The notes: generated by a model not told the origin, from the sequence alone. Counted from the first letter of the stretch, positions 1 through 64,000 are shown. The stretch is DNA of 64,000 nucleotides from Phycisphaerae bacterium (GCA_030426395.1 JAUHYE010000002.1:960-64959), one strand, 5' to 3'. Translations and numbers: made by a program.

Positions 1-1
1 C

Positions 2-751
2 CTGGCCGACCAACCGCTCGTCGCGCTCGCGATGGGCCCGGCGGGCGTGGCCTTCCTCGACATCACCGATACCGCAAACCCAAGACTCACGGGCCGGTTC
101 GGCGCGTCGACCGACGCACGAGCCGTCGAGGTTCGCGGGAACCTCGTCTTCGTGGCCGACTACGAGAGTGGCCTGTACGTGCTCGACGCCACCAACGCCG
201 ATCGACCGACGATCGCCGCCCACCTGCCCGGCATGCAGGGTGGCCTGGCCATGACAATCGACAGCGACCGGCTCTACTTCACCGAATCCGTTCGCGGTAT
301 GTGGACATTCGATATCTCCACGCCGACGGCCCCGCGACTCATCGGCCAGCAAGACCTCGGAATCCCCGTCAACACGATGGCCGGCGCGAGTGGCAATCGC
401 CTGCTTCTCGGCGGCGATTCGCTGTATTACCTCGACACCACCGACCCGGGCAACATGGTCCGCCTGGCCGCGTGGCCTGTCGATCTCTACTTGGGCGCCG
501 CAGCGGTTCGGCTGGATGGCCAGATTGCCGAGGTGGTCGAACTCGGCGTCCGAACGCTCGCACTCGGCGATTGCCCGGTCAGGTGCCGCGCCGACCTCGA
601 CGGGGACGGCGAACTGACTATTTTCGACTTCCTGGCCTTCGGCACGCTGTTCGACGCGGGAGACTTACAGGCCGACTTCGACGCCGACGGTGCTCTGACT
701 GTCCTGGATTACCTGGTGTTCCTCAACGAATTCGACGCGGGGTGCCCGTGA
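2..751 (+). CDS. secreted beta-propeller protein (LVIVD-like repeats), 5-prime end outside window, C-terminal 55-aa Cys-bounded double dockerin/EF-hand-like module
   Basis: Frame is open from nt 2. Repeats of the type VFVADYESGLYVLD and LYYLDTTDP. C-terminus CRADLDGDGELTIFDFLAF...DADGALTVLDYLVFLNEFDAGCP. Stop TGA 749-751 overlaps the next ATG. Confidence 0.75.
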   Translation: MADQPLVALAMGPAGVAFLDITDTANPRLTGRFGASTDARAVEVRGNLVFVADYESGLYVLDATNADRPTIAAHLPGMQGGLAMTIDSDRLYFTESVRGMWTFDISTPTAPRLIGQQDLGIPVNTMAGASGNRLLLGGDSLYYLDTTDPGNMVRLAAWPVDLYLGAAAVRLDGQIAEVVELGVRTLALGDCPVRCRADLDGDGELTIFDFLAFGTLFDAGDLQADFDADGALTVLDYLVFLNEFDAGCP

Positions 752-2163
752 TGCAGATCAACACAACCAAGACCCAGTTGCTCGCGTTCTCCGTATTCGC
801 CGGAGTCGTAACGCTCGCCCAGGCCCAGACACAGCTATTCCCAGTCCAGACCTTCGGCCCGGTCGAACGCTGCGACGATCCGGACCTGAGCGCATTCTCG
901 CCCACGCTCGCCGGCGACGGCGACACGCTCGTCGTGCCCCAGATTGGCGCGACGCGTGGTAGCCAAGCGGTGTCCGGCACGGTCCAGGTTTGGCAGCGAG
1001 CAACGGATACGACTTGGACCTTTATCGAAGAGGTCATCGGCCCCGTCGACGACGCAGAGCGATTCGGCGCATCGATCGACATCGCGGGCGACTCCATGAT
1101 TGTCGGTGCTCCCGACGCGGGCCGCGCGTTCCTCTACGAGCGATCGAGCGCGGGCACATTCGAACTCGCCCACACCTTCGAGCCACCCGACATCCCGGGC
1201 ATCTTGTGGTCACGCTTCGGCACCGCCGTCGCCCTCACCGATCACACCGTAGTCATCACCGATTCCCGCGCGTCGGCGCTTCCCGACCGAGGCGGCGCGA
1301 TTGCCATCTATGAACGTGACGGCGATGGCTGGCGGCTCCTGCTGGCCGAGGGCGGGCCCAACCGCGGCTCAAATGCATTTACCTCGGTCGACGCCGAGGG
1401 CGAGTTCGTCGTCACCACTGTTGCGCCGGTTTCGGCCGCGGACATCCCCGGCGGCGTTCGGCTGTACGACCTGCGGACCCTCACGCCGTCGACATGGCAC
1501 TTCGACATGTTCGAGCAGACCTGGCCCGCGGCCGTCGCCATCAGCGGAGACCGCATGGTGGCAACCAAGGCGGGAGGCTCATTCGGCTCGGACCTGTGCG
1601 GCACCATCGTCACGTTCAAGCGCGTGCCCGGCGGCAGCTTCCAGGTCGAGGGCACGCTGACACCCAACTGCGGCGCACGCGGCGCCGACATGGGAATCCG
1701 GCTAGATTTGCAAGGCGCCAGGCTCGCGGTCTTCGGCCGCGTCGACATCGGTAGCACGTTCGGCTGGCCGGCCGCGATCGTGTTCGAGGATCACCCGGAC
1801 GAAGGCTGGACGCAGGATGAAGCCTACCGCAGGCTCGCCTCGGGCTCGGCGGCCTGGGGGTTCGCCGGCGAGAACGGCTCGGTTGCTTTCGTGGGCGGAG
1901 ACCTGGTCATGGGCGTCCGCGGCTGGGGCGCACGGCAAACCGCGTGCACCGACGCTGCTCGCGGGCTGGTCAACATCTTCGAACTCGACGCCGGGTGCCG
2001 CGCCGACCTCGACCGCGATGGCCAGCTCACTATCTTCGATTTCCTTGCGTTCACGTCGCTGTTTGAAGGCTTGGCCCCCGAAGCCGACTTCGTACCCGAC
2101 GGCGAGTTCACGATCGCGGACTTTCTGGCCTTCCAGAACGAATTCGACGTCGGGTGCTCGTAA
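751..2163 (+). CDS. secreted FG-GAP-like repeat protein with C-terminal 55-aa dockerin-like module
   Basis: ATG at 751 (TGATG overlap with upstream gene) gives signal peptide MQINTTKTQLLAFSVFAGVVTLAQAQ. FG-GAP-like FGASIDIAGDSMIVGAPDAGRAFLYE. C-terminus CRADLDRDGQLTIFDFLAF...FTIADFLAFQNEFDVGCS. ORF part 301-750 overlaps gene 1 and was discarded. Confidence 0.8.
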   Translation: MQINTTKTQLLAFSVFAGVVTLAQAQTQLFPVQTFGPVERCDDPDLSAFSPTLAGDGDTLVVPQIGATRGSQAVSGTVQVWQRATDTTWTFIEEVIGPVDDAERFGASIDIAGDSMIVGAPDAGRAFLYERSSAGTFELAHTFEPPDIPGILWSRFGTAVALTDHTVVITDSRASALPDRGGAIAIYERDGDGWRLLLAEGGPNRGSNAFTSVDAEGEFVVTTVAPVSAADIPGGVRLYDLRTLTPSTWHFDMFEQTWPAAVAISGDRMVATKAGGSFGSDLCGTIVTFKRVPGGSFQVEGTLTPNCGARGADMGIRLDLQGARLAVFGRVDIGSTFGWPAAIVFEDHPDEGWTQDEAYRRLASGSAAWGFAGENGSVAFVGGDLVMGVRGWGARQTACTDAARGLVNIFELDAGCRADLDRDGQLTIFDFLAFTSLFEGLAPEADFVPDGEFTIADFLAFQNEFDVGCS

Positions 2164-2211
2164 CACGCTGACGTTTCGGAAAACCCAAAACGTACCGGTA
2201 CCGCCTCTCGA

Positions 2212-3882
2212 TCACCACGGCGGCGTGTCGTCGTCCGCATCGAGATAATCGGGCTTGCCGTGGTCCACGCGCTCGTCGAAGGGCCGGTTGTCCGCCGCAC
2301 GGTCGGCCGTTGGGGGGCGGTGGCCGAAGGCCGATCCGCCAGCCATGGGGGCGGCATCGCCCTTGGCCTCGAAGCTGCCCACCGGCTCGTCCTTGGCCCA
2401 GGTGTCGTTGCGTGCGTAGCCTGCGCGGTTCTTGAACCGCGTTGTGTGGTTGTCCCACACCAGCTTCACGATGCCGGTCGGGCCGTTACGCTGCTTGGCG
2501 ATGATCAGTTCGGCCTCGTTGACGCGGTCCTCGTTCTCTTCCATCCACGCCGGATCGCTCAGGTGGTAATACGCCTCGCGGTGCAGCAACAGCACGACGT
2601 CGGCATCCTGTTCGATGCTGCCCGACTCGCGCAGGTCGCTCATGCGCGGGCGGTTGCCCTCGCGTTGCTCGCTGCCACGATTCAACTGCGCCAGGCAGAT
2701 CACCGGCAGTTCCAGCTCGCGCGCCATCGCCTTGATGCCACGGCTGATCGTGCTGACCTCCACCTGCCGGCTCTCGCGCCCGGCGCTCGGGGCGGTCAGC
2801 AGCTGCAAATAGTCGACCACCACGCAGCGGATGCCAAACCGCTGCTTCATGCGACGCGCCCTGGCACGCAAGGCCGTCACGCTCAACGCTGGTGAATCAT
2901 CGATGTACAGCGGCGCACGCTCCAGCGTCTCGCACGCGGGGCGGATGCGATTGACCAGGTCGTCCTGGCTGAACTGGCCCGTCCGCAGCTTGTGGCTGTC
3001 CACGCCCGAGTACGCGCTGATGAGACGCTGCACCAGGCTGCTCTTGCTCATTTCCAGGCTGAACACGCCCACCGGCACGCGCTCGTCACCCGCGGGCGCG
3101 AACGGCGTCGCCCCGCCCATCGCGATCTGCTCGGCAAGGTTCAACGCGAGCGCGGTCTTGCCCATCGAGGGGCGGGCCGCGATGATGATCATCTCGCCGT
3201 CCTGCAAGCCGCTCAGAGGCTCGTCCAGATCGTTGAAGCCCGTCTTGAGCCCCGTCGTCGCTCCGGCGTCGCGGTCGGCGATGCGCTCGTACTCGGCCCG
3301 CAGCAATTCTTCGAGCTTCTGGATGTCCGCCGACTGGTCGTCGTCGGCGATCTCGAAGATGCTCTGCTCGGCACGATCGATGAGCTGCCGCGCCTCCTCG
3401 GGCTCGTCCTGCCCGGCGTGCATCGCCTCGTGCACGATCTGGTTGGCCGCGGCGATCAGCTTGCGCAGGCGGCTCTTGGTCTGCACCAGCCTCGCGTAGA
3501 TCGCCGCGTTGTTCGGCGTGCTCACGGCCTCGGCCAGGCTCGCCAGATATGCCGCCCCGCCGATGGCCTCGAGTTCCCCCCGCTCGCGCAGGCGGTCGGC
3601 CACCACGTTCAGATCGGCCTGCGGCTCGCGCTCGTAGACCTCCTTCAGCACGCGGAACACCGTCGCGTTGCTCTGGCGGTAGAAGTCCTCGGGCACCGAC
3701 ACCAACGGCAGTATCTCCGCCAGCGTGTAGGGGTCCAGGATCACCGAGCCCAGCAGGGCCATCTCGGCCTCGGGCGCATGCGGCGGCAGCTTGTCGTAAA
3801 CACGCGACAGGTCGATCGCCGGCGGCCCACCATCAGGACCACCCTTGCGAAACCCCTGTTTTCCCTGCCCGTTCGCGTCCAT
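2212..3882 (-). CDS. dnaB: replicative DNA helicase DnaB with about 71-aa acidic C-terminal tail
   Basis: N-terminal PPHAPEAEMALLGSVILDP. Walker A ARPSMGKTALALN. RecA-like core through SGSIEQDADVVLLLHRE and AELIIAKQRNGPTG. ATG at 3882. Confidence 0.95.
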   Translation of the reverse strand: MDANGQGKQGFRKGGPDGGPPAIDLSRVYDKLPPHAPEAEMALLGSVILDPYTLAEILPLVSVPEDFYRQSNATVFRVLKEVYEREPQADLNVVADRLRERGELEAIGGAAYLASLAEAVSTPNNAAIYARLVQTKSRLRKLIAAANQIVHEAMHAGQDEPEEARQLIDRAEQSIFEIADDDQSADIQKLEELLRAEYERIADRDAGATTGLKTGFNDLDEPLSGLQDGEMIIIAARPSMGKTALALNLAEQIAMGGATPFAPAGDERVPVGVFSLEMSKSSLVQRLISAYSGVDSHKLRTGQFSQDDLVNRIRPACETLERAPLYIDDSPALSVTALRARARRMKQRFGIRCVVVDYLQLLTAPSAGRESRQVEVSTISRGIKAMARELELPVICLAQLNRGSEQREGNRPRMSDLRESGSIEQDADVVLLLHREAYYHLSDPAWMEENEDRVNEAELIIAKQRNGPTGIVKLVWDNHTTRFKNRAGYARNDTWAKDEPVGSFEAKGDAAPMAGGSAFGHRPPTADRAADNRPFDERVDHGKPDYLDADDDTPPW

Positions 3883-3924
3883 GCGTGCTCCGAAGATTCG
3901 CCAGGGGTCAGCGTACGATCAATC

Positions 3925-4695
3925 ATGACCTCAGGACAAGAAGGCCAGAACGAGAACATGCAAGAGACCCGCGCCACGGGTTCGCAAGCCCCTTCCGATG
4001 CGCACTTTTCAGGCCCGCTCGATTCCATCCACGCCTATGGCACGACCAACGATGAGCAACTGCCCGACAAGCTTCCACAGAACCCCTTCCCGACCTTGAA
4101 CGAGTGGGTCGAGTTCGCCAAGCGCGAGCGCGTGCAGCCCAACCCCACCGCCATCGCACTTGCGACAGCAACCGACAAGCTGCCCAACGTCCGCGTCGTC
4201 CTCTGCCGCGGCATCGACATCGACGCGGGCGCCATCTGGTTCTTCACCAACGGCCAGAGCGCCAAGGGCAACGACATGGCCGCGAATCCCCACGCCGCCG
4301 CCGTGTTCCATTGGGACGCTCTCGACCGCCAGGCCCGCGTGCGCGGCATTGTCGAGCCCCTGCCCGCCGCCGAGAGCGACGCCTACTTCGCCAGCCGAAG
4401 CTGGGAGAAGCGCGTGGGTGCCTGGGCCAGCGATCAGAGCCGGCCCATCGAGTCGCGCCAGGCGCTCGTCGACAAGCTCACCACCACCCTCGAACGCTTC
4501 GGCATCGACCCCAAGAACCCCCCGCCCCACGGAGCCGACCTGGACATCCCCCGCCCCCCCCACTGGGGCGGCTTCCGCATCGTCGCCACCGAGGTCGAGT
4601 TATGGGTCGGCAGTCCGGCACGCATCCACGACCGCGCCCGCTGGACGCGTTCCAGCCAGAACGATCCCTGGTACGCTACACGCCTGCAACCCTGA
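3925..4695 (+). CDS. pdxH: pyridoxamine 5-prime-phosphate oxidase
   Basis: In-frame ATG at 3925. Motifs PNVRVVLCRGID, FFTNGQSAKG, SRSWEKRVGAWASDQSRP and C-terminal HWGGFRIVATEVELW...RLQP, typical of PdxH. The upstream part of ORF 2992-4695 is antisense to dnaB. Confidence 0.9.
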   Translation: MTSGQEGQNENMQETRATGSQAPSDAHFSGPLDSIHAYGTTNDEQLPDKLPQNPFPTLNEWVEFAKRERVQPNPTAIALATATDKLPNVRVVLCRGIDIDAGAIWFFTNGQSAKGNDMAANPHAAAVFHWDALDRQARVRGIVEPLPAAESDAYFASRSWEKRVGAWASDQSRPIESRQALVDKLTTTLERFGIDPKNPPPHGADLDIPRPPHWGGFRIVATEVELWVGSPARIHDRARWTRSSQNDPWYATRLQP

Positions 4696-4816
4696 CCCCC
4701 GCCCGCACAACCCTCACCACCCACCCCCCTTCCCTCCGATCCCGGCAAGTCGCCCCCCGCCACCCGCCGATGGTCTGCTGGCAGCGCCTGCCCAGCCGTG
4801 GGCGCGGGGGAACGCC

Positions 4817-6055
4817 GTGGCAGGGAAGGTCCGCGCCAACCTGAGCAGCGCCGAGGTCGAGGCACTCACCGACCTCCTCATGCGCAAGCTCGATGCGATG
4901 ATCATCGAGACCCAGCCCGAGGTGGCCGCACGCCTGCTCGAACTGGTCTCCGACCCCGACGCCGGGCTCTCGGACTTCGCCACCGTCATCCGCACCGACA
5001 CCGCCCTGAGCGGCCGCCTGCTCCGCATGAGCAACTCGGCCTACTTCGCCCAGCGCGAGCCCGTCACCACCCTCGAGCGCGCCTGCGTGCTGCTGGGCAT
5101 CAATCGCATCCGCGCCCTGGCCCTGGGTTTCTACATGAGCCGAGCCATCGACGCGGGCGGCGAGAAACGCTACGGCCGCCTGATGTGGGGCAAGAGCCTC
5201 TTGCGCGCGTGCTTCGCCGCCAAGCTGGCCGAACGCATTAAACCCAACCTCTATGCCGAGGCATTCCTCATCGGCCTCATGCTCGACGCGGGCATCCCCC
5301 TGGCCCGCACGCTCATCGGCCCGTCGCAGTTCGACGCCGCCTGCCCCGCCAACCAGCCGCCGTCGCGATCGTTCAAATGCGAGGCCGAGCACTTCACCTA
5401 TACCCACATCGATATGGCCCGCGCCCTGATGCGTCGCTGGCGCGTCCCCGACGTGCTGGCCAAGCCCATCCTGTGGCACCACAGCCCGCCGCAGAACCTC
5501 AAGAGCACCGAGCCCGTGCACGTGCTGCACCGCGTGTCGTTCTACGTGGGCGCGATGCACATCGAACACGAGCCGCCAGCCGCCATGGCCGTCCCCCTGC
5601 CCACGCTAGGCCAGAAGCTCACGAGCCTGACCGGTGACCAGATCGGCGCCATCTTCGCCGACGCGTGCAAGGAATACGCCACCGTCCGCGAGTTCTTCGG
5701 CCAGGTCGCCGACGGCATCACCGACATCGAGGCCCTGGGCATGCGCGTGCACGGCACACTCACGAAACTCATCGAGCAGTCGATGGAAGAGGGCCTCAAG
5801 CAGGACTCGGGCATGCAGGCGGGCCGGTTCCAGTTCCACTCGGGCTCCATCGAGGTGCTCAAGGATCAGGAAGACCCCGATTTTGCCGTCGCCTACATCA
5901 TCGATCAGGCCGGCCATCGCCAGGCCATGCACCGCTTCCCCATCGGCTCGGCCACCGCCGCCGACGTGCTACTCGAACTCAGCCTCGAGCAGGACGACAT
6001 CGACAGCGCCGAACTCGAGAGCATGACCGACTACCTTCGAGCGATCGCGGCCTAA
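4817..6055 (+). CDS. HDOD domain-containing signalling protein
   Basis: HDOD-like VSDPDAGLSDFATVIRTDTALSGRLLRMSNSAYFAQREPVTTLERACVLLGINRIRALALGF. Start is either GTG 4817 or ATG 4880. The Pro/Arg-rich upstream ORF part overlaps pdxH. Confidence 0.8.
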   Translation: MAGKVRANLSSAEVEALTDLLMRKLDAMIIETQPEVAARLLELVSDPDAGLSDFATVIRTDTALSGRLLRMSNSAYFAQREPVTTLERACVLLGINRIRALALGFYMSRAIDAGGEKRYGRLMWGKSLLRACFAAKLAERIKPNLYAEAFLIGLMLDAGIPLARTLIGPSQFDAACPANQPPSRSFKCEAEHFTYTHIDMARALMRRWRVPDVLAKPILWHHSPPQNLKSTEPVHVLHRVSFYVGAMHIEHEPPAAMAVPLPTLGQKLTSLTGDQIGAIFADACKEYATVREFFGQVADGITDIEALGMRVHGTLTKLIEQSMEEGLKQDSGMQAGRFQFHSGSIEVLKDQEDPDFAVAYIIDQAGHRQAMHRFPIGSATAADVLLELSLEQDDIDSAELESMTDYLRAIAA

Positions 6056-8565
6056 TCCGCTACCTCGCCCGCCGGAATCCGTCGCGCACGCCGGACCATC
6101 AGGATCAGCTCCAAAGGCCCGAGCGGCCGGTGCCCCATCGACCGCCGCATCGCGCCAAGCCGATACGCGTGGGCCCACTGCCTGCTCATTACCTCGATGG
6201 CCCACCACCATGTGCGCGTCGGGTCGTACACGTTGGTCGCCTCGGCCGATGAGCCGTTCAGTTCGATCACGCTGAACCCGCGCCCGGCCTTCAGCTCTTC
6301 CTCGTCGCTGTAGCGAATATCGAAGCGCCCGATATCCAGCCCGCCCGGCTGGCCATCCATCCCCGGGAATCGCCGGCAGATGCCATCGATCACGTCGGTG
6401 AGCGCATCGGTGATGAGGTCGGCCCCGTCTTCGAAGCGGCAACCCTGCGCGTGATTGCCCGCGAGCCCCATCTTCACCCGCTCGCCCTCAGGCGGCACCA
6501 GGTCGATGGCCTTGCCGAACCGCTTGGCGAACACCGGCTCCTGCACACGGAAGCGGTCGTCGTTCAGCACGAGTTGCCGCAGCGTGCGTTTGCCGTCCCC
6601 GACGATGGTTGGGAAGATCTTGCGCGTGACCGCGAAGATCTCGCCCTCACGACCGTGTTCGTCGGGCTGGCCGGGCTGGCGCAGCCGAACCCAGAACAGC
6701 CCGACCTCGTGGGGCGCCGGGTCGTACTTCTGGATAACCATGTCCGTGCGCACGCGGTCGATCTGCTCGCGCACGTCCTGCGTGTTGTGGCACACGCGCA
6801 CGGCCCGGCCCTGCTCGCCGCGATCGGGCTTGATGACCACCGGGTAGCCGCCCAGGTCGGGCCGCAGCTTGAGCAGCTTCTCGACGCGGGCCAGCCGCCG
6901 CTGCGGATCGCTGTGCATTCGCAAAAGGGCTGTGGGCAGCAACGGCGCACCCGCCTTCTCGAGCGCACCGGCGATGGTGCTCTTGCGCTCGCCCACGAAC
7001 CCGCCGGCACCCGCGATGCCCGGGTTGGTCGCCGTGAACACGACGGTGTGCCGATACCGCAGCGCCTGCGTGACGAACGTGGGCGTGAGGGACGCGTAGC
7101 TCACCCAGCTCGGCCAGAACTCGTGGCTCAGCCACCGCCACACCTGCGCGCGAATGCGCTGGCGTCCGATCCGCGTCCACATGCGAGGCAGCATCCAAGT
7201 AAGCGGTGCCGCCAGCACGATCACCACCAGCAACGCGATCACCCCATACCGCTCGACCGCCCACCACCCGCCAAAACGCATGAACAACCAAGCCGGGAAC
7301 AGCGCGATGATGCCCACAAACAGGCACGTCACACGCCGCCACACACCCGGCCCGCGGATGGCGATCGCCACTGCGAGCCCCACGCTTGCCACGCCGTAAT
7401 CGACGTACATCCCCGCGACCAGCGCCGCGACAATCACAAGCCCGACACGCCACCACGCCACCGCGATGAGTGCCACGACCAGCGCCTCGAGCGTCCAATG
7501 CCGCGTCCGCAGCCATGTAGCGCCGCTGTCGAGCGCGCGGGTGACGACATTGTGTTCCACGTGAGACGCAACGTCCACGGTCGCGCGCACGGGAATGGCA
7601 GCCGGATCCTCGTACGCGCGCACGAACGCGGCGATGTGCGAAGCGAGCACCTCGGGCTCGGTAAACGGCAGGATGTGCCCGCCGTCGAGCCGCACCAATG
7701 TCGAGCGAGGCGCGAGCTTGTGGTGCTCCTCTGCGGCCCACGGTGCGACCAGGAAGTCCTGCTGGGCCTGAATGATCAGCAGCGGCTCGTCAAGATCACG
7801 CAGCACCGTGTCGAGGTGCCGCTGGTCGGTATGCATGAAGTTGCGGATGAACGAGTACCAGAACGTCCGCGGCCCCAGCAACCCAAAGTGTGGCACCAGC
7901 TCGACCGCCCCGAACACGCCGACGTACCCGAGCGCATACTTGGCCTTCTCGAACAGGTAATCGCCCGAGCCCTCGGTCCGCTGCGCGCCGGTGGCCATCA
8001 TCATGGCCAGCGACGCTAGGTCCACCCGGGAGCCATCATCCAGCTCCGACATCTCCAGCACGACCGCCCCACCGTTGCTCCAGCCGAGCACATGGACACG
8101 TTGCGGAGCTTTGCCCTCGGCGTGCAATTCCTCGAGCAACGCCAGACACGTCCGCGCCATCGCTCGGGCCGACATGTCCTGGACCCACGGCTCCGAACCG
8201 CCGAACCCCGGCAGATCGACCGCGATCGAATCGATGCCGCGCTGCGCCAGTGCCGGGCCGAGCGCCTGGAAGTTCGTCGCATCGCCCGGCGAGCCGTGGA
8301 TCATGAGCACGAACGGCGCCTCGGGCTGGCCCGACTGCCACGCCATGTACGCGACGCGCGCCTCGTCTCCCTCGCGCACGCCTTCGGCGGTCATTTCGGG
8401 CAGGGTGACTTCGCCAGACGGCGTGGGCTTGATTGCCACCATCAGCAGCGTGGGGTCGAGCTCGTAGACCACGTGCGAAATCAGCAGCAGCGCCAGGTAC
8501 ACCCCCAGCACCACACGCCGATGCACGCGCCGCCTGGGCTTGGTCCAGTGCTCGGTGCCCCGCAC
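6052..8565 (-). CDS. fusion protein: N-terminal TM anchor + alpha/beta hydrolase + multi-TM segment + C-terminal ATP-grasp ligase domain
   Basis: Hydrolase part HGSPGDATNF...VDLPGFGGS...HVLGWSNGGAVV (nucleophile elbow GWSNG). Hydrophobic helices occupy the middle. ATP-grasp-like part YPVVIKPDRGEQGRAV...VIQKY...VIELNGSSAEATNVYD. Start set to GTG 8565, just after the rlmN stop; GTG 8526 is the alternative. The ORF start at 8772 would overlap rlmN by 200 nt. Confidence 0.7.
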   Translation of the reverse strand: MRGTEHWTKPRRRVHRRVVLGVYLALLLISHVVYELDPTLLMVAIKPTPSGEVTLPEMTAEGVREGDEARVAYMAWQSGQPEAPFVLMIHGSPGDATNFQALGPALAQRGIDSIAVDLPGFGGSEPWVQDMSARAMARTCLALLEELHAEGKAPQRVHVLGWSNGGAVVLEMSELDDGSRVDLASLAMMMATGAQRTEGSGDYLFEKAKYALGYVGVFGAVELVPHFGLLGPRTFWYSFIRNFMHTDQRHLDTVLRDLDEPLLIIQAQQDFLVAPWAAEEHHKLAPRSTLVRLDGGHILPFTEPEVLASHIAAFVRAYEDPAAIPVRATVDVASHVEHNVVTRALDSGATWLRTRHWTLEALVVALIAVAWWRVGLVIVAALVAGMYVDYGVASVGLAVAIAIRGPGVWRRVTCLFVGIIALFPAWLFMRFGGWWAVERYGVIALLVVIVLAAPLTWMLPRMWTRIGRQRIRAQVWRWLSHEFWPSWVSYASLTPTFVTQALRYRHTVVFTATNPGIAGAGGFVGERKSTIAGALEKAGAPLLPTALLRMHSDPQRRLARVEKLLKLRPDLGGYPVVIKPDRGEQGRAVRVCHNTQDVREQIDRVRTDMVIQKYDPAPHEVGLFWVRLRQPGQPDEHGREGEIFAVTRKIFPTIVGDGKRTLRQLVLNDDRFRVQEPVFAKRFGKAIDLVPPEGERVKMGLAGNHAQGCRFEDGADLITDALTDVIDGICRRFPGMDGQPGGLDIGRFDIRYSDEEELKAGRGFSVIELNGSSAEATNVYDPTRTWWWAIEVMSRQWAHAYRLGAMRRSMGHRPLGPLELILMVRRARRIPAGEVAD

Positions 8566-8570
8566 CCGCG

Positions 8571-9707
8571 TCAGCTCTCGCCGCCGATAGTGATCGGCGT
8601 GAGTGGCGCCATGGGTCCGACGATCTTGCGCCGCCGGATGGCCGGGTTGCCAAGCTGCCCGCACGCGGCCATGGTGCCGCGCCCCTTGGTGCGCCGCCGC
8701 TTGACGAACACACCTCGCGAGTTCAGGCGCTCGACGAAGCGATCGACGCTGTCCTCCTCGGGCGCGGGCCACGGGCTGTCACGCCTGGGGTTATATGGGA
8801 TCACGTTCAGCATGCACCGCAAGGGCGACACCCACTCGGCCAATTCGTCGGCGTGCTCCATCGCGTCGTTCAATCCCGGGATCAGCACGTACGCGATCAG
8901 GTAGGGCTTGCCCGTGCCATTGGGAAAGTCCAGCAGGGCGTTACGCAGCTGGCCCATCGGCATCGCGCGGTTGATGGGCATGATCTGGTTGCGGATCTCG
9001 TCGTTGGGCGCGTTCAGGCTGATGGACACACCCAGCCGGTGCCAGCCCGGTTGCAGCACGGCCTCGCGAAGTCGCGCCAACCCGTCGAGTCGGCCAACAG
9101 TTGACACCGTCACCTTGCTCATCGCCAGACCCGCGCCCGAGCGATCGGTGAGGATCTCGATGGCCTTGAGCACCGAGTCGGTGTTATCCAACGGCTCGCC
9201 CATGCCCATGAAGACCAGGTTGGCCGGGGACGCCCCGAGTTGGTGTCTCGCCGCGTGCCACTGGCCCACGATCTGGGCGGGCGTGAGCGAGGCCATGAGC
9301 CCCATCTGGGCCGTCTCACAAAAGCCGCAGCCCATGGCGCACCCCACCTGGCTGCTGACGCACAGCGAGTGGGCCAGCCTGCCCCGCCGCCCGATCATCG
9401 GGATAACCACCGACTCGGCCTCGAGCCTCACGCCCTGCCGTTCGATGTCGAGTTGCTGGACGAACTTGGTGATGACCCCCTCGGGCGTGTCCTCGCTCTC
9501 GCGTCGCAGGATCGGGCCGACCTGGGGCTCGCCGACCTCGCGAAACACCGGGTCGTCGGTCCGGCCCTCGCGCATGAACGCCTTGTAGGCCCGAAGGGCC
9601 CATAACCCACGGCCTTTTACCCGCGGCCCGACGGCGTCGACCCACTCCTGGCTGGTTGTGCCTAGTGGGCTCGGGGTGTTGCCGGGCTGTTCGGTCGGGG
9701 GGGGCAT
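8571..9707 (-). CDS. rlmN: 23S rRNA/tRNA (adenine-C2)-methyltransferase, radical SAM
   Basis: Radical SAM cluster motif CVSSQVGCAMGCGFCETAQMG. LVFMGMGEPLDN and the C-terminal GQLGN region match RlmN. ATG 9707 chosen; the ORF extends to 9965. Confidence 0.9.
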   Translation of the reverse strand: MPPPTEQPGNTPSPLGTTSQEWVDAVGPRVKGRGLWALRAYKAFMREGRTDDPVFREVGEPQVGPILRRESEDTPEGVITKFVQQLDIERQGVRLEAESVVIPMIGRRGRLAHSLCVSSQVGCAMGCGFCETAQMGLMASLTPAQIVGQWHAARHQLGASPANLVFMGMGEPLDNTDSVLKAIEILTDRSGAGLAMSKVTVSTVGRLDGLARLREAVLQPGWHRLGVSISLNAPNDEIRNQIMPINRAMPMGQLRNALLDFPNGTGKPYLIAYVLIPGLNDAMEHADELAEWVSPLRCMLNVIPYNPRRDSPWPAPEEDSVDRFVERLNSRGVFVKRRRTKGRGTMAACGQLGNPAIRRRKIVGPMAPLTPITIGGES

Positions 9708-9870
9708 CGCATCGATCGTACCGCCGGCACGGGCCACCAAGCGGCGATTTGTGAGGATCTGGCCAAGCTGGCAAAGGGGCGTGAAGTCGGGCCTGGGAAC
9801 GGTCGAAGTCTGGGGCGAGTCACCGTTTGGCGCAGGGGCCGGGCGGTGGGCACAGCCAGCGGAGCCGCCG

Positions 9871-10716
9871 ATGCCCAAACGCCTTCGCCCGGACCGACCC
9901 GGGTTCACGCTCATCGAGTTATTGGTCGTCATCGGCATCATCGCCGTGATCGCCGCCATCACCATGCCGGCCGTCGCAAGCGCCCGTCAGAGCGCCCGCA
10001 GCACCATCACGCTGCAGCGCATGGGCCAACTCTCGACCATCGCCAACCTGTATGGAAACGACTCGAAGGACCGCGTCTGGACGGCCCAGAACTGGCTCAA
10101 GACCATCGAGGGCGACACCGCCCAGCCCGGCGTGCTGATCTCGGGCGGGTATCTGACGGACGACGAGATTTTGGAGTGCGCCGTGAATGGCCGCCGCCTG
10201 CCACACCGCGCCTCGGGCGGCATGGCCCCCACGCCCCCTCCCGGCTTGTTCTCACACGCCGAGGTCGACAGCGACTTCGCCTTCGTGCACCAGGTGGAGG
10301 GCGTCCGGCTTGGCACGCACACCCAGTTCGGCTACTACGCCAACCCCACCGAGCGCGGCTGGAGCGGGGGGGTTTGGCTCGACGACGAGACAGCCCTCGA
10401 GAATCTGCCGGGCGTGCCGATCTTCGTCGAGGAGAACCCCGCGTTCTACCACGCCAACGACGAGATGCTGACGTTCAAGGGCTTCGACCAACTCGACCGC
10501 CGCCACGACGGCGGGGGTGGCACGGGCAAGTCGATCATGGCATTCCTTGACGGGCACGCCGAGGGCACGGCCCCGCCGGCCGACGACGCGCCCGAAGGTC
10601 TGGAAGTGAGCGACCTGACGGCAGCCCACTTCTACCTCAGCGCCCGCGGCGGCCGCTGGCGAGCGATGACGTTCAGCAGCGAGTACAAGTACGGCTGGGT
10701 GAACGACCCGCGTTGA
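9871..10716 (+). CDS. prepilin-type N-terminal cleavage/methylation domain protein (type II secretion pseudopilin-like, DUF1559-style)
   Basis: ATG 9871 gives MPKRLRPDRPGFTLIELLVVIGIIAVIAAITMPAV, a classic GFTLIELLVV leader. Late AFLDGHAE motif. Confidence 0.85.
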   Translation: MPKRLRPDRPGFTLIELLVVIGIIAVIAAITMPAVASARQSARSTITLQRMGQLSTIANLYGNDSKDRVWTAQNWLKTIEGDTAQPGVLISGGYLTDDEILECAVNGRRLPHRASGGMAPTPPPGLFSHAEVDSDFAFVHQVEGVRLGTHTQFGYYANPTERGWSGGVWLDDETALENLPGVPIFVEENPAFYHANDEMLTFKGFDQLDRRHDGGGGTGKSIMAFLDGHAEGTAPPADDAPEGLEVSDLTAAHFYLSARGGRWRAMTFSSEYKYGWVNDPR

Positions 10717-10720
10717 GGCC

Positions 10721-11188
10721 TCACGCGCCCTGGTGCCAGGCGCGCAGCATCCACACCTTCTTCTCGATCTCGTCGCCGATGTCGTCGAGCAGGTTCACCG
10801 TCGTGCGGTCGCCGCCGTCCTCAGCGTCTTCGATCACCTCGCGCACCTCGCGGTGGATGCTCAGCAGATCGGCCACCACGTTCTCGACCATCCGCTTTTC
10901 ATCTGGCGTGCCTTCCTCTTCGGCGATGCGCGTGTGCTCGAGGCAGCGGGCCAGCGTGGGCAGCGGGGCGGCCTCCTTGGCACGCACGCGCTCGGCGATG
11001 TCGTCCAGGTGCGTGGTCCACGCGGTATAGAGCTCCTCGAACTGGGCGTGAAGCTCGAAGAACTGGCGACCTCGCACGTTCCAGTGGTAGTTCTGGAGCT
11101 TGTAGCGGAAGACGGCCGCATCGGCCAGCAGGCTGTTGAGGCCCGAGATGATCTTCGCGTCGATTTCGGGGTTGGAGCCCTCGCTCAT
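10721..11188 (-). CDS. dps: Dps family DNA-protection/ferritin-like protein
   Basis: LNSLLADAAVFRYKLQNYHWNVRGRQFFELHAQFEELY...DDIAERV...DLLDDIGDEIEKKVWMLRA. ATG 11188 is preceded by GGAGGG. Confidence 0.9.
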   Translation of the reverse strand: MSEGSNPEIDAKIISGLNSLLADAAVFRYKLQNYHWNVRGRQFFELHAQFEELYTAWTTHLDDIAERVRAKEAAPLPTLARCLEHTRIAEEEGTPDEKRMVENVVADLLSIHREVREVIEDAEDGGDRTTVNLLDDIGDEIEKKVWMLRAWHQGA

Positions 11189-11327
11189 GTCACCCTCCTG
11201 TGCCAATTGGCGATTAGCGGTAACCCGTGTTTTCGCGCTCTTGCCGGGCAATGCCCTGGGGAACAAGGCGTTCATCGAGTATCATTATTAGGCTCGGAGA
11301 GGCCTGCCGCGAATCTGGTGGCAATCA

Positions 11328-12542
11328 ATGCTGGGGGACCTACGCATGCGAGTGATGATGTCTTTGACGGCTCTGGCGGGCCTGGCGCCGGCGTGCCTGG
11401 GACAATGCGATTACACACAGACCAACATGCTCGCAGAGGCCATCGTCGACGCCCGTCCGCTGCTCGACGGCGCGAGCCTGCGTTTGGAAGACCCGCTCAT
11501 TTCCGGCACGAGCCTCGAGAGCTACTACGGCGATTACAACCCCGGCACCGTCGTGCCCATCGCCAGCGCCTCGAAGCTGCTGTCCGCGATCGTGGTGATG
11601 TCGTGCGTGGAGCGAGATGGGCTCGACCTGGATGCGCCCGTGTCGGCATACCTGCCCGAGTTCCTGGGTACCAAGGGCACCATGACCGTGCGGCAGATGT
11701 TCAGCCACACGTCGGGACTGCCCAGCAACAGCGTGTTCGCGTTCGATCCGTCGATCACGCTGGCGCAGGCGGTCACGCGCATCGCGCTCTTCACACCGCT
11801 GGAAGCAACGCCCGGCACCGACTTCTGCTACGGACAGGTCGGCATGCATGTCGCGGGCCGCGTGTGCGAGGTCATCACGGGGCTTGATTGGGATACGCTG
11901 TTCGAAGAGCGCGTCGCGTCGCCTCTGGGATTGACCTCGACCAACTACGACGGCCTGTACGAGACCGACAACCCCCTCATCGCCGGCGGGGCCGAGAGCA
12001 GCCTGGGCGACTACGCCCGGGTCATCCGCATGCTGATGAACGGCGGCGAGTACCGCGGCGCGAGGATCCTCGAGCCCGCGTCGATCGAACTCATGTTCAC
12101 CGACATGACCGACGGGCTGCCCATCCGCTGCACGCCCTCGCCCGATCTGGAGCGCAACTACGGGCTGGGCTGCTGGGTGCGCGGCCGGCCCGATGGCTCG
12201 CGGCGGATCGATAGCCCCGGGGCGTTCGGCTATACGCCATGGATCGAACTGAATGAAGCCGGCCAGCCGATCCTCGGCGGCGTGTTCATGATCGAGGACG
12301 CGTTCAGCGACCTCAGCGCCGAGATCAACGCCGTGCAGGATGCCGCACTGAGCGCCCGGCTCGCGTGCACACCCTGCCCAGCCGATTTCGACTTCGACGG
12401 GCAACTCACCCTGTTCGACTTCCTGGCCTTCCAGAGCGCTTGGGATGCGCAGGCACAAGCCGGCGACTTCGATCGCGACGGCGTGTACGACCTGTTCGAC
12501 TTCCTGGCGTTCAGCAACGCGTTCGACGCGGGCTGCCCTTAG
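11328..12542 (+). CDS. beta-lactamase-family serine hydrolase with C-terminal 55-aa dockerin-like module
   Basis: Signal-like MRVMMSLTALAGLAPACLGQ. SxxK motif IASASKLLSAIVVM. C-terminus CPADFDFDGQLTLFDFLAF...LFDFLAFSNAFDAGCP. Start could also be 11346. Confidence 0.85.
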   Translation: MLGDLRMRVMMSLTALAGLAPACLGQCDYTQTNMLAEAIVDARPLLDGASLRLEDPLISGTSLESYYGDYNPGTVVPIASASKLLSAIVVMSCVERDGLDLDAPVSAYLPEFLGTKGTMTVRQMFSHTSGLPSNSVFAFDPSITLAQAVTRIALFTPLEATPGTDFCYGQVGMHVAGRVCEVITGLDWDTLFEERVASPLGLTSTNYDGLYETDNPLIAGGAESSLGDYARVIRMLMNGGEYRGARILEPASIELMFTDMTDGLPIRCTPSPDLERNYGLGCWVRGRPDGSRRIDSPGAFGYTPWIELNEAGQPILGGVFMIEDAFSDLSAEINAVQDAALSARLACTPCPADFDFDGQLTLFDFLAFQSAWDAQAQAGDFDRDGVYDLFDFLAFSNAFDAGCP

Positions 12543-13624
12543 GAGCTCTTCTGCCGCTTGCGTGGTGAAGGTTCATCGCTCTTGAGCTGTGCGGCGGTGA
12601 ACGAGCGACCGGTTGTGCGCTTATCCCAGGTGTGGGCCGGGCCGCGGCAGGTCTCGTAGCCCATCCACATGTCGAGCCAGTAGCTGCGGAAGGCCTGCCC
12701 GCCCTGGCCGACGCCGAATCGTTCGTAGTGGGCCGCCACCCGCTTGGAAACCTCGCGGTCGGTGCCGTCGAAGCCGAGCACCGCACGGCCATGACGCACG
12801 CTCTCGGTGTCGAGCGGCAGGAATCCGTAGCGGCCAAGCAGTTGCATGATGTTGTGCGCCGCATACGGCCCGATGCCCGGCAAATCGAGCAGGAATCGGC
12901 GGACCTCCTCGTCGGGCGTCTGCGGGTCTTCGAGCCAGGACTGCGGAATCTGACCCTTATGGAAGAGCTTGGCCAGATCGATGAGTCGTTGGTCGCGATA
13001 GCCCACGCGACAACGCGAGCGCAGCCAGATAGCCTTCTTCTTCGCGAGTTGCTCGGGCGTGGGGAACGCGTGCACGCCGCTGGGCGTGGGCGAGCCGACG
13101 CGGGCGCACAGTGCCGCGTTCATGTCGATGGTGCCGGGCCACTGCACGTTGCAGCTCGTGATGGTCTTGGCCATGTCCTCGAACAACGTGGCCGAACGCA
13201 TCAGGCGGCCGCGGCCGCTAAAACGCCAACGCTCGTCGATGGCGTGGAAGGCGGCGATGTCTTCTTCGCTCTCGTCGAGCCGCAGGATGCGCGTGACCAT
13301 GGCACGGGCCTGGGCGCACTCTCCGCGTGCCAACTGGCGGTCGGCGGTCACGTTCAGGTGCATGCCCACGCGCTGCTGGCGGATGACGACCAACGCCCCG
13401 CCATGCTCGAGCGAGAGCGCGGCTGAGTAAACCCCCGAGTTGGGGTACCACTCGTAGGGCTCGAGCAGGAAGTAGCCGTACGAGCACGCGTCGCGCGCCA
13501 GGTCGAAATCGGCCGGGGCGTTGATGCGCAGGCGCGTGGGCCGCGATGTCGTCGAAGGAGCTGCCACTGCTACACCGCCAGGAGACGGTCGAACGGCACC
13601 GCGAAAGAAGCGATGTTGACGCAC
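12539..13624 (-). CDS. HhH-GPD superfamily DNA glycosylase (AlkA-like 3-methyladenine glycosylase II)
   Basis: HhH-GPD motif FLLDLPGIGPYAAHNIMQLLGRYGFLPLDTESVRHG. ORF start 13624 is GTG and overlaps the upstream gene by 55 nt. GTG 13567 is an equally plausible start. Confidence 0.75.
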   Translation of the reverse strand: MRQHRFFRGAVRPSPGGVAVAAPSTTSRPTRLRINAPADFDLARDACSYGYFLLEPYEWYPNSGVYSAALSLEHGGALVVIRQQRVGMHLNVTADRQLARGECAQARAMVTRILRLDESEEDIAAFHAIDERWRFSGRGRLMRSATLFEDMAKTITSCNVQWPGTIDMNAALCARVGSPTPSGVHAFPTPEQLAKKKAIWLRSRCRVGYRDQRLIDLAKLFHKGQIPQSWLEDPQTPDEEVRRFLLDLPGIGPYAAHNIMQLLGRYGFLPLDTESVRHGRAVLGFDGTDREVSKRVAAHYERFGVGQGGQAFRSYWLDMWMGYETCRGPAHTWDKRTTGRSFTAAQLKSDEPSPRKRQKSS

Positions 13625-14298
13625 AGGCGATCTGAAGCCCGGGCGAACATCGCGTAATGCTCGTTAAGCTGGCCCTCGAGCTGGTCGAGCGTCAGGGGCA
13701 GGTCGCCGTGGGTCTTCTTGAGCAACGCAAAGTGGCGGGTGATGCCGGGGCGGTCGAACTCGAAGTGGTACTGGAATCCGTAGGTTCGGATGCCGGCCTT
13801 GAAGCACTCGACGGGCGTGGTCGCGCTCTTGGCCAGCACGGTCGCCCCGGGGGGGGCCTTCGAGACGTGGTTCTCGTGGCTCTGGAACATGGGCAGCTTC
13901 CAGGGCACGCCCGCCAGCATGGTCTCGGTCTGGCCGGCCACGGTCAGCTCGACGGGCTCGAAGCCCAGTGCCATCTTGGGCAGCTTTTCGACCTCTCCAC
14001 CCAGGGCACGGGCGATGAGTTGGTGGCCCATGCACAGCCCGATGACGGGCATCTCGGCCTCGTGGGCTTTGCGGATGAGGTCCATCGTGCGGGAGATCCA
14101 GGGCAGGTCGTCGCTGGGCGACGCGGGGCTGCCCAGAACAATCAGGCCCTGGGCGCCGTCCATGTCCGGGGGCACGGCCGCCTCGCCGTCCTGGTCGATG
14201 CGGCGGTAGTCGAGCTTGAAGCCGTGGTCGCGCAGGGTGACCCCCAAGCGAGCGGGCCCGAGGTGTTGTCCGTCCTGAAGAACGATGATGGTGGCCAT
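13570..14298 (-). CDS. class I glutamine amidotransferase-like protein
   Basis: ATG 14298 gives MATIIVLQDG. GATase1 nucleophile elbow PVIGLCMGHQLIARALGG. Later YGFQYHFE. Confidence 0.85.
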   Translation of the reverse strand: MATIIVLQDGQHLGPARLGVTLRDHGFKLDYRRIDQDGEAAVPPDMDGAQGLIVLGSPASPSDDLPWISRTMDLIRKAHEAEMPVIGLCMGHQLIARALGGEVEKLPKMALGFEPVELTVAGQTETMLAGVPWKLPMFQSHENHVSKAPPGATVLAKSATTPVECFKAGIRTYGFQYHFEFDRPGITRHFALLKKTHGDLPLTLDQLEGQLNEHYAMFARASDRLCVNIASFAVPFDRLLAV

Positions 14299-14420
14299 GG
14301 GAGCCGATGTTAGCGTGTGGTGGGCGCGTCTGCCGGGGTCGGCGGCGGGCTCTACGCTGTGAATGGCCGTCCCCGACCGGCCAAACCCTCCAGACCTCAA
14401 GACCGGCCCAGGAGAATGAC

Positions 14421-15989
14421 GTGAAGAAGACCAGTGCTCGATTTATCCGGACCCTCCAGATCGGCACCTGCGCCGCGGCCTGCCTGGCCGCCGGCCTGCC
14501 GATGGCCGCCGCCCAGGACGACATTACCGGCACGCTGGTGATGGAAGGCCAGCCCGAGGCGGTGCCGACGGACATCCGCCAGTCGACGGTCAAGATCTTC
14601 ACGACCTCCCGCGGCCCGGACCTGACCCGCCCCTGGACCCGCCAGCAGGCCACCGACTCGACCGGCTCGGGCCTGGTCATCGACGGCGGACGCATCCTGA
14701 CCAACGCCCATGTGGTCGAGTACGGCCAGCAGATCTTCGTGCAGCCCTACCTGACAAGCCAGCGGCTGGCGGCCAGGGTCGTGGCCCGCAACACCGGCAT
14801 CGACCTGGCGCTGCTCGAACTAGAAGACCCCGACTCGATCGACGGCGTGCCCATGGCCGCGCTCGCCGCCGACCTGCCCGACATCGGCGACAAGGCCAAC
14901 GCGCTGGGCTACCCGATGGGCGGCGAGGAACTGTCCATCACCGAGGGCATCGTCTCGCGCATCGAGTTCGTGGGCTATCAGGCCGGCACGCTGGGACTGC
15001 GCATCCAGGTCGACGCCGCGCTCAACCCGGGTAACTCGGGCGGGCCGGTCACCGTCGACGGCGAGGTCATCGGCCTGACCTTCAGCGGCATCTCGCAGGC
15101 CGACAACATCGGCTACATCATCCCCAACGAGGAGATCCGCCTCTTCCTGGACGACGTCAAGGACGGCGACATCGACGGCCGCCCGTTCCTTCGTGAGAGC
15201 TTCGACAACACCCGCAACCCGGGCGTTCGCGCCAAGCTTGGATTGACCTCCGAGCTCGAGGGCATGGTGGTATCCGAAGAAGTCGAGGGCAACCCGCTCA
15301 AGTCGTGGGACGTGGTCACGAGCATCGCCGGGCGGAGCATCGACAGCCAGGGCCTGGTCAGCCTGACGGACGACCTCCGCCTGTACTTCGAGTACTTCGT
15401 CGAGCACGGCCTGAACGACGACGACACCATCACGCTGGGCGTGCTGCGTAACGGCGAGCAGATCGAGGTTCGCTCGCCCGTCGTGCGCGGCGACGACGAC
15501 TTCTTCGAGGAGCTGGACAACACCTACCCCAGTTACATGGTCTTCGGCCCGCTCGTCTTCACGCCTGTCTACCAAAGGCACGTGTACGGGCTGGGCGTCG
15601 ATCGCCTGGCCGCACGCCAGAGCCCGATCGCTCGTCTCGCGTACACCGGCAAGGACGAGGACGCGGAGATCCAGGAATACGTTATCATGGCCGGTGGACT
15701 GCTGAACCACCGCGTGAACCTGGCCTACGAGATCCCGCCGTTCTCGACGCTCAAGAGCATCAACGACACGACGATCACCAGCCTCGAGCACTGTGTCAAG
15801 ACGCTCAAGGAACTGGCCAACTCTTCGGAAGAGTTCATCACATTCGAGTTCTACGACCGCGGCGCCGACCGGCTGGTCTACAAGCGCACCGACATCCTCG
15901 ACTCGATCGAGGCGGTGCTGAACGAGAACGGCATCCGCCGACCGATCTCGCCCGATCTTGCGGAGTTGTGGCCCGAACTGGGCGAGTAA
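14421..15989 (+). CDS. secreted trypsin-like (S1C/HtrA-like) serine protease
   Basis: GTG 14421 follows GGAGAATGAC. Signal peptide ...CLAAGLPMAAAQ. Catalytic triad contexts ILTNAHVV, IDLALLEL and GNSGGPV. Confidence 0.85.
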   Translation: MKKTSARFIRTLQIGTCAAACLAAGLPMAAAQDDITGTLVMEGQPEAVPTDIRQSTVKIFTTSRGPDLTRPWTRQQATDSTGSGLVIDGGRILTNAHVVEYGQQIFVQPYLTSQRLAARVVARNTGIDLALLELEDPDSIDGVPMAALAADLPDIGDKANALGYPMGGEELSITEGIVSRIEFVGYQAGTLGLRIQVDAALNPGNSGGPVTVDGEVIGLTFSGISQADNIGYIIPNEEIRLFLDDVKDGDIDGRPFLRESFDNTRNPGVRAKLGLTSELEGMVVSEEVEGNPLKSWDVVTSIAGRSIDSQGLVSLTDDLRLYFEYFVEHGLNDDDTITLGVLRNGEQIEVRSPVVRGDDDFFEELDNTYPSYMVFGPLVFTPVYQRHVYGLGVDRLAARQSPIARLAYTGKDEDAEIQEYVIMAGGLLNHRVNLAYEIPPFSTLKSINDTTITSLEHCVKTLKELANSSEEFITFEFYDRGADRLVYKRTDILDSIEAVLNENGIRRPISPDLAELWPELGE

Positions 15990-16002
15990 CGTACCTGTGC
16001 AA

Positions 16003-16028
16003 GACCCTCGCAAGCGCGAGGGTTTTTC
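16003..16028 (+). terminator. rho-independent terminator after the protease gene
   Basis: Stem ccctcgc (16005-16011) / gcgaggg (16016-16022), loop aagc, followed by ttttt at 16023-16027. Lies between convergent genes. Confidence 0.55.
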
Positions 16029-16038
16029 GTGCGCCGAT

Positions 16039-16707
16039 TTATGCGCGAGTCTTTGACGGGCTCGTGTACACCGCCACCGTCGCATCGTGCGGGCCCAGAT
16101 AATCCTGGCGGAACAGCATGTGCCCGCTGGCGCGCTGGGCCCACTTGAAGACGTTGCCGCTGTGGAAGCGATTGGCCGGGCCGGTGGCCTCGCGCCGCTT
16201 TCGACCGGCCGAGCTCAGGAAATTGAACGCGAGCACCGCGCCGTCGCACCGGTGCAAGGCGTCCCACGCGCGGTCGAGCACGACCATGGCCGTGCGCTCG
16301 TCGAGCGTGTTGAGCGAGCCGCTGAACACGACGACCGAGACGCCGAACTCTGAGACCAACCGCTCGAACAGCGACCTGTCGCTCACGAAATCGGCAACGA
16401 CCCACTGGCTCTCGGGGAATCGCTTCTGAGCGGGTTCGACCAGCTCGGAGATGCCCTCGACCCCGATGTACTTCGACGGCGCCTGATCAACGGCTCGCAG
16501 ATATTCGAGCAGATCACCACGCCCCGCCCCCAAATCGGCCAGCACCCTGCCCTTGGGCCGGGATACCTCGGCCAGCACCTCGAAACGCTTGACCTGGTAT
16601 TCCTGGCTGCGCCACAGCAGGGCCTCGAAGCCCGGGCCGTGCGCGCGAACCGCCTCGCGGTAGGGCTCGAGGTACCGCGGGTCGGGCTGGCTCTTGTCCA
16701 TTGTCAT
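16039..16707 (-). CDS. class I SAM-dependent methyltransferase
   Basis: Motif I VLADLGAGRGDLLEYL. Rossmann-like downstream pattern VVVFSGSLN. ATG start. Confidence 0.8.
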   Translation of the reverse strand: MTMDKSQPDPRYLEPYREAVRAHGPGFEALLWRSQEYQVKRFEVLAEVSRPKGRVLADLGAGRGDLLEYLRAVDQAPSKYIGVEGISELVEPAQKRFPESQWVVADFVSDRSLFERLVSEFGVSVVVFSGSLNTLDERTAMVVLDRAWDALHRCDGAVLAFNFLSSAGRKRREATGPANRFHSGNVFKWAQRASGHMLFRQDYLGPHDATVAVYTSPSKTRA

Positions 16708-16716
16708 TCGGTGCGA

Positions 16717-17646
16717 TCAGCCGATGCGGGTCATGCGGCTGAACTCGTCGAAGCGGACGTCCAGGTCATGGCTCGTCAGCGTGGCCAGGCGATCGAGGCT
16801 GAACGACTCGATGTTGTAGCTCGCGATGATCGTGCCGTGCGCAACGGCGCGGTGGATGGCGTCGAAGGACGTGGGATCGACGCCGGCATCACCCTCGCGC
16901 GCGAGCGAGCCCATCATGCCACCGGCGAAGCTGTCGCCCGCGCCGGTGGGGTCGACCACGTTCTCGGTCGGGAAGGCCGGCAGGGCGGAGATGCCGTCCT
17001 TGTGCACGATGATGCAGCCGTGCTCGCCCTTCTTGATGACGACGAACTTGGGACCCATCTCGAGGATGTGCCGCGCCGCCGTCACGGGGTTGCGCTTGCC
17101 GGTGAGCTGCTCGGCCTCATCGAAGTTCAGCACCAGGCCGTCGATCTTCTCGCAGAGCTGCATGAGCTCGGGCTTGGCGGTGTCGATCCACAGGTCCATC
17201 GTGTCGGCGACGGCCAGCTTGCGTTGCGGGAGCTGCTCGAGCAGGCCGAGTTGCACCGAAGGGTGGGTGTTGGCCAGGAACACGTACTTGCTGTCGCGGA
17301 ATTGTTCGGGCACCACGGGCGGCTCTTCGGCAACCACGCCCAGGTCGGTATACAGAGTCTCGCGCTGGTCCATGTTCTCCATGTACTTGCCGCCCCAGCG
17401 GAAGGTCTTGGAGCCCTTGCGGACCTCCAGCCCGCTGTGGTCGACGCCCTTGAACTGCTCCATGGTCTTGCGGAGTTCGTCGGGGAAGTCCTCTCCCACG
17501 GCGGCCACGATGCGGATGGGCTCGCAGTAGAACGAGGCGGCGGCCGCGAAGTAGGTGCACGAACCGCCCAGCACGTTCTCCCGATGGCCGTGGTCGGGGG
17601 TGTAGACGGTGTCGATTCCGATGGTTCCGGTGACGATCAAAGGCAT
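16717..17646 (-). CDS. PfkB-family carbohydrate/nucleoside kinase
   Basis: C-terminal PfkB signature VVDPTGAGDSFAGGMMGSLA. N-terminal GGSCTYFAAAAS. ATG start. Confidence 0.9.
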   Translation of the reverse strand: MPLIVTGTIGIDTVYTPDHGHRENVLGGSCTYFAAAASFYCEPIRIVAAVGEDFPDELRKTMEQFKGVDHSGLEVRKGSKTFRWGGKYMENMDQRETLYTDLGVVAEEPPVVPEQFRDSKYVFLANTHPSVQLGLLEQLPQRKLAVADTMDLWIDTAKPELMQLCEKIDGLVLNFDEAEQLTGKRNPVTAARHILEMGPKFVVIKKGEHGCIIVHKDGISALPAFPTENVVDPTGAGDSFAGGMMGSLAREGDAGVDPTSFDAIHRAVAHGTIIASYNIESFSLDRLATLTSHDLDVRFDEFSRMTRIG

Positions 17647-17700
17647 GGGAGAGCATAGGGCCTCCCGACGCCGAGTTGCCGATTGGGTGCGGAAAGCCGC

Positions 17701-18558
17701 TCAGAACTCGGGAATCGGCCGGGTCCAGTCGGAGAGCGTGGTGACCGAGACGCCTTGCAGCCACCAGCGGCCATCGGTATCGCGCACATAGAGCAGATAC
17801 AGCGGACGGATCTTCCCGTCGTTCCATTCGCACAAGATGCCGATGCGGGCCGTGGTGAGTTTGCCGTCGCGCTCGAGCATGTCTCGCACACCGGGAACGG
17901 GCCCCACGAACCACGACCGAAACCCGCCAGTATGCGCCAATGCCCAAGCCATGTCATCGGTCTCCCGAAAGAGCGGGTAGAACTCGATGCTTTCCGGAGT
18001 GACCTCCATGGTCGCAATAGCGCAGCCCGGGTTGCCGATCGACCATGACGTGACGACGAGCGCATCCCCATCATCGGTCTGGCGATTCCAGAACTTCGCC
18101 CACGCTTCGTCGATCTTGTCGTAGCCTGGCCAGGGCTCCTCACCAAACCAGTACGGCCAGTCACTCACGATGAATGCGCTCTGCATCTCGCTTTCGGTGA
18201 GCCATCGGTAGCCGTTGTCGAGACGCCACTGGGTATATGCAGTCGGGTCGGCCTGCGCGAAACGATGCCACAGCATGCCGGCGGCCTGATCGATCAGCGT
18301 GTGGAGCGAGGCATCGTCGATCGTGGCGCCAGCCTCCTTCGCGTAGGCGAGCAGCGTGGGCCGGAGTGCGTCGGCGAGATCCTGCGCCCTGTCGAAAGTC
18401 GAGATCGGTGCCCGCTCGATGGCCGGATACACACGGTCGGCCTTGGCGGCGTGGGCCTTGCGGTCGAGTTCACGGTCGTACTCGGGCTGGCCGTCCTGCC
18501 AGAGGGTGGCAGACCAGGCGGTAAGGGACAGAACGATCGCGAGAAGAGCAAGCGGCAT
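17701..18558 (-). CDS. hypothetical exported/anchored protein
   Basis: ATG start and N-terminal hydrophobic segment MPLALLAIVLSLTAWSA. Protein-like Trp/Asp-rich composition. No family recognised. Confidence 0.6.
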   Translation of the reverse strand: MPLALLAIVLSLTAWSATLWQDGQPEYDRELDRKAHAAKADRVYPAIERAPISTFDRAQDLADALRPTLLAYAKEAGATIDDASLHTLIDQAAGMLWHRFAQADPTAYTQWRLDNGYRWLTESEMQSAFIVSDWPYWFGEEPWPGYDKIDEAWAKFWNRQTDDGDALVVTSWSIGNPGCAIATMEVTPESIEFYPLFRETDDMAWALAHTGGFRSWFVGPVPGVRDMLERDGKLTTARIGILCEWNDGKIRPLYLLYVRDTDGRWWLQGVSVTTLSDWTRPIPEF

Positions 18559-18626
18559 GGCGGACCTCCCGAGAGCCTACCAGCCAGGGCCGGGCGGGGT
18601 TGCGACCCCAGCTACGATCGGTCCCC

Positions 18627-19541
18627 ATGCCCACACCCGACCAATCGCCCGGCCCGGCCGGTGTCGCCTACGGCCTGCTGGCCTACATCTGGTGGGGCAG
18701 CGTCGTGCCGATCTACGTACGCACCCTTTCGCACGGCGACTGGAGCACGCCGGCGATCGAACTGGTCGCCCAGCGGGTCGTCTTCGGCATCCCCGTGCTG
18801 CTTCTCTTGTTGATCGCCACTGGCCGGATGGGTGAACTCAAGGCGGCGATCACCGACCCGAAGCGATTGCGCGTGCTGCTGCTGACCGCGGCGTTGATCG
18901 CGTGCAACTGGTTCGCGTTCGTCACCGCCGTCGCGACCGAACGCCTAATTGACGCAAGCCTTGGGTATTACATCACGCCCCTGGTATCGATCGCGTTGGG
19001 GGTCATCCTGCTCGGCGAGCGCCCACGGCGGCCGCAGATCGTGGCCATCCTGATGGCGCTCGTCGCGGTGGTCATCCTGACCTGGCATCGCGGTGGGCTG
19101 CCGTGGATCGCCGTCACGCTCGCGCTGAGCTTCGGCTTCTACGGCCTCGTCCGCAAGCGTGCCCAGACCAAGCCGGCGCCGGGACTGTGCGTCGAGATGC
19201 TGGCCATGCTGCCCGCCGCCATCGGCATCTACGCATGGCTGCTGCTGACCGAGAAGGCGGGCATCGTCGAGGGGCCGCCAATGCGGACAACGCTGATGGC
19301 CGTGGGCGGGGTGGTTGTGGTCGTGCCGCTGGTCGCCTTCGCCGCCGCCGCCCACCGGCTTCGGCTTGCCACCCTGGGCATGCTGCAATACCTCGCGCCC
19401 ACGGGCCAATTCATCCTCTCGATTGTGTTCGGCCAGGAACTCGACAGGACCACATTGGCGGCGTTCGGTCTCATCTGGACGGCATTGGCGTTGTATAGCT
19501 GGGACGCGTGGCGGCGGAGCAAGCGGCCTAATCCAGCATAG
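18627..19541 (+). CDS. rarD: EamA/RarD-family transporter
   Basis: GVAYGLLAYIWWGSVVPIY, typical of RarD. About 10 hydrophobic helices. ATG 18627. Confidence 0.85.
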   Translation: MPTPDQSPGPAGVAYGLLAYIWWGSVVPIYVRTLSHGDWSTPAIELVAQRVVFGIPVLLLLLIATGRMGELKAAITDPKRLRVLLLTAALIACNWFAFVTAVATERLIDASLGYYITPLVSIALGVILLGERPRRPQIVAILMALVAVVILTWHRGGLPWIAVTLALSFGFYGLVRKRAQTKPAPGLCVEMLAMLPAAIGIYAWLLLTEKAGIVEGPPMRTTLMAVGGVVVVVPLVAFAAAAHRLRLATLGMLQYLAPTGQFILSIVFGQELDRTTLAAFGLIWTALALYSWDAWRRSKRPNPA

Positions 19542-19569
19542 AAAAACAGCCCTGACAGAGCGCCAGGGC
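19542..19569 (-). terminator. hairpin plus T-run downstream of tRNA-Lys (possibly bidirectional with rarD)
   Basis: Stem gccctg (19549-19554) / cagggc (19564-19569). On the minus strand it is followed by tgttttt. Confidence 0.45.
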
Positions 19570-19577
19570 CGCAAAAG

Positions 19578-19650
<73 letters not shown>

Positions 19651-19841
19651 AATCGGGGGACATTGTATCCCGGAAATCGCCGTTGGGTGGCTTTGCTGGG
19701 CAACGCAAATTAGTATTTACCCTTAATTTCCACCTCTGACTGAAACAATCCTCTCCAAAAGCTAGTAAGTCTTTACTAGACCGAGGCCGCCGGTGCTCAG
19801 CTGCGCGGGGGCTGCTGCTCGAACCAACGGAGGTGTTCACA

Positions 19842-20195
19842 ATGATCCGCAAGACGAACTGGCGTAAGGGCTTGGCAGTGTCGGCGGCGTTTGTCCCGCT
19901 TGCCTTGATGGGCGGGTGCTCGAACGGGCTCCAGGGCGCATTCTCGGGCGCGGCGCTGGGCAGCCTGGCCGGACTGGGCATCGGATCGGTTACCGGCGAT
20001 CGCAGCGACGCCGTCACGATGGGCGCCATCCTCGGCGGCATCGGCGGCGCGGTCATCGGCGATCAGAACGCCCGGGCCTCGTCGTACGGCACGCCGCAGG
20101 GCAGCGGCTACTACACAGGCGGGCACCACGGGTACGTCGGCCACCGCGGGTACAGCTCATCCCATCACGGCCGCCACTCGTCGCCCTGCTGGTAA
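19842..20195 (+). CDS. glycine-zipper small lipoprotein (SlyB/17-kDa antigen-like)
   Basis: GGAGG lies 8 nt before ATG 19842. Lipobox LALMGGCS. Gly-zipper GAALGSLAGLGIGSVTG...GAILGGIGGAVIGD. Confidence 0.75.
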   Translation: MIRKTNWRKGLAVSAAFVPLALMGGCSNGLQGAFSGAALGSLAGLGIGSVTGDRSDAVTMGAILGGIGGAVIGDQNARASSYGTPQGSGYYTGGHHGYVGHRGYSSSHHGRHSSPCW

Positions 20196-20211
20196 GGACA
20201 GGATCTCCAAT

Positions 20212-20814
20212 TCAGTCAGGCTTCATGCCCTCGGCGATCTGCCGGAGGGTGTCGGCCCACAGCCCCGCTTCGGCGCGCAAATCGTCTTCGAGGAGGTCGG
20301 CCACGGTCGAGAGATCGTCGTTGCCTACCGCACGCTTGAGGTCGTCGAGTTGTTTCGATAGCGATTCGGTGCGCTTGTCGAGCGATCCCTCGGCGGCGTA
20401 GCTCGAAAGAGGCTGGCCCACCGCGGCCCCGCCTTGGGCAACCGCCTCGCGAACGGCCTGCCACGTCGAGAGCAGTTGGCCGAGCGCGCCCATCGCCGCT
20501 CGGATATCACCTCGGTGGATCATCTCCGCGCAGGCGGCGTGCTCGTCCTGGGCGCTGTCCATCGCGTCGGCGGCATCGAAGAGCGTGACGCGCACCAGCG
20601 AGGTGGGATCGGTGCTGGTCATCTCGACGTGCTGGGCGTCGATCGCCTCGTCGCTTGGCTGGCCGAGGGCCTCGCCGTGCAGGGGCTCGCCATCCAGCAG
20701 CACTTCGACGATGATGCGACCTCGCTCGCGAGCGTTGGCGACGCCGGCCTCGAGGGCGGCGGCCAGTGAGGGGCGGTCGATCGTCAGGGGTTGGCCGTCC
20801 AGGGTGGCCTTCAT
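20212..20814 (-). CDS. hypothetical acidic helical protein
   Basis: ATG 20814 (MKATLDGQPL) lies 23 nt after the xthA stop. The upstream part of ORF 20212-21093 overlaps xthA. No family recognised. Confidence 0.6.
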   Translation of the reverse strand: MKATLDGQPLTIDRPSLAAALEAGVANARERGRIIVEVLLDGEPLHGEALGQPSDEAIDAQHVEMTSTDPTSLVRVTLFDAADAMDSAQDEHAACAEMIHRGDIRAAMGALGQLLSTWQAVREAVAQGGAAVGQPLSSYAAEGSLDKRTESLSKQLDDLKRAVGNDDLSTVADLLEDDLRAEAGLWADTLRQIAEGMKPD

Positions 20815-20837
20815 GCGGTGTTCCTTCTTTCGCCCGG

Positions 20838-21626
20838 TTACGGCTTGGGCAGGTCCAGATCGGCCACCACGGGCGCGTGGTCGGAGATGCCATCGGCAGC
20901 TTCGCGGTCGACCCAGCAATCCTTCATGACCTTTTTGGCCGCCTTGTTGGCCAACAGGTAGTCGATGCGCCAGCCGCGATCGAGGCTTCGGGCCTGCCCG
21001 CGGTTGCTCCACCATGTGTACGGGCCGTGGACGTCGCCGTGCTTCTCGCGGATCACGTCGTGCCAGCCAGCATCGAACAGGCCGCCCACCCACTCGCGCT
21101 CGTGAGGCAGGAAGCCGCTGTTCTTCTGGTTGCCCTTGGCATAGAAGATGTCACGTTCGGTGTGGGCCACGTTGAAGTCTCCACCCAGCAGCACGGGCGT
21201 GCGCTTGCGGCGCAGCGGCTCGACCCACTTGGTGAACTGCGGCATCCACTGTTCCTTGATGGCCTGGCGATGTTCCCCCGACGAACCCGACGGCAGGTAG
21301 ACGCTCGCGACGACCAGACCACCGACGTCGGCCATGATCAACCGGCCCTCCTCATCCTCATCGCACACGCCGTTGCACAGTCCATAGGTGATCTTCCTGG
21401 GTTCGCTCTTGCTGAGCAGTGCCGTGCCCGAGTAACCCTTGCGAGCGGCGGGGTTCCACACGATGTTGTACTTGCCCGCGTGGATCAACGGCTCTGGTAC
21501 CTGCTCTCGCATCGCCCGCACTTCTTGCAGGAGTACTACGTCGGCGTCTATGGCGTCGAGCATGTCGCCCAGGCCCTTCTTCCAGGCCGAGCGGATGCCG
21601 TTGATGTTCCAGGTCGCGACTCGCAT
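20838..21626 (-). CDS. xthA: exodeoxyribonuclease III
   Basis: MRVATWNINGIRS, VVLLQE, GDFNVAH and the C-terminal SDHAPV motif of the EEP/ExoIII family. Confidence 0.92.
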   Translation of the reverse strand: MRVATWNINGIRSAWKKGLGDMLDAIDADVVLLQEVRAMREQVPEPLIHAGKYNIVWNPAARKGYSGTALLSKSEPRKITYGLCNGVCDEDEEGRLIMADVGGLVVASVYLPSGSSGEHRQAIKEQWMPQFTKWVEPLRRKRTPVLLGGDFNVAHTERDIFYAKGNQKNSGFLPHEREWVGGLFDAGWHDVIREKHGDVHGPYTWWSNRGQARSLDRGWRIDYLLANKAAKKVMKDCWVDREAADGISDHAPVVADLDLPKP

Positions 21627-21651
21627 GGCCCAGTGTATGGGCGCGCCGTGC

Positions 21652-23133
21652 TCAGTCTTCCGGGCCGTCGAGCCCCAGGGCCTTCATCTTCTTGTAGAGC
21701 GTGGTGCGGTTGATGTCCAGGTCGTCGGCGGTGGCCTGCCGATTCCAGTCGTTGGCCTGGAGGGCCCTCAGAATAATCCGCTTCTCCGGCTCCCGCAGCG
21801 CATCGGCCAGTGGCGTGGGTATCCACGGCGATTCGACTTCCGGCTCGGGCGCGCGGTGCGACGCGGGTGTCAGCGGGCCCGTGGCGTTCTCGATGACCTG
21901 CGGCGGAAGGTCGTGCAGCGCGATGGTTGGCGTGCGCGTCAGCACGGCGGCCCGCTCGACGATGTTCTGCAACTCGCGCACGTTGCCGGGATAGCTGTAC
22001 CGCCGAAGCGCGTCCATCGCGTCATCGGCAAAGCCCAGCAACGCCTTGCCAAGCTCCTCGGCGTGCTGTTTCAGGAAGTGCTCGGCCAGCATCGGCACGT
22101 CGTTCACGCGATCGCGCAGCGGCGGGATCTCGATCTTCACGACGTTAATGCGGTAGTACAGGTCTTGCCTGAACTTGCCCTCGGCCACAAGGGCTTCGAG
22201 ATCCTGGTTACTAGCGAGCACGACGCGGGTATCGACCTCGATGGTCTCGTTGCTGCCCACGGGCTCGAAGCGACGCTCCTGCAACACGCGCAGCAACTTG
22301 AGCTGCATCGCCGGGCTCGCGCTGTTGATCTCGTCGAGGAAGAGCGTGCCGCCATCGGCCGCGAGGAATCGTCCAGCCTTGTCGGCGTGCGCGCCGGTAA
22401 AGGCCCCCTTGACGTGGCCGAAGAGCTCGCTCTCGAGCAGCGTCTCGGGGATGGATCCGCAGGAGATCTCGACGAAGGGCTCGTTGCGCCGCGGGCTGTT
22501 CTGGTGAATGGCGCGGGCGATGAGGCTCTTGCCCACGCCGCTCTCGCCGCTCATGAGCACGGTCGTCCTGCTGGGCGCGACAGCTTCGATCAGCTCGAAG
22601 ATGCGTTGCACGCGGTGATCGCGACCGACGATGCCTTCCAACCCATACCGGCCGGCGAGCTGCTGCTTGAGGCGGCGGTTCTCGCTGAGCAGCTTGTGCT
22701 GGCCGAGCGCGCGTTCGAGCGACACACGCAACTCGCTGTCGACCACCGGCTTGGTGAGGTAATCGCTCGCGCCCAGGCGCAGGGCCTCGACGGCCGACTC
22801 GATCGTGCCGTAGCCCGTCAGCATGATGACCGCGGCATCGTGCTCCTTCTGGATGTGCGCAAGCAGGTCCATGCCGCCCATGCCGGGCATCGAGACGTCG
22901 CAGATCGCAAGGTCGTACGGGTGCGGCACACGGCTGGGGCCGTCGGTGTGCTGCTCGGCCTCTGCCAGGGCCTCCATGGCCTCGGCGGCGTCGAAGGCGG
23001 TGGCGGCCTCGTAGCCCTCGCGCACCAGGAACTCGGCCAAGCTCTCGGCGATGATGGGGTCGTCGTCGATCACCAGCACCTTGTGCGTGGCGGTCTGCTT
23101 GCTCTGGGGCGGGCTCTTCGCTTCGGTGGCCAT
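21652..23133 (-). CDS. sigma-54-dependent response regulator (NtrC family)
   Basis: Receiver domain VLVIDDDPIIAESL...DVSMPGMGG. AAA+ domain GESGVGKSLIARAIH and GAFTGA loop (KGAFTGAHADKAGRF). C-terminal Fis-type HTH INRTTLYKKMKALGL. Confidence 0.92.
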   Translation of the reverse strand: MATEAKSPPQSKQTATHKVLVIDDDPIIAESLAEFLVREGYEAATAFDAAEAMEALAEAEQHTDGPSRVPHPYDLAICDVSMPGMGGMDLLAHIQKEHDAAVIMLTGYGTIESAVEALRLGASDYLTKPVVDSELRVSLERALGQHKLLSENRRLKQQLAGRYGLEGIVGRDHRVQRIFELIEAVAPSRTTVLMSGESGVGKSLIARAIHQNSPRRNEPFVEISCGSIPETLLESELFGHVKGAFTGAHADKAGRFLAADGGTLFLDEINSASPAMQLKLLRVLQERRFEPVGSNETIEVDTRVVLASNQDLEALVAEGKFRQDLYYRINVVKIEIPPLRDRVNDVPMLAEHFLKQHAEELGKALLGFADDAMDALRRYSYPGNVRELQNIVERAAVLTRTPTIALHDLPPQVIENATGPLTPASHRAPEPEVESPWIPTPLADALREPEKRIILRALQANDWNRQATADDLDINRTTLYKKMKALGLDGPED

Positions 23134-23139
23134 CGGGCG

Positions 23140-24012
23140 TTATCCGATGCTCTGCGCGCCGCGGTCTTGCGGCACGGGGTAGCGGGCCCGCAGCACGGCC
23201 CCGCCCTCGCGCGAGGGCGTGAGCTCGAGCGTGCCGCCCATGTCGCGGGCCACCTCGGCGCTGATGGCAAGGCCCAGCCCGAAGCCCTTGGACTTGCTCG
23301 TCACGCCGGGCTCGAACACGCGCCCGGGGGGCAGATCAAGATCAAGCCCCGGCCCGGTGTCGCGGATCTCCAGGACCACCTGCGGACCGTCGTCCTCGGT
23401 GGTGTCCAGGTGCAGCGAGAGTGTGACCTTGCCCGGCTTGCCCGAGCGCTCGACGGCCTCGATGGCGTTCCGCAGGCCGTTGAGGATGAGCGGGTAGATC
23501 GGGCCAGCCGGCACCCGCTGGGCGCCCTCCTGGAGCTGGCCCTCGAGGGTCGCCAGCGCTTCGGCGGCTAGGGGGGCGACTACCGCCAGGGCGTGCTCAG
23601 CGGCCTCGGCCAGCGAGATAGGCGTGCCGCGGGCGATCGTGGGCGAGCCCGCACCGCCCGGGGCGCCACTGAGGGTCGCGTGCAGGATGTCGCACATCCG
23701 CTCCATGGCCTGGTAGGCGGTGTTGACCTGCTTGCGAACCGGGTCGAGCTCGCGGGCGGCGGCCTCGCTCAGCTCGGCGTCGAGGGACTGGCGGGCCATG
23801 GCCAGCTGCCGCATCGAGCCGTCGAGCAGGTTGTTGAGGTCGTGGGCCAGGCTGGTGAGCTTGTCGGCCACGGGCACCATGCCGGGCACGCCCGGTGCTG
23901 GGCGTCGGACGGGCCGGCGGTCGCCGGGGGAGGGCTCGTTGTCGCGATGATGCTCCATCGCATCGGTCATCGGCCCGGTCATGGTTCCGGCTGTGTTGCT
24001 TTTGAGCAACAC
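23140..24012 (-). CDS. soluble sensor histidine kinase (HisKA + HATPase_c)
   Basis: H-box LAHDLNNLLDG. G-boxes DTGPGL and GFGLGLAIS. 7 nt upstream of the response regulator gene. ORF start 24012 is GTG; ATG 23982 is the alternative. Confidence 0.85.
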   Translation of the reverse strand: MLLKSNTAGTMTGPMTDAMEHHRDNEPSPGDRRPVRRPAPGVPGMVPVADKLTSLAHDLNNLLDGSMRQLAMARQSLDAELSEAAARELDPVRKQVNTAYQAMERMCDILHATLSGAPGGAGSPTIARGTPISLAEAAEHALAVVAPLAAEALATLEGQLQEGAQRVPAGPIYPLILNGLRNAIEAVERSGKPGKVTLSLHLDTTEDDGPQVVLEIRDTGPGLDLDLPPGRVFEPGVTSKSKGFGLGLAISAEVARDMGGTLELTPSREGGAVLRARYPVPQDRGAQSIG

Positions 24013-24053
24013 TTTTGGACCATTGGTTTTCGGACGTTGAATACCGGCAACAT

Positions 24054-24090
24054 CCCGACCACACGCGCAAAGGTTGCGCGTGTGGTCGGG
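24054..24090 (-). terminator. 17-bp perfect hairpin 11 nt after the ileS stop
   Basis: cccgaccacacgcgcaa / agg / ttgcgcgtgtggtcggg read directly. There is no U-tract, so its function as an intrinsic terminator is inferred. Confidence 0.5.
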
Positions 24091-24100
24091 CCGAATCGGT

Positions 24101-27040
24101 TCAGGCGACGCCCAACGCTTCGGCGTCGCGGTTGCTGAGCATGCCGCCGTCGGAGCGTTCCTTCACCGTGCCGTCACGCTTCCACGATCGCTCGCAGCGG
24201 GGGTCGGAGCCGTGATCGGTCACGGCGATCTCGCCCTGGCCGACCTCGACCTTGCTCACCCCCAGCAGGTCGGCCAGGTCGACGGGGTCGAAGCCGTCGA
24301 TCAGGCCCTCGGGGCTGGGTAGGGTGACCCAGGCGTCCAGGGGGTTGTCGATGTCCATTCCGCCCTTGTCGGCCGGGCCGCGGGCGAGTTCGATGGCGGC
24401 CAGCGCCTTGTCGCGGAGGTCCATGACCCTGGCCCAACGCTCGTCGGCCACGATGCCGCTGGCGGGCAGCACGGTCTTGAGGTGGACGCAGGTGTCGATA
24501 TCGTCGGCCGGCGCGCGGCGGAGGGCGCGGAAGGCCTCGTCGGCAGTGTGGGGAACGATGGGCGCGAGCAAGCGGCACAGGCCGTCGGTGATGTGGTGCA
24601 AGACCGTCTGCGTGCGCCGGCGGCGGGCGTTGCCCGGCTTGTCGCAGTACAGACGGTCCTTGATGGCCGCGAGGTAGACCGCGCTCATGGTGTCGTTGCA
24701 GAAGGCGTAGAGCTTCGCGTGCGCGACGCGGAATTCGTACTTCTCGTAGGCCGCCAGAACGTCCTTCGTGAGTGCGTCGAACTTCGACAGGGCCCAGGCG
24801 TCGATGCTGGTGGGCTCGACACTCCGCAGGTCGACGGCATCGTTGGGGTTGAAGTCGCCGAGGTTGCCGAGCATGAAGCGCAGGGTGTTGCGCACCTTGC
24901 GGTAGGCCTCGCCGGCGATGGCGAAGAACTCGTCGTCGACCTTGGCGTCGTTCTCGTAGCTCAGCGAGGCGACCCACCAGCGGAGCACGTCGCAGCCGTA
25001 CTTCGTAAAGAGCGCCTCGATGGTGTCGCCGCGGCTCTTGCTGAGCTTCTGGCCGTCCTTGTCGACCATGAAGCCGTGGGTGACGACGGCCTTGTACGGC
25101 GGCTTGCCGGTCGATGCGATCGCGCACGCGAGGCTCGACTGGAACCATCCGCGGTGCTGGTCGCTGCCTTCCAGGTACAACTCGCTTGGGAACACGCCCA
25201 GCCGGTGGCGCATGACGGCGTTCCACGTCGCGCCGCTCTCGAACCAGACGTCGAGGATGTCCTCGCCCTTGCGGAGCTTGGACTTGCTCAGATTCTTGAG
25301 CTCGTCGGGCAGGTCGGGATCGTTGCCCGCGTCCCAGCCCGCGAGCAGTTGCTCGGGCGTCTCGGTGAACCACGCGTCGCTGCCGCGCTCGCCGAAGACT
25401 GTGGCGACCTCGCGCACGAGCGTGGGTGTCAGCACGGCCGAGCCGTTCTCGGTGTGGAACGCGGGGATGGGCAAACCCCACGCACGCTGGCGGCTGATGC
25501 ACCAGTCGGGGCGGCTGTCGAGCATGCCACGCAAGCGGTTTCTTGCCCACGCGGGCACGAAATTGACGCTCTCGGGGTTCTCCTGGTCGACCGACCAGAG
25601 CGACCTATCGCGCAGGCTCTTCTTCTCGTCGCCATCGACGGTGAACGTGCCGTCGATCGACACGAACCACTGCTCGGTGCTGCGGAAGATGACCGGCGTC
25701 TTGGAGCGCCAGTCGTGCGGGTAGCTGTGCATGAACTTCGCGCTATGGAACAAATGCCCACTCTCGCGCAGGCGCTCGGTGATCGCCTCGTTGGCCTTCC
25801 AGATGTGCTGGTCTTGCAGCCACTGGGGCGTCGTGTCGTCGTAGGTGCCGTCGCCCTTGACCGGGCAATAGATCGGCAGCCCCACGCGCTTGCCGGTCTC
25901 GTAGTCCTCGGCACCGTGGCCGGGGGCGGTGTGGACCAGGCCGGTGCCGTCATCGAGCGTGACGTACTCGGCGTCGTACACCGTCCAGCATTTGTCGGCG
26001 CATTCCTCCCCGCCGGGCGTGTATTGCAGGAACGGATGGCGGTACTTCAGCCCAACGAGCGCCGAGCCGGCGGTCTTCGCCAGCACGTGCACGTCCTCGG
26101 CCTTGCCCATCTTCGCGACCGTGTTGAGCAACGCCTCGGCGACCACCGTCAGGTTCCCATCGATGCGCGCCAGAACATACTCGAACTTCGCCCCCACCGC
26201 CACGGCCAGGTTGGCCGGCAGCGTCCAGGGCGTGGTGGTCCAGATCATGAAGCTGGGTGTCTGCCCGGGCCGCTCGGCGTCGGGGATGCCGAAGGCGTCG
26301 TAGACCTTCTCCTTGTCGGCGGCCTCGAAGTCGACGAAGACCGAGATGTCCTCGCGGTCCATGTACTCCAGTTCGGCCTCGGCCAGGGCGGTCTCGTTGG
26401 CGATCGACCAGTGCACGGGCTTGAGCGCGCGATAGACGAGCCCGCGCTCGCACAAGTCGGCCAGAACCTCGGTCACGGCCTTCTCGAAGCCGGGCTGGAT
26501 GGTCAGATACGGGTGCTCGTAGTCCGCAAGCGTCAGCAGGCGAATCATCTGGCTGGTCTGCAAGTCCACATAGGTGCGCGCGTACTGCTCGCACTCGGCC
26601 CGCACCTTCGCGCGGCGCTCCCACGCGTCCAGACCGTCGAGCTCCTTGATCTTCTTGCTCTTGACCAGTTCGCCCATGACCTTGTGCTCGATGGGCAGGC
26701 CGTGGCAGTCCCACCCCGGCACGAAGGGGCAGTCCCTGCCCATCATGGTCTGGCTGCGGACGACCAGGTCCTTGAGCGTCTTGTTGGTCAGGTGGCCCAG
26801 GTGGATGGAGCCGTTGGCGTAGGGCGGGCCGTCGTGGAAGGCGAAGTCGGGCGCGTCCTGCCTCTGCTCGCGCAGCTTCTGGTAGACGCCGGCCTTCTGC
26901 CACCGCTCCACGCTCGCAGGCTCGTTGGTGACCAAGCCGGCGCGCATGGGGAAGTCGGTCTGGGGGAGGTTGAGCGATTGCCGGTACTTGTTCTTGTCGG
27001 GCTTGGCCTTGTCGGGCTTCGGCTGGGTCGATTCGGTCAT
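24101..27040 (-). CDS. ileS: isoleucine--tRNA ligase
   Basis: HIGH motif PPYANGSIHLGHL. KMSKS variant KLSKS. CP1 editing region. ATG 27040 (MTESTQPKPDK). Confidence 0.95.
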   Translation of the reverse strand: MTESTQPKPDKAKPDKNKYRQSLNLPQTDFPMRAGLVTNEPASVERWQKAGVYQKLREQRQDAPDFAFHDGPPYANGSIHLGHLTNKTLKDLVVRSQTMMGRDCPFVPGWDCHGLPIEHKVMGELVKSKKIKELDGLDAWERRAKVRAECEQYARTYVDLQTSQMIRLLTLADYEHPYLTIQPGFEKAVTEVLADLCERGLVYRALKPVHWSIANETALAEAELEYMDREDISVFVDFEAADKEKVYDAFGIPDAERPGQTPSFMIWTTTPWTLPANLAVAVGAKFEYVLARIDGNLTVVAEALLNTVAKMGKAEDVHVLAKTAGSALVGLKYRHPFLQYTPGGEECADKCWTVYDAEYVTLDDGTGLVHTAPGHGAEDYETGKRVGLPIYCPVKGDGTYDDTTPQWLQDQHIWKANEAITERLRESGHLFHSAKFMHSYPHDWRSKTPVIFRSTEQWFVSIDGTFTVDGDEKKSLRDRSLWSVDQENPESVNFVPAWARNRLRGMLDSRPDWCISRQRAWGLPIPAFHTENGSAVLTPTLVREVATVFGERGSDAWFTETPEQLLAGWDAGNDPDLPDELKNLSKSKLRKGEDILDVWFESGATWNAVMRHRLGVFPSELYLEGSDQHRGWFQSSLACAIASTGKPPYKAVVTHGFMVDKDGQKLSKSRGDTIEALFTKYGCDVLRWWVASLSYENDAKVDDEFFAIAGEAYRKVRNTLRFMLGNLGDFNPNDAVDLRSVEPTSIDAWALSKFDALTKDVLAAYEKYEFRVAHAKLYAFCNDTMSAVYLAAIKDRLYCDKPGNARRRRTQTVLHHITDGLCRLLAPIVPHTADEAFRALRRAPADDIDTCVHLKTVLPASGIVADERWARVMDLRDKALAAIELARGPADKGGMDIDNPLDAWVTLPSPEGLIDGFDPVDLADLLGVSKVEVGQGEIAVTDHGSDPRCERSWKRDGTVKERSDGGMLSNRDAEALGVA

Positions 27041-27221
27041 GGGGTCACGCTCCGATGGGGCCAACCGCGCCCGGGCGGGGCTCGGGGGCGTCTGGCAGAG
27101 TGGCAAGGGCTGTGATGGTACGAGCGCGGGCGAGCGGCCCGCGAAGAAGGGATGCGGCTCGGCGGGGGCCCCTCAGCGGGGCGATGTAATTCGTCGGGCG
27201 GCCAGCATGCTCCATGATAGG

Positions 27222-27253
27222 AGCCCCGCCCGGACGAGCGTCCGGGCGGGGCT
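27222..27253 (-). terminator. 13-bp GC hairpin downstream of the dockerin-module gene
   Basis: agccccgcccgga / cgagcg / tccgggcggggct. Lies 48 nt after the stop at 27301. No clear U-tract. Confidence 0.4.
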
Positions 27254-27300
27254 GGAGCACACTCCTCGCCCGAGGAGAGTCGGGTTGTGGGCCGGCTGGC

Positions 27301-29337
27301 TTATGGGCAGCCGGCGGCGAAGGCATTCTGGAAGCACAGGAAGTCGAAGATGGTCAGTTCACCGTCGCCGTCGCAGTCCGCCGCCGGGTCGCTGGCCGCG
27401 AAGGCGTTCTGGAAGCCCAGGAAGTCGAAGATGGTCAGCTCGCCGTCGCCGTCGAAGTCGGCGTAGCAGCCTGGCTCTTCGGCGAGTGCCAGGGTCGCGG
27501 TATACCTGTTCCCCCGCTCGCAGTCGAGGTCGAGGACCACCGGCCGCACGGACAGCACGATCTCGTCGCTGCCGAACTCGACACGCGCCCGCAGGGGCAT
27601 GCCCTCGGGCACGAATGCCTCGACCACGGGAGGAGCGTCGCAGGTCGGCCCGTCGAGCACCATCACGATGGCGTCGAACTGGGCGTCGAAGCTGACCTCG
27701 GCGGTCGCGCCCGCCTCGCCGCCGCTGAGCAGGTACCAGTCGCTGTCGACCTCACCGCCGCGGGCCCACACGCCTCCGGCGATCGGCTCGCCCCACACGC
27801 CGGTGCCCAGGGCGGCTTCCAGTCCGTCGCAACCGGGGTTGCGCGACTCGCCGCAGGGCTCGGGCTCGATGGCGAACGATTGGCCGAGCCCGTCGAGCCA
27901 CCGCGGATCGAGCAGGATCGTTCCGCCGACCAGTTCTTCCAGCGGAGTGCCGGGATCGAATGTCAGCCGGCCGGCCAGAATCGACTGCACGCCGGGGGCG
28001 AGCACCAGGCCGCGCCGGTTGGCGGTCAGGTCGATCTCCGGCGCCACCATCACGATGGTCTCGGCGGCGCGCAACGGGCGGCCGGCGAACTGGCCCAGCT
28101 TGATCGATTCGCGGGCGCGCCAATCGATGGAGCGCGATTGCGTGCCGTCGTCCTCGTCGGGGACCTCGGCCACGATCGTGCGGCCGCAGATGGACTCCTT
28201 GCCATCGCGAGCGCGGTCCTTCTCGGGCGTGGCGGGATCATCTGGGTCGTCGGCGCCGCCCTGGCCGCCCTTGACATCGCCGCGGGTGATGACGCCGACC
28301 TTCTCGCCGTCCTGGTCTCCCTTGAGGGTGACACCACCGCCGTCGCCGCCCTTGCTGGTCGGATCGCTGGCGTCGCGTCGCTTGTGGTCGCCGCCGTCGC
28401 CCCCGCGGATCTTGCCCTCGCCGTTGTCGATCTCGCTGTCGGTGTCGGTCTTGCCCGTGACGTCGCCGCCCGCTCCGGGGACTTGGCCGTCGCCGCCGTC
28501 GCCGCCCTTAACAACGTCGTCGTCGGCGATCTGTTTGATGGTGACGTTGCCACGGGCGCAGACCTCGACGTCGCCGCCATCGCCGGCGGGATCGCGCGAG
28601 TCGGCGGGTCGGTCGTAACCGTCGCCACCCTTGACATCGCCGCACACGGTGACGCTTCCCTGCTTGGACACGATGGAGACACCGCCGCCGCCGTCGCCCT
28701 TGTCCTGGCCGCCGCCGCCCTTGCCGCCAGAGACCATTCCGCCGCCGTTGGTCTTGACCGTGACGTTGCCCGCGCCGCAGATGACGACCTCGCCGCCGCG
28801 ACCCTGCGGGACACCCGGGGCCTCGTGGCCGTCGCCACCCTTGACCGTGCCGCAGATCATGACCGAGGCGCCCTGGGACTCGATGCACACGCCGCCGCCG
28901 TGGATGGCGCGGGGGGTGCCGTCGGTGGCGCAGATCGCCGCGGGGAAGTCGTCCTCGCCGATCTTGATCGGCCCGCTGGCCTTGATGGTCACCTTGCTCC
29001 CGCCATCGGGGCCGACGAGGGTCACGCCGCCATCAACGGTGATCGAGCCGACGCAGACCATCTCGGGCAGCACGGGGAAGGGAACGACGTTGGGGATGAC
29101 TACGTCGTCGTCCTCGTCGGGTGGGCCGGAGGGGGCCCAGTTGCCCGGGTCGTTCCAATCGCCCGCGCGGCCGGCACCCGTCCAGGTGACCTGATCGGCC
29201 TGGGCCAAGCCCGCCACGAAGAGCATCGCCAACAGGCCCGCGAGCATTGCAAACGACAGCACCCGCCGCCTTTCGATGCGGCCCTCCACGGGGTTGGCGG
29301 TGCGTGCGGGCGCAAACCACGAGTAAGTGGCGAGCAT
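27301..29337 (-). CDS. secreted Gly/Asp-rich repeat protein (beta-helix-like passenger) with C-terminal 55-aa dockerin-like module
   Basis: GGGAGGAG precedes ATG 29337. TM/signal LSFAMLAGLLAMLFVAGLAQA. Repeated VKGGDG / GGDGGDG / CG..NVT segments. C-terminus CYADFDGDGELTIFDFLGF...ELTIFDFLCFQNAFAAGCP. Confidence 0.8.
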   Translation of the reverse strand: MLATYSWFAPARTANPVEGRIERRRVLSFAMLAGLLAMLFVAGLAQADQVTWTGAGRAGDWNDPGNWAPSGPPDEDDDVVIPNVVPFPVLPEMVCVGSITVDGGVTLVGPDGGSKVTIKASGPIKIGEDDFPAAICATDGTPRAIHGGGVCIESQGASVMICGTVKGGDGHEAPGVPQGRGGEVVICGAGNVTVKTNGGGMVSGGKGGGGQDKGDGGGGVSIVSKQGSVTVCGDVKGGDGYDRPADSRDPAGDGGDVEVCARGNVTIKQIADDDVVKGGDGGDGQVPGAGGDVTGKTDTDSEIDNGEGKIRGGDGGDHKRRDASDPTSKGGDGGGVTLKGDQDGEKVGVITRGDVKGGQGGADDPDDPATPEKDRARDGKESICGRTIVAEVPDEDDGTQSRSIDWRARESIKLGQFAGRPLRAAETIVMVAPEIDLTANRRGLVLAPGVQSILAGRLTFDPGTPLEELVGGTILLDPRWLDGLGQSFAIEPEPCGESRNPGCDGLEAALGTGVWGEPIAGGVWARGGEVDSDWYLLSGGEAGATAEVSFDAQFDAIVMVLDGPTCDAPPVVEAFVPEGMPLRARVEFGSDEIVLSVRPVVLDLDCERGNRYTATLALAEEPGCYADFDGDGELTIFDFLGFQNAFAASDPAADCDGDGELTIFDFLCFQNAFAAGCP

Positions 29338-29578
29338 GGCGGGCTCCTCCCGATAGATGAGCCAGCCCACGCCCCACCGAACGCCGGCGAACCGCGGGCC
29401 GACGACTCTTAAAACGTGAAATAATCGCCGAACTCACGCGGGAGCCGAACAAAACTCGGGGACGCTCGCGTTGTGGCGTCTTGCTCGGCGTGGGGACGAT
29501 ACCAATCCCTGCGCCCCTCCGTGCCGGCGGGCCGCTATCTTTCGCACGCCACCCCAACCCCATGACCCCACGGAACCC

Positions 29579-31873
29579 ATGGCCGCCCCACGCCCACCAA
29601 CCCCGAGCCTGGAGAGCCTGAGCGACCTCGGGCGATCCGAGGGCCTGCGCAAGGCCCGGTGGCTGCCGGCTGGGCTGCGGGCCCTGGCCCTGGGCGAGGC
29701 CCTGCCCTGGCTCGAAGGCAGCGACCGCCAGCGGGCCGCCGCCTGGCTCATCCGCAGGGCCGGCAAGGGCGAGGGGCTGGTTGGCTTCGCCGCGGTGAGC
29801 GACCGCGCGAGCCAGATCGTCTTCGGCGGCCAGGGCGTGCCCGCCGGCCGCGAGGCCCTCTTCCAGCTCACCCGCCACTGGCAATCCCTCCCCGAGTCGC
29901 TCCGCGACGGGGCTTTGGAGTGCGCTTCTGCCGCGCGGTGGGTGCGGGCCATCGAGCGGGCGGCGGGGCTCGATGATCCCCGGGCCCGGGCCAGCGCGTG
30001 CGAGGTGGCGGGGCTGGTCTCCGGGCGATTGGGCTCGCTGGCGGCGCTCCGCCTGGTCGCGCCGCTGCTGGGCGACCAGGACCGCGGCGTGGCCATGGCC
30101 GCCGAGCGGGCCCTGGTCCGCGCGACGGGCCGCGCGGCCGAGCTTGGCGTGGCTTCCGGCGAGATGGACGCCGGCGACGAGTATGCCGAGCCGGCGACCG
30201 TCCAGGGCGTCGAGGAGGTCATCGCCCACGCGGTGATCCACTTCGACGAGCACCGGCGCTTCGGCGTCCTCCTCGCGGCGTTGGCCCTGCTCACCGAGGC
30301 CGGCGCGAGCGCGGGTCGGCGGGGCATCGGCACGCCGCTCTCGAACTGGCTGGCGGCCAAGCCCACCGCGGCGCATGGGGCGCTCCGCACCGTTCTTCGC
30401 AAGGCCGACCTTGGCCTGGCACGACAACGTGCGCTGTCGTGGATCGTGATGGACCACCTCGCCCAGGCCGCGGGCGATCGGCTCAGCCGCGCGAACACGC
30501 CCGCCGAGCACGAGGCGGTGCTGGAGCGCGCGTACCTCAACCGACGCCGATTGCGCGCCAGCCGCGTGGCGTCGCTGCACGCACGGCCCCGGCTCCGCCA
30601 GACAGCAGATATGCTCAGGCAGACGGCCAGCCAGCTCACCGAAGATGCCGACGCGACGCCGCCCCTCGAGTGGCCCGAGGCGTGCCCGGTGCCGAGCGAG
30701 GCCACCATCGAACGCCTGGACGCCCCCGCGCGGGCGGGGCTGGCCGAATGGCTGGCGGCGCTGCAGATCGACCGCATGACCCGCGCCCGCGTGCTGGCCC
30801 CGCGCCTGAACGACGACGACCCGCGCGTCCGCCTCTCGCTCGTGCGTTTCGCGCCGCCCACGCTGATCGAGGATCTGGCGTACGACACGAACGGCGCGGT
30901 CGCGCGCTCGGCCGCCCTCGCGTTGAGCCGGCTGGGCGAGCCATTGGAAGCCGTGCCCGCCGCCAACCAGCCCATCGACGCCTGGATGGGCGCGCTCGAC
31001 CGCCACCCCGACGCGGCGGTGCGGATGATCGGGCGTCAGGAGCTGGCCCGCGCGGGCGTGGGCGCGGCCGGGCCGCTGGCGGCCTGCTCGGCGCGTGCGG
31101 CCCTCAAGCGCACCGACCCCAAGGCCACCTGGCTCATCGGCGCCATCGAGGTCGGCGAGCCCGGTGATCGCATCGACGCGATCACGCTCGCCCGCCGCCT
31201 GGGCCTGCCCGCGAGCCACCACGCCGTGCGCGACGCGCTGCTGGCCGCCGTGATGGCCGCCGGGCCCGCGGGCGGGCTGGCCGAGGACGACGCACGCCAG
31301 CGCGTGGCGGCGACGGCGCTGCGGGCGCTCTCGATCGCGCCCGGCCGGGAAGTGAGCAAAGCGCTCGAGGCCGCGTGCCAGTACCCCTCGGCGCGCGTGC
31401 GAGCGAACGCGGTCGAGGCGCTCGACGATCGGCGGCGGCGCGGCTTGATCGAGACGCCGGCGGAGCGGTTCGTGGAGCTGACCGCCGACACGCACCAGCG
31501 CGTGCGCGCCAACGCCGTGCGCGCCGGGTTGGTGGGGGTCGTGGGGGTCGAGAGCAAGCCGGCCATCGGCACGAAGCAGGCCTGCGAGACGGCGCTTCGG
31601 AACATGCTGGGCGACGAGCGGCCGGCGCATCGCGTGTCGGGCTTGTGGGTGGCCGGGCGTGTCTTGCGAAGGGGGCCCGAACTTTCCCTGGGCCGCCGGT
31701 GGACCGAGCTGGCCGCCGTCATCGCCGACATGGCCCGGCACGACAGCGATCCCTCGGCCCGGGCCCGCGCGGCGGCGTGCATGGGCAGCCTGGAGGCCGA
31801 GGCCCGCCAGCGCTGGCAGCGCGGGGCGGCGCGGTCGCAGGCGGCCAAGCGCGAGAAGGGGGCCGTGGCGTGA
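29579..31873 (+). CDS. HEAT/ARM-like repeat protein
   Basis: Ala/Leu/Arg-rich helical repeats with HEAT-like units (SARVRANAVEALDD, HQRVRANAVRAG, DPRVRLSLVRF). Start uncertain: ATG 29579, or ORF start 29471. Confidence 0.7.
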   Translation: MAAPRPPTPSLESLSDLGRSEGLRKARWLPAGLRALALGEALPWLEGSDRQRAAAWLIRRAGKGEGLVGFAAVSDRASQIVFGGQGVPAGREALFQLTRHWQSLPESLRDGALECASAARWVRAIERAAGLDDPRARASACEVAGLVSGRLGSLAALRLVAPLLGDQDRGVAMAAERALVRATGRAAELGVASGEMDAGDEYAEPATVQGVEEVIAHAVIHFDEHRRFGVLLAALALLTEAGASAGRRGIGTPLSNWLAAKPTAAHGALRTVLRKADLGLARQRALSWIVMDHLAQAAGDRLSRANTPAEHEAVLERAYLNRRRLRASRVASLHARPRLRQTADMLRQTASQLTEDADATPPLEWPEACPVPSEATIERLDAPARAGLAEWLAALQIDRMTRARVLAPRLNDDDPRVRLSLVRFAPPTLIEDLAYDTNGAVARSAALALSRLGEPLEAVPAANQPIDAWMGALDRHPDAAVRMIGRQELARAGVGAAGPLAACSARAALKRTDPKATWLIGAIEVGEPGDRIDAITLARRLGLPASHHAVRDALLAAVMAAGPAGGLAEDDARQRVAATALRALSIAPGREVSKALEAACQYPSARVRANAVEALDDRRRRGLIETPAERFVELTADTHQRVRANAVRAGLVGVVGVESKPAIGTKQACETALRNMLGDERPAHRVSGLWVAGRVLRRGPELSLGRRWTELAAVIADMARHDSDPSARARAAACMGSLEAEARQRWQRGAARSQAAKREKGAVA

Positions 31874-32358
31874 GGAAGTTGATCTTCATCGTAACCGTGC
31901 TGGCCCTGGCGGCGTGCGTGCTCGCGCAGAACCGCGTCGACATCGGCCCGGTCGAGATCTACAACCCCGGCGCGCCCACCGACGACGCGGCACTCGCCGA
32001 GCCGCAAGCCGAACCTCACTGGGCCGACACGCTCACGCCGGCGATCAAGCTCGGGCTGACCATGGTCGCCATCGGCGTTCCGATGCTGGTGATCGTGCTG
32101 GGCCGCGTGTGGCGGCGGCTGCCCGAGGGCGAGCGGGCGTTCATCCTGCTCAGTGTGGCGATGGGCCGCGGCCGGGGCTTCCGGGCCCGCCTGCGATCGC
32201 TGGCCGCCGCGCACGACGGCGACCAGCGCCCGATCTCGCCCATCGCGCTGCTGCTGGCCCCCCGCGCCTTCGACGCGGCCCTGGACCGCGCCACCCACGC
32301 CGAACGCGCCTTCGGCGTGCCGCAGCGCCACGCGGTGCACGGGTTCCGGAAGGGCTGA
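31870..32358 (+). CDS. hypothetical membrane protein, translationally coupled to the HEAT-repeat gene
   Basis: GTG 31870 overlaps the stop of the upstream gene (GTGA). Signal/TM VRKLIFIVTVLALAACVLAQ and a second TM LGLTMVAIGVPMLVIVLG. Confidence 0.55.
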   Translation: MRKLIFIVTVLALAACVLAQNRVDIGPVEIYNPGAPTDDAALAEPQAEPHWADTLTPAIKLGLTMVAIGVPMLVIVLGRVWRRLPEGERAFILLSVAMGRGRGFRARLRSLAAAHDGDQRPISPIALLLAPRAFDAALDRATHAERAFGVPQRHAVHGFRKG

Positions 32359-32374
32359 GAAGCCCGGCGAGCCG

Positions 32375-33760
32375 CTACTCGCACCCCGCGTCGAAGGCCG
32401 TCTGGAACGCCAGGAAATCGAAGATCGTCAGTTCTCCGTCGCCATCGAAGTCGGCCGCGGCGTCCCCATCTTCGAAGAGGTTCTGGAAGCTCAGGAAGTC
32501 GAAGATCGTCAGCGAGCCGTCGGCGTCGAGGTCGACCGAGCACGCGCCGCACTCCAGGTCGAACAGGTAGCCCGCGCCGACGACGCCGCCGGTGATGCGC
32601 TGATCGTCGAAGGCTCCGATGAGCGCGTGCCGGCCGTCGCTGGCCATGGTGGAGCCGTATTGCCCCGCCCAGCGGACCGGTGTCGGCACAAGTCGATTCT
32701 CTTCGCGCCACGTGCCATCGGGATGCTGTGTGTAGCTGTAGGTCATGCCCCTGACGATCCATGGGTCGTACTCGCCGTGCGTCGTGATGAGCAGGCGATC
32801 GCCACCGAAGCGGGCCGTCCAGCCGAAGTAGCCCAACTCGGCCGGGCGGCTGTGCACAATCTCCTGTTGCAGCACCCACCGGTCGCCATCGAGTTCGTAC
32901 GTCTGGGCAACACCCTGCCAGGAGTAATCGCGGAAGGTGATGGGAGCGCCGACGACGAGCGTCTGGCCATTGAAATCAAGACCAGCGCCGAAATACCCCA
33001 CATCGTCGGGGATGATCTTCTGGACAAAGTCCAGTGTGCCATCCGTACTCTGGCGGTACACGTACACCGACCCGCCGTCGCGAGAGCTCGACGCATCCGT
33101 GAACGCGCTAATGAAGTACCACCCGTCCGCGGAAACCATCGAGCACCCGAAGCACGCCCGCTGAACCGAGTCGGGAGAGGCCAGAATCTGCAAGTGTTCC
33201 CAATTGTCGCCCGTGCGCCGATAGCGATGGATCCGATCGCCTTCCACCTGGCGCACAAGCGCCGTGTCCCCATCCAGAAGCACTACGGCCCCAAACCCGC
33301 CCTCGGCCACGGGTGGCGGCTGGATTCGAATAGATTCAACCCACTGCCCACCATCGAACTCGTAGATATACGCCGCGCCTGTGCGTCCCGATGCTCCTGG
33401 CCAAATCTTGCCCGGGATACCGACAATGAGCCTGCTCCCATCGACATCGAGGCCCGCACCCACGCTCTCATAAAGGCGGGTATCGGGCGGCAGGATGGTC
33501 TGCCTATGGACAAGGACACCATCGCTCATGTCGTACGAAAAGATCGCGCCTGTGCCGCACTCGATGGGCGGACCGCCGCACGCCGTGCTCGCGAAGGAGT
33601 CAGCAATAAGCCATTGCTGGCCATTGGTCACAACTCTTTCCGCGAAAGACGACGTGGGGACTTCAGGTGGCGACACGAGCCGCTGCAGTTCGCAGGCGTC
33701 CTGGGCAAGGCTCACAGACGGCAGGATCAAGAAGACGGTGAGAAGTGGTGTTCGGCGCAT
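32375..33760 (-). CDS. secreted FG-GAP-like beta-propeller protein with C-terminal 55-aa dockerin-like module
   Basis: ATG 33760 gives signal MRRTPLLTVFLILPSVSLAQ. Repeats YFGAGLDFNGQTLVVGAP and GGFGAVVLLDGDTALV. C-terminus CSVDLDADGSLTIFDFLSF...ELTIFDFLAFQTAFDAGCE. Confidence 0.8.
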   Translation of the reverse strand: MRRTPLLTVFLILPSVSLAQDACELQRLVSPPEVPTSSFAERVVTNGQQWLIADSFASTACGGPPIECGTGAIFSYDMSDGVLVHRQTILPPDTRLYESVGAGLDVDGSRLIVGIPGKIWPGASGRTGAAYIYEFDGGQWVESIRIQPPPVAEGGFGAVVLLDGDTALVRQVEGDRIHRYRRTGDNWEHLQILASPDSVQRACFGCSMVSADGWYFISAFTDASSSRDGGSVYVYRQSTDGTLDFVQKIIPDDVGYFGAGLDFNGQTLVVGAPITFRDYSWQGVAQTYELDGDRWVLQQEIVHSRPAELGYFGWTARFGGDRLLITTHGEYDPWIVRGMTYSYTQHPDGTWREENRLVPTPVRWAGQYGSTMASDGRHALIGAFDDQRITGGVVGAGYLFDLECGACSVDLDADGSLTIFDFLSFQNLFEDGDAAADFDGDGELTIFDFLAFQTAFDAGCE

Positions 33761-34075
33761 GCCATTTATTCTGGCCGGTGACACACCGGGTTGCAAACGA
33801 CTGGGATGTGTGCAGCGGAAGCAGCCCGCTCGCAGGAGGCGGGTCGGCAGCCACGCCGTCGGCGCGACCTCGCCATAAGCGGGCCCGATATCCCAACCCC
33901 ATCCACCGCCCCGACTCCGGCCCACTCACGCGGGCCGCGCCGTATCGGCCCTTCGGGCGCGCCCCCCGCGACCGCGGCGCGTTCTCGGGCCGGACGGACG
34001 GTCCGTGTTCGAGTGAGCCCCCCTCACGCCACGCCAGCGGGGGTGCGACCGAACATCGTCCAGATCGTTGTCGGT

Positions 34076-34453
34076 GCGATTGAGAAATGCAGCGGTGCAA
34101 TTGAGAATCGCAGGGGTGTGATTGAGAATTGCAGCGGTGTTGTTGAGAATCGCAGCGGTGTGATCGCCAATCGCAGCGGTGTTGTTGAGAAGTGCAGCGG
34201 TGCAATTGAGAATCGCAGCCCTGCGATCGCCATCCGCAGGCCTGCGGACGCCGCCCGCACCAGTGCGCGAGCCAGCCGCACTGGTGCGCGAGCCGCCAAC
34301 ACCGGTGCGGGAGCCAGCCGCACTAGTGCGCGAGCCGTCCGCACCAGTGCGCGAGCCGCCAGCACCAGTGCGGACGCCGGCCGCACCAGTGCGGGAGCCA
34401 CCAGCACCAGTGCGGACGCCATCCGCACCAGGGCGCGAGCCGGCCGCACCGGG
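34076..34453. repeat. tandem array of 18 x 21 bp: 8 AT-richer units, then 10 GC-rich units
   Basis: Units counted directly. 34076-34243: consensus near GCAATTGAGAATCGCAGCGGT. 34244-34453: consensus near GCGCGAGCCGCCCGCACCAGT. Exact 21-nt phase throughout, with no spacers. Confidence 0.9.
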
Positions 34454-34480
34454 AGCCCAACGTCCCATACCCTCAGGCCC

Positions 34481-35776
34481 ATGGCCGAGCCGTCACCCGA
34501 ACCGCCCACCATCGCCATCGTCGGCGCCGGCGCGGCGGGGCTGATGGCGGCCATCAGCGCGGGCCGGGCCCTGCGCGAGGGCGGTCGGGATTCGGCCGCG
34601 CGCGTCGTGCTGCTGGATGGCTCCAAGACCGTGGGCGTCAAGATCCTCGTCGCCGGCGGGGGGCGGTGCAACGTGACGCACCACGCGGTGGACGAGAAGC
34701 AGTACGCCGGCTCGTCGCGCCACACGATCCGCAAGGTGCTGCGCGCCTTTGGCGTCGCGGACACCGTCGCGTTCTTTGGTGAGCTCGGCGTCACGCTCAA
34801 GCGCGAGGACACCGGCAAGCTCTTCCCGACGACGGACAAGGCACGCACCGTGCTCGACGCGTTGCTGGGCGAGGTCGAGCGGCTCGGCGTGGAACTGCGG
34901 AACCCCTGGCGTGTGGCGCGGGTCGAACGCAAGGGCCACCAGTTCCTGATCCACCGCGCGCACGCGGACGAGACGCTGCGCGCCGACCGGCTCGTCCTGT
35001 GCACCGGCGGCATGGCCCTGCCGCGCAGCGGGTCCGATGGCGAGGGCTACATCTTCGCTCGCGCTATCGGGCACACCATCACCGCGCGCGTGTTCCCGGC
35101 GCTCGTGCCGCTGATCGTGGGGCCCGATTCGATGTGGCTCACCGAGCTGAGCGGCGTGAGCTGCCGGGCGACGATCGAGGTGCGCGGCGGCACGGGCAAG
35201 ACGCTCGCGCGCTTCGAGAACGACCTGCTCTGCACGCACTTCGGCCTCAGCGGGCCGGGGCCGATGGACGCGTCGCGCTATCTCACGGCCGCGCGGCATC
35301 ACGATCGGGACGCGGCGCTGTTCATCAACTGGTTGGGCGAGCCCTTCGAGTGGATCGACGCGGGCCTGGTGGGGCTGGGCCCGCGCACGCCGCTGGCGTA
35401 CATCCGCGAGTATCTGCCCGAGCGCCTGGCACGCGCTCTGTGCGAACGGGCCGGTATCGATCCCTCGACCCCCGGGAGCCAGCTGACTCGCGAGAAGCGG
35501 CGCGACCTTGCGCACCTGCTCGCCGCAACGCGTGTCGATATCTCGGGCGACCGCGGCTTCGCGCACGCCGAGGTGACCGCCGGCGGCGTGCCGCTCAGCG
35601 AGATCAACCCCGCGACGATGGCCAGCCGGGCGTGCGAGAACGTATGGCTGGCCGGCGAGATCCTGGACGTCGACGGGCGGATCGGCGGGTTCAACTTCCA
35701 GTGGGCGTGGGCGAGCGGGTGGCTGGCGGGCCAGAGTGCCGGGCAGAGCGTGGGGCGATGCGCGGCGGGCGGGTGA
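34481..35776 (+). CDS. HI0933/BaiN-family NAD(P)/FAD-dependent oxidoreductase
   Basis: ATG 34481. Dinucleotide fold IAIVGAGAAGLMAAISAG. VAGGGRCNVTH and the C-terminal GEILDVDGRIGGFNFQWAWASG are typical of the family. The same frame stays open upstream through the repeat array to 33791. Confidence 0.85.
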   Translation: MAEPSPEPPTIAIVGAGAAGLMAAISAGRALREGGRDSAARVVLLDGSKTVGVKILVAGGGRCNVTHHAVDEKQYAGSSRHTIRKVLRAFGVADTVAFFGELGVTLKREDTGKLFPTTDKARTVLDALLGEVERLGVELRNPWRVARVERKGHQFLIHRAHADETLRADRLVLCTGGMALPRSGSDGEGYIFARAIGHTITARVFPALVPLIVGPDSMWLTELSGVSCRATIEVRGGTGKTLARFENDLLCTHFGLSGPGPMDASRYLTAARHHDRDAALFINWLGEPFEWIDAGLVGLGPRTPLAYIREYLPERLARALCERAGIDPSTPGSQLTREKRRDLAHLLAATRVDISGDRGFAHAEVTAGGVPLSEINPATMASRACENVWLAGEILDVDGRIGGFNFQWAWASGWLAGQSAGQSVGRCAAGG

Positions 35777-35797
35777 GGGACGCTACCGTGCTGGCGT

Positions 35798-36736
35798 ATG
35801 CGTGACGCGAACCAGCCCGGACCCATTGTCATCGCCGGCGGCAGCGGCTTCATCGGCACGTCGCTGGCGACGCACCTGACCGACGCCGGCGTGCCGGTGG
35901 TGGTGCTGTCACGCGGCGCGCCCAAGATCGAGCGTCCGTGGCGGCGCGTGGCGTGGGACGCGCGAACGCTTGGTGATTGGAAGGACGAACTCGACGGGGC
36001 GGCCGGCCTGGTGAACCTTGTGGGCCGCACGGTCGACTGCGTGAAGACGCCCGACCACCGCGACGAGATCCTTCGTTCGCGCGTCGAGGCCACGCGCGTG
36101 CTGGGCGAGGCGGTGCGGGCGGTCGATGCGCCGCCGCCGGTGTGGGTGCAGATGAGCACGGCCCACATCTACGGCGATCCGCCGTCGATCGTGTGCGACG
36201 AGAACTCGCCGACCGGCCTTGGCTTGGCGCCCCTCGTCGGCAAGGCGTGGGAGGCGGCGTTCCACGAGGCGGTCCTGCCCGAGCAGCGCGGCGTGGTGTT
36301 GCGCACGAGTTTCGTGATCGGCAAGGACCGCGGCGCGGGCGGCGGCGCGCTCGCGAGGCTGCGGCTGCTCGCCAGGCTCGGCCTGGGCGGCCGCGTGGGC
36401 TCGGGCACGCAGGGCATGAGCTGGATCCACGAGGCCGACATGAACGCCCTGTTCGAGTGTGCGCTGACCAACCCCGGCATGGCCGGCACGTACATCGCCT
36501 CGGCCCCGAGCCCGGTGCCGCAGGTCGAGTTCATGCGCACGCTGCGCGGGGCGATGGGCATGCCCATCGGGCTGCCGGCGTTCGCGTGGATGGTGCGGCT
36601 TGGTGCGCCGCTGGTGCTCGGGACCGATCCGGAACTTGCGCTCTACGGGCGGTACGTCGTCTCTCGGCGGCTGGCCGACGAGGGGTTCGAGTTTCGGTTT
36701 CCAGAGCTCGGCCCGGCGATCGCCGACTTGGTCTGA
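35798..36736 (+). CDS. TIGR01777/YfcH-like NAD-dependent epimerase family protein (SDR with DUF1731 C-terminus)
   Basis: [18 protein letters not shown] Rossmann motif. C-terminal ...[23 protein letters not shown] 35798. Confidence 0.85.
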
Positions 36737-36745
36737 GCCGCGTTG

Positions 36746-37438
36746 CTACATGCCTTCCACGATCTCGACGACCTTCTGAACGATCTCCTCGTACGGCACG
36801 CCCGGCTCGAGCATGCCCAGGTTGCCGTGCACGGTGCCGCGTTGTTCGCCGATGGCCGCCGTCAGCACCTGGCCGTCGAAGCGGCCGTTCTCGTAGTCGA
36901 GCGTGCGGAGCAGCTTTGAATCCTCGCCGGCCGACCAGACCCGGAAGCTCAGCGGCCTGACGATGCCGTCCAGCGTCGTGTCGCGTTCCCTGGGCCCCAT
37001 GTTGAAGTGGACGTCAATGCGCTTGTCACCGACCTCAACCGATTCGAGCATCATCCACGCCAGGTCGTCGCCCTCGTCGATGAACTTTCGCATCGCGGCC
37101 TGCGCTGTCTCGTAGCCTTCCTGCTTCTTCCCCTCTTGCATGAGGGCCTGAGCGCGGCGGTAGAGGTCCATCCCCGTCGCGGCATCGCCCTCGGCTTGCT
37201 CGGCCGCGTCCGATTCGGGAACGGGCTCCGAGTCTGGCTGGAGCTCGGGATCGGGCGCGGGGTTGGAAGCGGGGTCGGTCTCGGGCGGGGTTGCGGCGCC
37301 CGCCTCGGCTCCTGCTTCGGGGGTGGTTTCTTCGAGGGTGGTCACTTCCGGCGCTGGCGAACCGTCCTGCTCGCTCGAACACGCGCCAAGGGGCAGTGTA
37401 CAGGCCACAAGTGCGATCAGCCATCTCGTTGTGCTCAC
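36746..37438 (-). CDS. hypothetical lipoprotein with acidic Pro-rich linker
   Basis: Lipobox LPLGACSS after MSTTRWLIALVAC. Low-complexity PEAGAEAGAATPPETDPASNPAPDPE. Globular C-terminal half. Confidence 0.65.
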   Translation of the reverse strand: MSTTRWLIALVACTLPLGACSSEQDGSPAPEVTTLEETTPEAGAEAGAATPPETDPASNPAPDPELQPDSEPVPESDAAEQAEGDAATGMDLYRRAQALMQEGKKQEGYETAQAAMRKFIDEGDDLAWMMLESVEVGDKRIDVHFNMGPRERDTTLDGIVRPLSFRVWSAGEDSKLLRTLDYENGRFDGQVLTAAIGEQRGTVHGNLGMLEPGVPYEEIVQKVVEIVEGM

Positions 37439-37456
37439 GAGCCACCTCCTTTGGGA

Positions 37457-37873
37457 TTACTTCTCGAACAGCTTCGACCGATCCGCGAACGCCTTGAACT
37501 CCAGCGCGTTGCCCGACGGGTCGCGGAAGAACATCGTCGCTTGCTCGCCCGGCTGGCCCTCGAAGCGGACATACGGTTCGATCACGAACTCCACGCCCGC
37601 TGCACGCAGCGTGTCCGCCAGGGCCTTCCATTCGTCCATATCGAGCACGACGCCGAAGTGCGGCACCGGCACGTCGTGGCCGTCGACGGCGTTGGTGGGG
37701 CCGGGATCCTTCGCGGCTTGAGATAAGTGCGCCACGATCTGGTGGCCGTAGAGATCGAAGTCGATCCACTGGTCGCTGCTTCGGCCTTCGGGGCATCCGA
37801 GCAGGCCGCCATAGAACGCGCGGGACGCTTCGAGGTCGTGCACCGGGAAGGCGAGGTGGAAGGGGTTGGGCAT
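37457..37873 (-). CDS. VOC (glyoxalase/bleomycin-resistance/dioxygenase) family protein
   Basis: ATG 37873 gives [27 protein letters not shown]...HFGVVL...[12 protein letters not shown]. Confidence 0.85.
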
Positions 37874-37963
37874 GGTGCGATGGTATTCCCCGACGCACGA
37901 GCACGACACGAGGCGCCGAAGCCCGACGCGTAGCATGTCCATCGCACCCAACAGAAGGAGAGC

Positions 37964-38368
37964 ATGATGAGCATCAACCTGGCGCAAGCACAGAAGGTCG
38001 TCCAAGCCGCACTCGCCGAGTCCACGAAGATCGACACGAAGATGAACGTCGCCGTCGTCGACGCGGGCATGAACCTCGTCGCGTTCGCCCGGCAGGACGG
38101 CGCGTGGCTCGGCTCGATCGACATCGCGATCAAGAAGGCCCGCACCGCCCGCGGCTTCGACATGGACTCGGGAGAGATCGGCAAGCTCAGCCAGCCGGGC
38201 GGATCGCTCTACAACATCGAACATTCCAACGGCGGGCTCATCAGCTTCCCCGGCGGGGTGCCATTGAAGGACGCGAGCGGCACGATCGTCGGCGCCATCG
38301 GCGTCTCTGGCAGCACGGTGGAGAACGACCATACCGTCGCCTCGGCGGGTGCGAAGGCCTTGGGGTAA
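37964..38368 (+). CDS. GlcG/HbpS-like heme-binding protein (DUF336)
   Basis: [19 protein letters not shown]...KKARTA...GGVPL...[17 protein letters not shown] pattern. Confidence 0.85.
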
Positions 38369-38377
38369 CGGCCTGCC

Positions 38378-38956
38378 TCAGGTCAGCATCGACCACGCGA
38401 ACATGCCAACAACGAGCGCGACCAGCGAGGCGCTCGCGGCGATCATCGCTGCACGGTCGATCGTTGCATCGCGACCGATGCCGAACTTCGGGCCCAGCCC
38501 GTTCCACATCGCCAATCCACTGATGACGCCTGCGGTCCCGATCGGCACCATCACCCACAGCGGCGTGCCGAGCCTGGCAAGATCCTGGGCATCGCCGATT
38601 GGCTCGATGATCGCCGAGGCGAGATAGGCGCCATTCGCGATAAGGCAGAACCCCGCGAACGCGCGGAGCAGGTACGCCAGCTTCCACCGGGCCGCCCGTG
38701 CGACGTGCCACGCCGCCACCGGCAACGCCATCCCCCACATCAAGCCAGCCCACGTCACGAACGCCGGGTGCGGGTTCTCGGCCAGGTCGGTGCGCGAGAA
38801 GGCCAGCGGATGCAACACGACGTTCGCCACGCGACCACCGGACAACCACGCCGCGAGCACGTGGCCCGATTCGTGGACGACCATCATGCCGAGCCACGAC
38901 GCGGCCGCGGTGGTGGCGACGAGGGACGGGCTTGCGAAGCGGCGTGGGCGGGCCAT
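38378..38956 (-). CDS. membrane zinc metalloprotease-like protein (M50-like, HExxH)
   Basis: ATG 38956. HESGH motif inside the first hydrophobic helix, and 4-5 predicted TM segments. Family assignment is tentative. Confidence 0.6.
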   Translation of the reverse strand: MARPRRFASPSLVATTAAASWLGMMVVHESGHVLAAWLSGGRVANVVLHPLAFSRTDLAENPHPAFVTWAGLMWGMALPVAAWHVARAARWKLAYLLRAFAGFCLIANGAYLASAIIEPIGDAQDLARLGTPLWVMVPIGTAGVISGLAMWNGLGPKFGIGRDATIDRAAMIAASASLVALVVGMFAWSMLT

Positions 38957-39030
38957 CGGATGGATCGTACCGGCACTAGGATTCACCCGATGTTCAAGCC
39001 TTGCCCAGTTCTCGCCCCAGGCTTTCCAAC

Positions 39031-40077
39031 ATGACCACCCCCGCCCTGCGCGCCCTGGGATGGAACGAGTTCTTCGAGGGGCAGCTCTCGGAATTCGATC
39101 TCGATGCGATCGTGCTCGCGCGCGTGTCGGCCCACCACAGCATCCAGGTCGAGCTCCAGGGCGAGGACGGCCAGTTCCGCCTGCCGGTGCAGTCCGCCGA
39201 TGCCGACGGGCGGGTTTCGGTGGGCGACTGGCTGGTGCTGAATTCAAGTGGTAATCGCACGATCAAGCGGCTCGAACGCCAGACGCTGCTCAGCCGCAAG
39301 GCGGCGGGCGAAGAGGCCAAGCCGCAGGTCATCGCCGCCAACATCAACACGGTGTTCATCGTGAGCTCGTGCAACGAGGACTTTAACCTGTCCCGACTCG
39401 AGCGGTATCTGGCCATGGTGTTGCACGCGGGCGCGACGCCGGTGGTCGTGCTAACCAAGGCCGACTTGAGCGATGATCCCGAATCGCTCGCAGAGCGGGC
39501 GCGCGATCTCCACCCGGATTTGTCCGTGGTCATCATGGATGCGCGTGATGCCGGGCAAGCCGACGTCTTGAAGTCCTGGTGCGGTCCGGGCCAATCGGTC
39601 GCGCTCGTGGGTTCGTCGGGCGTTGGCAAGTCGACGCTTGCCAACGCGCTGGGCGCGGGCGACCAGGCCACCGGTGGCATCCGAGAGAAGGACGGCAAGG
39701 GCCGCCACACGACGACTTCGCGATCGCTGCTGCCGCTCCCCTCGGGCGGCGTGCTGGTGGACAATCCAGGCGTGCGCGAGTTCCAGCTCCGCGATTGCGA
39801 CGACGGCGTGGCCGACCTGTTCGAGGACGTGGCCGAGGTCATCGCCCGGTGCAAGTTCAGCGATTGCAGGCACGAGGGCGAGCCCGGGTGCGCTGTGCGA
39901 GCGGCCATCGACGTGGGCGAGCTCGACGAGCGCCGATTCACGAACTACCTGAAGCTCCAGGAAGAGCAGGCCCGCAACGCCGAGACGCTGGCCAAACGCC
40001 GCGAACGTGAAAAGAACAAGTCCCGCATCGTCAAGTCGGCCGTCTCCCGCAAGCGACGCCATCGCGACGAGTGGTAA
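39031..40077 (+). CDS. rsgA: ribosome small-subunit-dependent GTPase A
   Basis: Circularly permuted GTPase order: VLTKADL then VGSSGVGKSTLANAL. Zn knuckle CKFSDCRHEGEPGCAV. Confidence 0.9.
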   Translation: MTTPALRALGWNEFFEGQLSEFDLDAIVLARVSAHHSIQVELQGEDGQFRLPVQSADADGRVSVGDWLVLNSSGNRTIKRLERQTLLSRKAAGEEAKPQVIAANINTVFIVSSCNEDFNLSRLERYLAMVLHAGATPVVVLTKADLSDDPESLAERARDLHPDLSVVIMDARDAGQADVLKSWCGPGQSVALVGSSGVGKSTLANALGAGDQATGGIREKDGKGRHTTTSRSLLPLPSGGVLVDNPGVREFQLRDCDDGVADLFEDVAEVIARCKFSDCRHEGEPGCAVRAAIDVGELDERRFTNYLKLQEEQARNAETLAKRREREKNKSRIVKSAVSRKRRHRDEW

Positions 40078-40083
40078 GAACCG

Positions 40084-41790
40084 TCAACCAGCGAACCGCC
40101 AGCTCGGCTCGAAATCTCGATCGATTGTTTCTCCGGACATGATCGCCCGCAACATCTCGATCGGGATCGCGTTGTGACGCAGGATCGCGTCGTGGAACTC
40201 GCGCTCGGTCATGTCGCCGTTCTCGACGAGCTCTTCGTGCAATGCCAGGATCTGCAAGCCGCCCAGCATGTACGCGGCCTGGTACAGCGGTGGGTAGTCG
40301 CCATTGACCGAGCGCCGCACTTCCGCCGTCGCGTTCTGGCGGACATGCCCCACGCGGTCGACGAGCAGGTCGACCGCCTCGCTCGCAGTGATCTCTCCCA
40401 GGTGGAAGCGCAAGCTGAAGATGATGCGCATGCAGCGGTGCATCCGCCAGAACAGCATGCCCACGCGGTCCTCGGGGCCCTGGGCGAAGCCCATATCCCA
40501 CAGCCTCATCTCCCAATAGAGCGCCCAGCCCTCCATCCAGAATGGTGTGTAGAACAGGCCGCGGTGGGTGCGGTATCGGTCCATCATGAACCGTTGCAGG
40601 CCATGACCGGGGATCACCTCGTGGTGCACGACGGCGCGAGCGAAGTGTCGGTTGTTGCCACGCATGCTCGCGAGTTTGTCGGCGTGCTCCATCGTGTCGG
40701 TGGGGTACGACACGATGATGGTCTCGCCGCCAAGGAAGTACGGGCTGACCTTCTGCCGCTCGGGCGACATCATCGACATCCGCCACGTCCGCTTGCATAG
40801 CTCGGGTACGGTTATAAGGTCGTTATCCTCGATGAACGCCGTCGCCTCGCGCGCCATCTCGGCGATCATCGCGGGCTGCCTGCCCGGCTCGACATGCAGG
40901 CTGCGCACGTGCTCGAGGGCGGCCTTCCAGTCCTTGCCAAAGCCAAGCTCGTCCGACGCTTGCAACATCTGATCCAGGCACCAGTCGTACTCACGCTCGG
41001 CGATCTCGATCAGTTCTTCCGGCGAGTACGCGATCATCTCGTGCCCGAGCATCCGCAGCAGCACGTCGCGGCCGACGGGGTCGCCGATGACCGGATCCTC
41101 GTCGTCGGTGATGCCCGCCACCTGCTCGCGGAGCTTCTTGGAATGCTCACGCAGCGCCCTGATGCACGCGTCGTACGGCTTCTCGCACCACCAGGAGAAC
41201 ACCGGGTCGTAGCCGTCATAGAACCGGTTCCACGACGAGAGCGCCCAGATCAGGCGGTCCAGTTGCATCGACGCCCGCCGGGCCAGGACGCGGTCGCGCT
41301 CGCCCTCCGCGTCCTTGAGCGCTTTGGTAGATTCCTTGATCTCGCCCGCCAGCCGATCGAGCGTCTCGGCCGCCAGCTTCGCGTCGAGCGGTTCCATCCG
41401 CCGGTGCGCCTCGAGCATCGGCACGATGTCGGCCACGAACGGCGCCAGTGGCTGGATCTCCCGCAGGCTCGCGAGCTCGTGCTCGGCCTGGTCGATCTCG
41501 AACCGCAGGTGCTCGCGGAACAGCACGAAGTCGGCCCGACCGTCGACGTCCAAGCCATCGAATGAGACGTCCTCGAGCGACCCGAGCCAATCCTGGTGGA
41601 ACGCCTCGTACCGCTCGATCGCCGCGGGCGACATCGGCGCGTCATCGAACCGCTCGAAGCTGCCAAGGTCGGCCCGGTACCGCTCGATCAGTCCGGCCAC
41701 CGGCGGCAGCGTGGGATCGGGTTCGGCAACGGATAACGCAGCGAGGACAAACAGTGTTGTGAGCATGGTGCGAGTATACAAACGCCCCAC
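40084..41790 (-). CDS. DUF885 family protein (secreted, zincin-like HExxPGH)
   Basis: Signal MLTTLFVLAALSVAEP. HHEVIPGHGLQ motif and overall DUF885-like length. Confidence 0.85.
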   Translation of the reverse strand: MGRLYTRTMLTTLFVLAALSVAEPDPTLPPVAGLIERYRADLGSFERFDDAPMSPAAIERYEAFHQDWLGSLEDVSFDGLDVDGRADFVLFREHLRFEIDQAEHELASLREIQPLAPFVADIVPMLEAHRRMEPLDAKLAAETLDRLAGEIKESTKALKDAEGERDRVLARRASMQLDRLIWALSSWNRFYDGYDPVFSWWCEKPYDACIRALREHSKKLREQVAGITDDEDPVIGDPVGRDVLLRMLGHEMIAYSPEELIEIAEREYDWCLDQMLQASDELGFGKDWKAALEHVRSLHVEPGRQPAMIAEMAREATAFIEDNDLITVPELCKRTWRMSMMSPERQKVSPYFLGGETIIVSYPTDTMEHADKLASMRGNNRHFARAVVHHEVIPGHGLQRFMMDRYRTHRGLFYTPFWMEGWALYWEMRLWDMGFAQGPEDRVGMLFWRMHRCMRIIFSLRFHLGEITASEAVDLLVDRVGHVRQNATAEVRRSVNGDYPPLYQAAYMLGGLQILALHEELVENGDMTEREFHDAILRHNAIPIEMLRAIMSGETIDRDFEPSWRFAG

Positions 41791-42109
41791 GCACCAATGG
41801 CACGCGGGGCGGGAGATTGGAATCGGGGTGACAGGACACCAGTTGAACTTTTTGAAGGCGGAATCCGCCTCTGGAGCCCAGAATCACGGATTTTGCTTTC
41901 GCGGTTAAAGTAGCCCTGAGCAGGATGGGGGTTTGGGAGACTGTCATCGCCGCTCCACCTGCTCGTTGGGTTAGAGGGTGAAGAGTTAGAGCAGGAGAGG
42001 GGACGTGTCTCCCGCTCCATCAGTAGCGTGAGTGTGTCGATCCAACATAAACCTCCGACGATCTCCCGCCGGGGTGCTACTGAACCAGACTGCGGCCACC
42101 TGCTGTTGG

Positions 42110-42450
42110 AGCATTGGATGACCGTGCTAATTTCTGCGGCGATGTGCTGGATTCGATCCAAAGACGCGGCGAGCGTCTCAGTCTTGCCGTTATAGAGCTG
42201 GATGTATTCGCTCGCGGCCGAGTTTGCCTCCAGCCAGATGGCTTGGCAGACCACAAAGGCGACGGCTTTGTGGTCTTCCGCACGACCTTGCTGGTAGGAC
42301 GCTGGTCGCCACGATGAAAAACCGCCAGATCATATCATGGAGATTCTCGACTCCATCAAAATCCAGGACGAATCGGCAGAACGTCTGCTCGCTGCCCGAT
42401 CTTCCGGCGGATCTCCCGGACCAGCGTCCCACCCTCGGCCTTGACGCAAC
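42110..42450 (-). pseudogene. decayed C-terminal fragment of an ArdC-like gene
   Basis: Minus-strand translation gives ...SWRPASYQQGRAEDHKAVAFVVCQAIWLEANSAASEYIQLYNGKTETLAASLDRIQHIAAEI. The intact ArdC has RGDQRPASKTVRETEAEAVAFVICQAIGLETGSAASDYIQLYDGKAETLASSLDRIQRVAAEI. An in-frame stop interrupts the fragment, and the upstream HExxH region is degenerate. Confidence 0.6.
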
Positions 42451-42515
42451 GGAAACTCAATCTGCTCCTCACAAGAACGGCTCTTCTCCACCTGTATTTC
42501 TGAGGGTCATGACCC

Positions 42516-42986
42516 TCAGTCAATTCTGGAAATGATGACCGCGTCTCCCCTTTTGACTTCCAAAACATCGAAGCGAAAGCCCCTGTCGAGGGCGGTGAGT
42601 TCGCCGAGGAGCACAAGCGTCTCCTGCTCCTTAGGGAGCGCGCCGCGATAGCCCGTCTCCGGCACAGAGACCGGGAGGCTGTACTCGGCGCAGGTCGTCA
42701 CGCCGCAGGCGGCGAACTCCTCACTGTCGATGAGCGTGAAGGTCCGCCGCGACACCATCACTTTGTCCACCACGCCCTCGACCACGATGCGGCCTTGGTG
42801 AGCCTTGGGATCCTTGGCCACTTCGTCTACACCGAGCACGTTCCCGGCCTTGGGAAGCTGGGTCTGTGCCGTGGGCTTCGCAGCCGGCTGTTCCGTCTGC
42901 AAAGAGGCGTCTATCCATCCGACTACGGCCGCTGTCGCTCCTACCGCGAGCACGCCAGCCGCCACGATCTTTGCTGTCGCTTTCAT
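42516..42986 (-). CDS. hypothetical N-terminally anchored periplasmic protein, last gene of the efflux operon
   Basis: AAAGGAGA RBS before ATG 42986. TM MKATAKIVAAGVLAVGATAAVVGW. 17 nt after the permease stop. No family recognised. Confidence 0.65.
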   Translation of the reverse strand: MKATAKIVAAGVLAVGATAAVVGWIDASLQTEQPAAKPTAQTQLPKAGNVLGVDEVAKDPKAHQGRIVVEGVVDKVMVSRRTFTLIDSEEFAACGVTTCAEYSLPVSVPETGYRGALPKEQETLVLLGELTALDRGFRFDVLEVKRGDAVIISRID

Positions 42987-43003
42987 TGATGTCTCCTTTG
43001 TAC

Positions 43004-44161
43004 TCAGTTGGCCCGGAGGGCCTCGACGGTTTTCAACCGGGCGACCCGCAGCACGGGCAGAGCCGCCCCCAACACTCCAATCACAACCGCCAGCCCCACT
43101 CCGATCCCCAGCGTCGTCGCATCCACCATGAACCGGAACGCGCCCATCGGGATCTTCATGGGAAGCCCGTTGAGTACGCTTCCGGCGAGCGTCCCGACGG
43201 TGCCGCCAGCGACACAGAGAAACACCGACTCCAGGATGAACGACAAGAGCACGGCTTTGCGCTTGTAGCCCAGGACTAGGAGCACACCCATCTCCCTCGT
43301 CCGGCCAAGGATCGAGGTAAACATGGTGTTCATGCCCGCCATGACTGCGCCGAAGACAAGCATCGCGGTCATGACGACACTCACCGCCTGCACCGGCCGA
43401 AGACTGCTGGCGATCGCGGCGTAGTACTCCTGCTCCGTCTTCGCTTCCACCCGGATGTCTGTCCGCGTGGTGAGGTCAAACAGCAGGTCTTCTTGCGCCT
43501 GGGCTCCCTTCGTCGTCAGCAAGACGGCGGAGTAGTCCGTCCGCTTGCTGGCCGTCAGGATGTCATCAAGGTCCGCCCAGATCTCCGATTCGAGAGTCGT
43601 TCCGGGTGCTTCGAAGACCCCGGTGACGGTCCATCGCTGACCCTCGAACTCGATGGTTCTGCCGACCGCGAGTGAGGCCTGCGGCACGCCGAGTTTCACC
43701 GCCGCGAGCCTGCCGACCGCCACGCCGAAGCCGCGGGCGGGCGGCGAGCCCTCGACGATCTTGGCTTGTGGGTGAACCTGCAACCCGACGGACCACATGC
43801 CACGGATCACTCCGCGTTTGGTCCCATCGACGTCTCCGTCGGGGAAGGTCACGAACGTGCTGAGGTAGGCCTCGGGCGACGCCAGTGGCCGGCCGGAAGC
43901 TTGAGCGATGAACTCGGAACTGGTGAGCCGATGAAAGTCGGAGGGGTCGATGGCCGAGAACTCCATCGACTCGGCGCCTTTGCTCAGGACGATCACCGTA
44001 TCGGGAGAGGCGGTATTGAGGGCGCTGGAGAGCAACCCCCGCGACAGCGCGATCATGAGCACCGAGACGAAGATGGCGACCGCGACACCACCCGCAGTCA
44101 GGAGGCTCCGAGTCTTCCGCTGCATGATGGACCGGAGGTTGTATCGTAATGGCAGCTTCAT
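43004..44161 (-). CDS. ABC transporter permease, FtsX/MacB-type
   Basis: N-terminal LRSIMQRKTRSLLTAGGVAVAIFVSVLMIAL, a large periplasmic loop, and a C-terminal FtsX 3-TM bundle. The start abuts the upstream stop. Confidence 0.85.
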   Translation of the reverse strand: MKLPLRYNLRSIMQRKTRSLLTAGGVAVAIFVSVLMIALSRGLLSSALNTASPDTVIVLSKGAESMEFSAIDPSDFHRLTSSEFIAQASGRPLASPEAYLSTFVTFPDGDVDGTKRGVIRGMWSVGLQVHPQAKIVEGSPPARGFGVAVGRLAAVKLGVPQASLAVGRTIEFEGQRWTVTGVFEAPGTTLESEIWADLDDILTASKRTDYSAVLLTTKGAQAQEDLLFDLTTRTDIRVEAKTEQEYYAAIASSLRPVQAVSVVMTAMLVFGAVMAGMNTMFTSILGRTREMGVLLVLGYKRKAVLLSFILESVFLCVAGGTVGTLAGSVLNGLPMKIPMGAFRFMVDATTLGIGVGLAVVIGVLGAALPVLRVARLKTVEALRAN

Positions 44162-45307
44162 TCAGTCGACCTCCCGAAGCGCCGCGACAATGGGCAATTG
44201 TGCACCGCGTCGCGCGGGAAGATATGCTCCGAATAGCCCCATGAATGCCCCGACGAGCAGGCTCAGAGAGAGCATCGCCGCCGACATGTGCGGGGAGATG
44301 GTGTAGCCCTCGACGCTGATAGAGAGTGCGCCGGAGTTCATGACCAGGGCGGCAACGCCAGAGCCCAGCAGCGACGCCAACACCGCCAGCACGACCGCCT
44401 CAAAGATGATCATGCCCGCGACCTGGGACCGCCTGTACCCCAAGGTCTTGAGGATCGCCATCTCGCGCAGGCGGTCGCGCACGCTCATCGAGACACTGTT
44501 GGCTACGGACACCAGGAGCAGAATCAGGGCGAGATAGGCTACGACCTGCGCGAACCGAACCATTGCGCTGAAATCGGCGATGGCGTTAGCGATGAACGAC
44601 CGCTCCGGGCCGGTCTTGGTCTGTGTCTGGGCATTCGCGAATGTCGCGTCGATCGTCTCGCTGACCGAATCGACGTGCAATGGGTCGTCCAGAAGCACCA
44701 GGAACATAGTCACAATCCCCACCTGCTCGATGGACAACTCCAGGTACTCTCGGTCCACCAAGATCACCGATTCCAGCGCCGACCCAGGAGCTCGGAAGAC
44801 CCCGCGGATCACGAAGGAGATCCCGCGCAGCTCCTTGAGCGTGACTTGATCGCCTACACGCCACCCGTACTTCTCGGCCATTGAGCGTCCGACAATGGCC
44901 GAGCCTCTCTCGTCCTGGAACGCTTCGTACTCCGCATCGGGGAGATCAAGAACCCTGAAGTCGCGGAGCTTCTGCGTGTCGATCCCGTGGACGGCGACCA
45001 GGTCTGTCGTTGTCTGGCAGTTGGAGAGCATAAACCGCACAGGCATGACTTCACGCACGCCTGGAATCGACGCGATCGAGTCCGCGTAGTGCACAGGCAT
45101 CCTTGAATATGGCGGGCAGGCCTTGAACCGCTCGAACACGGTGAGCACCAAGTCTGAGCCCGTCGTCTCTACCATCCGCCGCACGCCGCGATCCAGCGAG
45201 AGAAGCGACGAGAAGACGAAGATTGACACCGCCACGCCCATGAGCGTGAGCATGGTCCGAGCCGGCTGGCGCAGGATTCCTCGGATGGTCACGTGGAGGA
45301 GCTTCAT
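44162..45307 (-). CDS. ABC transporter permease, FtsX/MacB-type (second, divergent copy)
   Basis: IRGILRQPARTMLTLMGVAVSIFVFSSL. Same topology as above. ATGA overlap with the ATPase gene. Confidence 0.85.
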   Translation of the reverse strand: MKLLHVTIRGILRQPARTMLTLMGVAVSIFVFSSLLSLDRGVRRMVETTGSDLVLTVFERFKACPPYSRMPVHYADSIASIPGVREVMPVRFMLSNCQTTTDLVAVHGIDTQKLRDFRVLDLPDAEYEAFQDERGSAIVGRSMAEKYGWRVGDQVTLKELRGISFVIRGVFRAPGSALESVILVDREYLELSIEQVGIVTMFLVLLDDPLHVDSVSETIDATFANAQTQTKTGPERSFIANAIADFSAMVRFAQVVAYLALILLLVSVANSVSMSVRDRLREMAILKTLGYRRSQVAGMIIFEAVVLAVLASLLGSGVAALVMNSGALSISVEGYTISPHMSAAMLSLSLLVGAFMGLFGAYLPARRGAQLPIVAALREVD

Positions 45308-46035
45308 GCGGGCACCTCATCAGCAATGGCAATCTGGTGATCAACAAGGAGTCCCTTGTGCATCCGCATCGTCCGAGTCGCGCGGCCGGCCACGGCCGGG
45401 TCGTGCGTCACGAGCACCACGGTCTTGCCGAAGCGAAGGTTCAGGCTGACGAGGAGGTCCATGACACCCGCGGCCGATTCGCGGTCGAGGTTACCGGTCG
45501 GCTCGTCCGCCAGGATGATCGCAGGATCAGTCGCAACAGCCCGGGCGATCGCCACCCGCTGTTCCTGGCCGCCACTGAGTTGACGCGGGTAATGGTCGGC
45601 ACGATCGGCAAGTTCTACAAGCTCGAGCGCCGTGAGCACCAGCGTCCGCCGCTTCTTCTTCGAGATCGGGAGCAGCAGGAGCGGCAACTCGATGTTCTCG
45701 TAGGCCGTGAGGACGGGCATCAGATTGAACTGTTGGAAGATGTAGCCGACGGTCCGCGTCCGCCAGTCTGCGAGGCGATCCTCGTTCCAGTCGGTGATGT
45801 CCTCGCCGTTCACGACGATGTGCCCGGCGGTCGGCTTGTCGATCCCGGCTATCAAGTTGAGCAGGGTGGACTTGCCGCTCCCGGACGGCCCCATGAGCGC
45901 GAAGAACTCGCCGCGCGGCACGTCCAGGTCCACGCCCTCCAGCGGGGTCACCTCAACGTCGCCCTTGTGGAACGTCTTTCTGACGCCGCGGACCGCGATA
46001 ATCATGCCGCCATTCGGAGTAGCTTCAGTCATCAT
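45304..46035 (-). CDS. ABC transporter ATP-binding protein (MacB/LolD-like)
   Basis: Walker A GPSGSGKSTLLNLIAG. Signature LSGGQEQRVAIARA. Walker B ILADEPTGNLD. ATG-ATG at 46035/46032. Confidence 0.9.
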   Translation of the reverse strand: MMTEATPNGGMIIAVRGVRKTFHKGDVEVTPLEGVDLDVPRGEFFALMGPSGSGKSTLLNLIAGIDKPTAGHIVVNGEDITDWNEDRLADWRTRTVGYIFQQFNLMPVLTAYENIELPLLLLPISKKKRRTLVLTALELVELADRADHYPRQLSGGQEQRVAIARAVATDPAIILADEPTGNLDRESAAGVMDLLVSLNLRFGKTVVLVTHDPAVAGRATRTMRMHKGLLVDHQIAIADEVPA

Positions 46036-47365
46036 GTCCTTCCCTATTGGCTTGCACCCGGTCGCCATCACGCACATCAGTTGCATCCTTCACGACTCGC
46101 TCCTCGGGCGACAGACCCGAGGCCACGGCCACCCTGTTGCCGGCCCTTGCCCCGAGCACAACTCTGCGGAATGTCGCTCGTCCCCCCGCCACGACATAGA
46201 CACCGGCCTCGCTGCCCTCACCTACAACAGCGGATGTGGGAACGAACATCCCGGCCGGAGTCGACGCTTCCTCGCGATCCTGTGTCGGCATGAATGTCAC
46301 CTTCACGCTCATGTCGGGTTTGGCGTCAGGCGACGGGTCGACAATCTCGATGTTCACACGGACTGTGTTCTTCTGAAGGTTCGCCATGGGCAGCACTCGG
46401 GATACCCGCCCGGCGATGGGGCTGTCAGGCTGAGCGTCGGTGATCAGAACCGCTTCCTGACCAACAGACACCTTGCCCATGTCGCGCTGGTTCACGTCTA
46501 CCCAAGCCTGAAGGTGACGCGGGTCGGCGATCGTCATGAGCGTAGCGGCACGCCGTTGGTCTCCACGAGGTGAGACCCAGTCGCCAATATGCACGACCCG
46601 CTCCATCACAACACCAGCCACCGGCGCCAGGATGACACAGCGATCGAGTCTCCACCGGGCGCGGTCGAGTTCGGCCTGCGCGGCAGCCAGATCAGAACGC
46701 GCGATCACGATGTCCTCCTGGCGATACCCCTGCTCGCGAATGGACAACTCGGCCTCTCGCACGGCAAGTTCGGCCTCCGCGGCGGCCAAATCGGCTCGTG
46801 AGGCATCGGCACCTCTTTGGGCGATAGCGCCTGTCTCCGCCAGCTTCTGATTCATTTCGTCCTCACGGCGCGCTTGCACCAACCGCGCCGCTGCACGGTT
46901 TCGGTTGGCCCTGGCCTGCTCGATCTCTTCGTGGCGGTAGCCTGCTTCGAGCCTGGCGATCCTCGCCCGCGCGATCGACACCGCCGCTTCGCGCACCTCG
47001 ACCTCTTGGCGGTAGGCCATGTCATCCAGCCGCGCCAGTTCCTGGCCTGCTTCGACGGTCTGCCCCTCGATCACTGCAAGCGACCCAACTCTGCCTTCAA
47101 TAAGTGTCGAAACAGTCCGCGGACCGGGGGGGACGATCTCCAGGTAACCTCCAGCGCTGAATCCCGTAGCCGCTACGCTATTCGACGAAGACACTGCGAC
47201 CACTTCCACGGGCTTGGCCGCGGTTGCCCCGTCTCGCACACGAAGCACCCACCAGCCGACCACCGTCGAGGTCAGAACCAGCACGACGACCACGCGCCAG
47301 ATTCTCGGCCGCTTTGCTCGCGCAGGCGGTGGTGAATCAATACGGAGATCCTCAATCGAGCCCAT
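46025..47365 (-). CDS. HlyD-family periplasmic adaptor (membrane fusion protein)
   Basis: N-terminal TM WRVVVVLVLTSTVVGWWVL. Long coiled-coil hairpin (AELAVREAELSIREQGY...). Beta-barrel C-terminus. ATG 47365 overlaps the tolC stop. Confidence 0.85.
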   Translation of the reverse strand: MGSIEDLRIDSPPPARAKRPRIWRVVVVLVLTSTVVGWWVLRVRDGATAAKPVEVVAVSSSNSVAATGFSAGGYLEIVPPGPRTVSTLIEGRVGSLAVIEGQTVEAGQELARLDDMAYRQEVEVREAAVSIARARIARLEAGYRHEEIEQARANRNRAAARLVQARREDEMNQKLAETGAIAQRGADASRADLAAAEAELAVREAELSIREQGYRQEDIVIARSDLAAAQAELDRARWRLDRCVILAPVAGVVMERVVHIGDWVSPRGDQRRAATLMTIADPRHLQAWVDVNQRDMGKVSVGQEAVLITDAQPDSPIAGRVSRVLPMANLQKNTVRVNIEIVDPSPDAKPDMSVKVTFMPTQDREEASTPAGMFVPTSAVVGEGSEAGVYVVAGGRATFRRVVLGARAGNRVAVASGLSPEERVVKDATDVRDGDRVQANREGHDD

Positions 47366-48680
47366 GGTCTGGTGCCCCCTTCGATCCTTCGCCATCTGCG
47401 CGATCACCCATTGCAGCCGCCAGCGCGATCTCGGCCTTCCGGTGCTCTAGCATCGCCCGCTCCAGTCGCACTTCCAGGTCCAAGACCCTCACATGCGCAG
47501 CGGAAACATCCAGCACACTCGCCCCTCCTTCCTGAAGCGCTCCTTCCATAATCTCAAGAGATCTTTGTGCGGCCTTTAAGAGCTCTGGAATCCCCTTCTT
47601 GGCCCGCTCGGTCAGTCGTGAAAGTTCCATTGCCGCCAAGTGGATGTCGAGGATCACACCCGCCTCGGCGGCGATCAGATCCTCCTGCAGCGACTCCAAG
47701 CTCGCACGCTCGCTCTTGCGGAGCGCCTGGCCATAGTCGAAGACCGGGATCGTAATGGCGACTTGTGCACCGGCGACGACATCCTCATCGCGACCAGGCC
47801 GGCCGATCGAAAGACCCCCTTGCACGCCGGGGACCCACGCGACCTCGGCGTACCGCATCAGGGCCTGATGCTCGGCCGCGCGTGCCAGCACAATGGCGAT
47901 CTCGGGACGACGAGCCAATGCCAGGCTCGTCGCCGTGCCGCCTTGGGTCGCCGGCATGGTAAGCAGATCTTCGCCAGATTCATCGAGTGTGATGGGCGCC
48001 GTGAGCCGTCGCCCCAGGGCTCGGTTAAAGCGAGCTTCGATGGTTGCCAATCGTGCGACTGACTCCTGTTGGTCAAGCCCAGTCTCACGTTCGGAGGCAA
48101 TCGCGCGCGCTAGATCCAGTTCCGAAGCAGCGCCAGCCTCCCGCCGTTGCCGGACCAACTCCGCGGCGATGCCTAATGCCTCCCGCTTTCGAGAAAGCAG
48201 TTCGCCAATGCGGCGCTCGGCCGTAATCTCTGCAAATAGGATCCTGACTTCTTGAACGATCTCAATCTCGCGTCGAGCGACCTCGACTGCTGCTTGCTCC
48301 TCGCGGGAGTGCGCGGCGTCCACGAGTTGTTGCCTTGCGCCGCCGGCATCGGCCAGCGATACGAGGGCGACGGATAGCCTTGCGACCCACTGCGTCGGAT
48401 CTGCCGAGACCGTCAGGGATGGATTGAGCGGGAGGGAGGTCTGTACCTTTCGCCAGTACGCCTCCGACACGCGCCAGCGGCTTGCGCGCAACACCGGGTC
48501 GTTGCGGAGCGCGATCTGGACCGCTCGCGCAGCAGTGAATGGCAACGACATGTCGTCCTCGGTGATACGGTTCGCCACATAGGTGCTCGGCGAAGCCGCC
48601 GGGACCGAGACGCAGCCGGGCACCGCGACCGACGCGATCCCACATGCCAGCACCGGAATAGCACTTGGAGGGGATTTCAT
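47352..48680 (-). CDS. TolC-family outer-membrane efflux protein
   Basis: Lipoprotein-like leader IPVLACGIASVAVPGC. Duplicated helical-repeat architecture of about 440 aa. ATGA overlap with arsR. Confidence 0.8.
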   Translation of the reverse strand: MKSPPSAIPVLACGIASVAVPGCVSVPAASPSTYVANRITEDDMSLPFTAARAVQIALRNDPVLRASRWRVSEAYWRKVQTSLPLNPSLTVSADPTQWVARLSVALVSLADAGGARQQLVDAAHSREEQAAVEVARREIEIVQEVRILFAEITAERRIGELLSRKREALGIAAELVRQRREAGAASELDLARAIASERETGLDQQESVARLATIEARFNRALGRRLTAPITLDESGEDLLTMPATQGGTATSLALARRPEIAIVLARAAEHQALMRYAEVAWVPGVQGGLSIGRPGRDEDVVAGAQVAITIPVFDYGQALRKSERASLESLQEDLIAAEAGVILDIHLAAMELSRLTERAKKGIPELLKAAQRSLEIMEGALQEGGASVLDVSAAHVRVLDLEVRLERAMLEHRKAEIALAAAMGDRADGEGSKGAPDHGLD

Positions 48681-49060
48681 CGAGGCGCATGCTCCCGGGC
48701 CTGCGCGTCCTCCAAAAGGCACTGCCCGCGATCCAGCAGGCTTGCAACGCAGGGGTCAACAAGGCGGTAGTACACGTTGTTTCCGTCCCGCCGCCCCTCC
48801 AGGATGCCCCGGTCGACGAGCCGTCGGAGTTGGTTCGACACCGCCTGCGGCTTCATGGCAACCGCATCGGCCAGCTCGATGACGCACAGTTCGCCGGCCC
48901 TCACGATCGCGTGCATGAGCCGAAGACGCGTGCCGTTGGCGAGTACCTTGAACAGTTCCTCGAGCCCGTCCGCTTGAGCGGTGCTGATCAGCGGCCGATC
49001 CGCGAGATCAGGCTTGGGCGGGCAGGGTCTGAGATCACTATTGGTTGTTCGGGTCGGCAT
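48677..49060 (-). CDS. ArsR/SmtB-family metalloregulatory transcriptional repressor
   Basis: Winged HTH LFKVLANGTRLRLMHAIVRAGELCVIELADAVAMKPQAVSNQLRRLVDRGIL. GGAG precedes ATG 49060. Confidence 0.85.
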   Translation of the reverse strand: MPTRTTNSDLRPCPPKPDLADRPLISTAQADGLEELFKVLANGTRLRLMHAIVRAGELCVIELADAVAMKPQAVSNQLRRLVDRGILEGRRDGNNVYYRLVDPCVASLLDRGQCLLEDAQAREHAPR

Positions 49061-49088
49061 GGCATGCTCCAAGCCAGGAAAAGTCACG

Positions 49089-49103
49089 ACTACACGATGT
49101 AGT
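49089..49103. promoter_or_regulatory. 6-3-6 palindrome ACTACA-CGA-TGTAGT, candidate ArsR operator
   Basis: Read directly, about 30 nt upstream of the arsR start in an AT-richer tract. Its function is inferred. Confidence 0.3.
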
Positions 49104-49510
49104 GTAGTGTTCGTCTGAACCATGGTCAAGGTTCGGCCGAATCGCCATCTCGTAGAATCGAACTTCCGGCAGCGCGGTTTGGGAAGTGACGGCCGTTGGG
49201 TTCTCGGAACAAGCCGGGCGTGTAACGTCTCGTCTGTAATTCTCTCCGAGGCGGGTCGGCGGCGGGTTTCGCCGGCGACCCTCTCGGCTGGCAGTCTGAA
49301 AGCGACGGGCCGGCCCCCGATGATAACTTTGTGTTTGGGTTATTGGAGAGTTCACGCGTACGCCGCCGGTTTGCTACCTGCGCCAACTCAAGGTGCTGGC
49401 AATGTCATGCCTGGCAACAGTTTGGCGGGCTAAAGCTCGTCCATTCGCTCATTTGGCACCCCAAATTTGCTCTTTTTATGCATACATCAGGCTATTTTAT
49501 GCCGACAGTC

Positions 49511-49539
49511 TTGACATTACCCTTTTGGAGCCGTATTTT
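49511..49539 (+). promoter_or_regulatory. sigma-70-like promoter TTGACA-17 nt-TATTTT abutting the AAA ATPase start
   Basis: TTGACA 49511-49516 and TATTTT 49534-49539 read directly. The ATG at 49540 and GTG at 49546 follow immediately, so the mRNA may be leaderless. Confidence 0.3.
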
Positions 49540-50745
49540 ATGCCCGTGAGTGCCAGTTCTACCCCAAGCAGTGTTCGGCAGTACGTCTTCGATATCGGCA
49601 AGATCGTGGAGGGGGCCCTGCGCGGGGATCAGGCGCGAGTTTTGACCTATACCGACCGCCTCCGAAGCAGGCTTGAGGAGGACGGAGAACAGCAGGCCGC
49701 CCTTAGGCTGAAACGCTTGCTCAGCGGCTCGCCTAGCCACATGGCTCAGGTCGCCGACATCGCGGAAGCCCGCCGCGGGCTCCCCGTCGATAGTGAGTCT
49801 CGGCTCCCGATCGCCGACATTGACCCCGCCCCCACCGGCACAGAGACGCTCGTGCTTGAGCAGGATGTCGGGGCACTGGTCGAGCGATTCGTCGCGTCCG
49901 TCCAGATGGCCGACGAGCTGGTGGCGAACGGACTGAGCGTCTCGCCCTCGATGCTCATCCACGGTCCGCCCGGCGTGGGCAAGACGCTGTTGGCTCGCTC
50001 CATCGCGCAGCGACTCGGCTTTCCGCTCATCACCGCCCGCACAGACGCGCTCATCTCCTCATACCTCGGCAGCACCGCCAAGAATGTGCGCATGCTCTTC
50101 GACCACGCGGCGGGCCGCCCCTGCGTGCTCTTCCTCGACGAGTTCGACGCACTCGGCAAGATGCGGGATGACTCGCGTGAGCTAGGCGAGCTCAAACGCG
50201 TGGTCATCAGCCTTCTCCAGAACATTGATGCGCTCGGTCCCGATCATGTGCTGCTGGCTGCTACGAACCACGAGCACCTGCTCGACCCCGCAATCTGGAG
50301 GCGTTTCACATACAAGATTCGCCTCGGCCCTCCTTCGGTCGAGGCTCGTGGGGAGCTATTCCGCCGCTTCCTCCGCGGCCATCTGGAGGACCAAGACATT
50401 GAGGTCCTGACGATGCTTGCCGAGGGCGCAACCGGTGCGGAAATCAAGCACGCGTGTGAAGACAGCCTCCGCGCGATGGTGCTCGGGGGTCGTACGGAGC
50501 TAGGTCTTGAAGTCGTGGCGCACACCCTGATGCATTCACTCGATGACGACACGGAAGGCGCTGCTCCAGAGGATGTAGTCCTCAGGCTCGCCGAGCGTCT
50601 GGGGCGCAAGGCGTCACAAGAGAAAATTGGTCGGATCGTCGGGCTGTCACAGTCCCAGGTATCTCGCATCCTGAACGCGAAGGAGGATCGGCATGGCCGA
50701 CGAACCACTGCTTCCAATCAAAGTCGTCCTCAGAAGCGACGGTGA
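49540..50745 (+). CDS. classical AAA+ ATPase with C-terminal HTH (IetA-like candidate)
   Basis: Walker A HGPPGVGKTLLARS. Walker B CVLFLDEFDAL. Sensor-1 LLAATNH. Arg finger region DPAIWRRF. C-terminal GLSQSQVSRILN. Start is 49540 or 49546; the AT-rich ORF part from 49393 is judged non-coding. Confidence 0.85.
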   Translation: MPVSASSTPSSVRQYVFDIGKIVEGALRGDQARVLTYTDRLRSRLEEDGEQQAALRLKRLLSGSPSHMAQVADIAEARRGLPVDSESRLPIADIDPAPTGTETLVLEQDVGALVERFVASVQMADELVANGLSVSPSMLIHGPPGVGKTLLARSIAQRLGFPLITARTDALISSYLGSTAKNVRMLFDHAAGRPCVLFLDEFDALGKMRDDSRELGELKRVVISLLQNIDALGPDHVLLAATNHEHLLDPAIWRRFTYKIRLGPPSVEARGELFRRFLRGHLEDQDIEVLTMLAEGATGAEIKHACEDSLRAMVLGGRTELGLEVVAHTLMHSLDDDTEGAAPEDVVLRLAERLGRKASQEKIGRIVGLSQSQVSRILNAKEDRHGRRTTASNQSRPQKRR

Positions 50746-52963
50746 CGATCAGAGCAAGCCGCCGTCGCCGCGTGAGTACAAGCCATTCGTCGACGTAACG
50801 GACAAGCTGCGCGACCGTCTCATCGGCGAGGTCGCCGCAGTGCGGGATGCATTCGCGCCGTCATTTCGTCGGTTCCCGGGCGTGCCAGCGGTCGCGAAAG
50901 TCACGCTGCGACAAGAGGCTCTCGCCAAATCGCACCGCCCGACCTCGCTATTCAATCCCGATACCTGCCCGGTCATTGGCGCGGATCATCTTGGCACGCT
51001 CCGCGTGAGTGTGACGCCAGCCGGACTCGACGGGCTCTCGCGTGCGATCCGGACGGGCACGAAAGATGAGTCGCTCGCGCACATCTCTGCGGTTGGCACG
51101 ATCCTGCCTTGGACAGTAGAGGACACGGTGCGGCTCCCGGATAACAAGGCCCCGGACACGCCGGTGCGGTGCGAGCTGTTCTTCCGGCCCGATGTCGAGA
51201 CGAACACGGCAGTGCACCACGCTTTCGAAACGATGCTAGAGGACCTGGAACTCGACGCGCCCGAGCCAATCCGGTACACACCGCGGACCCGAGTGTACCG
51301 TTTCGGGTCGCTGGGCCGAGCAGAGGCAATGCAGCTTGGAAACTACGTTGGCATCCAGCGCATCGAGCCATTTGCGGAGTACCGAGTGGTGCGCACGGCC
51401 GCGCGGGTGATCGACTCAATGTCGCCCGACACGCTTCCGCCCCCGGAAGCGGGGCGGCTCACCGGCTTGGTCGGCATCATCGACACCGGCACCGATCCCG
51501 GCAACGCGCAGCTCCAGGCGTGGGTCGCGGACCGGCTCGACATGGTCGATCCGAGCGAGCAGGACAACACGCACGGGAGCTTTGTAGCCGCGCTAATCGC
51601 ACATGGGCGTACTCTCAACGGCGGGCGCACCGGTTTCCCTGATGTTTCGAGCAGGATCGTGGACGTTGTTGCGTTCGACCGATCAGGACGCGTCAGCGAG
51701 GATGAGCTGCTTCTGACGATTGACGAGGCGTTACAACGATTCCCGAACGTCAAGGTCTGGAATCTCTCACTTAATCGGGATGGTGAGTGCTGCGCGGACG
51801 ATTGTTTTTCGAGCTTTGCCACCGCGCTCGACCACCGGGCGCAGCAGCACGGGGTGCTGTTCGTGGTCGCTGCGGGCAATTACACCAGGACGTTCCGGCC
51901 CTGGCCCCCATCCCCGCAACTCGACGATGATCGGGTCTCGCCCCCGGGCGATGCGGCGCACGCGCTGACCGTTGGGTCGGTGGCACACTTGGCGACCGAG
52001 AGCTCGGTCGTCCGCGCCGACGAGCCCTCTCCCTTCTCCCGCCGCGGTCCCGGCGCGGCCTACCTGCTCAAGCCCGAGCTGAGCCAGCCGGGCGGCAACT
52101 GTGATGCCGATGGCCGCTATGTCCAAACCGGTATTGTGTCGGTCGATGGTTCGGGCAACATCGCCGAGGATATCGGTGTCAGCTATGCGACACCGCTGAT
52201 CTCAACGCTCGCGGGATACACGTTCGAGGAGCTCGCGGCCGATTCCGGCGGAGTCTCTCCGCATCTCGTCAAGGCGCTTCTCATCCACTCAGCGTTCATG
52301 CGTTCGCACCCTCTGGAGCGGCCGCTGGTGGATTACGCCGGGTGCGGCTCTCCCGGAATGGCAGGCGAGGTGCTCCGGTGCCGCCAATCGTCCGCGACGA
52401 TGGTATTTCAGATCGCGCTCCGCTCGCGCGTGTTCCTGCGGCACCCGTTCCCGATGCCCGATTGCCTGCTCACGAAGGCTGGAAAGCTCAGCGCCGAGGT
52501 CTTCATGACACTCGTGCACGATACGCCCATCAACGAGAACTACGGGCCCGAGTACTGCCGCTCGCACGTCACGGCGTCGCTGGGGATCGCAACCCCCAGC
52601 ACGAGCAAGTCCCGCAAAGGTGCCTGGAACGTGGAGCGGCAGGTCCACCCCGTTCTCGGCGGCCTGGAAGAGGGATACGAGGCGGATCTGGTCGAGCACG
52701 GGTTCAAGTGGTCGCCGGTCAAGCTGTACCACCGGAAGTTCTCGCGCGGCCCTGGCGATGCCCACTGGGGTCTGCGGCTCCAGCGTTTCGACCGCCAGGA
52801 GTACGGCAACCCGCAACGCGAGCAGCAGGTGTCCGTCGTCGTTTCCGTGCGCGACCCAAAGGGAGCCGCGCCGGTATACAACGAGCTCGTCACCTCAATC
52901 AACACCCTTGGCTGGACAACCCACGACCTCCAGCTCCGGTCACGTCCGCGTCTTCAGAACTGA
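50693..52963 (+). CDS. cytoplasmic S8 (subtilisin-like) serine peptidase with unknown N- and C-terminal domains (IetS-like candidate)
   Basis: AAGGAGGA lies 6 nt before ATG 50693. The gene overlaps the AAA gene by 53 nt. Catalytic residues in context: Asp VGIIDTGTD, His NTHGSFVAALIAHG, Asn VVAAGN, Ser GVSYATPLIS. No signal peptide. Confidence 0.9.
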   Translation: MADEPLLPIKVVLRSDGDDQSKPPSPREYKPFVDVTDKLRDRLIGEVAAVRDAFAPSFRRFPGVPAVAKVTLRQEALAKSHRPTSLFNPDTCPVIGADHLGTLRVSVTPAGLDGLSRAIRTGTKDESLAHISAVGTILPWTVEDTVRLPDNKAPDTPVRCELFFRPDVETNTAVHHAFETMLEDLELDAPEPIRYTPRTRVYRFGSLGRAEAMQLGNYVGIQRIEPFAEYRVVRTAARVIDSMSPDTLPPPEAGRLTGLVGIIDTGTDPGNAQLQAWVADRLDMVDPSEQDNTHGSFVAALIAHGRTLNGGRTGFPDVSSRIVDVVAFDRSGRVSEDELLLTIDEALQRFPNVKVWNLSLNRDGECCADDCFSSFATALDHRAQQHGVLFVVAAGNYTRTFRPWPPSPQLDDDRVSPPGDAAHALTVGSVAHLATESSVVRADEPSPFSRRGPGAAYLLKPELSQPGGNCDADGRYVQTGIVSVDGSGNIAEDIGVSYATPLISTLAGYTFEELAADSGGVSPHLVKALLIHSAFMRSHPLERPLVDYAGCGSPGMAGEVLRCRQSSATMVFQIALRSRVFLRHPFPMPDCLLTKAGKLSAEVFMTLVHDTPINENYGPEYCRSHVTASLGIATPSTSKSRKGAWNVERQVHPVLGGLEEGYEADLVEHGFKWSPVKLYHRKFSRGPGDAHWGLRLQRFDRQEYGNPQREQQVSVVVSVRDPKGAAPVYNELVTSINTLGWTTHDLQLRSRPRLQN

Positions 52964-52987
52964 AACCACGAACTTAGGAGATTCAGC

Positions 52988-53179
52988 ATGGCAAACAACA
53001 AGCCACTCAAACCTGGGAACAGCGCCCCCCGCTCGGGGCAGTACCGCGAGGTCGGACCTCGCGGCGGTCAAAGGCGGGAGATCACAGCAACCAAGGGCGA
53101 GACGCTGCCGCCGACGACGACGCCGGGCTCGTCATACAAGCTGGTCGATCCGACCAAGAACAAATCCGGCCGAGGTTGA
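52988..53179 (+). CDS. small YjzC-like protein
   Basis: AGGAGA RBS. Pattern KPGNSAPRSGQYREVGPRGG...KGETLPPT resembles my recollection of the YjzC family. Confidence 0.65.
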   Translation: MANNKPLKPGNSAPRSGQYREVGPRGGQRREITATKGETLPPTTTPGSSYKLVDPTKNKSGRG

Positions 53180-53244
53180 GGCCGCCTGGATTTTGACGGA
53201 TCGGACACGGAGAGCCACGGAATCGCCGCCCCGGACGGCGCTCC

Positions 53245-54069
53245 TCACGCCGCATGCTCACGGCCTTCGGCGTGTGTCATCGCCGTGATGATCTCGGCTG
53301 CAACACGCTGGATGCGATCGAGGGAGCTTGCGAGCGTCTCGGCCTTGCCGTCGTAGAGCTGTATGTAGTCACTCGCGGCCGAGCCAGTCTCCAGTCCGAT
53401 GGCCTGACAGATGACGAAAGCGACGGCTTCGGCTTCGGTCTCCCGCACGGTCTTGCTGGCGGGTCGCTGGTCGCCACGATGCAGCAGCTCGTGTGCGAGT
53501 TCATGGACGATGACTGAGAACTCGTTGGCTGGTTCAAGGTCAGCTCGGATGCTGATTCGTCCCCCGCGTGAGACACCGTCGGCTCCGGGCGGCACGTCGT
53601 CGTAATCGAGCGTGATGCCGCGTTCCGCGATCTGCTCTTTGATTCTGTTGAGGTGATGCTGAGGATCTCCGCTGACTCGCGATGGCTCGGGGAGTGGCTC
53701 ACCGTCGGTCTGGGATACGTCGAAGACGTACACGCCGCGGAATCGGAGGATGGGCTTGTCTTGGTCGGACTGCTCCTCGCCTTCGGACTTGTCGTTCTTC
53801 GGGCGGATGCTCATCGGGGCGATGATCACAATCCCCTTCTCGCCCTTCTTGACGAAGCGGCCCATCTGTTTCCAGGTACTGAACCCTGCGACGTGCGTCG
53901 CGTTGGGATTCTGCGATAGAATGAGTAGAACGTTCCCGAAGCTATACCGATGGAACTTGGCGAGCATTGCGAGGTACTGCGTGATTCGCTCACTCTTTCC
54001 GTTCTTGAGCGCGTCGGTGAGATTCTGGAGTGCCTGGTCGGCGATCTTCTTTGCTTCTTCGGCTTTCAT
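53245..54069 (-). CDS. ardC: ArdC-family antirestriction protein (ssDNA-binding N-domain + zincin metalloprotease domain)
   Basis: N-domain FHRYSFGNVLLILSQNPNATHVAGFSTWKQMGRFVKKGEKGI. HExxH VIVHELAHELLH. AAAGGAG RBS. Confidence 0.85.
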   Translation of the reverse strand: MKAEEAKKIADQALQNLTDALKNGKSERITQYLAMLAKFHRYSFGNVLLILSQNPNATHVAGFSTWKQMGRFVKKGEKGIVIIAPMSIRPKNDKSEGEEQSDQDKPILRFRGVYVFDVSQTDGEPLPEPSRVSGDPQHHLNRIKEQIAERGITLDYDDVPPGADGVSRGGRISIRADLEPANEFSVIVHELAHELLHRGDQRPASKTVRETEAEAVAFVICQAIGLETGSAASDYIQLYDGKAETLASSLDRIQRVAAEIITAMTHAEGREHAA

Positions 54070-54966
54070 GTCTTTGCTCCTTTGCGGGTCCCGCGACGTG
54101 CGGCCCCTTCACAAGGAACGGGGCCACTCGCGGGTGCAATGGAGCGAGCGGAGCGAAGCCGGCAGTAGGTTGAAGGGTCCTGCGAAGCAGGCACAAACGA
54201 ATGACAGATCGAACCCGCGCCCTCAAGGTGCGGGCGTCCCCGGCGCTGGACGGGGCGGGTCTGGCGTGAGGTGTGCGAGGCCCGGAGACCGGAAGCGCCC
54301 CCTGGCGCGGTGACGGCGGGAGCGGAGCGTTAGAAAGCCGAGAGTGCGTTGTGAGCCGACCGGACGATTCAGATACCGACGCAGTGACTCGAAAGGTGAG
54401 CTGTCACTTCTCGTGATGCCCACCATGTGACACTCGTTGACTCGTCACTCATCTCTCGCGGTGCCCGAGGGTGTTCTCCTGGAAACAGAAGAAGCTGTCA
54501 TGTGAGCGAAACAGGATCGAGGCCCGCTCCACCCGAAGGTCTTGTCCGAGGGCCAGTCCATATCGAGGCAGGCTTTTCACAGCGGCCTGGTCTCTCCGGA
54601 CAGGCCGACGAGTGCTCCCAGAGTTAGTGGAGTATCCGAGGTTCAACTCATGCAGAGTGTGGTCGCGGTCAACTCTCGACAGACGACTGCTGACCTCTGA
54701 AGGCGTCGATGCGGAGATGATCGATGCGACTTGCTCAACCGGTCATTCGGCCCGAGTCCTCGTCCTGAATGCCCACGCTACGCGTGGCACCTGCCCCACC
54801 TCGATCGAAGACCTGTGCGGTTGACCTGTGGAGTCGCCCCTTGTCAGACAGGTAATCGGATGAGCAGCACGATGCAGCTCACACACCGGTCTAGATGAAG
54901 ATTTCATCCACCGAATATCGCCGAACAACAACAGGCAGAAGATCTAGGTATAGGACTCTCGGTTTT

Positions 54967-55090
54967 ACGGGGGGGTGATTCAGCGCATCAACGGCGTCAT
55001 ACGGAGGGCGATTCAGCGCACGCAGGGAGGGCGATTCATCGTGGATAAGTCACTGGATTCACAGGGTTGTTCACAGGCATTTCGATTCAG
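54967..55090. promoter_or_regulatory. candidate oriV: iteron-like direct repeats plus a DnaA-box-like site next to repA
   Basis: ACGG(G/A)GGG(T/C)GATTCAGCGCA at 54967-54987 and 55001-55020. A third copy GGGAGGGCGATTCATCG at 55025-55041. Weaker GATTCA cores at 55056 and 55084. GTGGATAAG at 55041-55049 matches the TGTGGATAA DnaA box in 8 of 9 positions. Confidence 0.5.
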
Positions 55091-56049
55091 TCGGTACTAC
55101 CGCTCTCGATGAGGATCTGGGTGCGGCGCACAGGGGCGTGCGATGGCTTGAGCAATAATCCGCCTGGCACATCGCGGAGGTTCGCGTCTGGATATACGAG
55201 GCAGACCTGCTTCAGCGCGTGCCGGAAAGACTTCTTGAAGTCCTTAGACCGCCCGTAGTCTTGCCCGAACTGATCCTTCAGATTGCCCCAGCTCACCTTC
55301 GTACCCCGGTGGTCCCGGACCCGCTGCAAACGGTGCGCGAGCCATGTGTAGATGTCGAGTGCAAGCGCAGAGTGCTTCAGGGCCGCGAGCGCGCGGTAGT
55401 CGAGCGGCACGGCGTGCCGTGTGAGAGTGTCGAAGAAGTCCTCCGACAGCTCGAGCTCTCCCGGCCACAGCGTCCGCTGCGACCCATCATGGAGCCCGTT
55501 GAGTATCCAGGCATCGAAGCGTTTGATCGGCTTGGCATCGATCGTGGACACACGATCGCCATTGGTCATGCCTAGCGTCATGTGGCATGCCGCAAGGGCC
55601 TGGAGTTGCCTTCGCAGGGCGGTGTACCCACCCCTCGGTCCTCCCGAGACCTGCAGGCCGAGCTGCAGCAGGTACTGCCGCATGCTCTCTCCGATGTCGA
55701 TGACACGCGACCGCGTCCTGACCGCTTCGGTGCTGACATGCACCATGACGAGACGGGGAATCGCTCCATAGGGAAGTGGCTGCTCGGTCCACGACAAACC
55801 GTTCCACAGCTTGCCAGCCTCGACCAGTAGACTCAGGTTTCCGTTGGTGCGCTCGAACGAGCGCAGCGGAGTGGATTTGCGTGGCATTCCGACCTGGCAC
55901 AGCACACTGTGCGAAAACTGCAGCCGATCGGGCTGCTCCAGTTTGATCTGATCGCTCGCGATCAGGAGTCCCCACTGTTGCCGGGTCAGACCAGACGACG
56001 GCGGAGGTCCGTCGAAGTCTGTCACAGGAAGCCGTGCTTCTTCAGCCAC
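55087..56049 (-). CDS. repA: plasmid/ICE replication initiator RepA-like protein
   Basis: FSHSVLCQVGMPRKS...LLVEAGKLWNG...PLPYGAIPRLVMVHV...ALDIYTWLAHRL...SWGNLKDQFGQDY matches my recollection of the plasmid-encoded RepA family. GTG start overlaps the RHH gene. Confidence 0.8.
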   Translation of the reverse strand: MAEEARLPVTDFDGPPPSSGLTRQQWGLLIASDQIKLEQPDRLQFSHSVLCQVGMPRKSTPLRSFERTNGNLSLLVEAGKLWNGLSWTEQPLPYGAIPRLVMVHVSTEAVRTRSRVIDIGESMRQYLLQLGLQVSGGPRGGYTALRRQLQALAACHMTLGMTNGDRVSTIDAKPIKRFDAWILNGLHDGSQRTLWPGELELSEDFFDTLTRHAVPLDYRALAALKHSALALDIYTWLAHRLQRVRDHRGTKVSWGNLKDQFGQDYGRSKDFKKSFRHALKQVCLVYPDANLRDVPGGLLLKPSHAPVRRTQILIESGSTD

Positions 56050-56294
56050 GGCTGGACGGCCTCTTCGAGAATGTCCTGCAGTGTGTTGGGCTTCACACCT
56101 TCGAGCTGCCGCTGAAGCGAGGCGCGTTTGAGCGCCCGCGCGAGATCACCGCGGATGCGTGTGCTCACGAGTACACGGGGTGTCTCGGCGGGCTGCTTCT
56201 CGCCGTACACAAACTGCTTCTGAATTGAGTCGGGCTTGGTCGGTGGTGTGTGCTTGGGCTCGATGCCCTCGGTCAGTGATCTCCGTTCATTCAT
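56022..56294 (-). CDS. ribbon-helix-helix partition/regulatory protein (ParG/CopG-like)
   Basis: RVLVSTRIRGDLARALKRASLQ beta-strand/helix pattern. ATGA overlap with the parA stop. Confidence 0.65.
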   Translation of the reverse strand: MNERRSLTEGIEPKHTPPTKPDSIQKQFVYGEKQPAETPRVLVSTRIRGDLARALKRASLQRQLEGVKPNTLQDILEEAVQPWLKKHGFL

Positions 56295-56959
56295 GCTGGT
56301 ATCTCCTTCGTTGCTACGGTTGGCTCACAGGCCGTGCCGGGCACGATCTCGGCGAAGAGTTGATCGAGCTCATTGGCCGCATCACGAGTCCGGGCCTTCA
56401 TGTCCCACACGACGGTGCCCTGGCCCGGCGCATCGGCGTAGATCTGTCTCAAGGTGACCGATGTGGATGCGACGGGCAGCGAGAGCGCCGTCGCCGCGTC
56501 CTTCATGTCCTTGGTCAGCCGGTAGTTCTTCCCGACCATGCTCAGCACAATGACCGATGGCGGCATGCCGCCCCTGATGTCCTGAGCCTGCCGGAGTACC
56601 TCCGTGACTTTGGCGAGCGCTCGGACTTCCAGCATGGACGCCTTGCACGGGACGAGGGCGAAGTCGGCGAGCAGGAGCAAGGCCCTGCTGGTCTCCGAGT
56701 TGCTCCCTGGTCCGTCGGCGATTATGAACTCTGCGTCGTTCTTGAGCGATGGGAACTCGTTGAGTATCGCGTCCGCATCGCGGTACGTCTCGGTGCGCAG
56801 GTCCGGCTGAACCTCACGCATCCACTCCGACGAACTCTGCTGCGTGTCGCAATCGGCGAGGATGACAGAACGACCCCGGCGATGAAGCCAGGTGGCGAGG
56901 TGGACGGCGAGGGTTGACTTTCCGACGCCCCCTTTGTTGTTGGCAATGGCGATAATCAT
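56291..56959 (-). CDS. parA: ParA-family partition ATPase
   Basis: Deviant Walker A IAIANNKGGVGKSTLAVHLA. ILADCD. ATG 56959. Confidence 0.9.
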   Translation of the reverse strand: MIIAIANNKGGVGKSTLAVHLATWLHRRGRSVILADCDTQQSSSEWMREVQPDLRTETYRDADAILNEFPSLKNDAEFIIADGPGSNSETSRALLLLADFALVPCKASMLEVRALAKVTEVLRQAQDIRGGMPPSVIVLSMVGKNYRLTKDMKDAATALSLPVASTSVTLRQIYADAPGQGTVVWDMKARTRDAANELDQLFAEIVPGTACEPTVATKEIPA

Positions 56960-57115
56960 GCACCGAGCAATGGCACGTTTTCTGTCAGCATGCAAGCACT
57001 TTGTGGTGCTGGCGTGCTGACGCGCTGGCAGTGTTGTAACGATGACACACCGACCCCGTGACTCGCTGGCATGTCAGCGAGCTGACTCGACAGCGGGCAA
57101 GCCGGACAGCCCCAT

Positions 57116-57277
57116 AGATGGCAGGCAGGCTTGCCAGCACGCTGTCGCGCTGGTCTGCTGGGTGACTTGATGGCGGGCGGGTTTGATGGCAGGCTTTCAC
57201 CGTGAAAGAAAGTCCTAAGCACCGCTTAGGGGAGACGTCTGAAACGTTTTATGCTCTGCCTGCCATTCCCGCCCGCC
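57116..57277. promoter_or_regulatory. nested direct/inverted repeats upstream of parA (candidate centromere/operator)
   Basis: Direct repeats (A/T)GATGGC(A/G)GGC at 57116, 57168 and 57184. Inverted arms 57172-57194 and 57258-57277. Between them: palindromes ctttcac-c-gtgaaag (57194-57208), cctaagc-acc-gcttagg (57214-57230), agacgtct (57233-57240) and aaacgttt (57242-57249). Confidence 0.45.
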
Positions 57278-57327
57278 GCTCAGCTACCAGGCGCAGACCT
57301 ATCCATCGCGAGCCCATTGCTCGCGAG

Positions 57328-57513
57328 TCATGGGGCTATTCGTGTGTCGCAATCACGTCGTCTGGAAGTTGCCAGCGCCTCTTCGTAGTACCGGTAGGCG
57401 AGCCGTCTTGTCTCTTCAGGATCGGGCCAGCCCTGCGTGCGTTCGGCCTGTTCGACGAACGCTCGCAGCGCGCAGCCGTGGAACAGGTCGTCGAGTGGCG
57501 CTTCATCGGTCAC
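57328..57513 (-). CDS. small hypothetical protein (61 aa)
   Basis: GTGA overlap with the upstream gene. Protein-like sequence LFHGCALRAFVEQAERTQGWPDPEETRRLAYRYYEE. Confidence 0.45.
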   Translation of the reverse strand: MTDEAPLDDLFHGCALRAFVEQAERTQGWPDPEETRRLAYRYYEEALATSRRRDCDTRIAP

Positions 57514-57920
57514 CGGCGGGCTCCATACAGCTCGCGGCGGACCACTTCGAGCAGCTCAAGCCGAAGCCCCTCGACCTGGACTCGGTTCGGCCAGTCGTCA
57601 GCATTGAACTCTGAGGCGATGACCAGGTGGTCCTTCAGGTCACGGGATATCAGCACGCACCGCTCTTCTGTGCAGAAGACCTGCCAAGGGAACCGCTCTG
57701 CGTCGTGGCTGTAGATCACTTCGGTCACGCCGAGTTCCTCTGCGATCGCGGCCCGGTACCCTGCTTCGTAAGCATCGCCGAGGGCTTGCCCGACGTTCAC
57801 GACTGACAGATCGTGGAAGTCGAGTGAATAGCTCCCCCGCGATGCCAGCGTCTCGATACCCAGTCGGTCGCGGGCGATGCCCGCGACGATGTGGGTGATG
57901 GGTCTGTAGATGCTGCTCAT
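57510..57920 (-). CDS. hypothetical protein (136 aa), element-associated
   Basis: GGGAGG RBS. ATGA overlap with the methyltransferase stop. IARDRLGIETLASRGSYSLDFHDLSV resembles small proteins I recall from conjugative elements (family name uncertain). Confidence 0.6.
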   Translation of the reverse strand: MSSIYRPITHIVAGIARDRLGIETLASRGSYSLDFHDLSVVNVGQALGDAYEAGYRAAIAEELGVTEVIYSHDAERFPWQVFCTEERCVLISRDLKDHLVIASEFNADDWPNRVQVEGLRLELLEVVRRELYGARR

Positions 57921-58693
57921 TGCCGCGCCTCCCTGCGTGGTTTCTCGAAGACCACGCACACGTCGTGCAGGCCGGGGATGAACGAGCTTCGGTACACCCT
58001 GCGGCCGCTCGACGCGCCGTGGCTGAATCGAACGATGTCGGTGCAACACTGCCGCAACCCGGCATCGAATGCAAGGCGTTTCGTGTGGTAGACCAGCGGC
58101 ACGAAGCCCGCCTCGCGGTCCTGGTAGTCGCCCATCAGGATCGCCAGCCGCCCGCCCGGCTCCAGGACGCCGGCCGCAGCCTCGATGAACAGGGCGTAAC
58201 GATCCAGGAACTCCTGGAGCGTCTCAGCACGGGAGAGGTCACGATCGTCGGCCGCGTAGAGCTTCTGCCGCCAATACGGTGGATGGGCCCAGACGAAGTC
58301 AGCGAGGCCGCCGCCCGCAAGTTGCTGCATGGCTTCGGCACTGGTCGCGTCGAAACCGTCGTGGATGTCACCGCTGCGACAGTCCGAGTCCAGCTCGCGG
58401 CACACATCCTGGCAGGTCCCGCTTCCAGTCATCGGATCGAGCACGAGCCGAGGCTTGAAGTAGAGCAGCAGGTCGCGGATCAGGTTGCCGCCGCAGTTGC
58501 CCGGGTAGCTTCGCTTCCCGTACGAACCGGCGTCTGCGTGGTGGTACAGGCTGGTGAGTCGCGGCACCGGGCTGCCAGTGATTGGGGCACGCGGGAGCTT
58601 GGCGAACAGTGGCTGCAAGTGGCGTGAAGGTCCCGCTATGCGGGCCGTACACCTGTTGGCGAAGAACGGGTTGATTTGGTGTGATGTAGTCAT
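57917..58693 (-). CDS. orphan DNA methyltransferase (N6-adenine/N4-cytosine class)
   Basis: Motif I VLDPMTGSGT. Motif IV-like VWAHPPYW. No restriction endonuclease gene adjacent. Confidence 0.8.
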   Translation of the reverse strand: MTTSHQINPFFANRCTARIAGPSRHLQPLFAKLPRAPITGSPVPRLTSLYHHADAGSYGKRSYPGNCGGNLIRDLLLYFKPRLVLDPMTGSGTCQDVCRELDSDCRSGDIHDGFDATSAEAMQQLAGGGLADFVWAHPPYWRQKLYAADDRDLSRAETLQEFLDRYALFIEAAAGVLEPGGRLAILMGDYQDREAGFVPLVYHTKRLAFDAGLRQCCTDIVRFSHGASSGRRVYRSSFIPGLHDVCVVFEKPRREARQ

Positions 58694-58750
58694 GTCGAAG
58701 TCCTTTCTGTAGATGAGGCGGGCCCGCAGGCCCGCCGGTTGAAGTTGCGA

Positions 58751-58960
58751 TTAGTCTTTCTGCTCGGTGAACACCCGCAGCGAGATGCGGCCATCGAGCG
58801 GAACGGCCTCGACCTGGATGTTGAAACCGTTCCCATCTGCGTGCGGCCACGCAGAACCGATGCGTGTCCAGATGCCCTTCTTGCCCTCGCGGTCCCTGAC
58901 CTGATAGGCGATGTGGCTTGGTGTGCGGCTTGTGCCGCCGTTTACGTTGGTGTCGTTCAT
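58751..58960 (-). CDS. small conserved element protein (69 aa)
   Basis: AAGGAGA lies 7 nt before ATG 58960. IWTRIGSAWPHADGNGFNIQVEAVPLDGRISLRV. Possibly DUF736-like, not verified. Confidence 0.6.
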   Translation of the reverse strand: MNDTNVNGGTSRTPSHIAYQVRDREGKKGIWTRIGSAWPHADGNGFNIQVEAVPLDGRISLRVFTEQKD

Positions 58961-59307
58961 GTGAAGTCTCCTTGTTGTGTTGCGGGACACGCCTGTCGCG
59001 TCCCGATGGCACGCCCTCCGAAGCCGCGGATGTCGGGGCGAAGCGAACCGGTCAAGCGAAAGGCCGAAGGCTTCCGCCTGCGGAAAGCGGCCTTGGCAGC
59101 TTGATCCGGCCCGACCGGGGCTTCATCGTGCTCATCGAACAGACGCGAGGCGCTGTCGAGCCAACCGAGACGGAGCGTGTGCGTTCGACACAACTGCTGG
59201 CAAACACGCTGCAACCCTCATCAATTCTGGTCGTAGCGCTGCAACTGGGAAGCGTGCGCATCGCGCGTGTTTACCGAATCGCAAGGTTTCCATGTCAGGA
59301 TGAGCAG

Positions 59308-61953
59308 ATGCTTCGAGTCACACAGAGCAACAGCAGCGACAGGGCCAAGAGCTACTACAGCACCGCCGACTACTACACCGAGGGCCAAGAACTCACCGGG
59401 TTCTGGCGCGGCGAGGGCGCGGCGATGCTCGGGCTCTCGGGCACAGTGGATCAATGCGACTGGGACCGGCTCTGCGACAACTTTCGGCCGGATACCGGCG
59501 AACCGCTCACGGTTCGGCGCAAAGACCAACGCCGCGTCGGCTACGACTTCAACTTCCATGTGCCCAAGAGCGTGTCGCTGCTTTACGGGCTGACGCGGGA
59601 CGATCGCATTCTCGAAGCGTTCAGAGACTCGGTCCGGGCCACGATGGAAGACATCGAGACCGAGTCCAAGGCCCGCGTCCGCGTCGGTGGAAAGAACGAG
59701 GACCGTGTTACCGGGAATCTCATCTGGGGCGAGTTCACGCACTTCACCGCTCGTCCTGTGGACGGCCTGCCGGACCCGCACCTGCACGCGCACTGCTTCG
59801 TGTTCAACGCGACATTCGACAGGGAAGAGGACCGGTGGAAGGCCGGGCAGTTCGGTGATCTCAAGCGGGACGCGCCATACTTCGAGGCGGTGTTTCACTC
59901 CAGGCTCGCCCGGCGGCTTGAAGAGCTTGGGCTCAACACCCAGCGCACCGACAAGGGTTGGGAACTCGCCGGGCTCGACCCCGGGACGATGGACAAGTTC
60001 TCGCGGCGAACTGCCCGCATCGAACAGCTCGCCAGCGCGAAGAACATCACCGATCCTGATCTAAAGTCGACGCTGGGTGCTCGCACCCGATCGTCCAAAG
60101 CCGCCGAACTGACAATGCCTGATCTGGAGTCTGCTTGGCGGTCTAGATTGACCGACGCCGAGGCTGAACGGCTTGAGTCGCTCGCCAACCGGATCGGGAA
60201 GGACACTATCACCGAGGACGACACCGCTGCTCGCAGCGCGGTCGCCCGGACAATGGAGCATGCCTTCGAGCGTGCGTCAGTCCTGCCTGAGCGGATGCTG
60301 CTCGCCGAAGCACTCAAGCAGGGCGTCGGCAAGGCAAGCCGGGACTCGATCGAACGATTGACCGATCAACAAGACCTCATCCGCGCCGACCGAAAAGGAC
60401 AACAGCTCGTCACTACCAAGGCCGTGCTCGAAGAGGAAACGAAGATGCTCACTTTCGCCCGGGAGGGGCGGGGTGCTTGCACTCCGATCACGGTGAACCA
60501 GAACGTCTTTCACCGTGAATGGCTCAACGACCAGCAGAAGGCGGCGGTCCGCCATGTGCTCGAATCACGGGACCGCGTCATCCTGGTACGGGGTGCCGCC
60601 GGCACGGGCAAGACCACCATGATGCAGGAGGCCCGAGAGGCAGTCGAGGCGAACGGGCAGCGTGTGCTCGCCTTTGCGCCATCCGCCGGGGCAAGCCGTG
60701 GCGTGCTCAGGCAGGAGGGCTTTGAGTCCGCCGACACCGTCTCACGACTTCTCGCTGACCCCGCGATGCAGAGAGACGCGCACGGCGCGATTCTCTGGAT
60801 TGACGAGGCTGGTCTGCTCGGCACCAAGACCATGCGGCAGGTCTTCAATCTCGCAGAAAAGATCGACGCCCGCGTGGTGCTCTCCGGCGACAAACGCCAG
60901 CACGGCGCGGTCGAGCGCGGCGCTGCGCTCCGATTGCTCGAAGACGAGGCGGGGCTGAAGCCCGCCGAGATCAAGGAGATCCAGCGCCAGAAGGACCGGT
61001 ACAAGACCGCGATCAAGAAGCTGAGCGAGGGCAAGACCGGGCAGGGCTTCCGTGGCCTCGATGAACTGGGGTGGATCAGGGAAGTTGATGACGATGATCG
61101 CTATCGAGCGCTCGCCGAGTCGTACATCGACGCCATTGCAGACGGGAAGTCCGCACTCGTCGTCTCGCCGACACACTTTGAGGGCAACAGGATCACCGAT
61201 GAAATCCGCGCTCAGCTCCGCGCCCACGGCACGCTCGGCGACGACGCAAGAAGTTTCCCGGAACTCATTCCCGCGAACCTGACCCTGGGCCAGAAGCGCG
61301 ACCCGCTGAACTACCGCCAGGGCGACGTGCTCGTGTTCCACCAGAACGCGCCGGGCCATCGCAAGGGCACCCGACTGATCGTCGGCCAAGACGAGGTCCC
61401 GTTCGAGTCTGCCGAGCGGTTCACAGTATTCCACCAGGACCACATCGAGGTGGCAACAGGCGATCGAATCCGCATTACCCGGAACGGCACAACCGCTGAC
61501 TCAGCCCACCGGCTCAATAACGGTGATCTCTTCACCGTCACCGGGTTTACTGACGCGGGTGACCTCCGGCTCAACAATGGATGGACGGTCTCGAAAGACT
61601 ACGGCCATATCGCGCATGGCCTCGTCGTGACCAGCCACGCCAGCCAGGGCAAGACCGTGGATCGGGTCATCATCGGGCAGTCGTCACGTTCATTCCGTGC
61701 ATCGTCGCGCGAACAGTTCTATGTCAGCGCTTCACGCGGTCGCCAACAGGTGCTTGTCTTCACCGACGACAAGGACGAACTGCTCCAGGCCGTCAGCCGA
61801 AGCGACGAACGCCTGAGCGGGACTGAGCTTCTCGCGGGCGTTGAAGACGCTCACCGCAGGATCATCCACGAACGGCTCGCCGAGCAGTCTCGCGAGGCTG
61901 ATGCTATCGCAGTCGTTGAACACAGCAGAGAGGGAATCGAACATGAGCGATAG
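59308..61953 (+). CDS. MobF/TrwC-type conjugative relaxase with C-terminal AAA_30/RecD-like helicase
   Basis: N-terminal AKSYYSTADYYTEGQE...GLSG. His motif DPHLHAHCFVFN. Helicase Walker A VRGAAGTGKTTMMQEA. C-terminal VTSHASQGKTVD. Confidence 0.9.
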   Translation: MLRVTQSNSSDRAKSYYSTADYYTEGQELTGFWRGEGAAMLGLSGTVDQCDWDRLCDNFRPDTGEPLTVRRKDQRRVGYDFNFHVPKSVSLLYGLTRDDRILEAFRDSVRATMEDIETESKARVRVGGKNEDRVTGNLIWGEFTHFTARPVDGLPDPHLHAHCFVFNATFDREEDRWKAGQFGDLKRDAPYFEAVFHSRLARRLEELGLNTQRTDKGWELAGLDPGTMDKFSRRTARIEQLASAKNITDPDLKSTLGARTRSSKAAELTMPDLESAWRSRLTDAEAERLESLANRIGKDTITEDDTAARSAVARTMEHAFERASVLPERMLLAEALKQGVGKASRDSIERLTDQQDLIRADRKGQQLVTTKAVLEEETKMLTFAREGRGACTPITVNQNVFHREWLNDQQKAAVRHVLESRDRVILVRGAAGTGKTTMMQEAREAVEANGQRVLAFAPSAGASRGVLRQEGFESADTVSRLLADPAMQRDAHGAILWIDEAGLLGTKTMRQVFNLAEKIDARVVLSGDKRQHGAVERGAALRLLEDEAGLKPAEIKEIQRQKDRYKTAIKKLSEGKTGQGFRGLDELGWIREVDDDDRYRALAESYIDAIADGKSALVVSPTHFEGNRITDEIRAQLRAHGTLGDDARSFPELIPANLTLGQKRDPLNYRQGDVLVFHQNAPGHRKGTRLIVGQDEVPFESAERFTVFHQDHIEVATGDRIRITRNGTTADSAHRLNNGDLFTVTGFTDAGDLRLNNGWTVSKDYGHIAHGLVVTSHASQGKTVDRVIIGQSSRSFRASSREQFYVSASRGRQQVLVFTDDKDELLQAVSRSDERLSGTELLAGVEDAHRRIIHERLAEQSREADAIAVVEHSREGIEHER

Positions 61954-62353
61954 TCTGATCGACCGGTACACGAAGCGTCCCGCGACGAATGTGGTTCCTG
62001 ACGACGAGAACGCTGTCCCCGAGGATCTCGGGTGCTTCGGTTGGCTCCGCGGTGTACGCGATCGCGCCCTCATGCTCGAACTCCGCAAGGCCGACGGTCA
62101 CATTCTCGCCGTCGGCTACGCCTGGATCGAACGGATCGAACTCGTGCCCGAAGATGGCCTCACGCTCCACCTGCCTGGGCGGAAGATCCGCATCAAGGGC
62201 TCCGGTCTCAACAGCGACACCGGCAGTTCGGCAAGGCTCTTCGACGGGTTGATCCGTCAGCGCGTCCCGTGGGTCCGTGAATCCGACCGTGCCGAGCAGC
62301 TTCGGCAGGATCACGGCCCGGTCACCATCGAGTCCATCACTTGGGATGAGTGA
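61943..62353 (+). CDS. hypothetical protein coupled to the relaxase gene
   Basis: ATG 61943 overlaps the relaxase end by 11 nt. Balanced composition. No family recognised. Confidence 0.55.
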   Translation: MSDSLIDRYTKRPATNVVPDDENAVPEDLGCFGWLRGVRDRALMLELRKADGHILAVGYAWIERIELVPEDGLTLHLPGRKIRIKGSGLNSDTGSSARLFDGLIRQRVPWVRESDRAEQLRQDHGPVTIESITWDE

Positions 62354-62488
62354 CCCCGCTCGTTGGGGTAGAGGGGTGCGGGGAGAGGGGGCTCGTCTCC
62401 CCGCGAATTTGAAACAGTCAGCCGGCAACACCCCCGAGTCGCCCTCAACGCCGACGGCGTTTGCCGGGATGTTCTCCGCAATATGAAA

Positions 62489-62518
62489 GCGCCCCGCCGG
62501 CGCGAACCGGCGGGGCGC
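62489..62518 (-). terminator. 12-bp GC hairpin between convergent genes
   Basis: gcgccccgccgg / cgcgaa / ccggcggggcgc. On the minus strand it is followed by tttcatatt. A second hairpin at 62378-62404 (gcggggaga...tctccccgc) followed by gaattt may serve the plus-strand gene. Confidence 0.5.
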
Positions 62519-62536
62519 GGTTGATGCGGACGCGGC

Positions 62537-62779
62537 TCAGGCCGCGGCCCGCTCGTTGGGCTGCTGACAGATCCACGAATGTGCCAGATCGAGCACCTTG
62601 GCGAGGACCAGGAGGTCATCACGCCGGAAGCTCGACGTGCGTTTCCATTCGTCGTTGTCGCGGTAGATCCGCTGCACGGTCACCGAGTAGTGGGTGCGAC
62701 CGTCTTCGGCGGTGTTGGCCCAGATCGCGGCCTTGGTCGTGCCGAGTCGGACTTCGTGAACGGGCTTGGTCGTGGTCAT
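62537..62779 (-). CDS. small hypothetical protein (80 aa)
   Basis: AAGGAGA lies 8 nt before ATG 62779. HEVRLGTTKAAIWANT...YSVTVQRIYRDNDEWKRTSSFRRDDLLVLAKVLDLAHSWI. Confidence 0.6.
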   Translation of the reverse strand: MTTTKPVHEVRLGTTKAAIWANTAEDGRTHYSVTVQRIYRDNDEWKRTSSFRRDDLLVLAKVLDLAHSWICQQPNERAAA

Positions 62780-63212
62780 GATTCGGTTCTCCTTGTTGGG
62801 GGCCAGTGTTCGGCCCGGTCGCAAGAACCCCGGGGCGCACTGGTCCCCGGAGAACCCTCCCCGCCGCAGTCAGTGTCTCAAATAGGCGTAGCCGACCTGC
62901 CGTGCCGATCGGGGCGATCCCGGCGACGGGCGTGACAGGCTCACCTGGCCGCGTACGACGTAGCCCCGGCACGAGCACGCCATGCGGCGGGCATTCCCCA
63001 CGACCATCCGTTGACGAGCGAGTCGTTGCAAGCAAGGGCCACGTTGAGTAATCGCGCGACTGTACGGCAGTCCGCTCGGTACGGTTCAGCGTTGACAATC
63101 GGCGCGCACTGTGGTTGTGTCCGTTGTATGCCGTGTCTCGCTATGCCATTCATTGACCTGGGCTGCAATGCAGCAAGGAGCGTTGCTACCAGTCCTGCGC
63201 TAGTCCTCGCGT

Positions 63213-63659
63213 ATGAGTGAGGACGAATATCAGGCACTGCGCGACACGCTTCGCACCGCCCTCGATCAGGAAGCCGACTCGTATGCTCAACTCTCCATGA
63301 GAGCGAGGTTTGTACGCTCGGTCGCAACAGCAGAGATTGCTAGCGCAGTGATGGTAAGTCTGAATGCCGAGGCGAAGCAACGCCCGCAGGACACGCTCGT
63401 CGAAAAACGAGAACTCGCCGCCTGGGTGAATCACGAACTGCGGCAGTTGGGCCTCACGCTGGCATTCCCCGGCACCGGACGCCCGGCCATTCTTACAGCA
63501 ACACCCGGCCGGCGTGACGCCGACGAGGGGAGCCGCTTCCGGCTCGAATCCAAGGACGAGCAGGGCAGGCGGGTCATGTCGGCCTCGCTGGAGTGGATAC
63601 CCGAGCTTGAACCGATCGAGAATCCTCCCCGGATCGAAGGCGGGGCGCGGCACAGGTAG
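63213..63659 (+). CDS. hypothetical protein
   Basis: ATG ORF with balanced, non-Arg-biased composition. There is no clear RBS, and a competing antisense ORF looks like a shadow ORF. Confidence 0.45.
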   Translation: MSEDEYQALRDTLRTALDQEADSYAQLSMRARFVRSVATAEIASAVMVSLNAEAKQRPQDTLVEKRELAAWVNHELRQLGLTLAFPGTGRPAILTATPGRRDADEGSRFRLESKDEQGRRVMSASLEWIPELEPIENPPRIEGGARHR

Positions 63660-63669
63660 TATCCATCGT

Positions 63670-64000
63670 TCAGGGGCTGCGCTCGGTTTCAACGGCGGAC
63701 CACTCGACAATGCGTCCCGGCTCGACACGTCCATCGGCGTCGGATTGTGGATTTGCCGCGGCGAAGAGACGTAAGCCGTCACTGCTCCATGCAACCCCGC
63801 AGTAGACCTGATCCGGGGCGGCTCGGAGTTGCAGGCCGAGTTGCTCGGTTGCCAGGTGCCACACATGAACCTCACCTGCACTTAGGTCTCCGCTGCCGAG
63901 CAATCCGCTGCTGCTTGCCAGGCGTGAACCGTCAGGCGAGAACGCGACCCCGGATATCTCACGTGTATGCCCGCGCAACTCCGTTTGCACAGAACCGTCG
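63670..64000 (-). CDS. WD40-repeat protein, C-terminal part (start beyond window)
   Basis: LRGHTREISGVAFSPDGSRLASSS and VAWSSDGLRLFAA WD-repeat signatures. The frame stays open to nt 64000. Confidence 0.7.
   Translation of the reverse strand, partial: DGSVQTELRGHTREISGVAFSPDGSRLASSSGLLGSGDLSAGEVHVWHLATEQLGLQLRAAPDQVYCGVAWSSDGLRLFAAANPQSDADGRVEPGRIVEWSAVETERSP

Follow-up and report, generated by a model that had tools for sequence, protein, structure and literature searches.

The window, a 64,000-nucleotide stretch of DNA from a Phycisphaerae bacterium, contains two overlapping open reading frames on the plus strand (49393..50745 and 50693..52963). The first encodes IetA, a classic-clade AAA+ ATPase and the antitoxin of the pair (49540..50745; 401 aa), identified by the PADLOC IetA, NCBIfam IteA, and Pfam AAA models, by the family alignment, and by an AF2 model. 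The second encodes IetS, a 756-aa cytoplasmic S8 protease and the toxin (50693..52963), identified by PADLOC IetS, NCBIfam IteS, Pfam Peptidase_S8, and AF2. The ietS ribosome-binding site and start codon (50680..50695, plus strand) lie inside the 3′ end of ietA, with AAGGAGGA at 50680-50687 and the ATG at 50693, the latter as in the first-pass annotation. The ATPase stop codon ends at 50745, which gives an overlap of 53 nt that is encoded by the basic, non-conserved tail of IetA and, together with the internal ribosome-binding site, is consistent with translational coupling.

The ATPase had initially been drawn from a GTG at 49393. Its true start is almost certainly the ATG at 49540, because a GGAG lies 9 nt 5′ of this codon, the public gene call is exactly the 401-aa protein, homologue alignments begin only at about residue 12, and related elements conserve the coding part but not the DNA 5′ of 49540. 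The previous end coordinate, 53179, takes in a third small gene on the same strand, which encodes a 63-aa YjzC-like protein (52988..53179; PF14168), has its own AGGAG, and begins 24 nt beyond the end of ietS. The three probably form an ietA-ietS-yjzC operon, and a GC-rich hairpin with T-runs on both strands (53167..53192), located between the convergent yjzC and ardC genes, is the likely operon end. In 4 independent lineages a YjzC-like gene immediately follows ietS, and the flanks of the 80 loci contained no copy in any other place; this recurrent partner of ietS appears to be new, and nobody seems to have noted it.

The cassette is in the maintenance/transfer region of an integrated conjugative element in a Phycisphaerales (Planctomycetota) chromosome. 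To the left of ietA is a minus-strand MacB/FtsX-ABC-HlyD-OEP efflux operon with a wHTH regulator, and to the right of the cassette are ArdC_N, RepA_C, ParA, and TrwC, which agrees with the earlier placement of the pair between an efflux operon and ArdC. The "AT-richer pocket" described for this region is not real: with GC contents of 0.633 and 0.646, ietA and ietS are no AT-richer than the element as a whole (42-64 kb; 0.628), the chromosomal part standing at 0.676, and only the 410-nt intergenic region 49130-49539 (0.561) is AT-richer. Related elements keep the order ietA-ietS-yjzC-ardC-[variable slot]-repA_C-parA-...-trwC, while their upstream cargo differs. Such a conserved place beside repA/parA fits an element-stabilising role alongside defence.

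Family membership and protein architecture

Judged by profile matches, the pair is clearly a full-length member of the described IetAS (IteAS) toxin-antitoxin (TA) and anti-phage system. The PADLOC IetA model (PDLC02196; E = 1.7e-122) aligns residues 15-382 with profile positions 3-372 of 374, and the IetS model (PDLC02197; E = 5.5e-223; 740 bits) aligns residues 7-752 with positions 6-747 of 749. These strongly positive results for both proteins bear out the proposal of an IetAS-type ATPase and S8 protease carried on a mobile element. They do not bear out the adjective "divergent" attached to it, since the main PADLOC models matched at full length and the protease scored 740 bits, far more than the 201 bits for an AAA-ATPase and S8 peptidase pair on an Agrobacterium Ri plasmid. 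The NCBIfam IteA and IteS models also align end to end, with 396.9 and 630.8 bits, under their equivalog cut-offs of 510 and 900, respectively. The window pair is thus a more distant IetAS member than those NCBI names automatically, and the nearest annotated iteS genes, on plasmids, share 34-36% identity along 89-99% of the protein; to equate its function with that of the tested IetAS systems would be to extrapolate across ∼36% identity.

IetAS was described first as a plasmid-stability TA system of pTiC58 and later as an anti-phage system, and it is represented in both PADLOC and NCBIfam. The window locus shares with it an AAA+ gene directly upstream of and coupled to a gene for an S8 protease of ∼750 aa, intact ATPase and protease catalytic residues, the N-terminal/catalytic/C-terminal layout of the protease, the helix-turn-helix (HTH) tail on the ATPase, and carriage on a mobile element. 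It differs in its ∼36% identity to the nearest annotated IteS, in its planctomycete host, in the YjzC-like gene that follows (present in only a minority of IetAS loci), and in its 53-nt overlap compared with a family median of 8 nt. In all 47 loci where IetS matched at full length and the upstream DNA sufficed, ietA lies directly upstream of ietS; the junction is tight in 38 of 39 loci, with the ietA stop and ietS start overlapping in 28 and standing 2-6 nt apart in 10 more. The ietHAS system (Liu-DS4; PMC13069673) has the same IetA/IetS core with an SNF2-type helicase, so the family can add a third, regulatory component. The extra gene in the window encodes a 63-aa YjzC-like protein rather than a helicase, and no SNF2-type helicase adjoins the pair, whose neighbors are the wHTH and efflux genes upstream and YjzC and ArdC downstream.

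In IetA, residues 13-79 form the N-terminal helical bundle and 81-93 a conserved linker, LPVDSESRLPxAD; the AAA+ module follows at ∼107-333, and the HTH lies C-terminally, at 343-386 (50566..50697, plus strand). All motifs of the classical AAA+ ATPase read from the sequence at first pass were located, along with a pore loop (SSYLG, 173-177): numbered from the ATG at 49540, they are Walker A (GPPGVGKT, 142-149), Walker B (VLFLDE, 196-201), sensor-1 (N243), the Arg fingers (R254/R255), and the HTH (...VGLSQSQVSRILN) with the recognition helix SQSQVSRILN. The catalytic residues K148 and D200/E201 are intact. The family alignment shows that Walker A/B, the YLG pore loop, sensor-1, the Arg fingers, and the HTH tail are conserved among IetA homologues; in profile searches the HTH gave weak matches to Sigma70_r4, HTH_31, HTH_3, and Xre-like HTH. 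The top structural matches of the AF2 model (pLDDT, 86) are the PAN/Rpt/FtsH/Cdc48 unfoldases.

IetS comprises an N-terminal region (residues 1-258), the catalytic domain (259-534), and a beta-rich C-terminal domain (∼565-750). As first noted, the Asp/His/Asn/Ser set is intact (D264, H294, N396, and S497), and it is invariant in 57 homologues. The protein has no hydrophobic segment (maximum Kyte-Doolittle 19-residue mean, 0.92), no transmembrane segment, and no signal-like sequence at its N terminus, in accordance with the original reading that it lacks a signal peptide, and it is therefore cytoplasmic. The statement that ∼260 N-terminal and ∼230 C-terminal residues could not be assigned to any family holds for Pfam, which leaves residues 1-258 and 535-756 unassigned and, even with E values as high as 10 allowed, returned nothing for residues 1-260 and no Inhibitor_I9; Pfam and PDB sequence searches that used family profiles likewise gave no assignment for residues 1-258 and 537-756. 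It does not hold for the PADLOC IetS and NCBIfam IteS models, which cover both regions. These regions and the HTH tail of IetA are conserved in hundreds of homologues, which makes the window pair a normal IetAS. The protease regions, kept in at least 57 homologues of 740-770 aa, are family-wide features rather than additions at the window locus, and they could serve substrate or IetA recognition in the whole family.

The AF2 model of IetS (pLDDT, 91) is best matched in structure by pro-subtilisins that have both an N-propeptide and a C-terminal beta domain (Tk-SP 3afg, KP-43 1wmd, and PCSK9; 500-700 aligned columns). DSSP on the model assigns to residues 1-258, which carry an invariant AKSHRP motif, two beta-alpha-beta-beta-alpha-beta modules resembling I9 propeptides and accompanied by a long helix. 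IetS differs from the pro-subtilisins in being cytoplasmic and in having two such modules with the long helix, and Pfam and PDB sequence searches detect no similarity between them outside the catalytic domain. Secreted subtilases have a signal peptide and a cleaved, detectable I9 propeptide; IetS has neither by sequence. Secondary-structure topology and whole-chain Foldseek matches suggest that the N-terminal region may be propeptide-like.

Phased repeats upstream of ietA

Three direct repeats of TTTATGC, a putative IetA operator, occupy 49475..49543 on the plus strand (49475-49481, 49496-49502, and 49537-49543). They are spaced 21 and 41 nt apart, the third one overlapping the ATG of ietA. 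The whole window holds 6 copies of the heptamer against 1.05 expected, 3 of them here, and the boxes are invariant in related elements though the upstream DNA has otherwise diverged. A sigma-70-like promoter match, TTGACA-17-TATTTT (49511..49539, plus strand; 10 of 12 matches), runs directly up to the start of ietA. Its −10 box abuts the ATG, and the conserved GGAG Shine-Dalgarno sequence (49527-49530) sits within its spacer, so that either of the two signals may be the one used; the arrangement is retained in the related elements L082 and L085.

Short direct repeats 20-21 bp apart are found immediately 5′ of ietA in 57 loci from many phyla. Of 145 exact 7-mer repeats 5′ of ietA, 107 have spacings of 20-22, 40-43, or 61-63 nt, compared with 2-10 of 24-45 in control regions and an average of 4.8 in shuffles. 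The repeat motif agrees with the recognition-helix class in 11/11, 6/7, 5/8, and 3/3 loci, and cross-matches are nearly absent, although the helix classes are also clades and shared ancestry could account for part of this association. The HTH tail had been taken for a sensing part; because the upstream repeat sequence tracks its recognition helix, IetA is probably an autorepressor that binds its own operator by means of the HTH rather than a phage sensor. These family-wide phased repeats tracking the IetA HTH appear to be new.

The arrangement recalls type II TA modules with DNA-binding, autorepressing antitoxins, where the gene for an HTH-bearing antitoxin precedes and overlaps that for the toxin and repeated operator-like boxes cover the promoter and start codon. 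In the window, however, an ATP-dependent AAA+ machine of ∼400 aa takes the place of the small labile antitoxin, a 756-aa protease is the toxin, and the putative operator is built from direct repeats phased at 20-21 bp, not from palindromes. Bacterial enhancer-binding proteins likewise pair a ring-forming AAA+ module with a C-terminal HTH, through which they bind repeated sites upstream. This likeness is an analogy only: IetA belongs to the classic (proteasomal/FtsH/Cdc48) clade with a YLG pore loop, and Pfam and NCBIfam scans gave no match to sigma-54 activator families.

Proposed working of the cassette and alternative readings

In its first description, IetAS is a TA system for plasmid stabilisation in which the protease is the toxin and the ATPase the antitoxin; its defence function requires protease activity, and constructs with mutated ietA were not obtainable (PMC13069673). 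Such a stability role suits the genomic position of the window pair at least as well as phage defence does. It acts by abortive infection, and its toxicity is triggered by the phage SPbeta gene yosG (bioRxiv 10.1101/2022.08.27.505566). We consider it likely that ietA-ietS-yjzC is a bona fide IetAS system, autorepressed, that serves both element stabilisation and abortive infection. IetS, a cytoplasmic subtilisin-like protease, would be toxic through its activity, as in the published genetics of other members, and IetA would be a hexameric protein translocase of the classic clade, made just before IetS and at a fixed ratio to it because the genes overlap. IetA, the antitoxin in the literature, would neutralise IetS in an ATP-dependent manner, presumably by unfolding or holding it, possibly through the propeptide-like N-terminal region. 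It would also repress its own operon, with its C-terminal HTHs on direct repeats two helical turns apart; in the window, the three bound TTTATGC boxes would cover the promoter and start codon. Loss of the element, which ends the resupply of IetA, or disturbance of IetA by a phage protein would free IetS to cleave cellular proteins and cause growth arrest or death. The outcome would be stabilisation of the element by post-segregational killing together with abortive infection against phage. Any part played by YjzC is conjectural.

A more elaborate version, which we regard as doubtful, has IetA as a DNA-anchored AAA+ ring with six HTHs on iteron-like repeats, phased by two helical turns, at its own promoter and YjzC as a third component. 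To the same tentative degree, one such complex might couple the antitoxin function with expression of the operon and perhaps with the state of the carrier DNA; equally speculative is the idea that, in some lineages including the window's, YjzC serves there as modulator, decoy substrate, or relay of the trigger.

The cassette could instead be purely an element-addiction module that keeps the integrated conjugative element by post-segregational killing and has no part in phage defence, which we judge unlikely. The founding description of IetAS concerned plasmid stability and incompatibility (PMC13069673), and the cassette adjoins repA_C, parA, and ardC, as it does in related elements. Further TA parts occur at the same hotspot in relatives (a ParD antitoxin upstream and, in L082, a RES toxin in the ardC-repA slot), and PADLOC detected no other defence system among the neighboring genes, where its sole match was an orphan methyltransferase. 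However, IetAS homologues have been tested for anti-phage activity and abortive infection in E. coli and Bacillus (PMC13069673; bioRxiv 10.1101/2022.08.27.505566), addiction and abortive infection are compatible in TA modules, and sequence cannot separate the two.

Far less probable is the original suggestion of a divergent IetAS-like system in which lineage-specific additions, namely the HTH tail and the extra domains of the protease, serve sensing or target recognition. Both NCBIfam scores below the equivalog cut-offs, and the flanking regions of IetS that lack a Pfam or PDB sequence assignment, might be read in its favor, but it is largely refuted by the full-length family-model matches and by the family-wide conservation of those regions and of the HTH, whose tracking of a cis repeat 5′ of its own gene points to autoregulation. 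A housekeeping quality-control pair of unfoldase and protease, or a protease that is exported and has its own chaperone, is scarcely credible, for despite the resemblance of IetA to proteasomal, FtsH, and Cdc48 ATPases and weak matches at family level to T7SS mycosin and EccA, the pair resides on a mobile element and not among core genes, IetAS is patchily distributed across phyla on plasmids and islands, IetS has no signal peptide or transmembrane segment, and the models of defence systems give matches with E values as low as 1e-223.

For the window locus, the result is mainly a clean annotation, that of a standard IetAS system in the maintenance region of a poorly studied Planctomycetota (Phycisphaerales) element, and the repeats and YjzC, as by-products, leave the kind of system unchanged. 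The locus agrees with the idea that modules of this kind benefit the element, through addiction, as well as the host, through abortive infection. The operator-like repeat that tracks the IetA HTH offers a cheap, testable entry into the mechanism of IetAS, and a DNA-anchored IetA ring, if true, would be the first concrete regulatory handle on this defence/TA system.

Identity and structure of the ietA-ietS pair

Profile searches assigned both proteins unambiguously to IetAS, a described toxin-antitoxin and anti-phage system, with PADLOC models matched over nearly their full length (IetA, E=1.7e-122, profile positions 3 to 372 of 374; IetS, E=5.5e-223, positions 6 to 747 of 749). The first-pass annotation, which had proposed an IetAS-like cassette, was thus right about the family. 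The NCBI models "anti-phage ATPase IteA" and "S8 family anti-phage peptidase IteS" (IteA and IteS being the NCBI names) also aligned end to end, at 396.9 and 630.8 bits, below their equivalog cut-offs of 510 and 900. Pfam assigns AAA (residues 138 to 262) in IetA and Peptidase_S8 (259 to 534) in IetS, and nothing more. The closest annotated iteS genes in a plasmid collection encode proteins 34 to 36% identical to the window IetS over 89 to 99% of the protein, and a megablast search of the plasmid collection returned no near-identical DNA to the cassette. An AAA-ATPase and S8 peptidase pair of an Agrobacterium Ri plasmid is 41% (ATPase) and 27% (protease) identical to the window pair, and its peptidase reaches 201 bits on the IetS model compared with 740 for the window protein; the window pair is therefore well within the family rather than at its margin, and its earlier description as divergent does not hold. 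The pair is a genuine IetAS module, intact and fairly typical.

An ORF search gave two overlapping forward-strand frames, 49393..50745 (ATPase) and 50693..52963 (ietS). The junction is as first described and is visible in the sequence: AAGGAGGA lies at 50680-50687, ietS begins with the ATG at 50693, and the last base of the ATPase stop codon is 50745, so the two genes share 53 nt. The start of ietA, previously placed at GTG 49393, is almost certainly ATG 49540, which predicts a product of 401 amino acids. A GGAG lies 9 nt 5' of this ATG, the 401-aa protein is an exact match to the public gene call, and the homologue alignment begins only at about residue 12. In related elements, the coding part of ietA is kept while the DNA 5' of ATG 49540 has diverged. 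GTG 49393 was rejected on the public gene call, the alignment limits, and this upstream divergence. The supposed AT-richer pocket around the pair was likewise not borne out, the GC content being 0.633 in ietA and 0.646 in ietS versus 0.628 in the whole element; the AT-rich stretch is limited to a 410-nt intergenic region (GC 0.561), and on these values the pocket was rejected as a mark of separate acquisition.

The arrangement is general. Among 80 loci retrieved from species-representative genomes, IetA is encoded directly 5' of ietS in all 47 that have a full-length IetS match and sufficient upstream DNA. In 28 of 39 loci the end of ietA runs past the ietS start, and in 10 more the two are separated by 2 to 6 nt; the median overlap is 8 nt and the maximum 149 nt, and the 53-nt overlap in the window arises because its IetA bears a nonconserved basic C-terminal tail. 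Four loci (L027, L036, L076, and L079) have partial IetS-like matches, mostly to the catalytic and/or C-terminal part only, and lack IetA in the 10 kb upstream; they represent either ietS genes that are orphaned or decayed or a related protease family that has no ATPase.

The IetA and IetS proteins

IetA carries a Walker A motif GPPGVGKT (142-149), an aromatic-hydrophobic-Gly pore loop SSYLG (173-177), a Walker B motif VLFLDE (196-201), sensor-1 N243, Arg fingers R254/R255, and a C-terminal helix-turn-helix (HTH; ...VGLSQSQVSRILN). Its relatives are 365 to 400 aa long, and the family alignment shows that they keep the C-terminal HTH (consensus FTQxxLAxxFGxSQxxVSxxLK). The AlphaFold model of IetA (pLDDT 86) structurally matches PAN, proteasomal Rpt, FtsH, Cdc48, and Rix7, and this predicted placement in the classic protein-unfolding clade fits the conserved YLG pore loop. 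A PDB search found no solved IetA or IetS structure and matched generic subtilisins and AAA+ proteins instead.

The catalytic residues of IetS (D264, H294, N396, and S497) are invariant across 57 homologues and the protein lacks a hydrophobic stretch (best 19-residue Kyte-Doolittle mean, 0.92), features that identify it as a cytoplasmic S8 protease by sequence criteria. Hundreds of IetS relatives of full length (740 to 770 aa, 40 to 50% identity) occur in a large protein database, and their alignment shows that the N- and C-terminal regions are conserved, with an invariant AKSHRP...TCP motif near residues 76 to 93. The first-pass annotation had proposed these regions and the IetA HTH as sensing or target-recognition parts; they are conserved across the family, and a reading as novel sensing domains does not hold. 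Residues 1 to 258 and 537 to 756 of IetS had no Pfam match at E values up to 10, and their family profiles found chance matches only (E about 1) among PDB sequences. The AlphaFold model of IetS, built on the family alignment (pLDDT 91.2, pTM 0.92), gave ProN-Tk-SP (3afg), KP-43, and PCSK9 as best Foldseek matches, over 500 to 700 aligned columns. These are pro-subtilisins that have a propeptide at the N terminus and a beta domain at the C terminus. DSSP assignment of the model displays two beta-alpha-beta-beta-alpha-beta units (about 66-139 and 158-232) preceding the catalytic domain; residues from about 565 to 750 form a domain rich in beta structure. From this topology and the whole-chain matches, we infer that the N-terminal region is propeptide-like and possibly inhibitory and that the C-terminal region forms a beta-sandwich.

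Phased repeats upstream of ietA and the yjzC gene

Three TTTATGC boxes lie upstream of ietA, at 49475, 49496, and 49537, the last overlapping the start codon. The motif occurs 6 times in the 64-kb window (1.05 expected), and the boxes are invariant in related elements despite divergence of the surrounding intergenic DNA. We surveyed exact 7-mer direct repeats from -160 to +12 of ietA in 57 nonredundant loci from the Planctomycetota, Verrucomicrobiota, Acidobacteriota, Myxococcota, Bacteroidota, Proteobacteria, and others. Repeat spacings peak at 20 to 21 nt (57 cases), 40 to 42 nt (36), and 61 to 63 nt (12), with 0 to 4 cases at any other spacing. Upstream of ietA, 107 of 145 repeats are on phase, compared with 2 to 10 of 24 to 45 in control regions of the same loci; shuffles averaged 4.8 (maximum, 10). 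The repeat sequence varies by lineage in step with the HTH recognition helix: "S[LTV]G" pairs with GTTCA (11/11 loci), the Bacteroidota helix "TPSSLSK" with TGGAAA (6/7), "SK[AT]T" with TCGTYYC (5/8), and the window helix "SQSQVSRIL" with TTATGC (3/3). There are almost no cross-matches between helix class and repeat motif. Part of this association reflects common descent, since each helix class is also a clade. A phased 5- to 7-mer kept in noncoding DNA across phyla, always beside ietA, is best explained by binding of the IetA HTH to the repeats and repression of its own operon, as toxin-antitoxin antitoxins commonly do.

A promoter match (TTGACA-17-TATTTT, from 49511) directly abuts the ietA ATG at its 3' end, and the transcript could be leaderless, although the conserved GGAG sits in the promoter spacer. 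Within 49511-49548, a GTG two codons past the ietA ATG is invariant in relatives. A winged-HTH (wHTH) regulator (48677-49129, minus strand), which Pfam classes as ArsR/MarR type and which matches PADLOC Csa3 wHTH models, is the first gene of an OEP-HlyD-ABC-FtsX-FtsX efflux operon (43004-48722). Since it is oriented divergently from ietA, the 410-nt intergenic region probably holds two divergent promoters. An Rfam scan of 48600-55200 gave nothing credible, with a single snoRNA match at E=0.16.

Downstream of ietS lies a 63-aa YjzC-like gene (52988..53179, plus strand; PF14168, E=8e-8), which begins 24 nt past the end of ietS behind an AGGAG of its own and is followed by a hairpin with T-runs. 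Homologues directly follow ietS in three more unrelated lineages, Fimbriimonadaceae, Gemmatimonadota, and Thiodiazotropha, whose IetS proteins are only 30 to 39% identical to that of the window. The copies outside the window lie at L017 12278-12466, L031 5490-5681, and L054 12530-12715. The YjzC consensus is KPGQxAPxSGQYxxxGPRGGxxxEVTxxKGxPLPPT...YxLVDxxKNKSG. No copy was found at other positions in the flanks of the 80 loci; the association is therefore not due to chance, but the gene is optional. In IetAS, YjzC may serve as a third component that is not always present; a literature search on it found nothing informative.

Element context and proposed function

The chromosomal part, with RsgA, DUF885, and other genes, extends to about 41.8 kb, and the 88% identity of RsgA to that of a Phycisphaerales MAG indicates a planctomycete host. 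Within this chromosomal part, 28000-32000 has a GC content of 0.71 to 0.76 and long overlapping ORFs on both strands. From about 42 kb, GC falls from 0.676 to 0.628, and an integrated element starts near there. A tRNA-Lys (19577-19650) was rejected as the integration site because chromosomal genes run on to about 41.8 kb; a search of the 42-kb end revealed neither an integrase nor an att site, and the opposite boundary falls outside the window. The element carries the MacB-type efflux operon with its wHTH regulator, ietA-ietS-yjzC, and then, on the minus strand, ArdC, RepA_C, ParA, and an orphan methyltransferase, with a TrwC relaxase last.

Related metagenomic elements (IetA 90 to 93% identical) keep the order ietA-ietS-yjzC-ardC-[variable slot]-repA-parA-...-trwC while their upstream cargo differs, and their variable positions bear other toxin-antitoxin parts, ParD and RES. 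The ardC-repA_C slot is about 1 kb with small ORFs only in the window (54070-55086), encodes a RES-domain toxin in the related element L082 (14798-15703), and encodes a 455-aa protein, an HTH_31 protein, and a 252-aa protein in L085 (5169-7729); such variety suggests a hotspot for cargo concerned with addiction or defence. In L082, a ParD antitoxin gene also lies just 5' of ietA. The conserved ietA-to-trwC block and the toxin-antitoxin parts in variable slots place the IetAS module, by gene order, in the maintenance neighbourhood of this element family. PADLOC found no second defence system among ten neighbouring ORFs, only the Csa3-like wHTH and the orphan type II methyltransferase (57917-58693, minus strand; weak N6_N4_Mtase match; MTase_II, E=1e-10). 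The methyltransferase gene has no adjacent restriction gene, adjoins a DUF6900 gene, is conserved in related elements, and probably helps the element to counter restriction or to protect itself. An Acidobacteriaceae IetAS locus (L071) has homologues of ArdC (52% identical; 7428-8180) and TrwC (29%; 20001-22292) within 10 kb, so conjugative elements carry IetAS in at least two phyla.

According to PMC13069673, IetAS came to light as a toxin-antitoxin system that stabilises plasmids, with a protease toxin and an ATPase antitoxin. The same paper adds that defence needs protease activity, that no constructs carrying a mutated ietA could be obtained, and that how the system acts against phage "remains unknown." An IetAS from Bacillus works through abortive infection, and expression of the SPbeta gene yosG makes the system toxic (bioRxiv 10.1101/2022.08.27.505566). 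Our literature search found no paper on the mechanism or structure of IetAS. For the window pair, family membership and architecture come from the present analysis, its roles as toxin and antitoxin are borrowed from these other members, and we infer both the mode of IetS neutralisation and operator binding by IetA. In the proposed scheme, IetA hexamers in a fixed ratio with IetS would hold the protease inactive in an ATP-dependent manner, and IetA would repress the operon via the phased repeats. If the element were lost, or if a phage protein interfered, IetS would be released, and the free protease would degrade cellular proteins and stop growth. For the family, the main interest lies in the widespread operator-like repeats and the association with YjzC, both of which are modest and testable.
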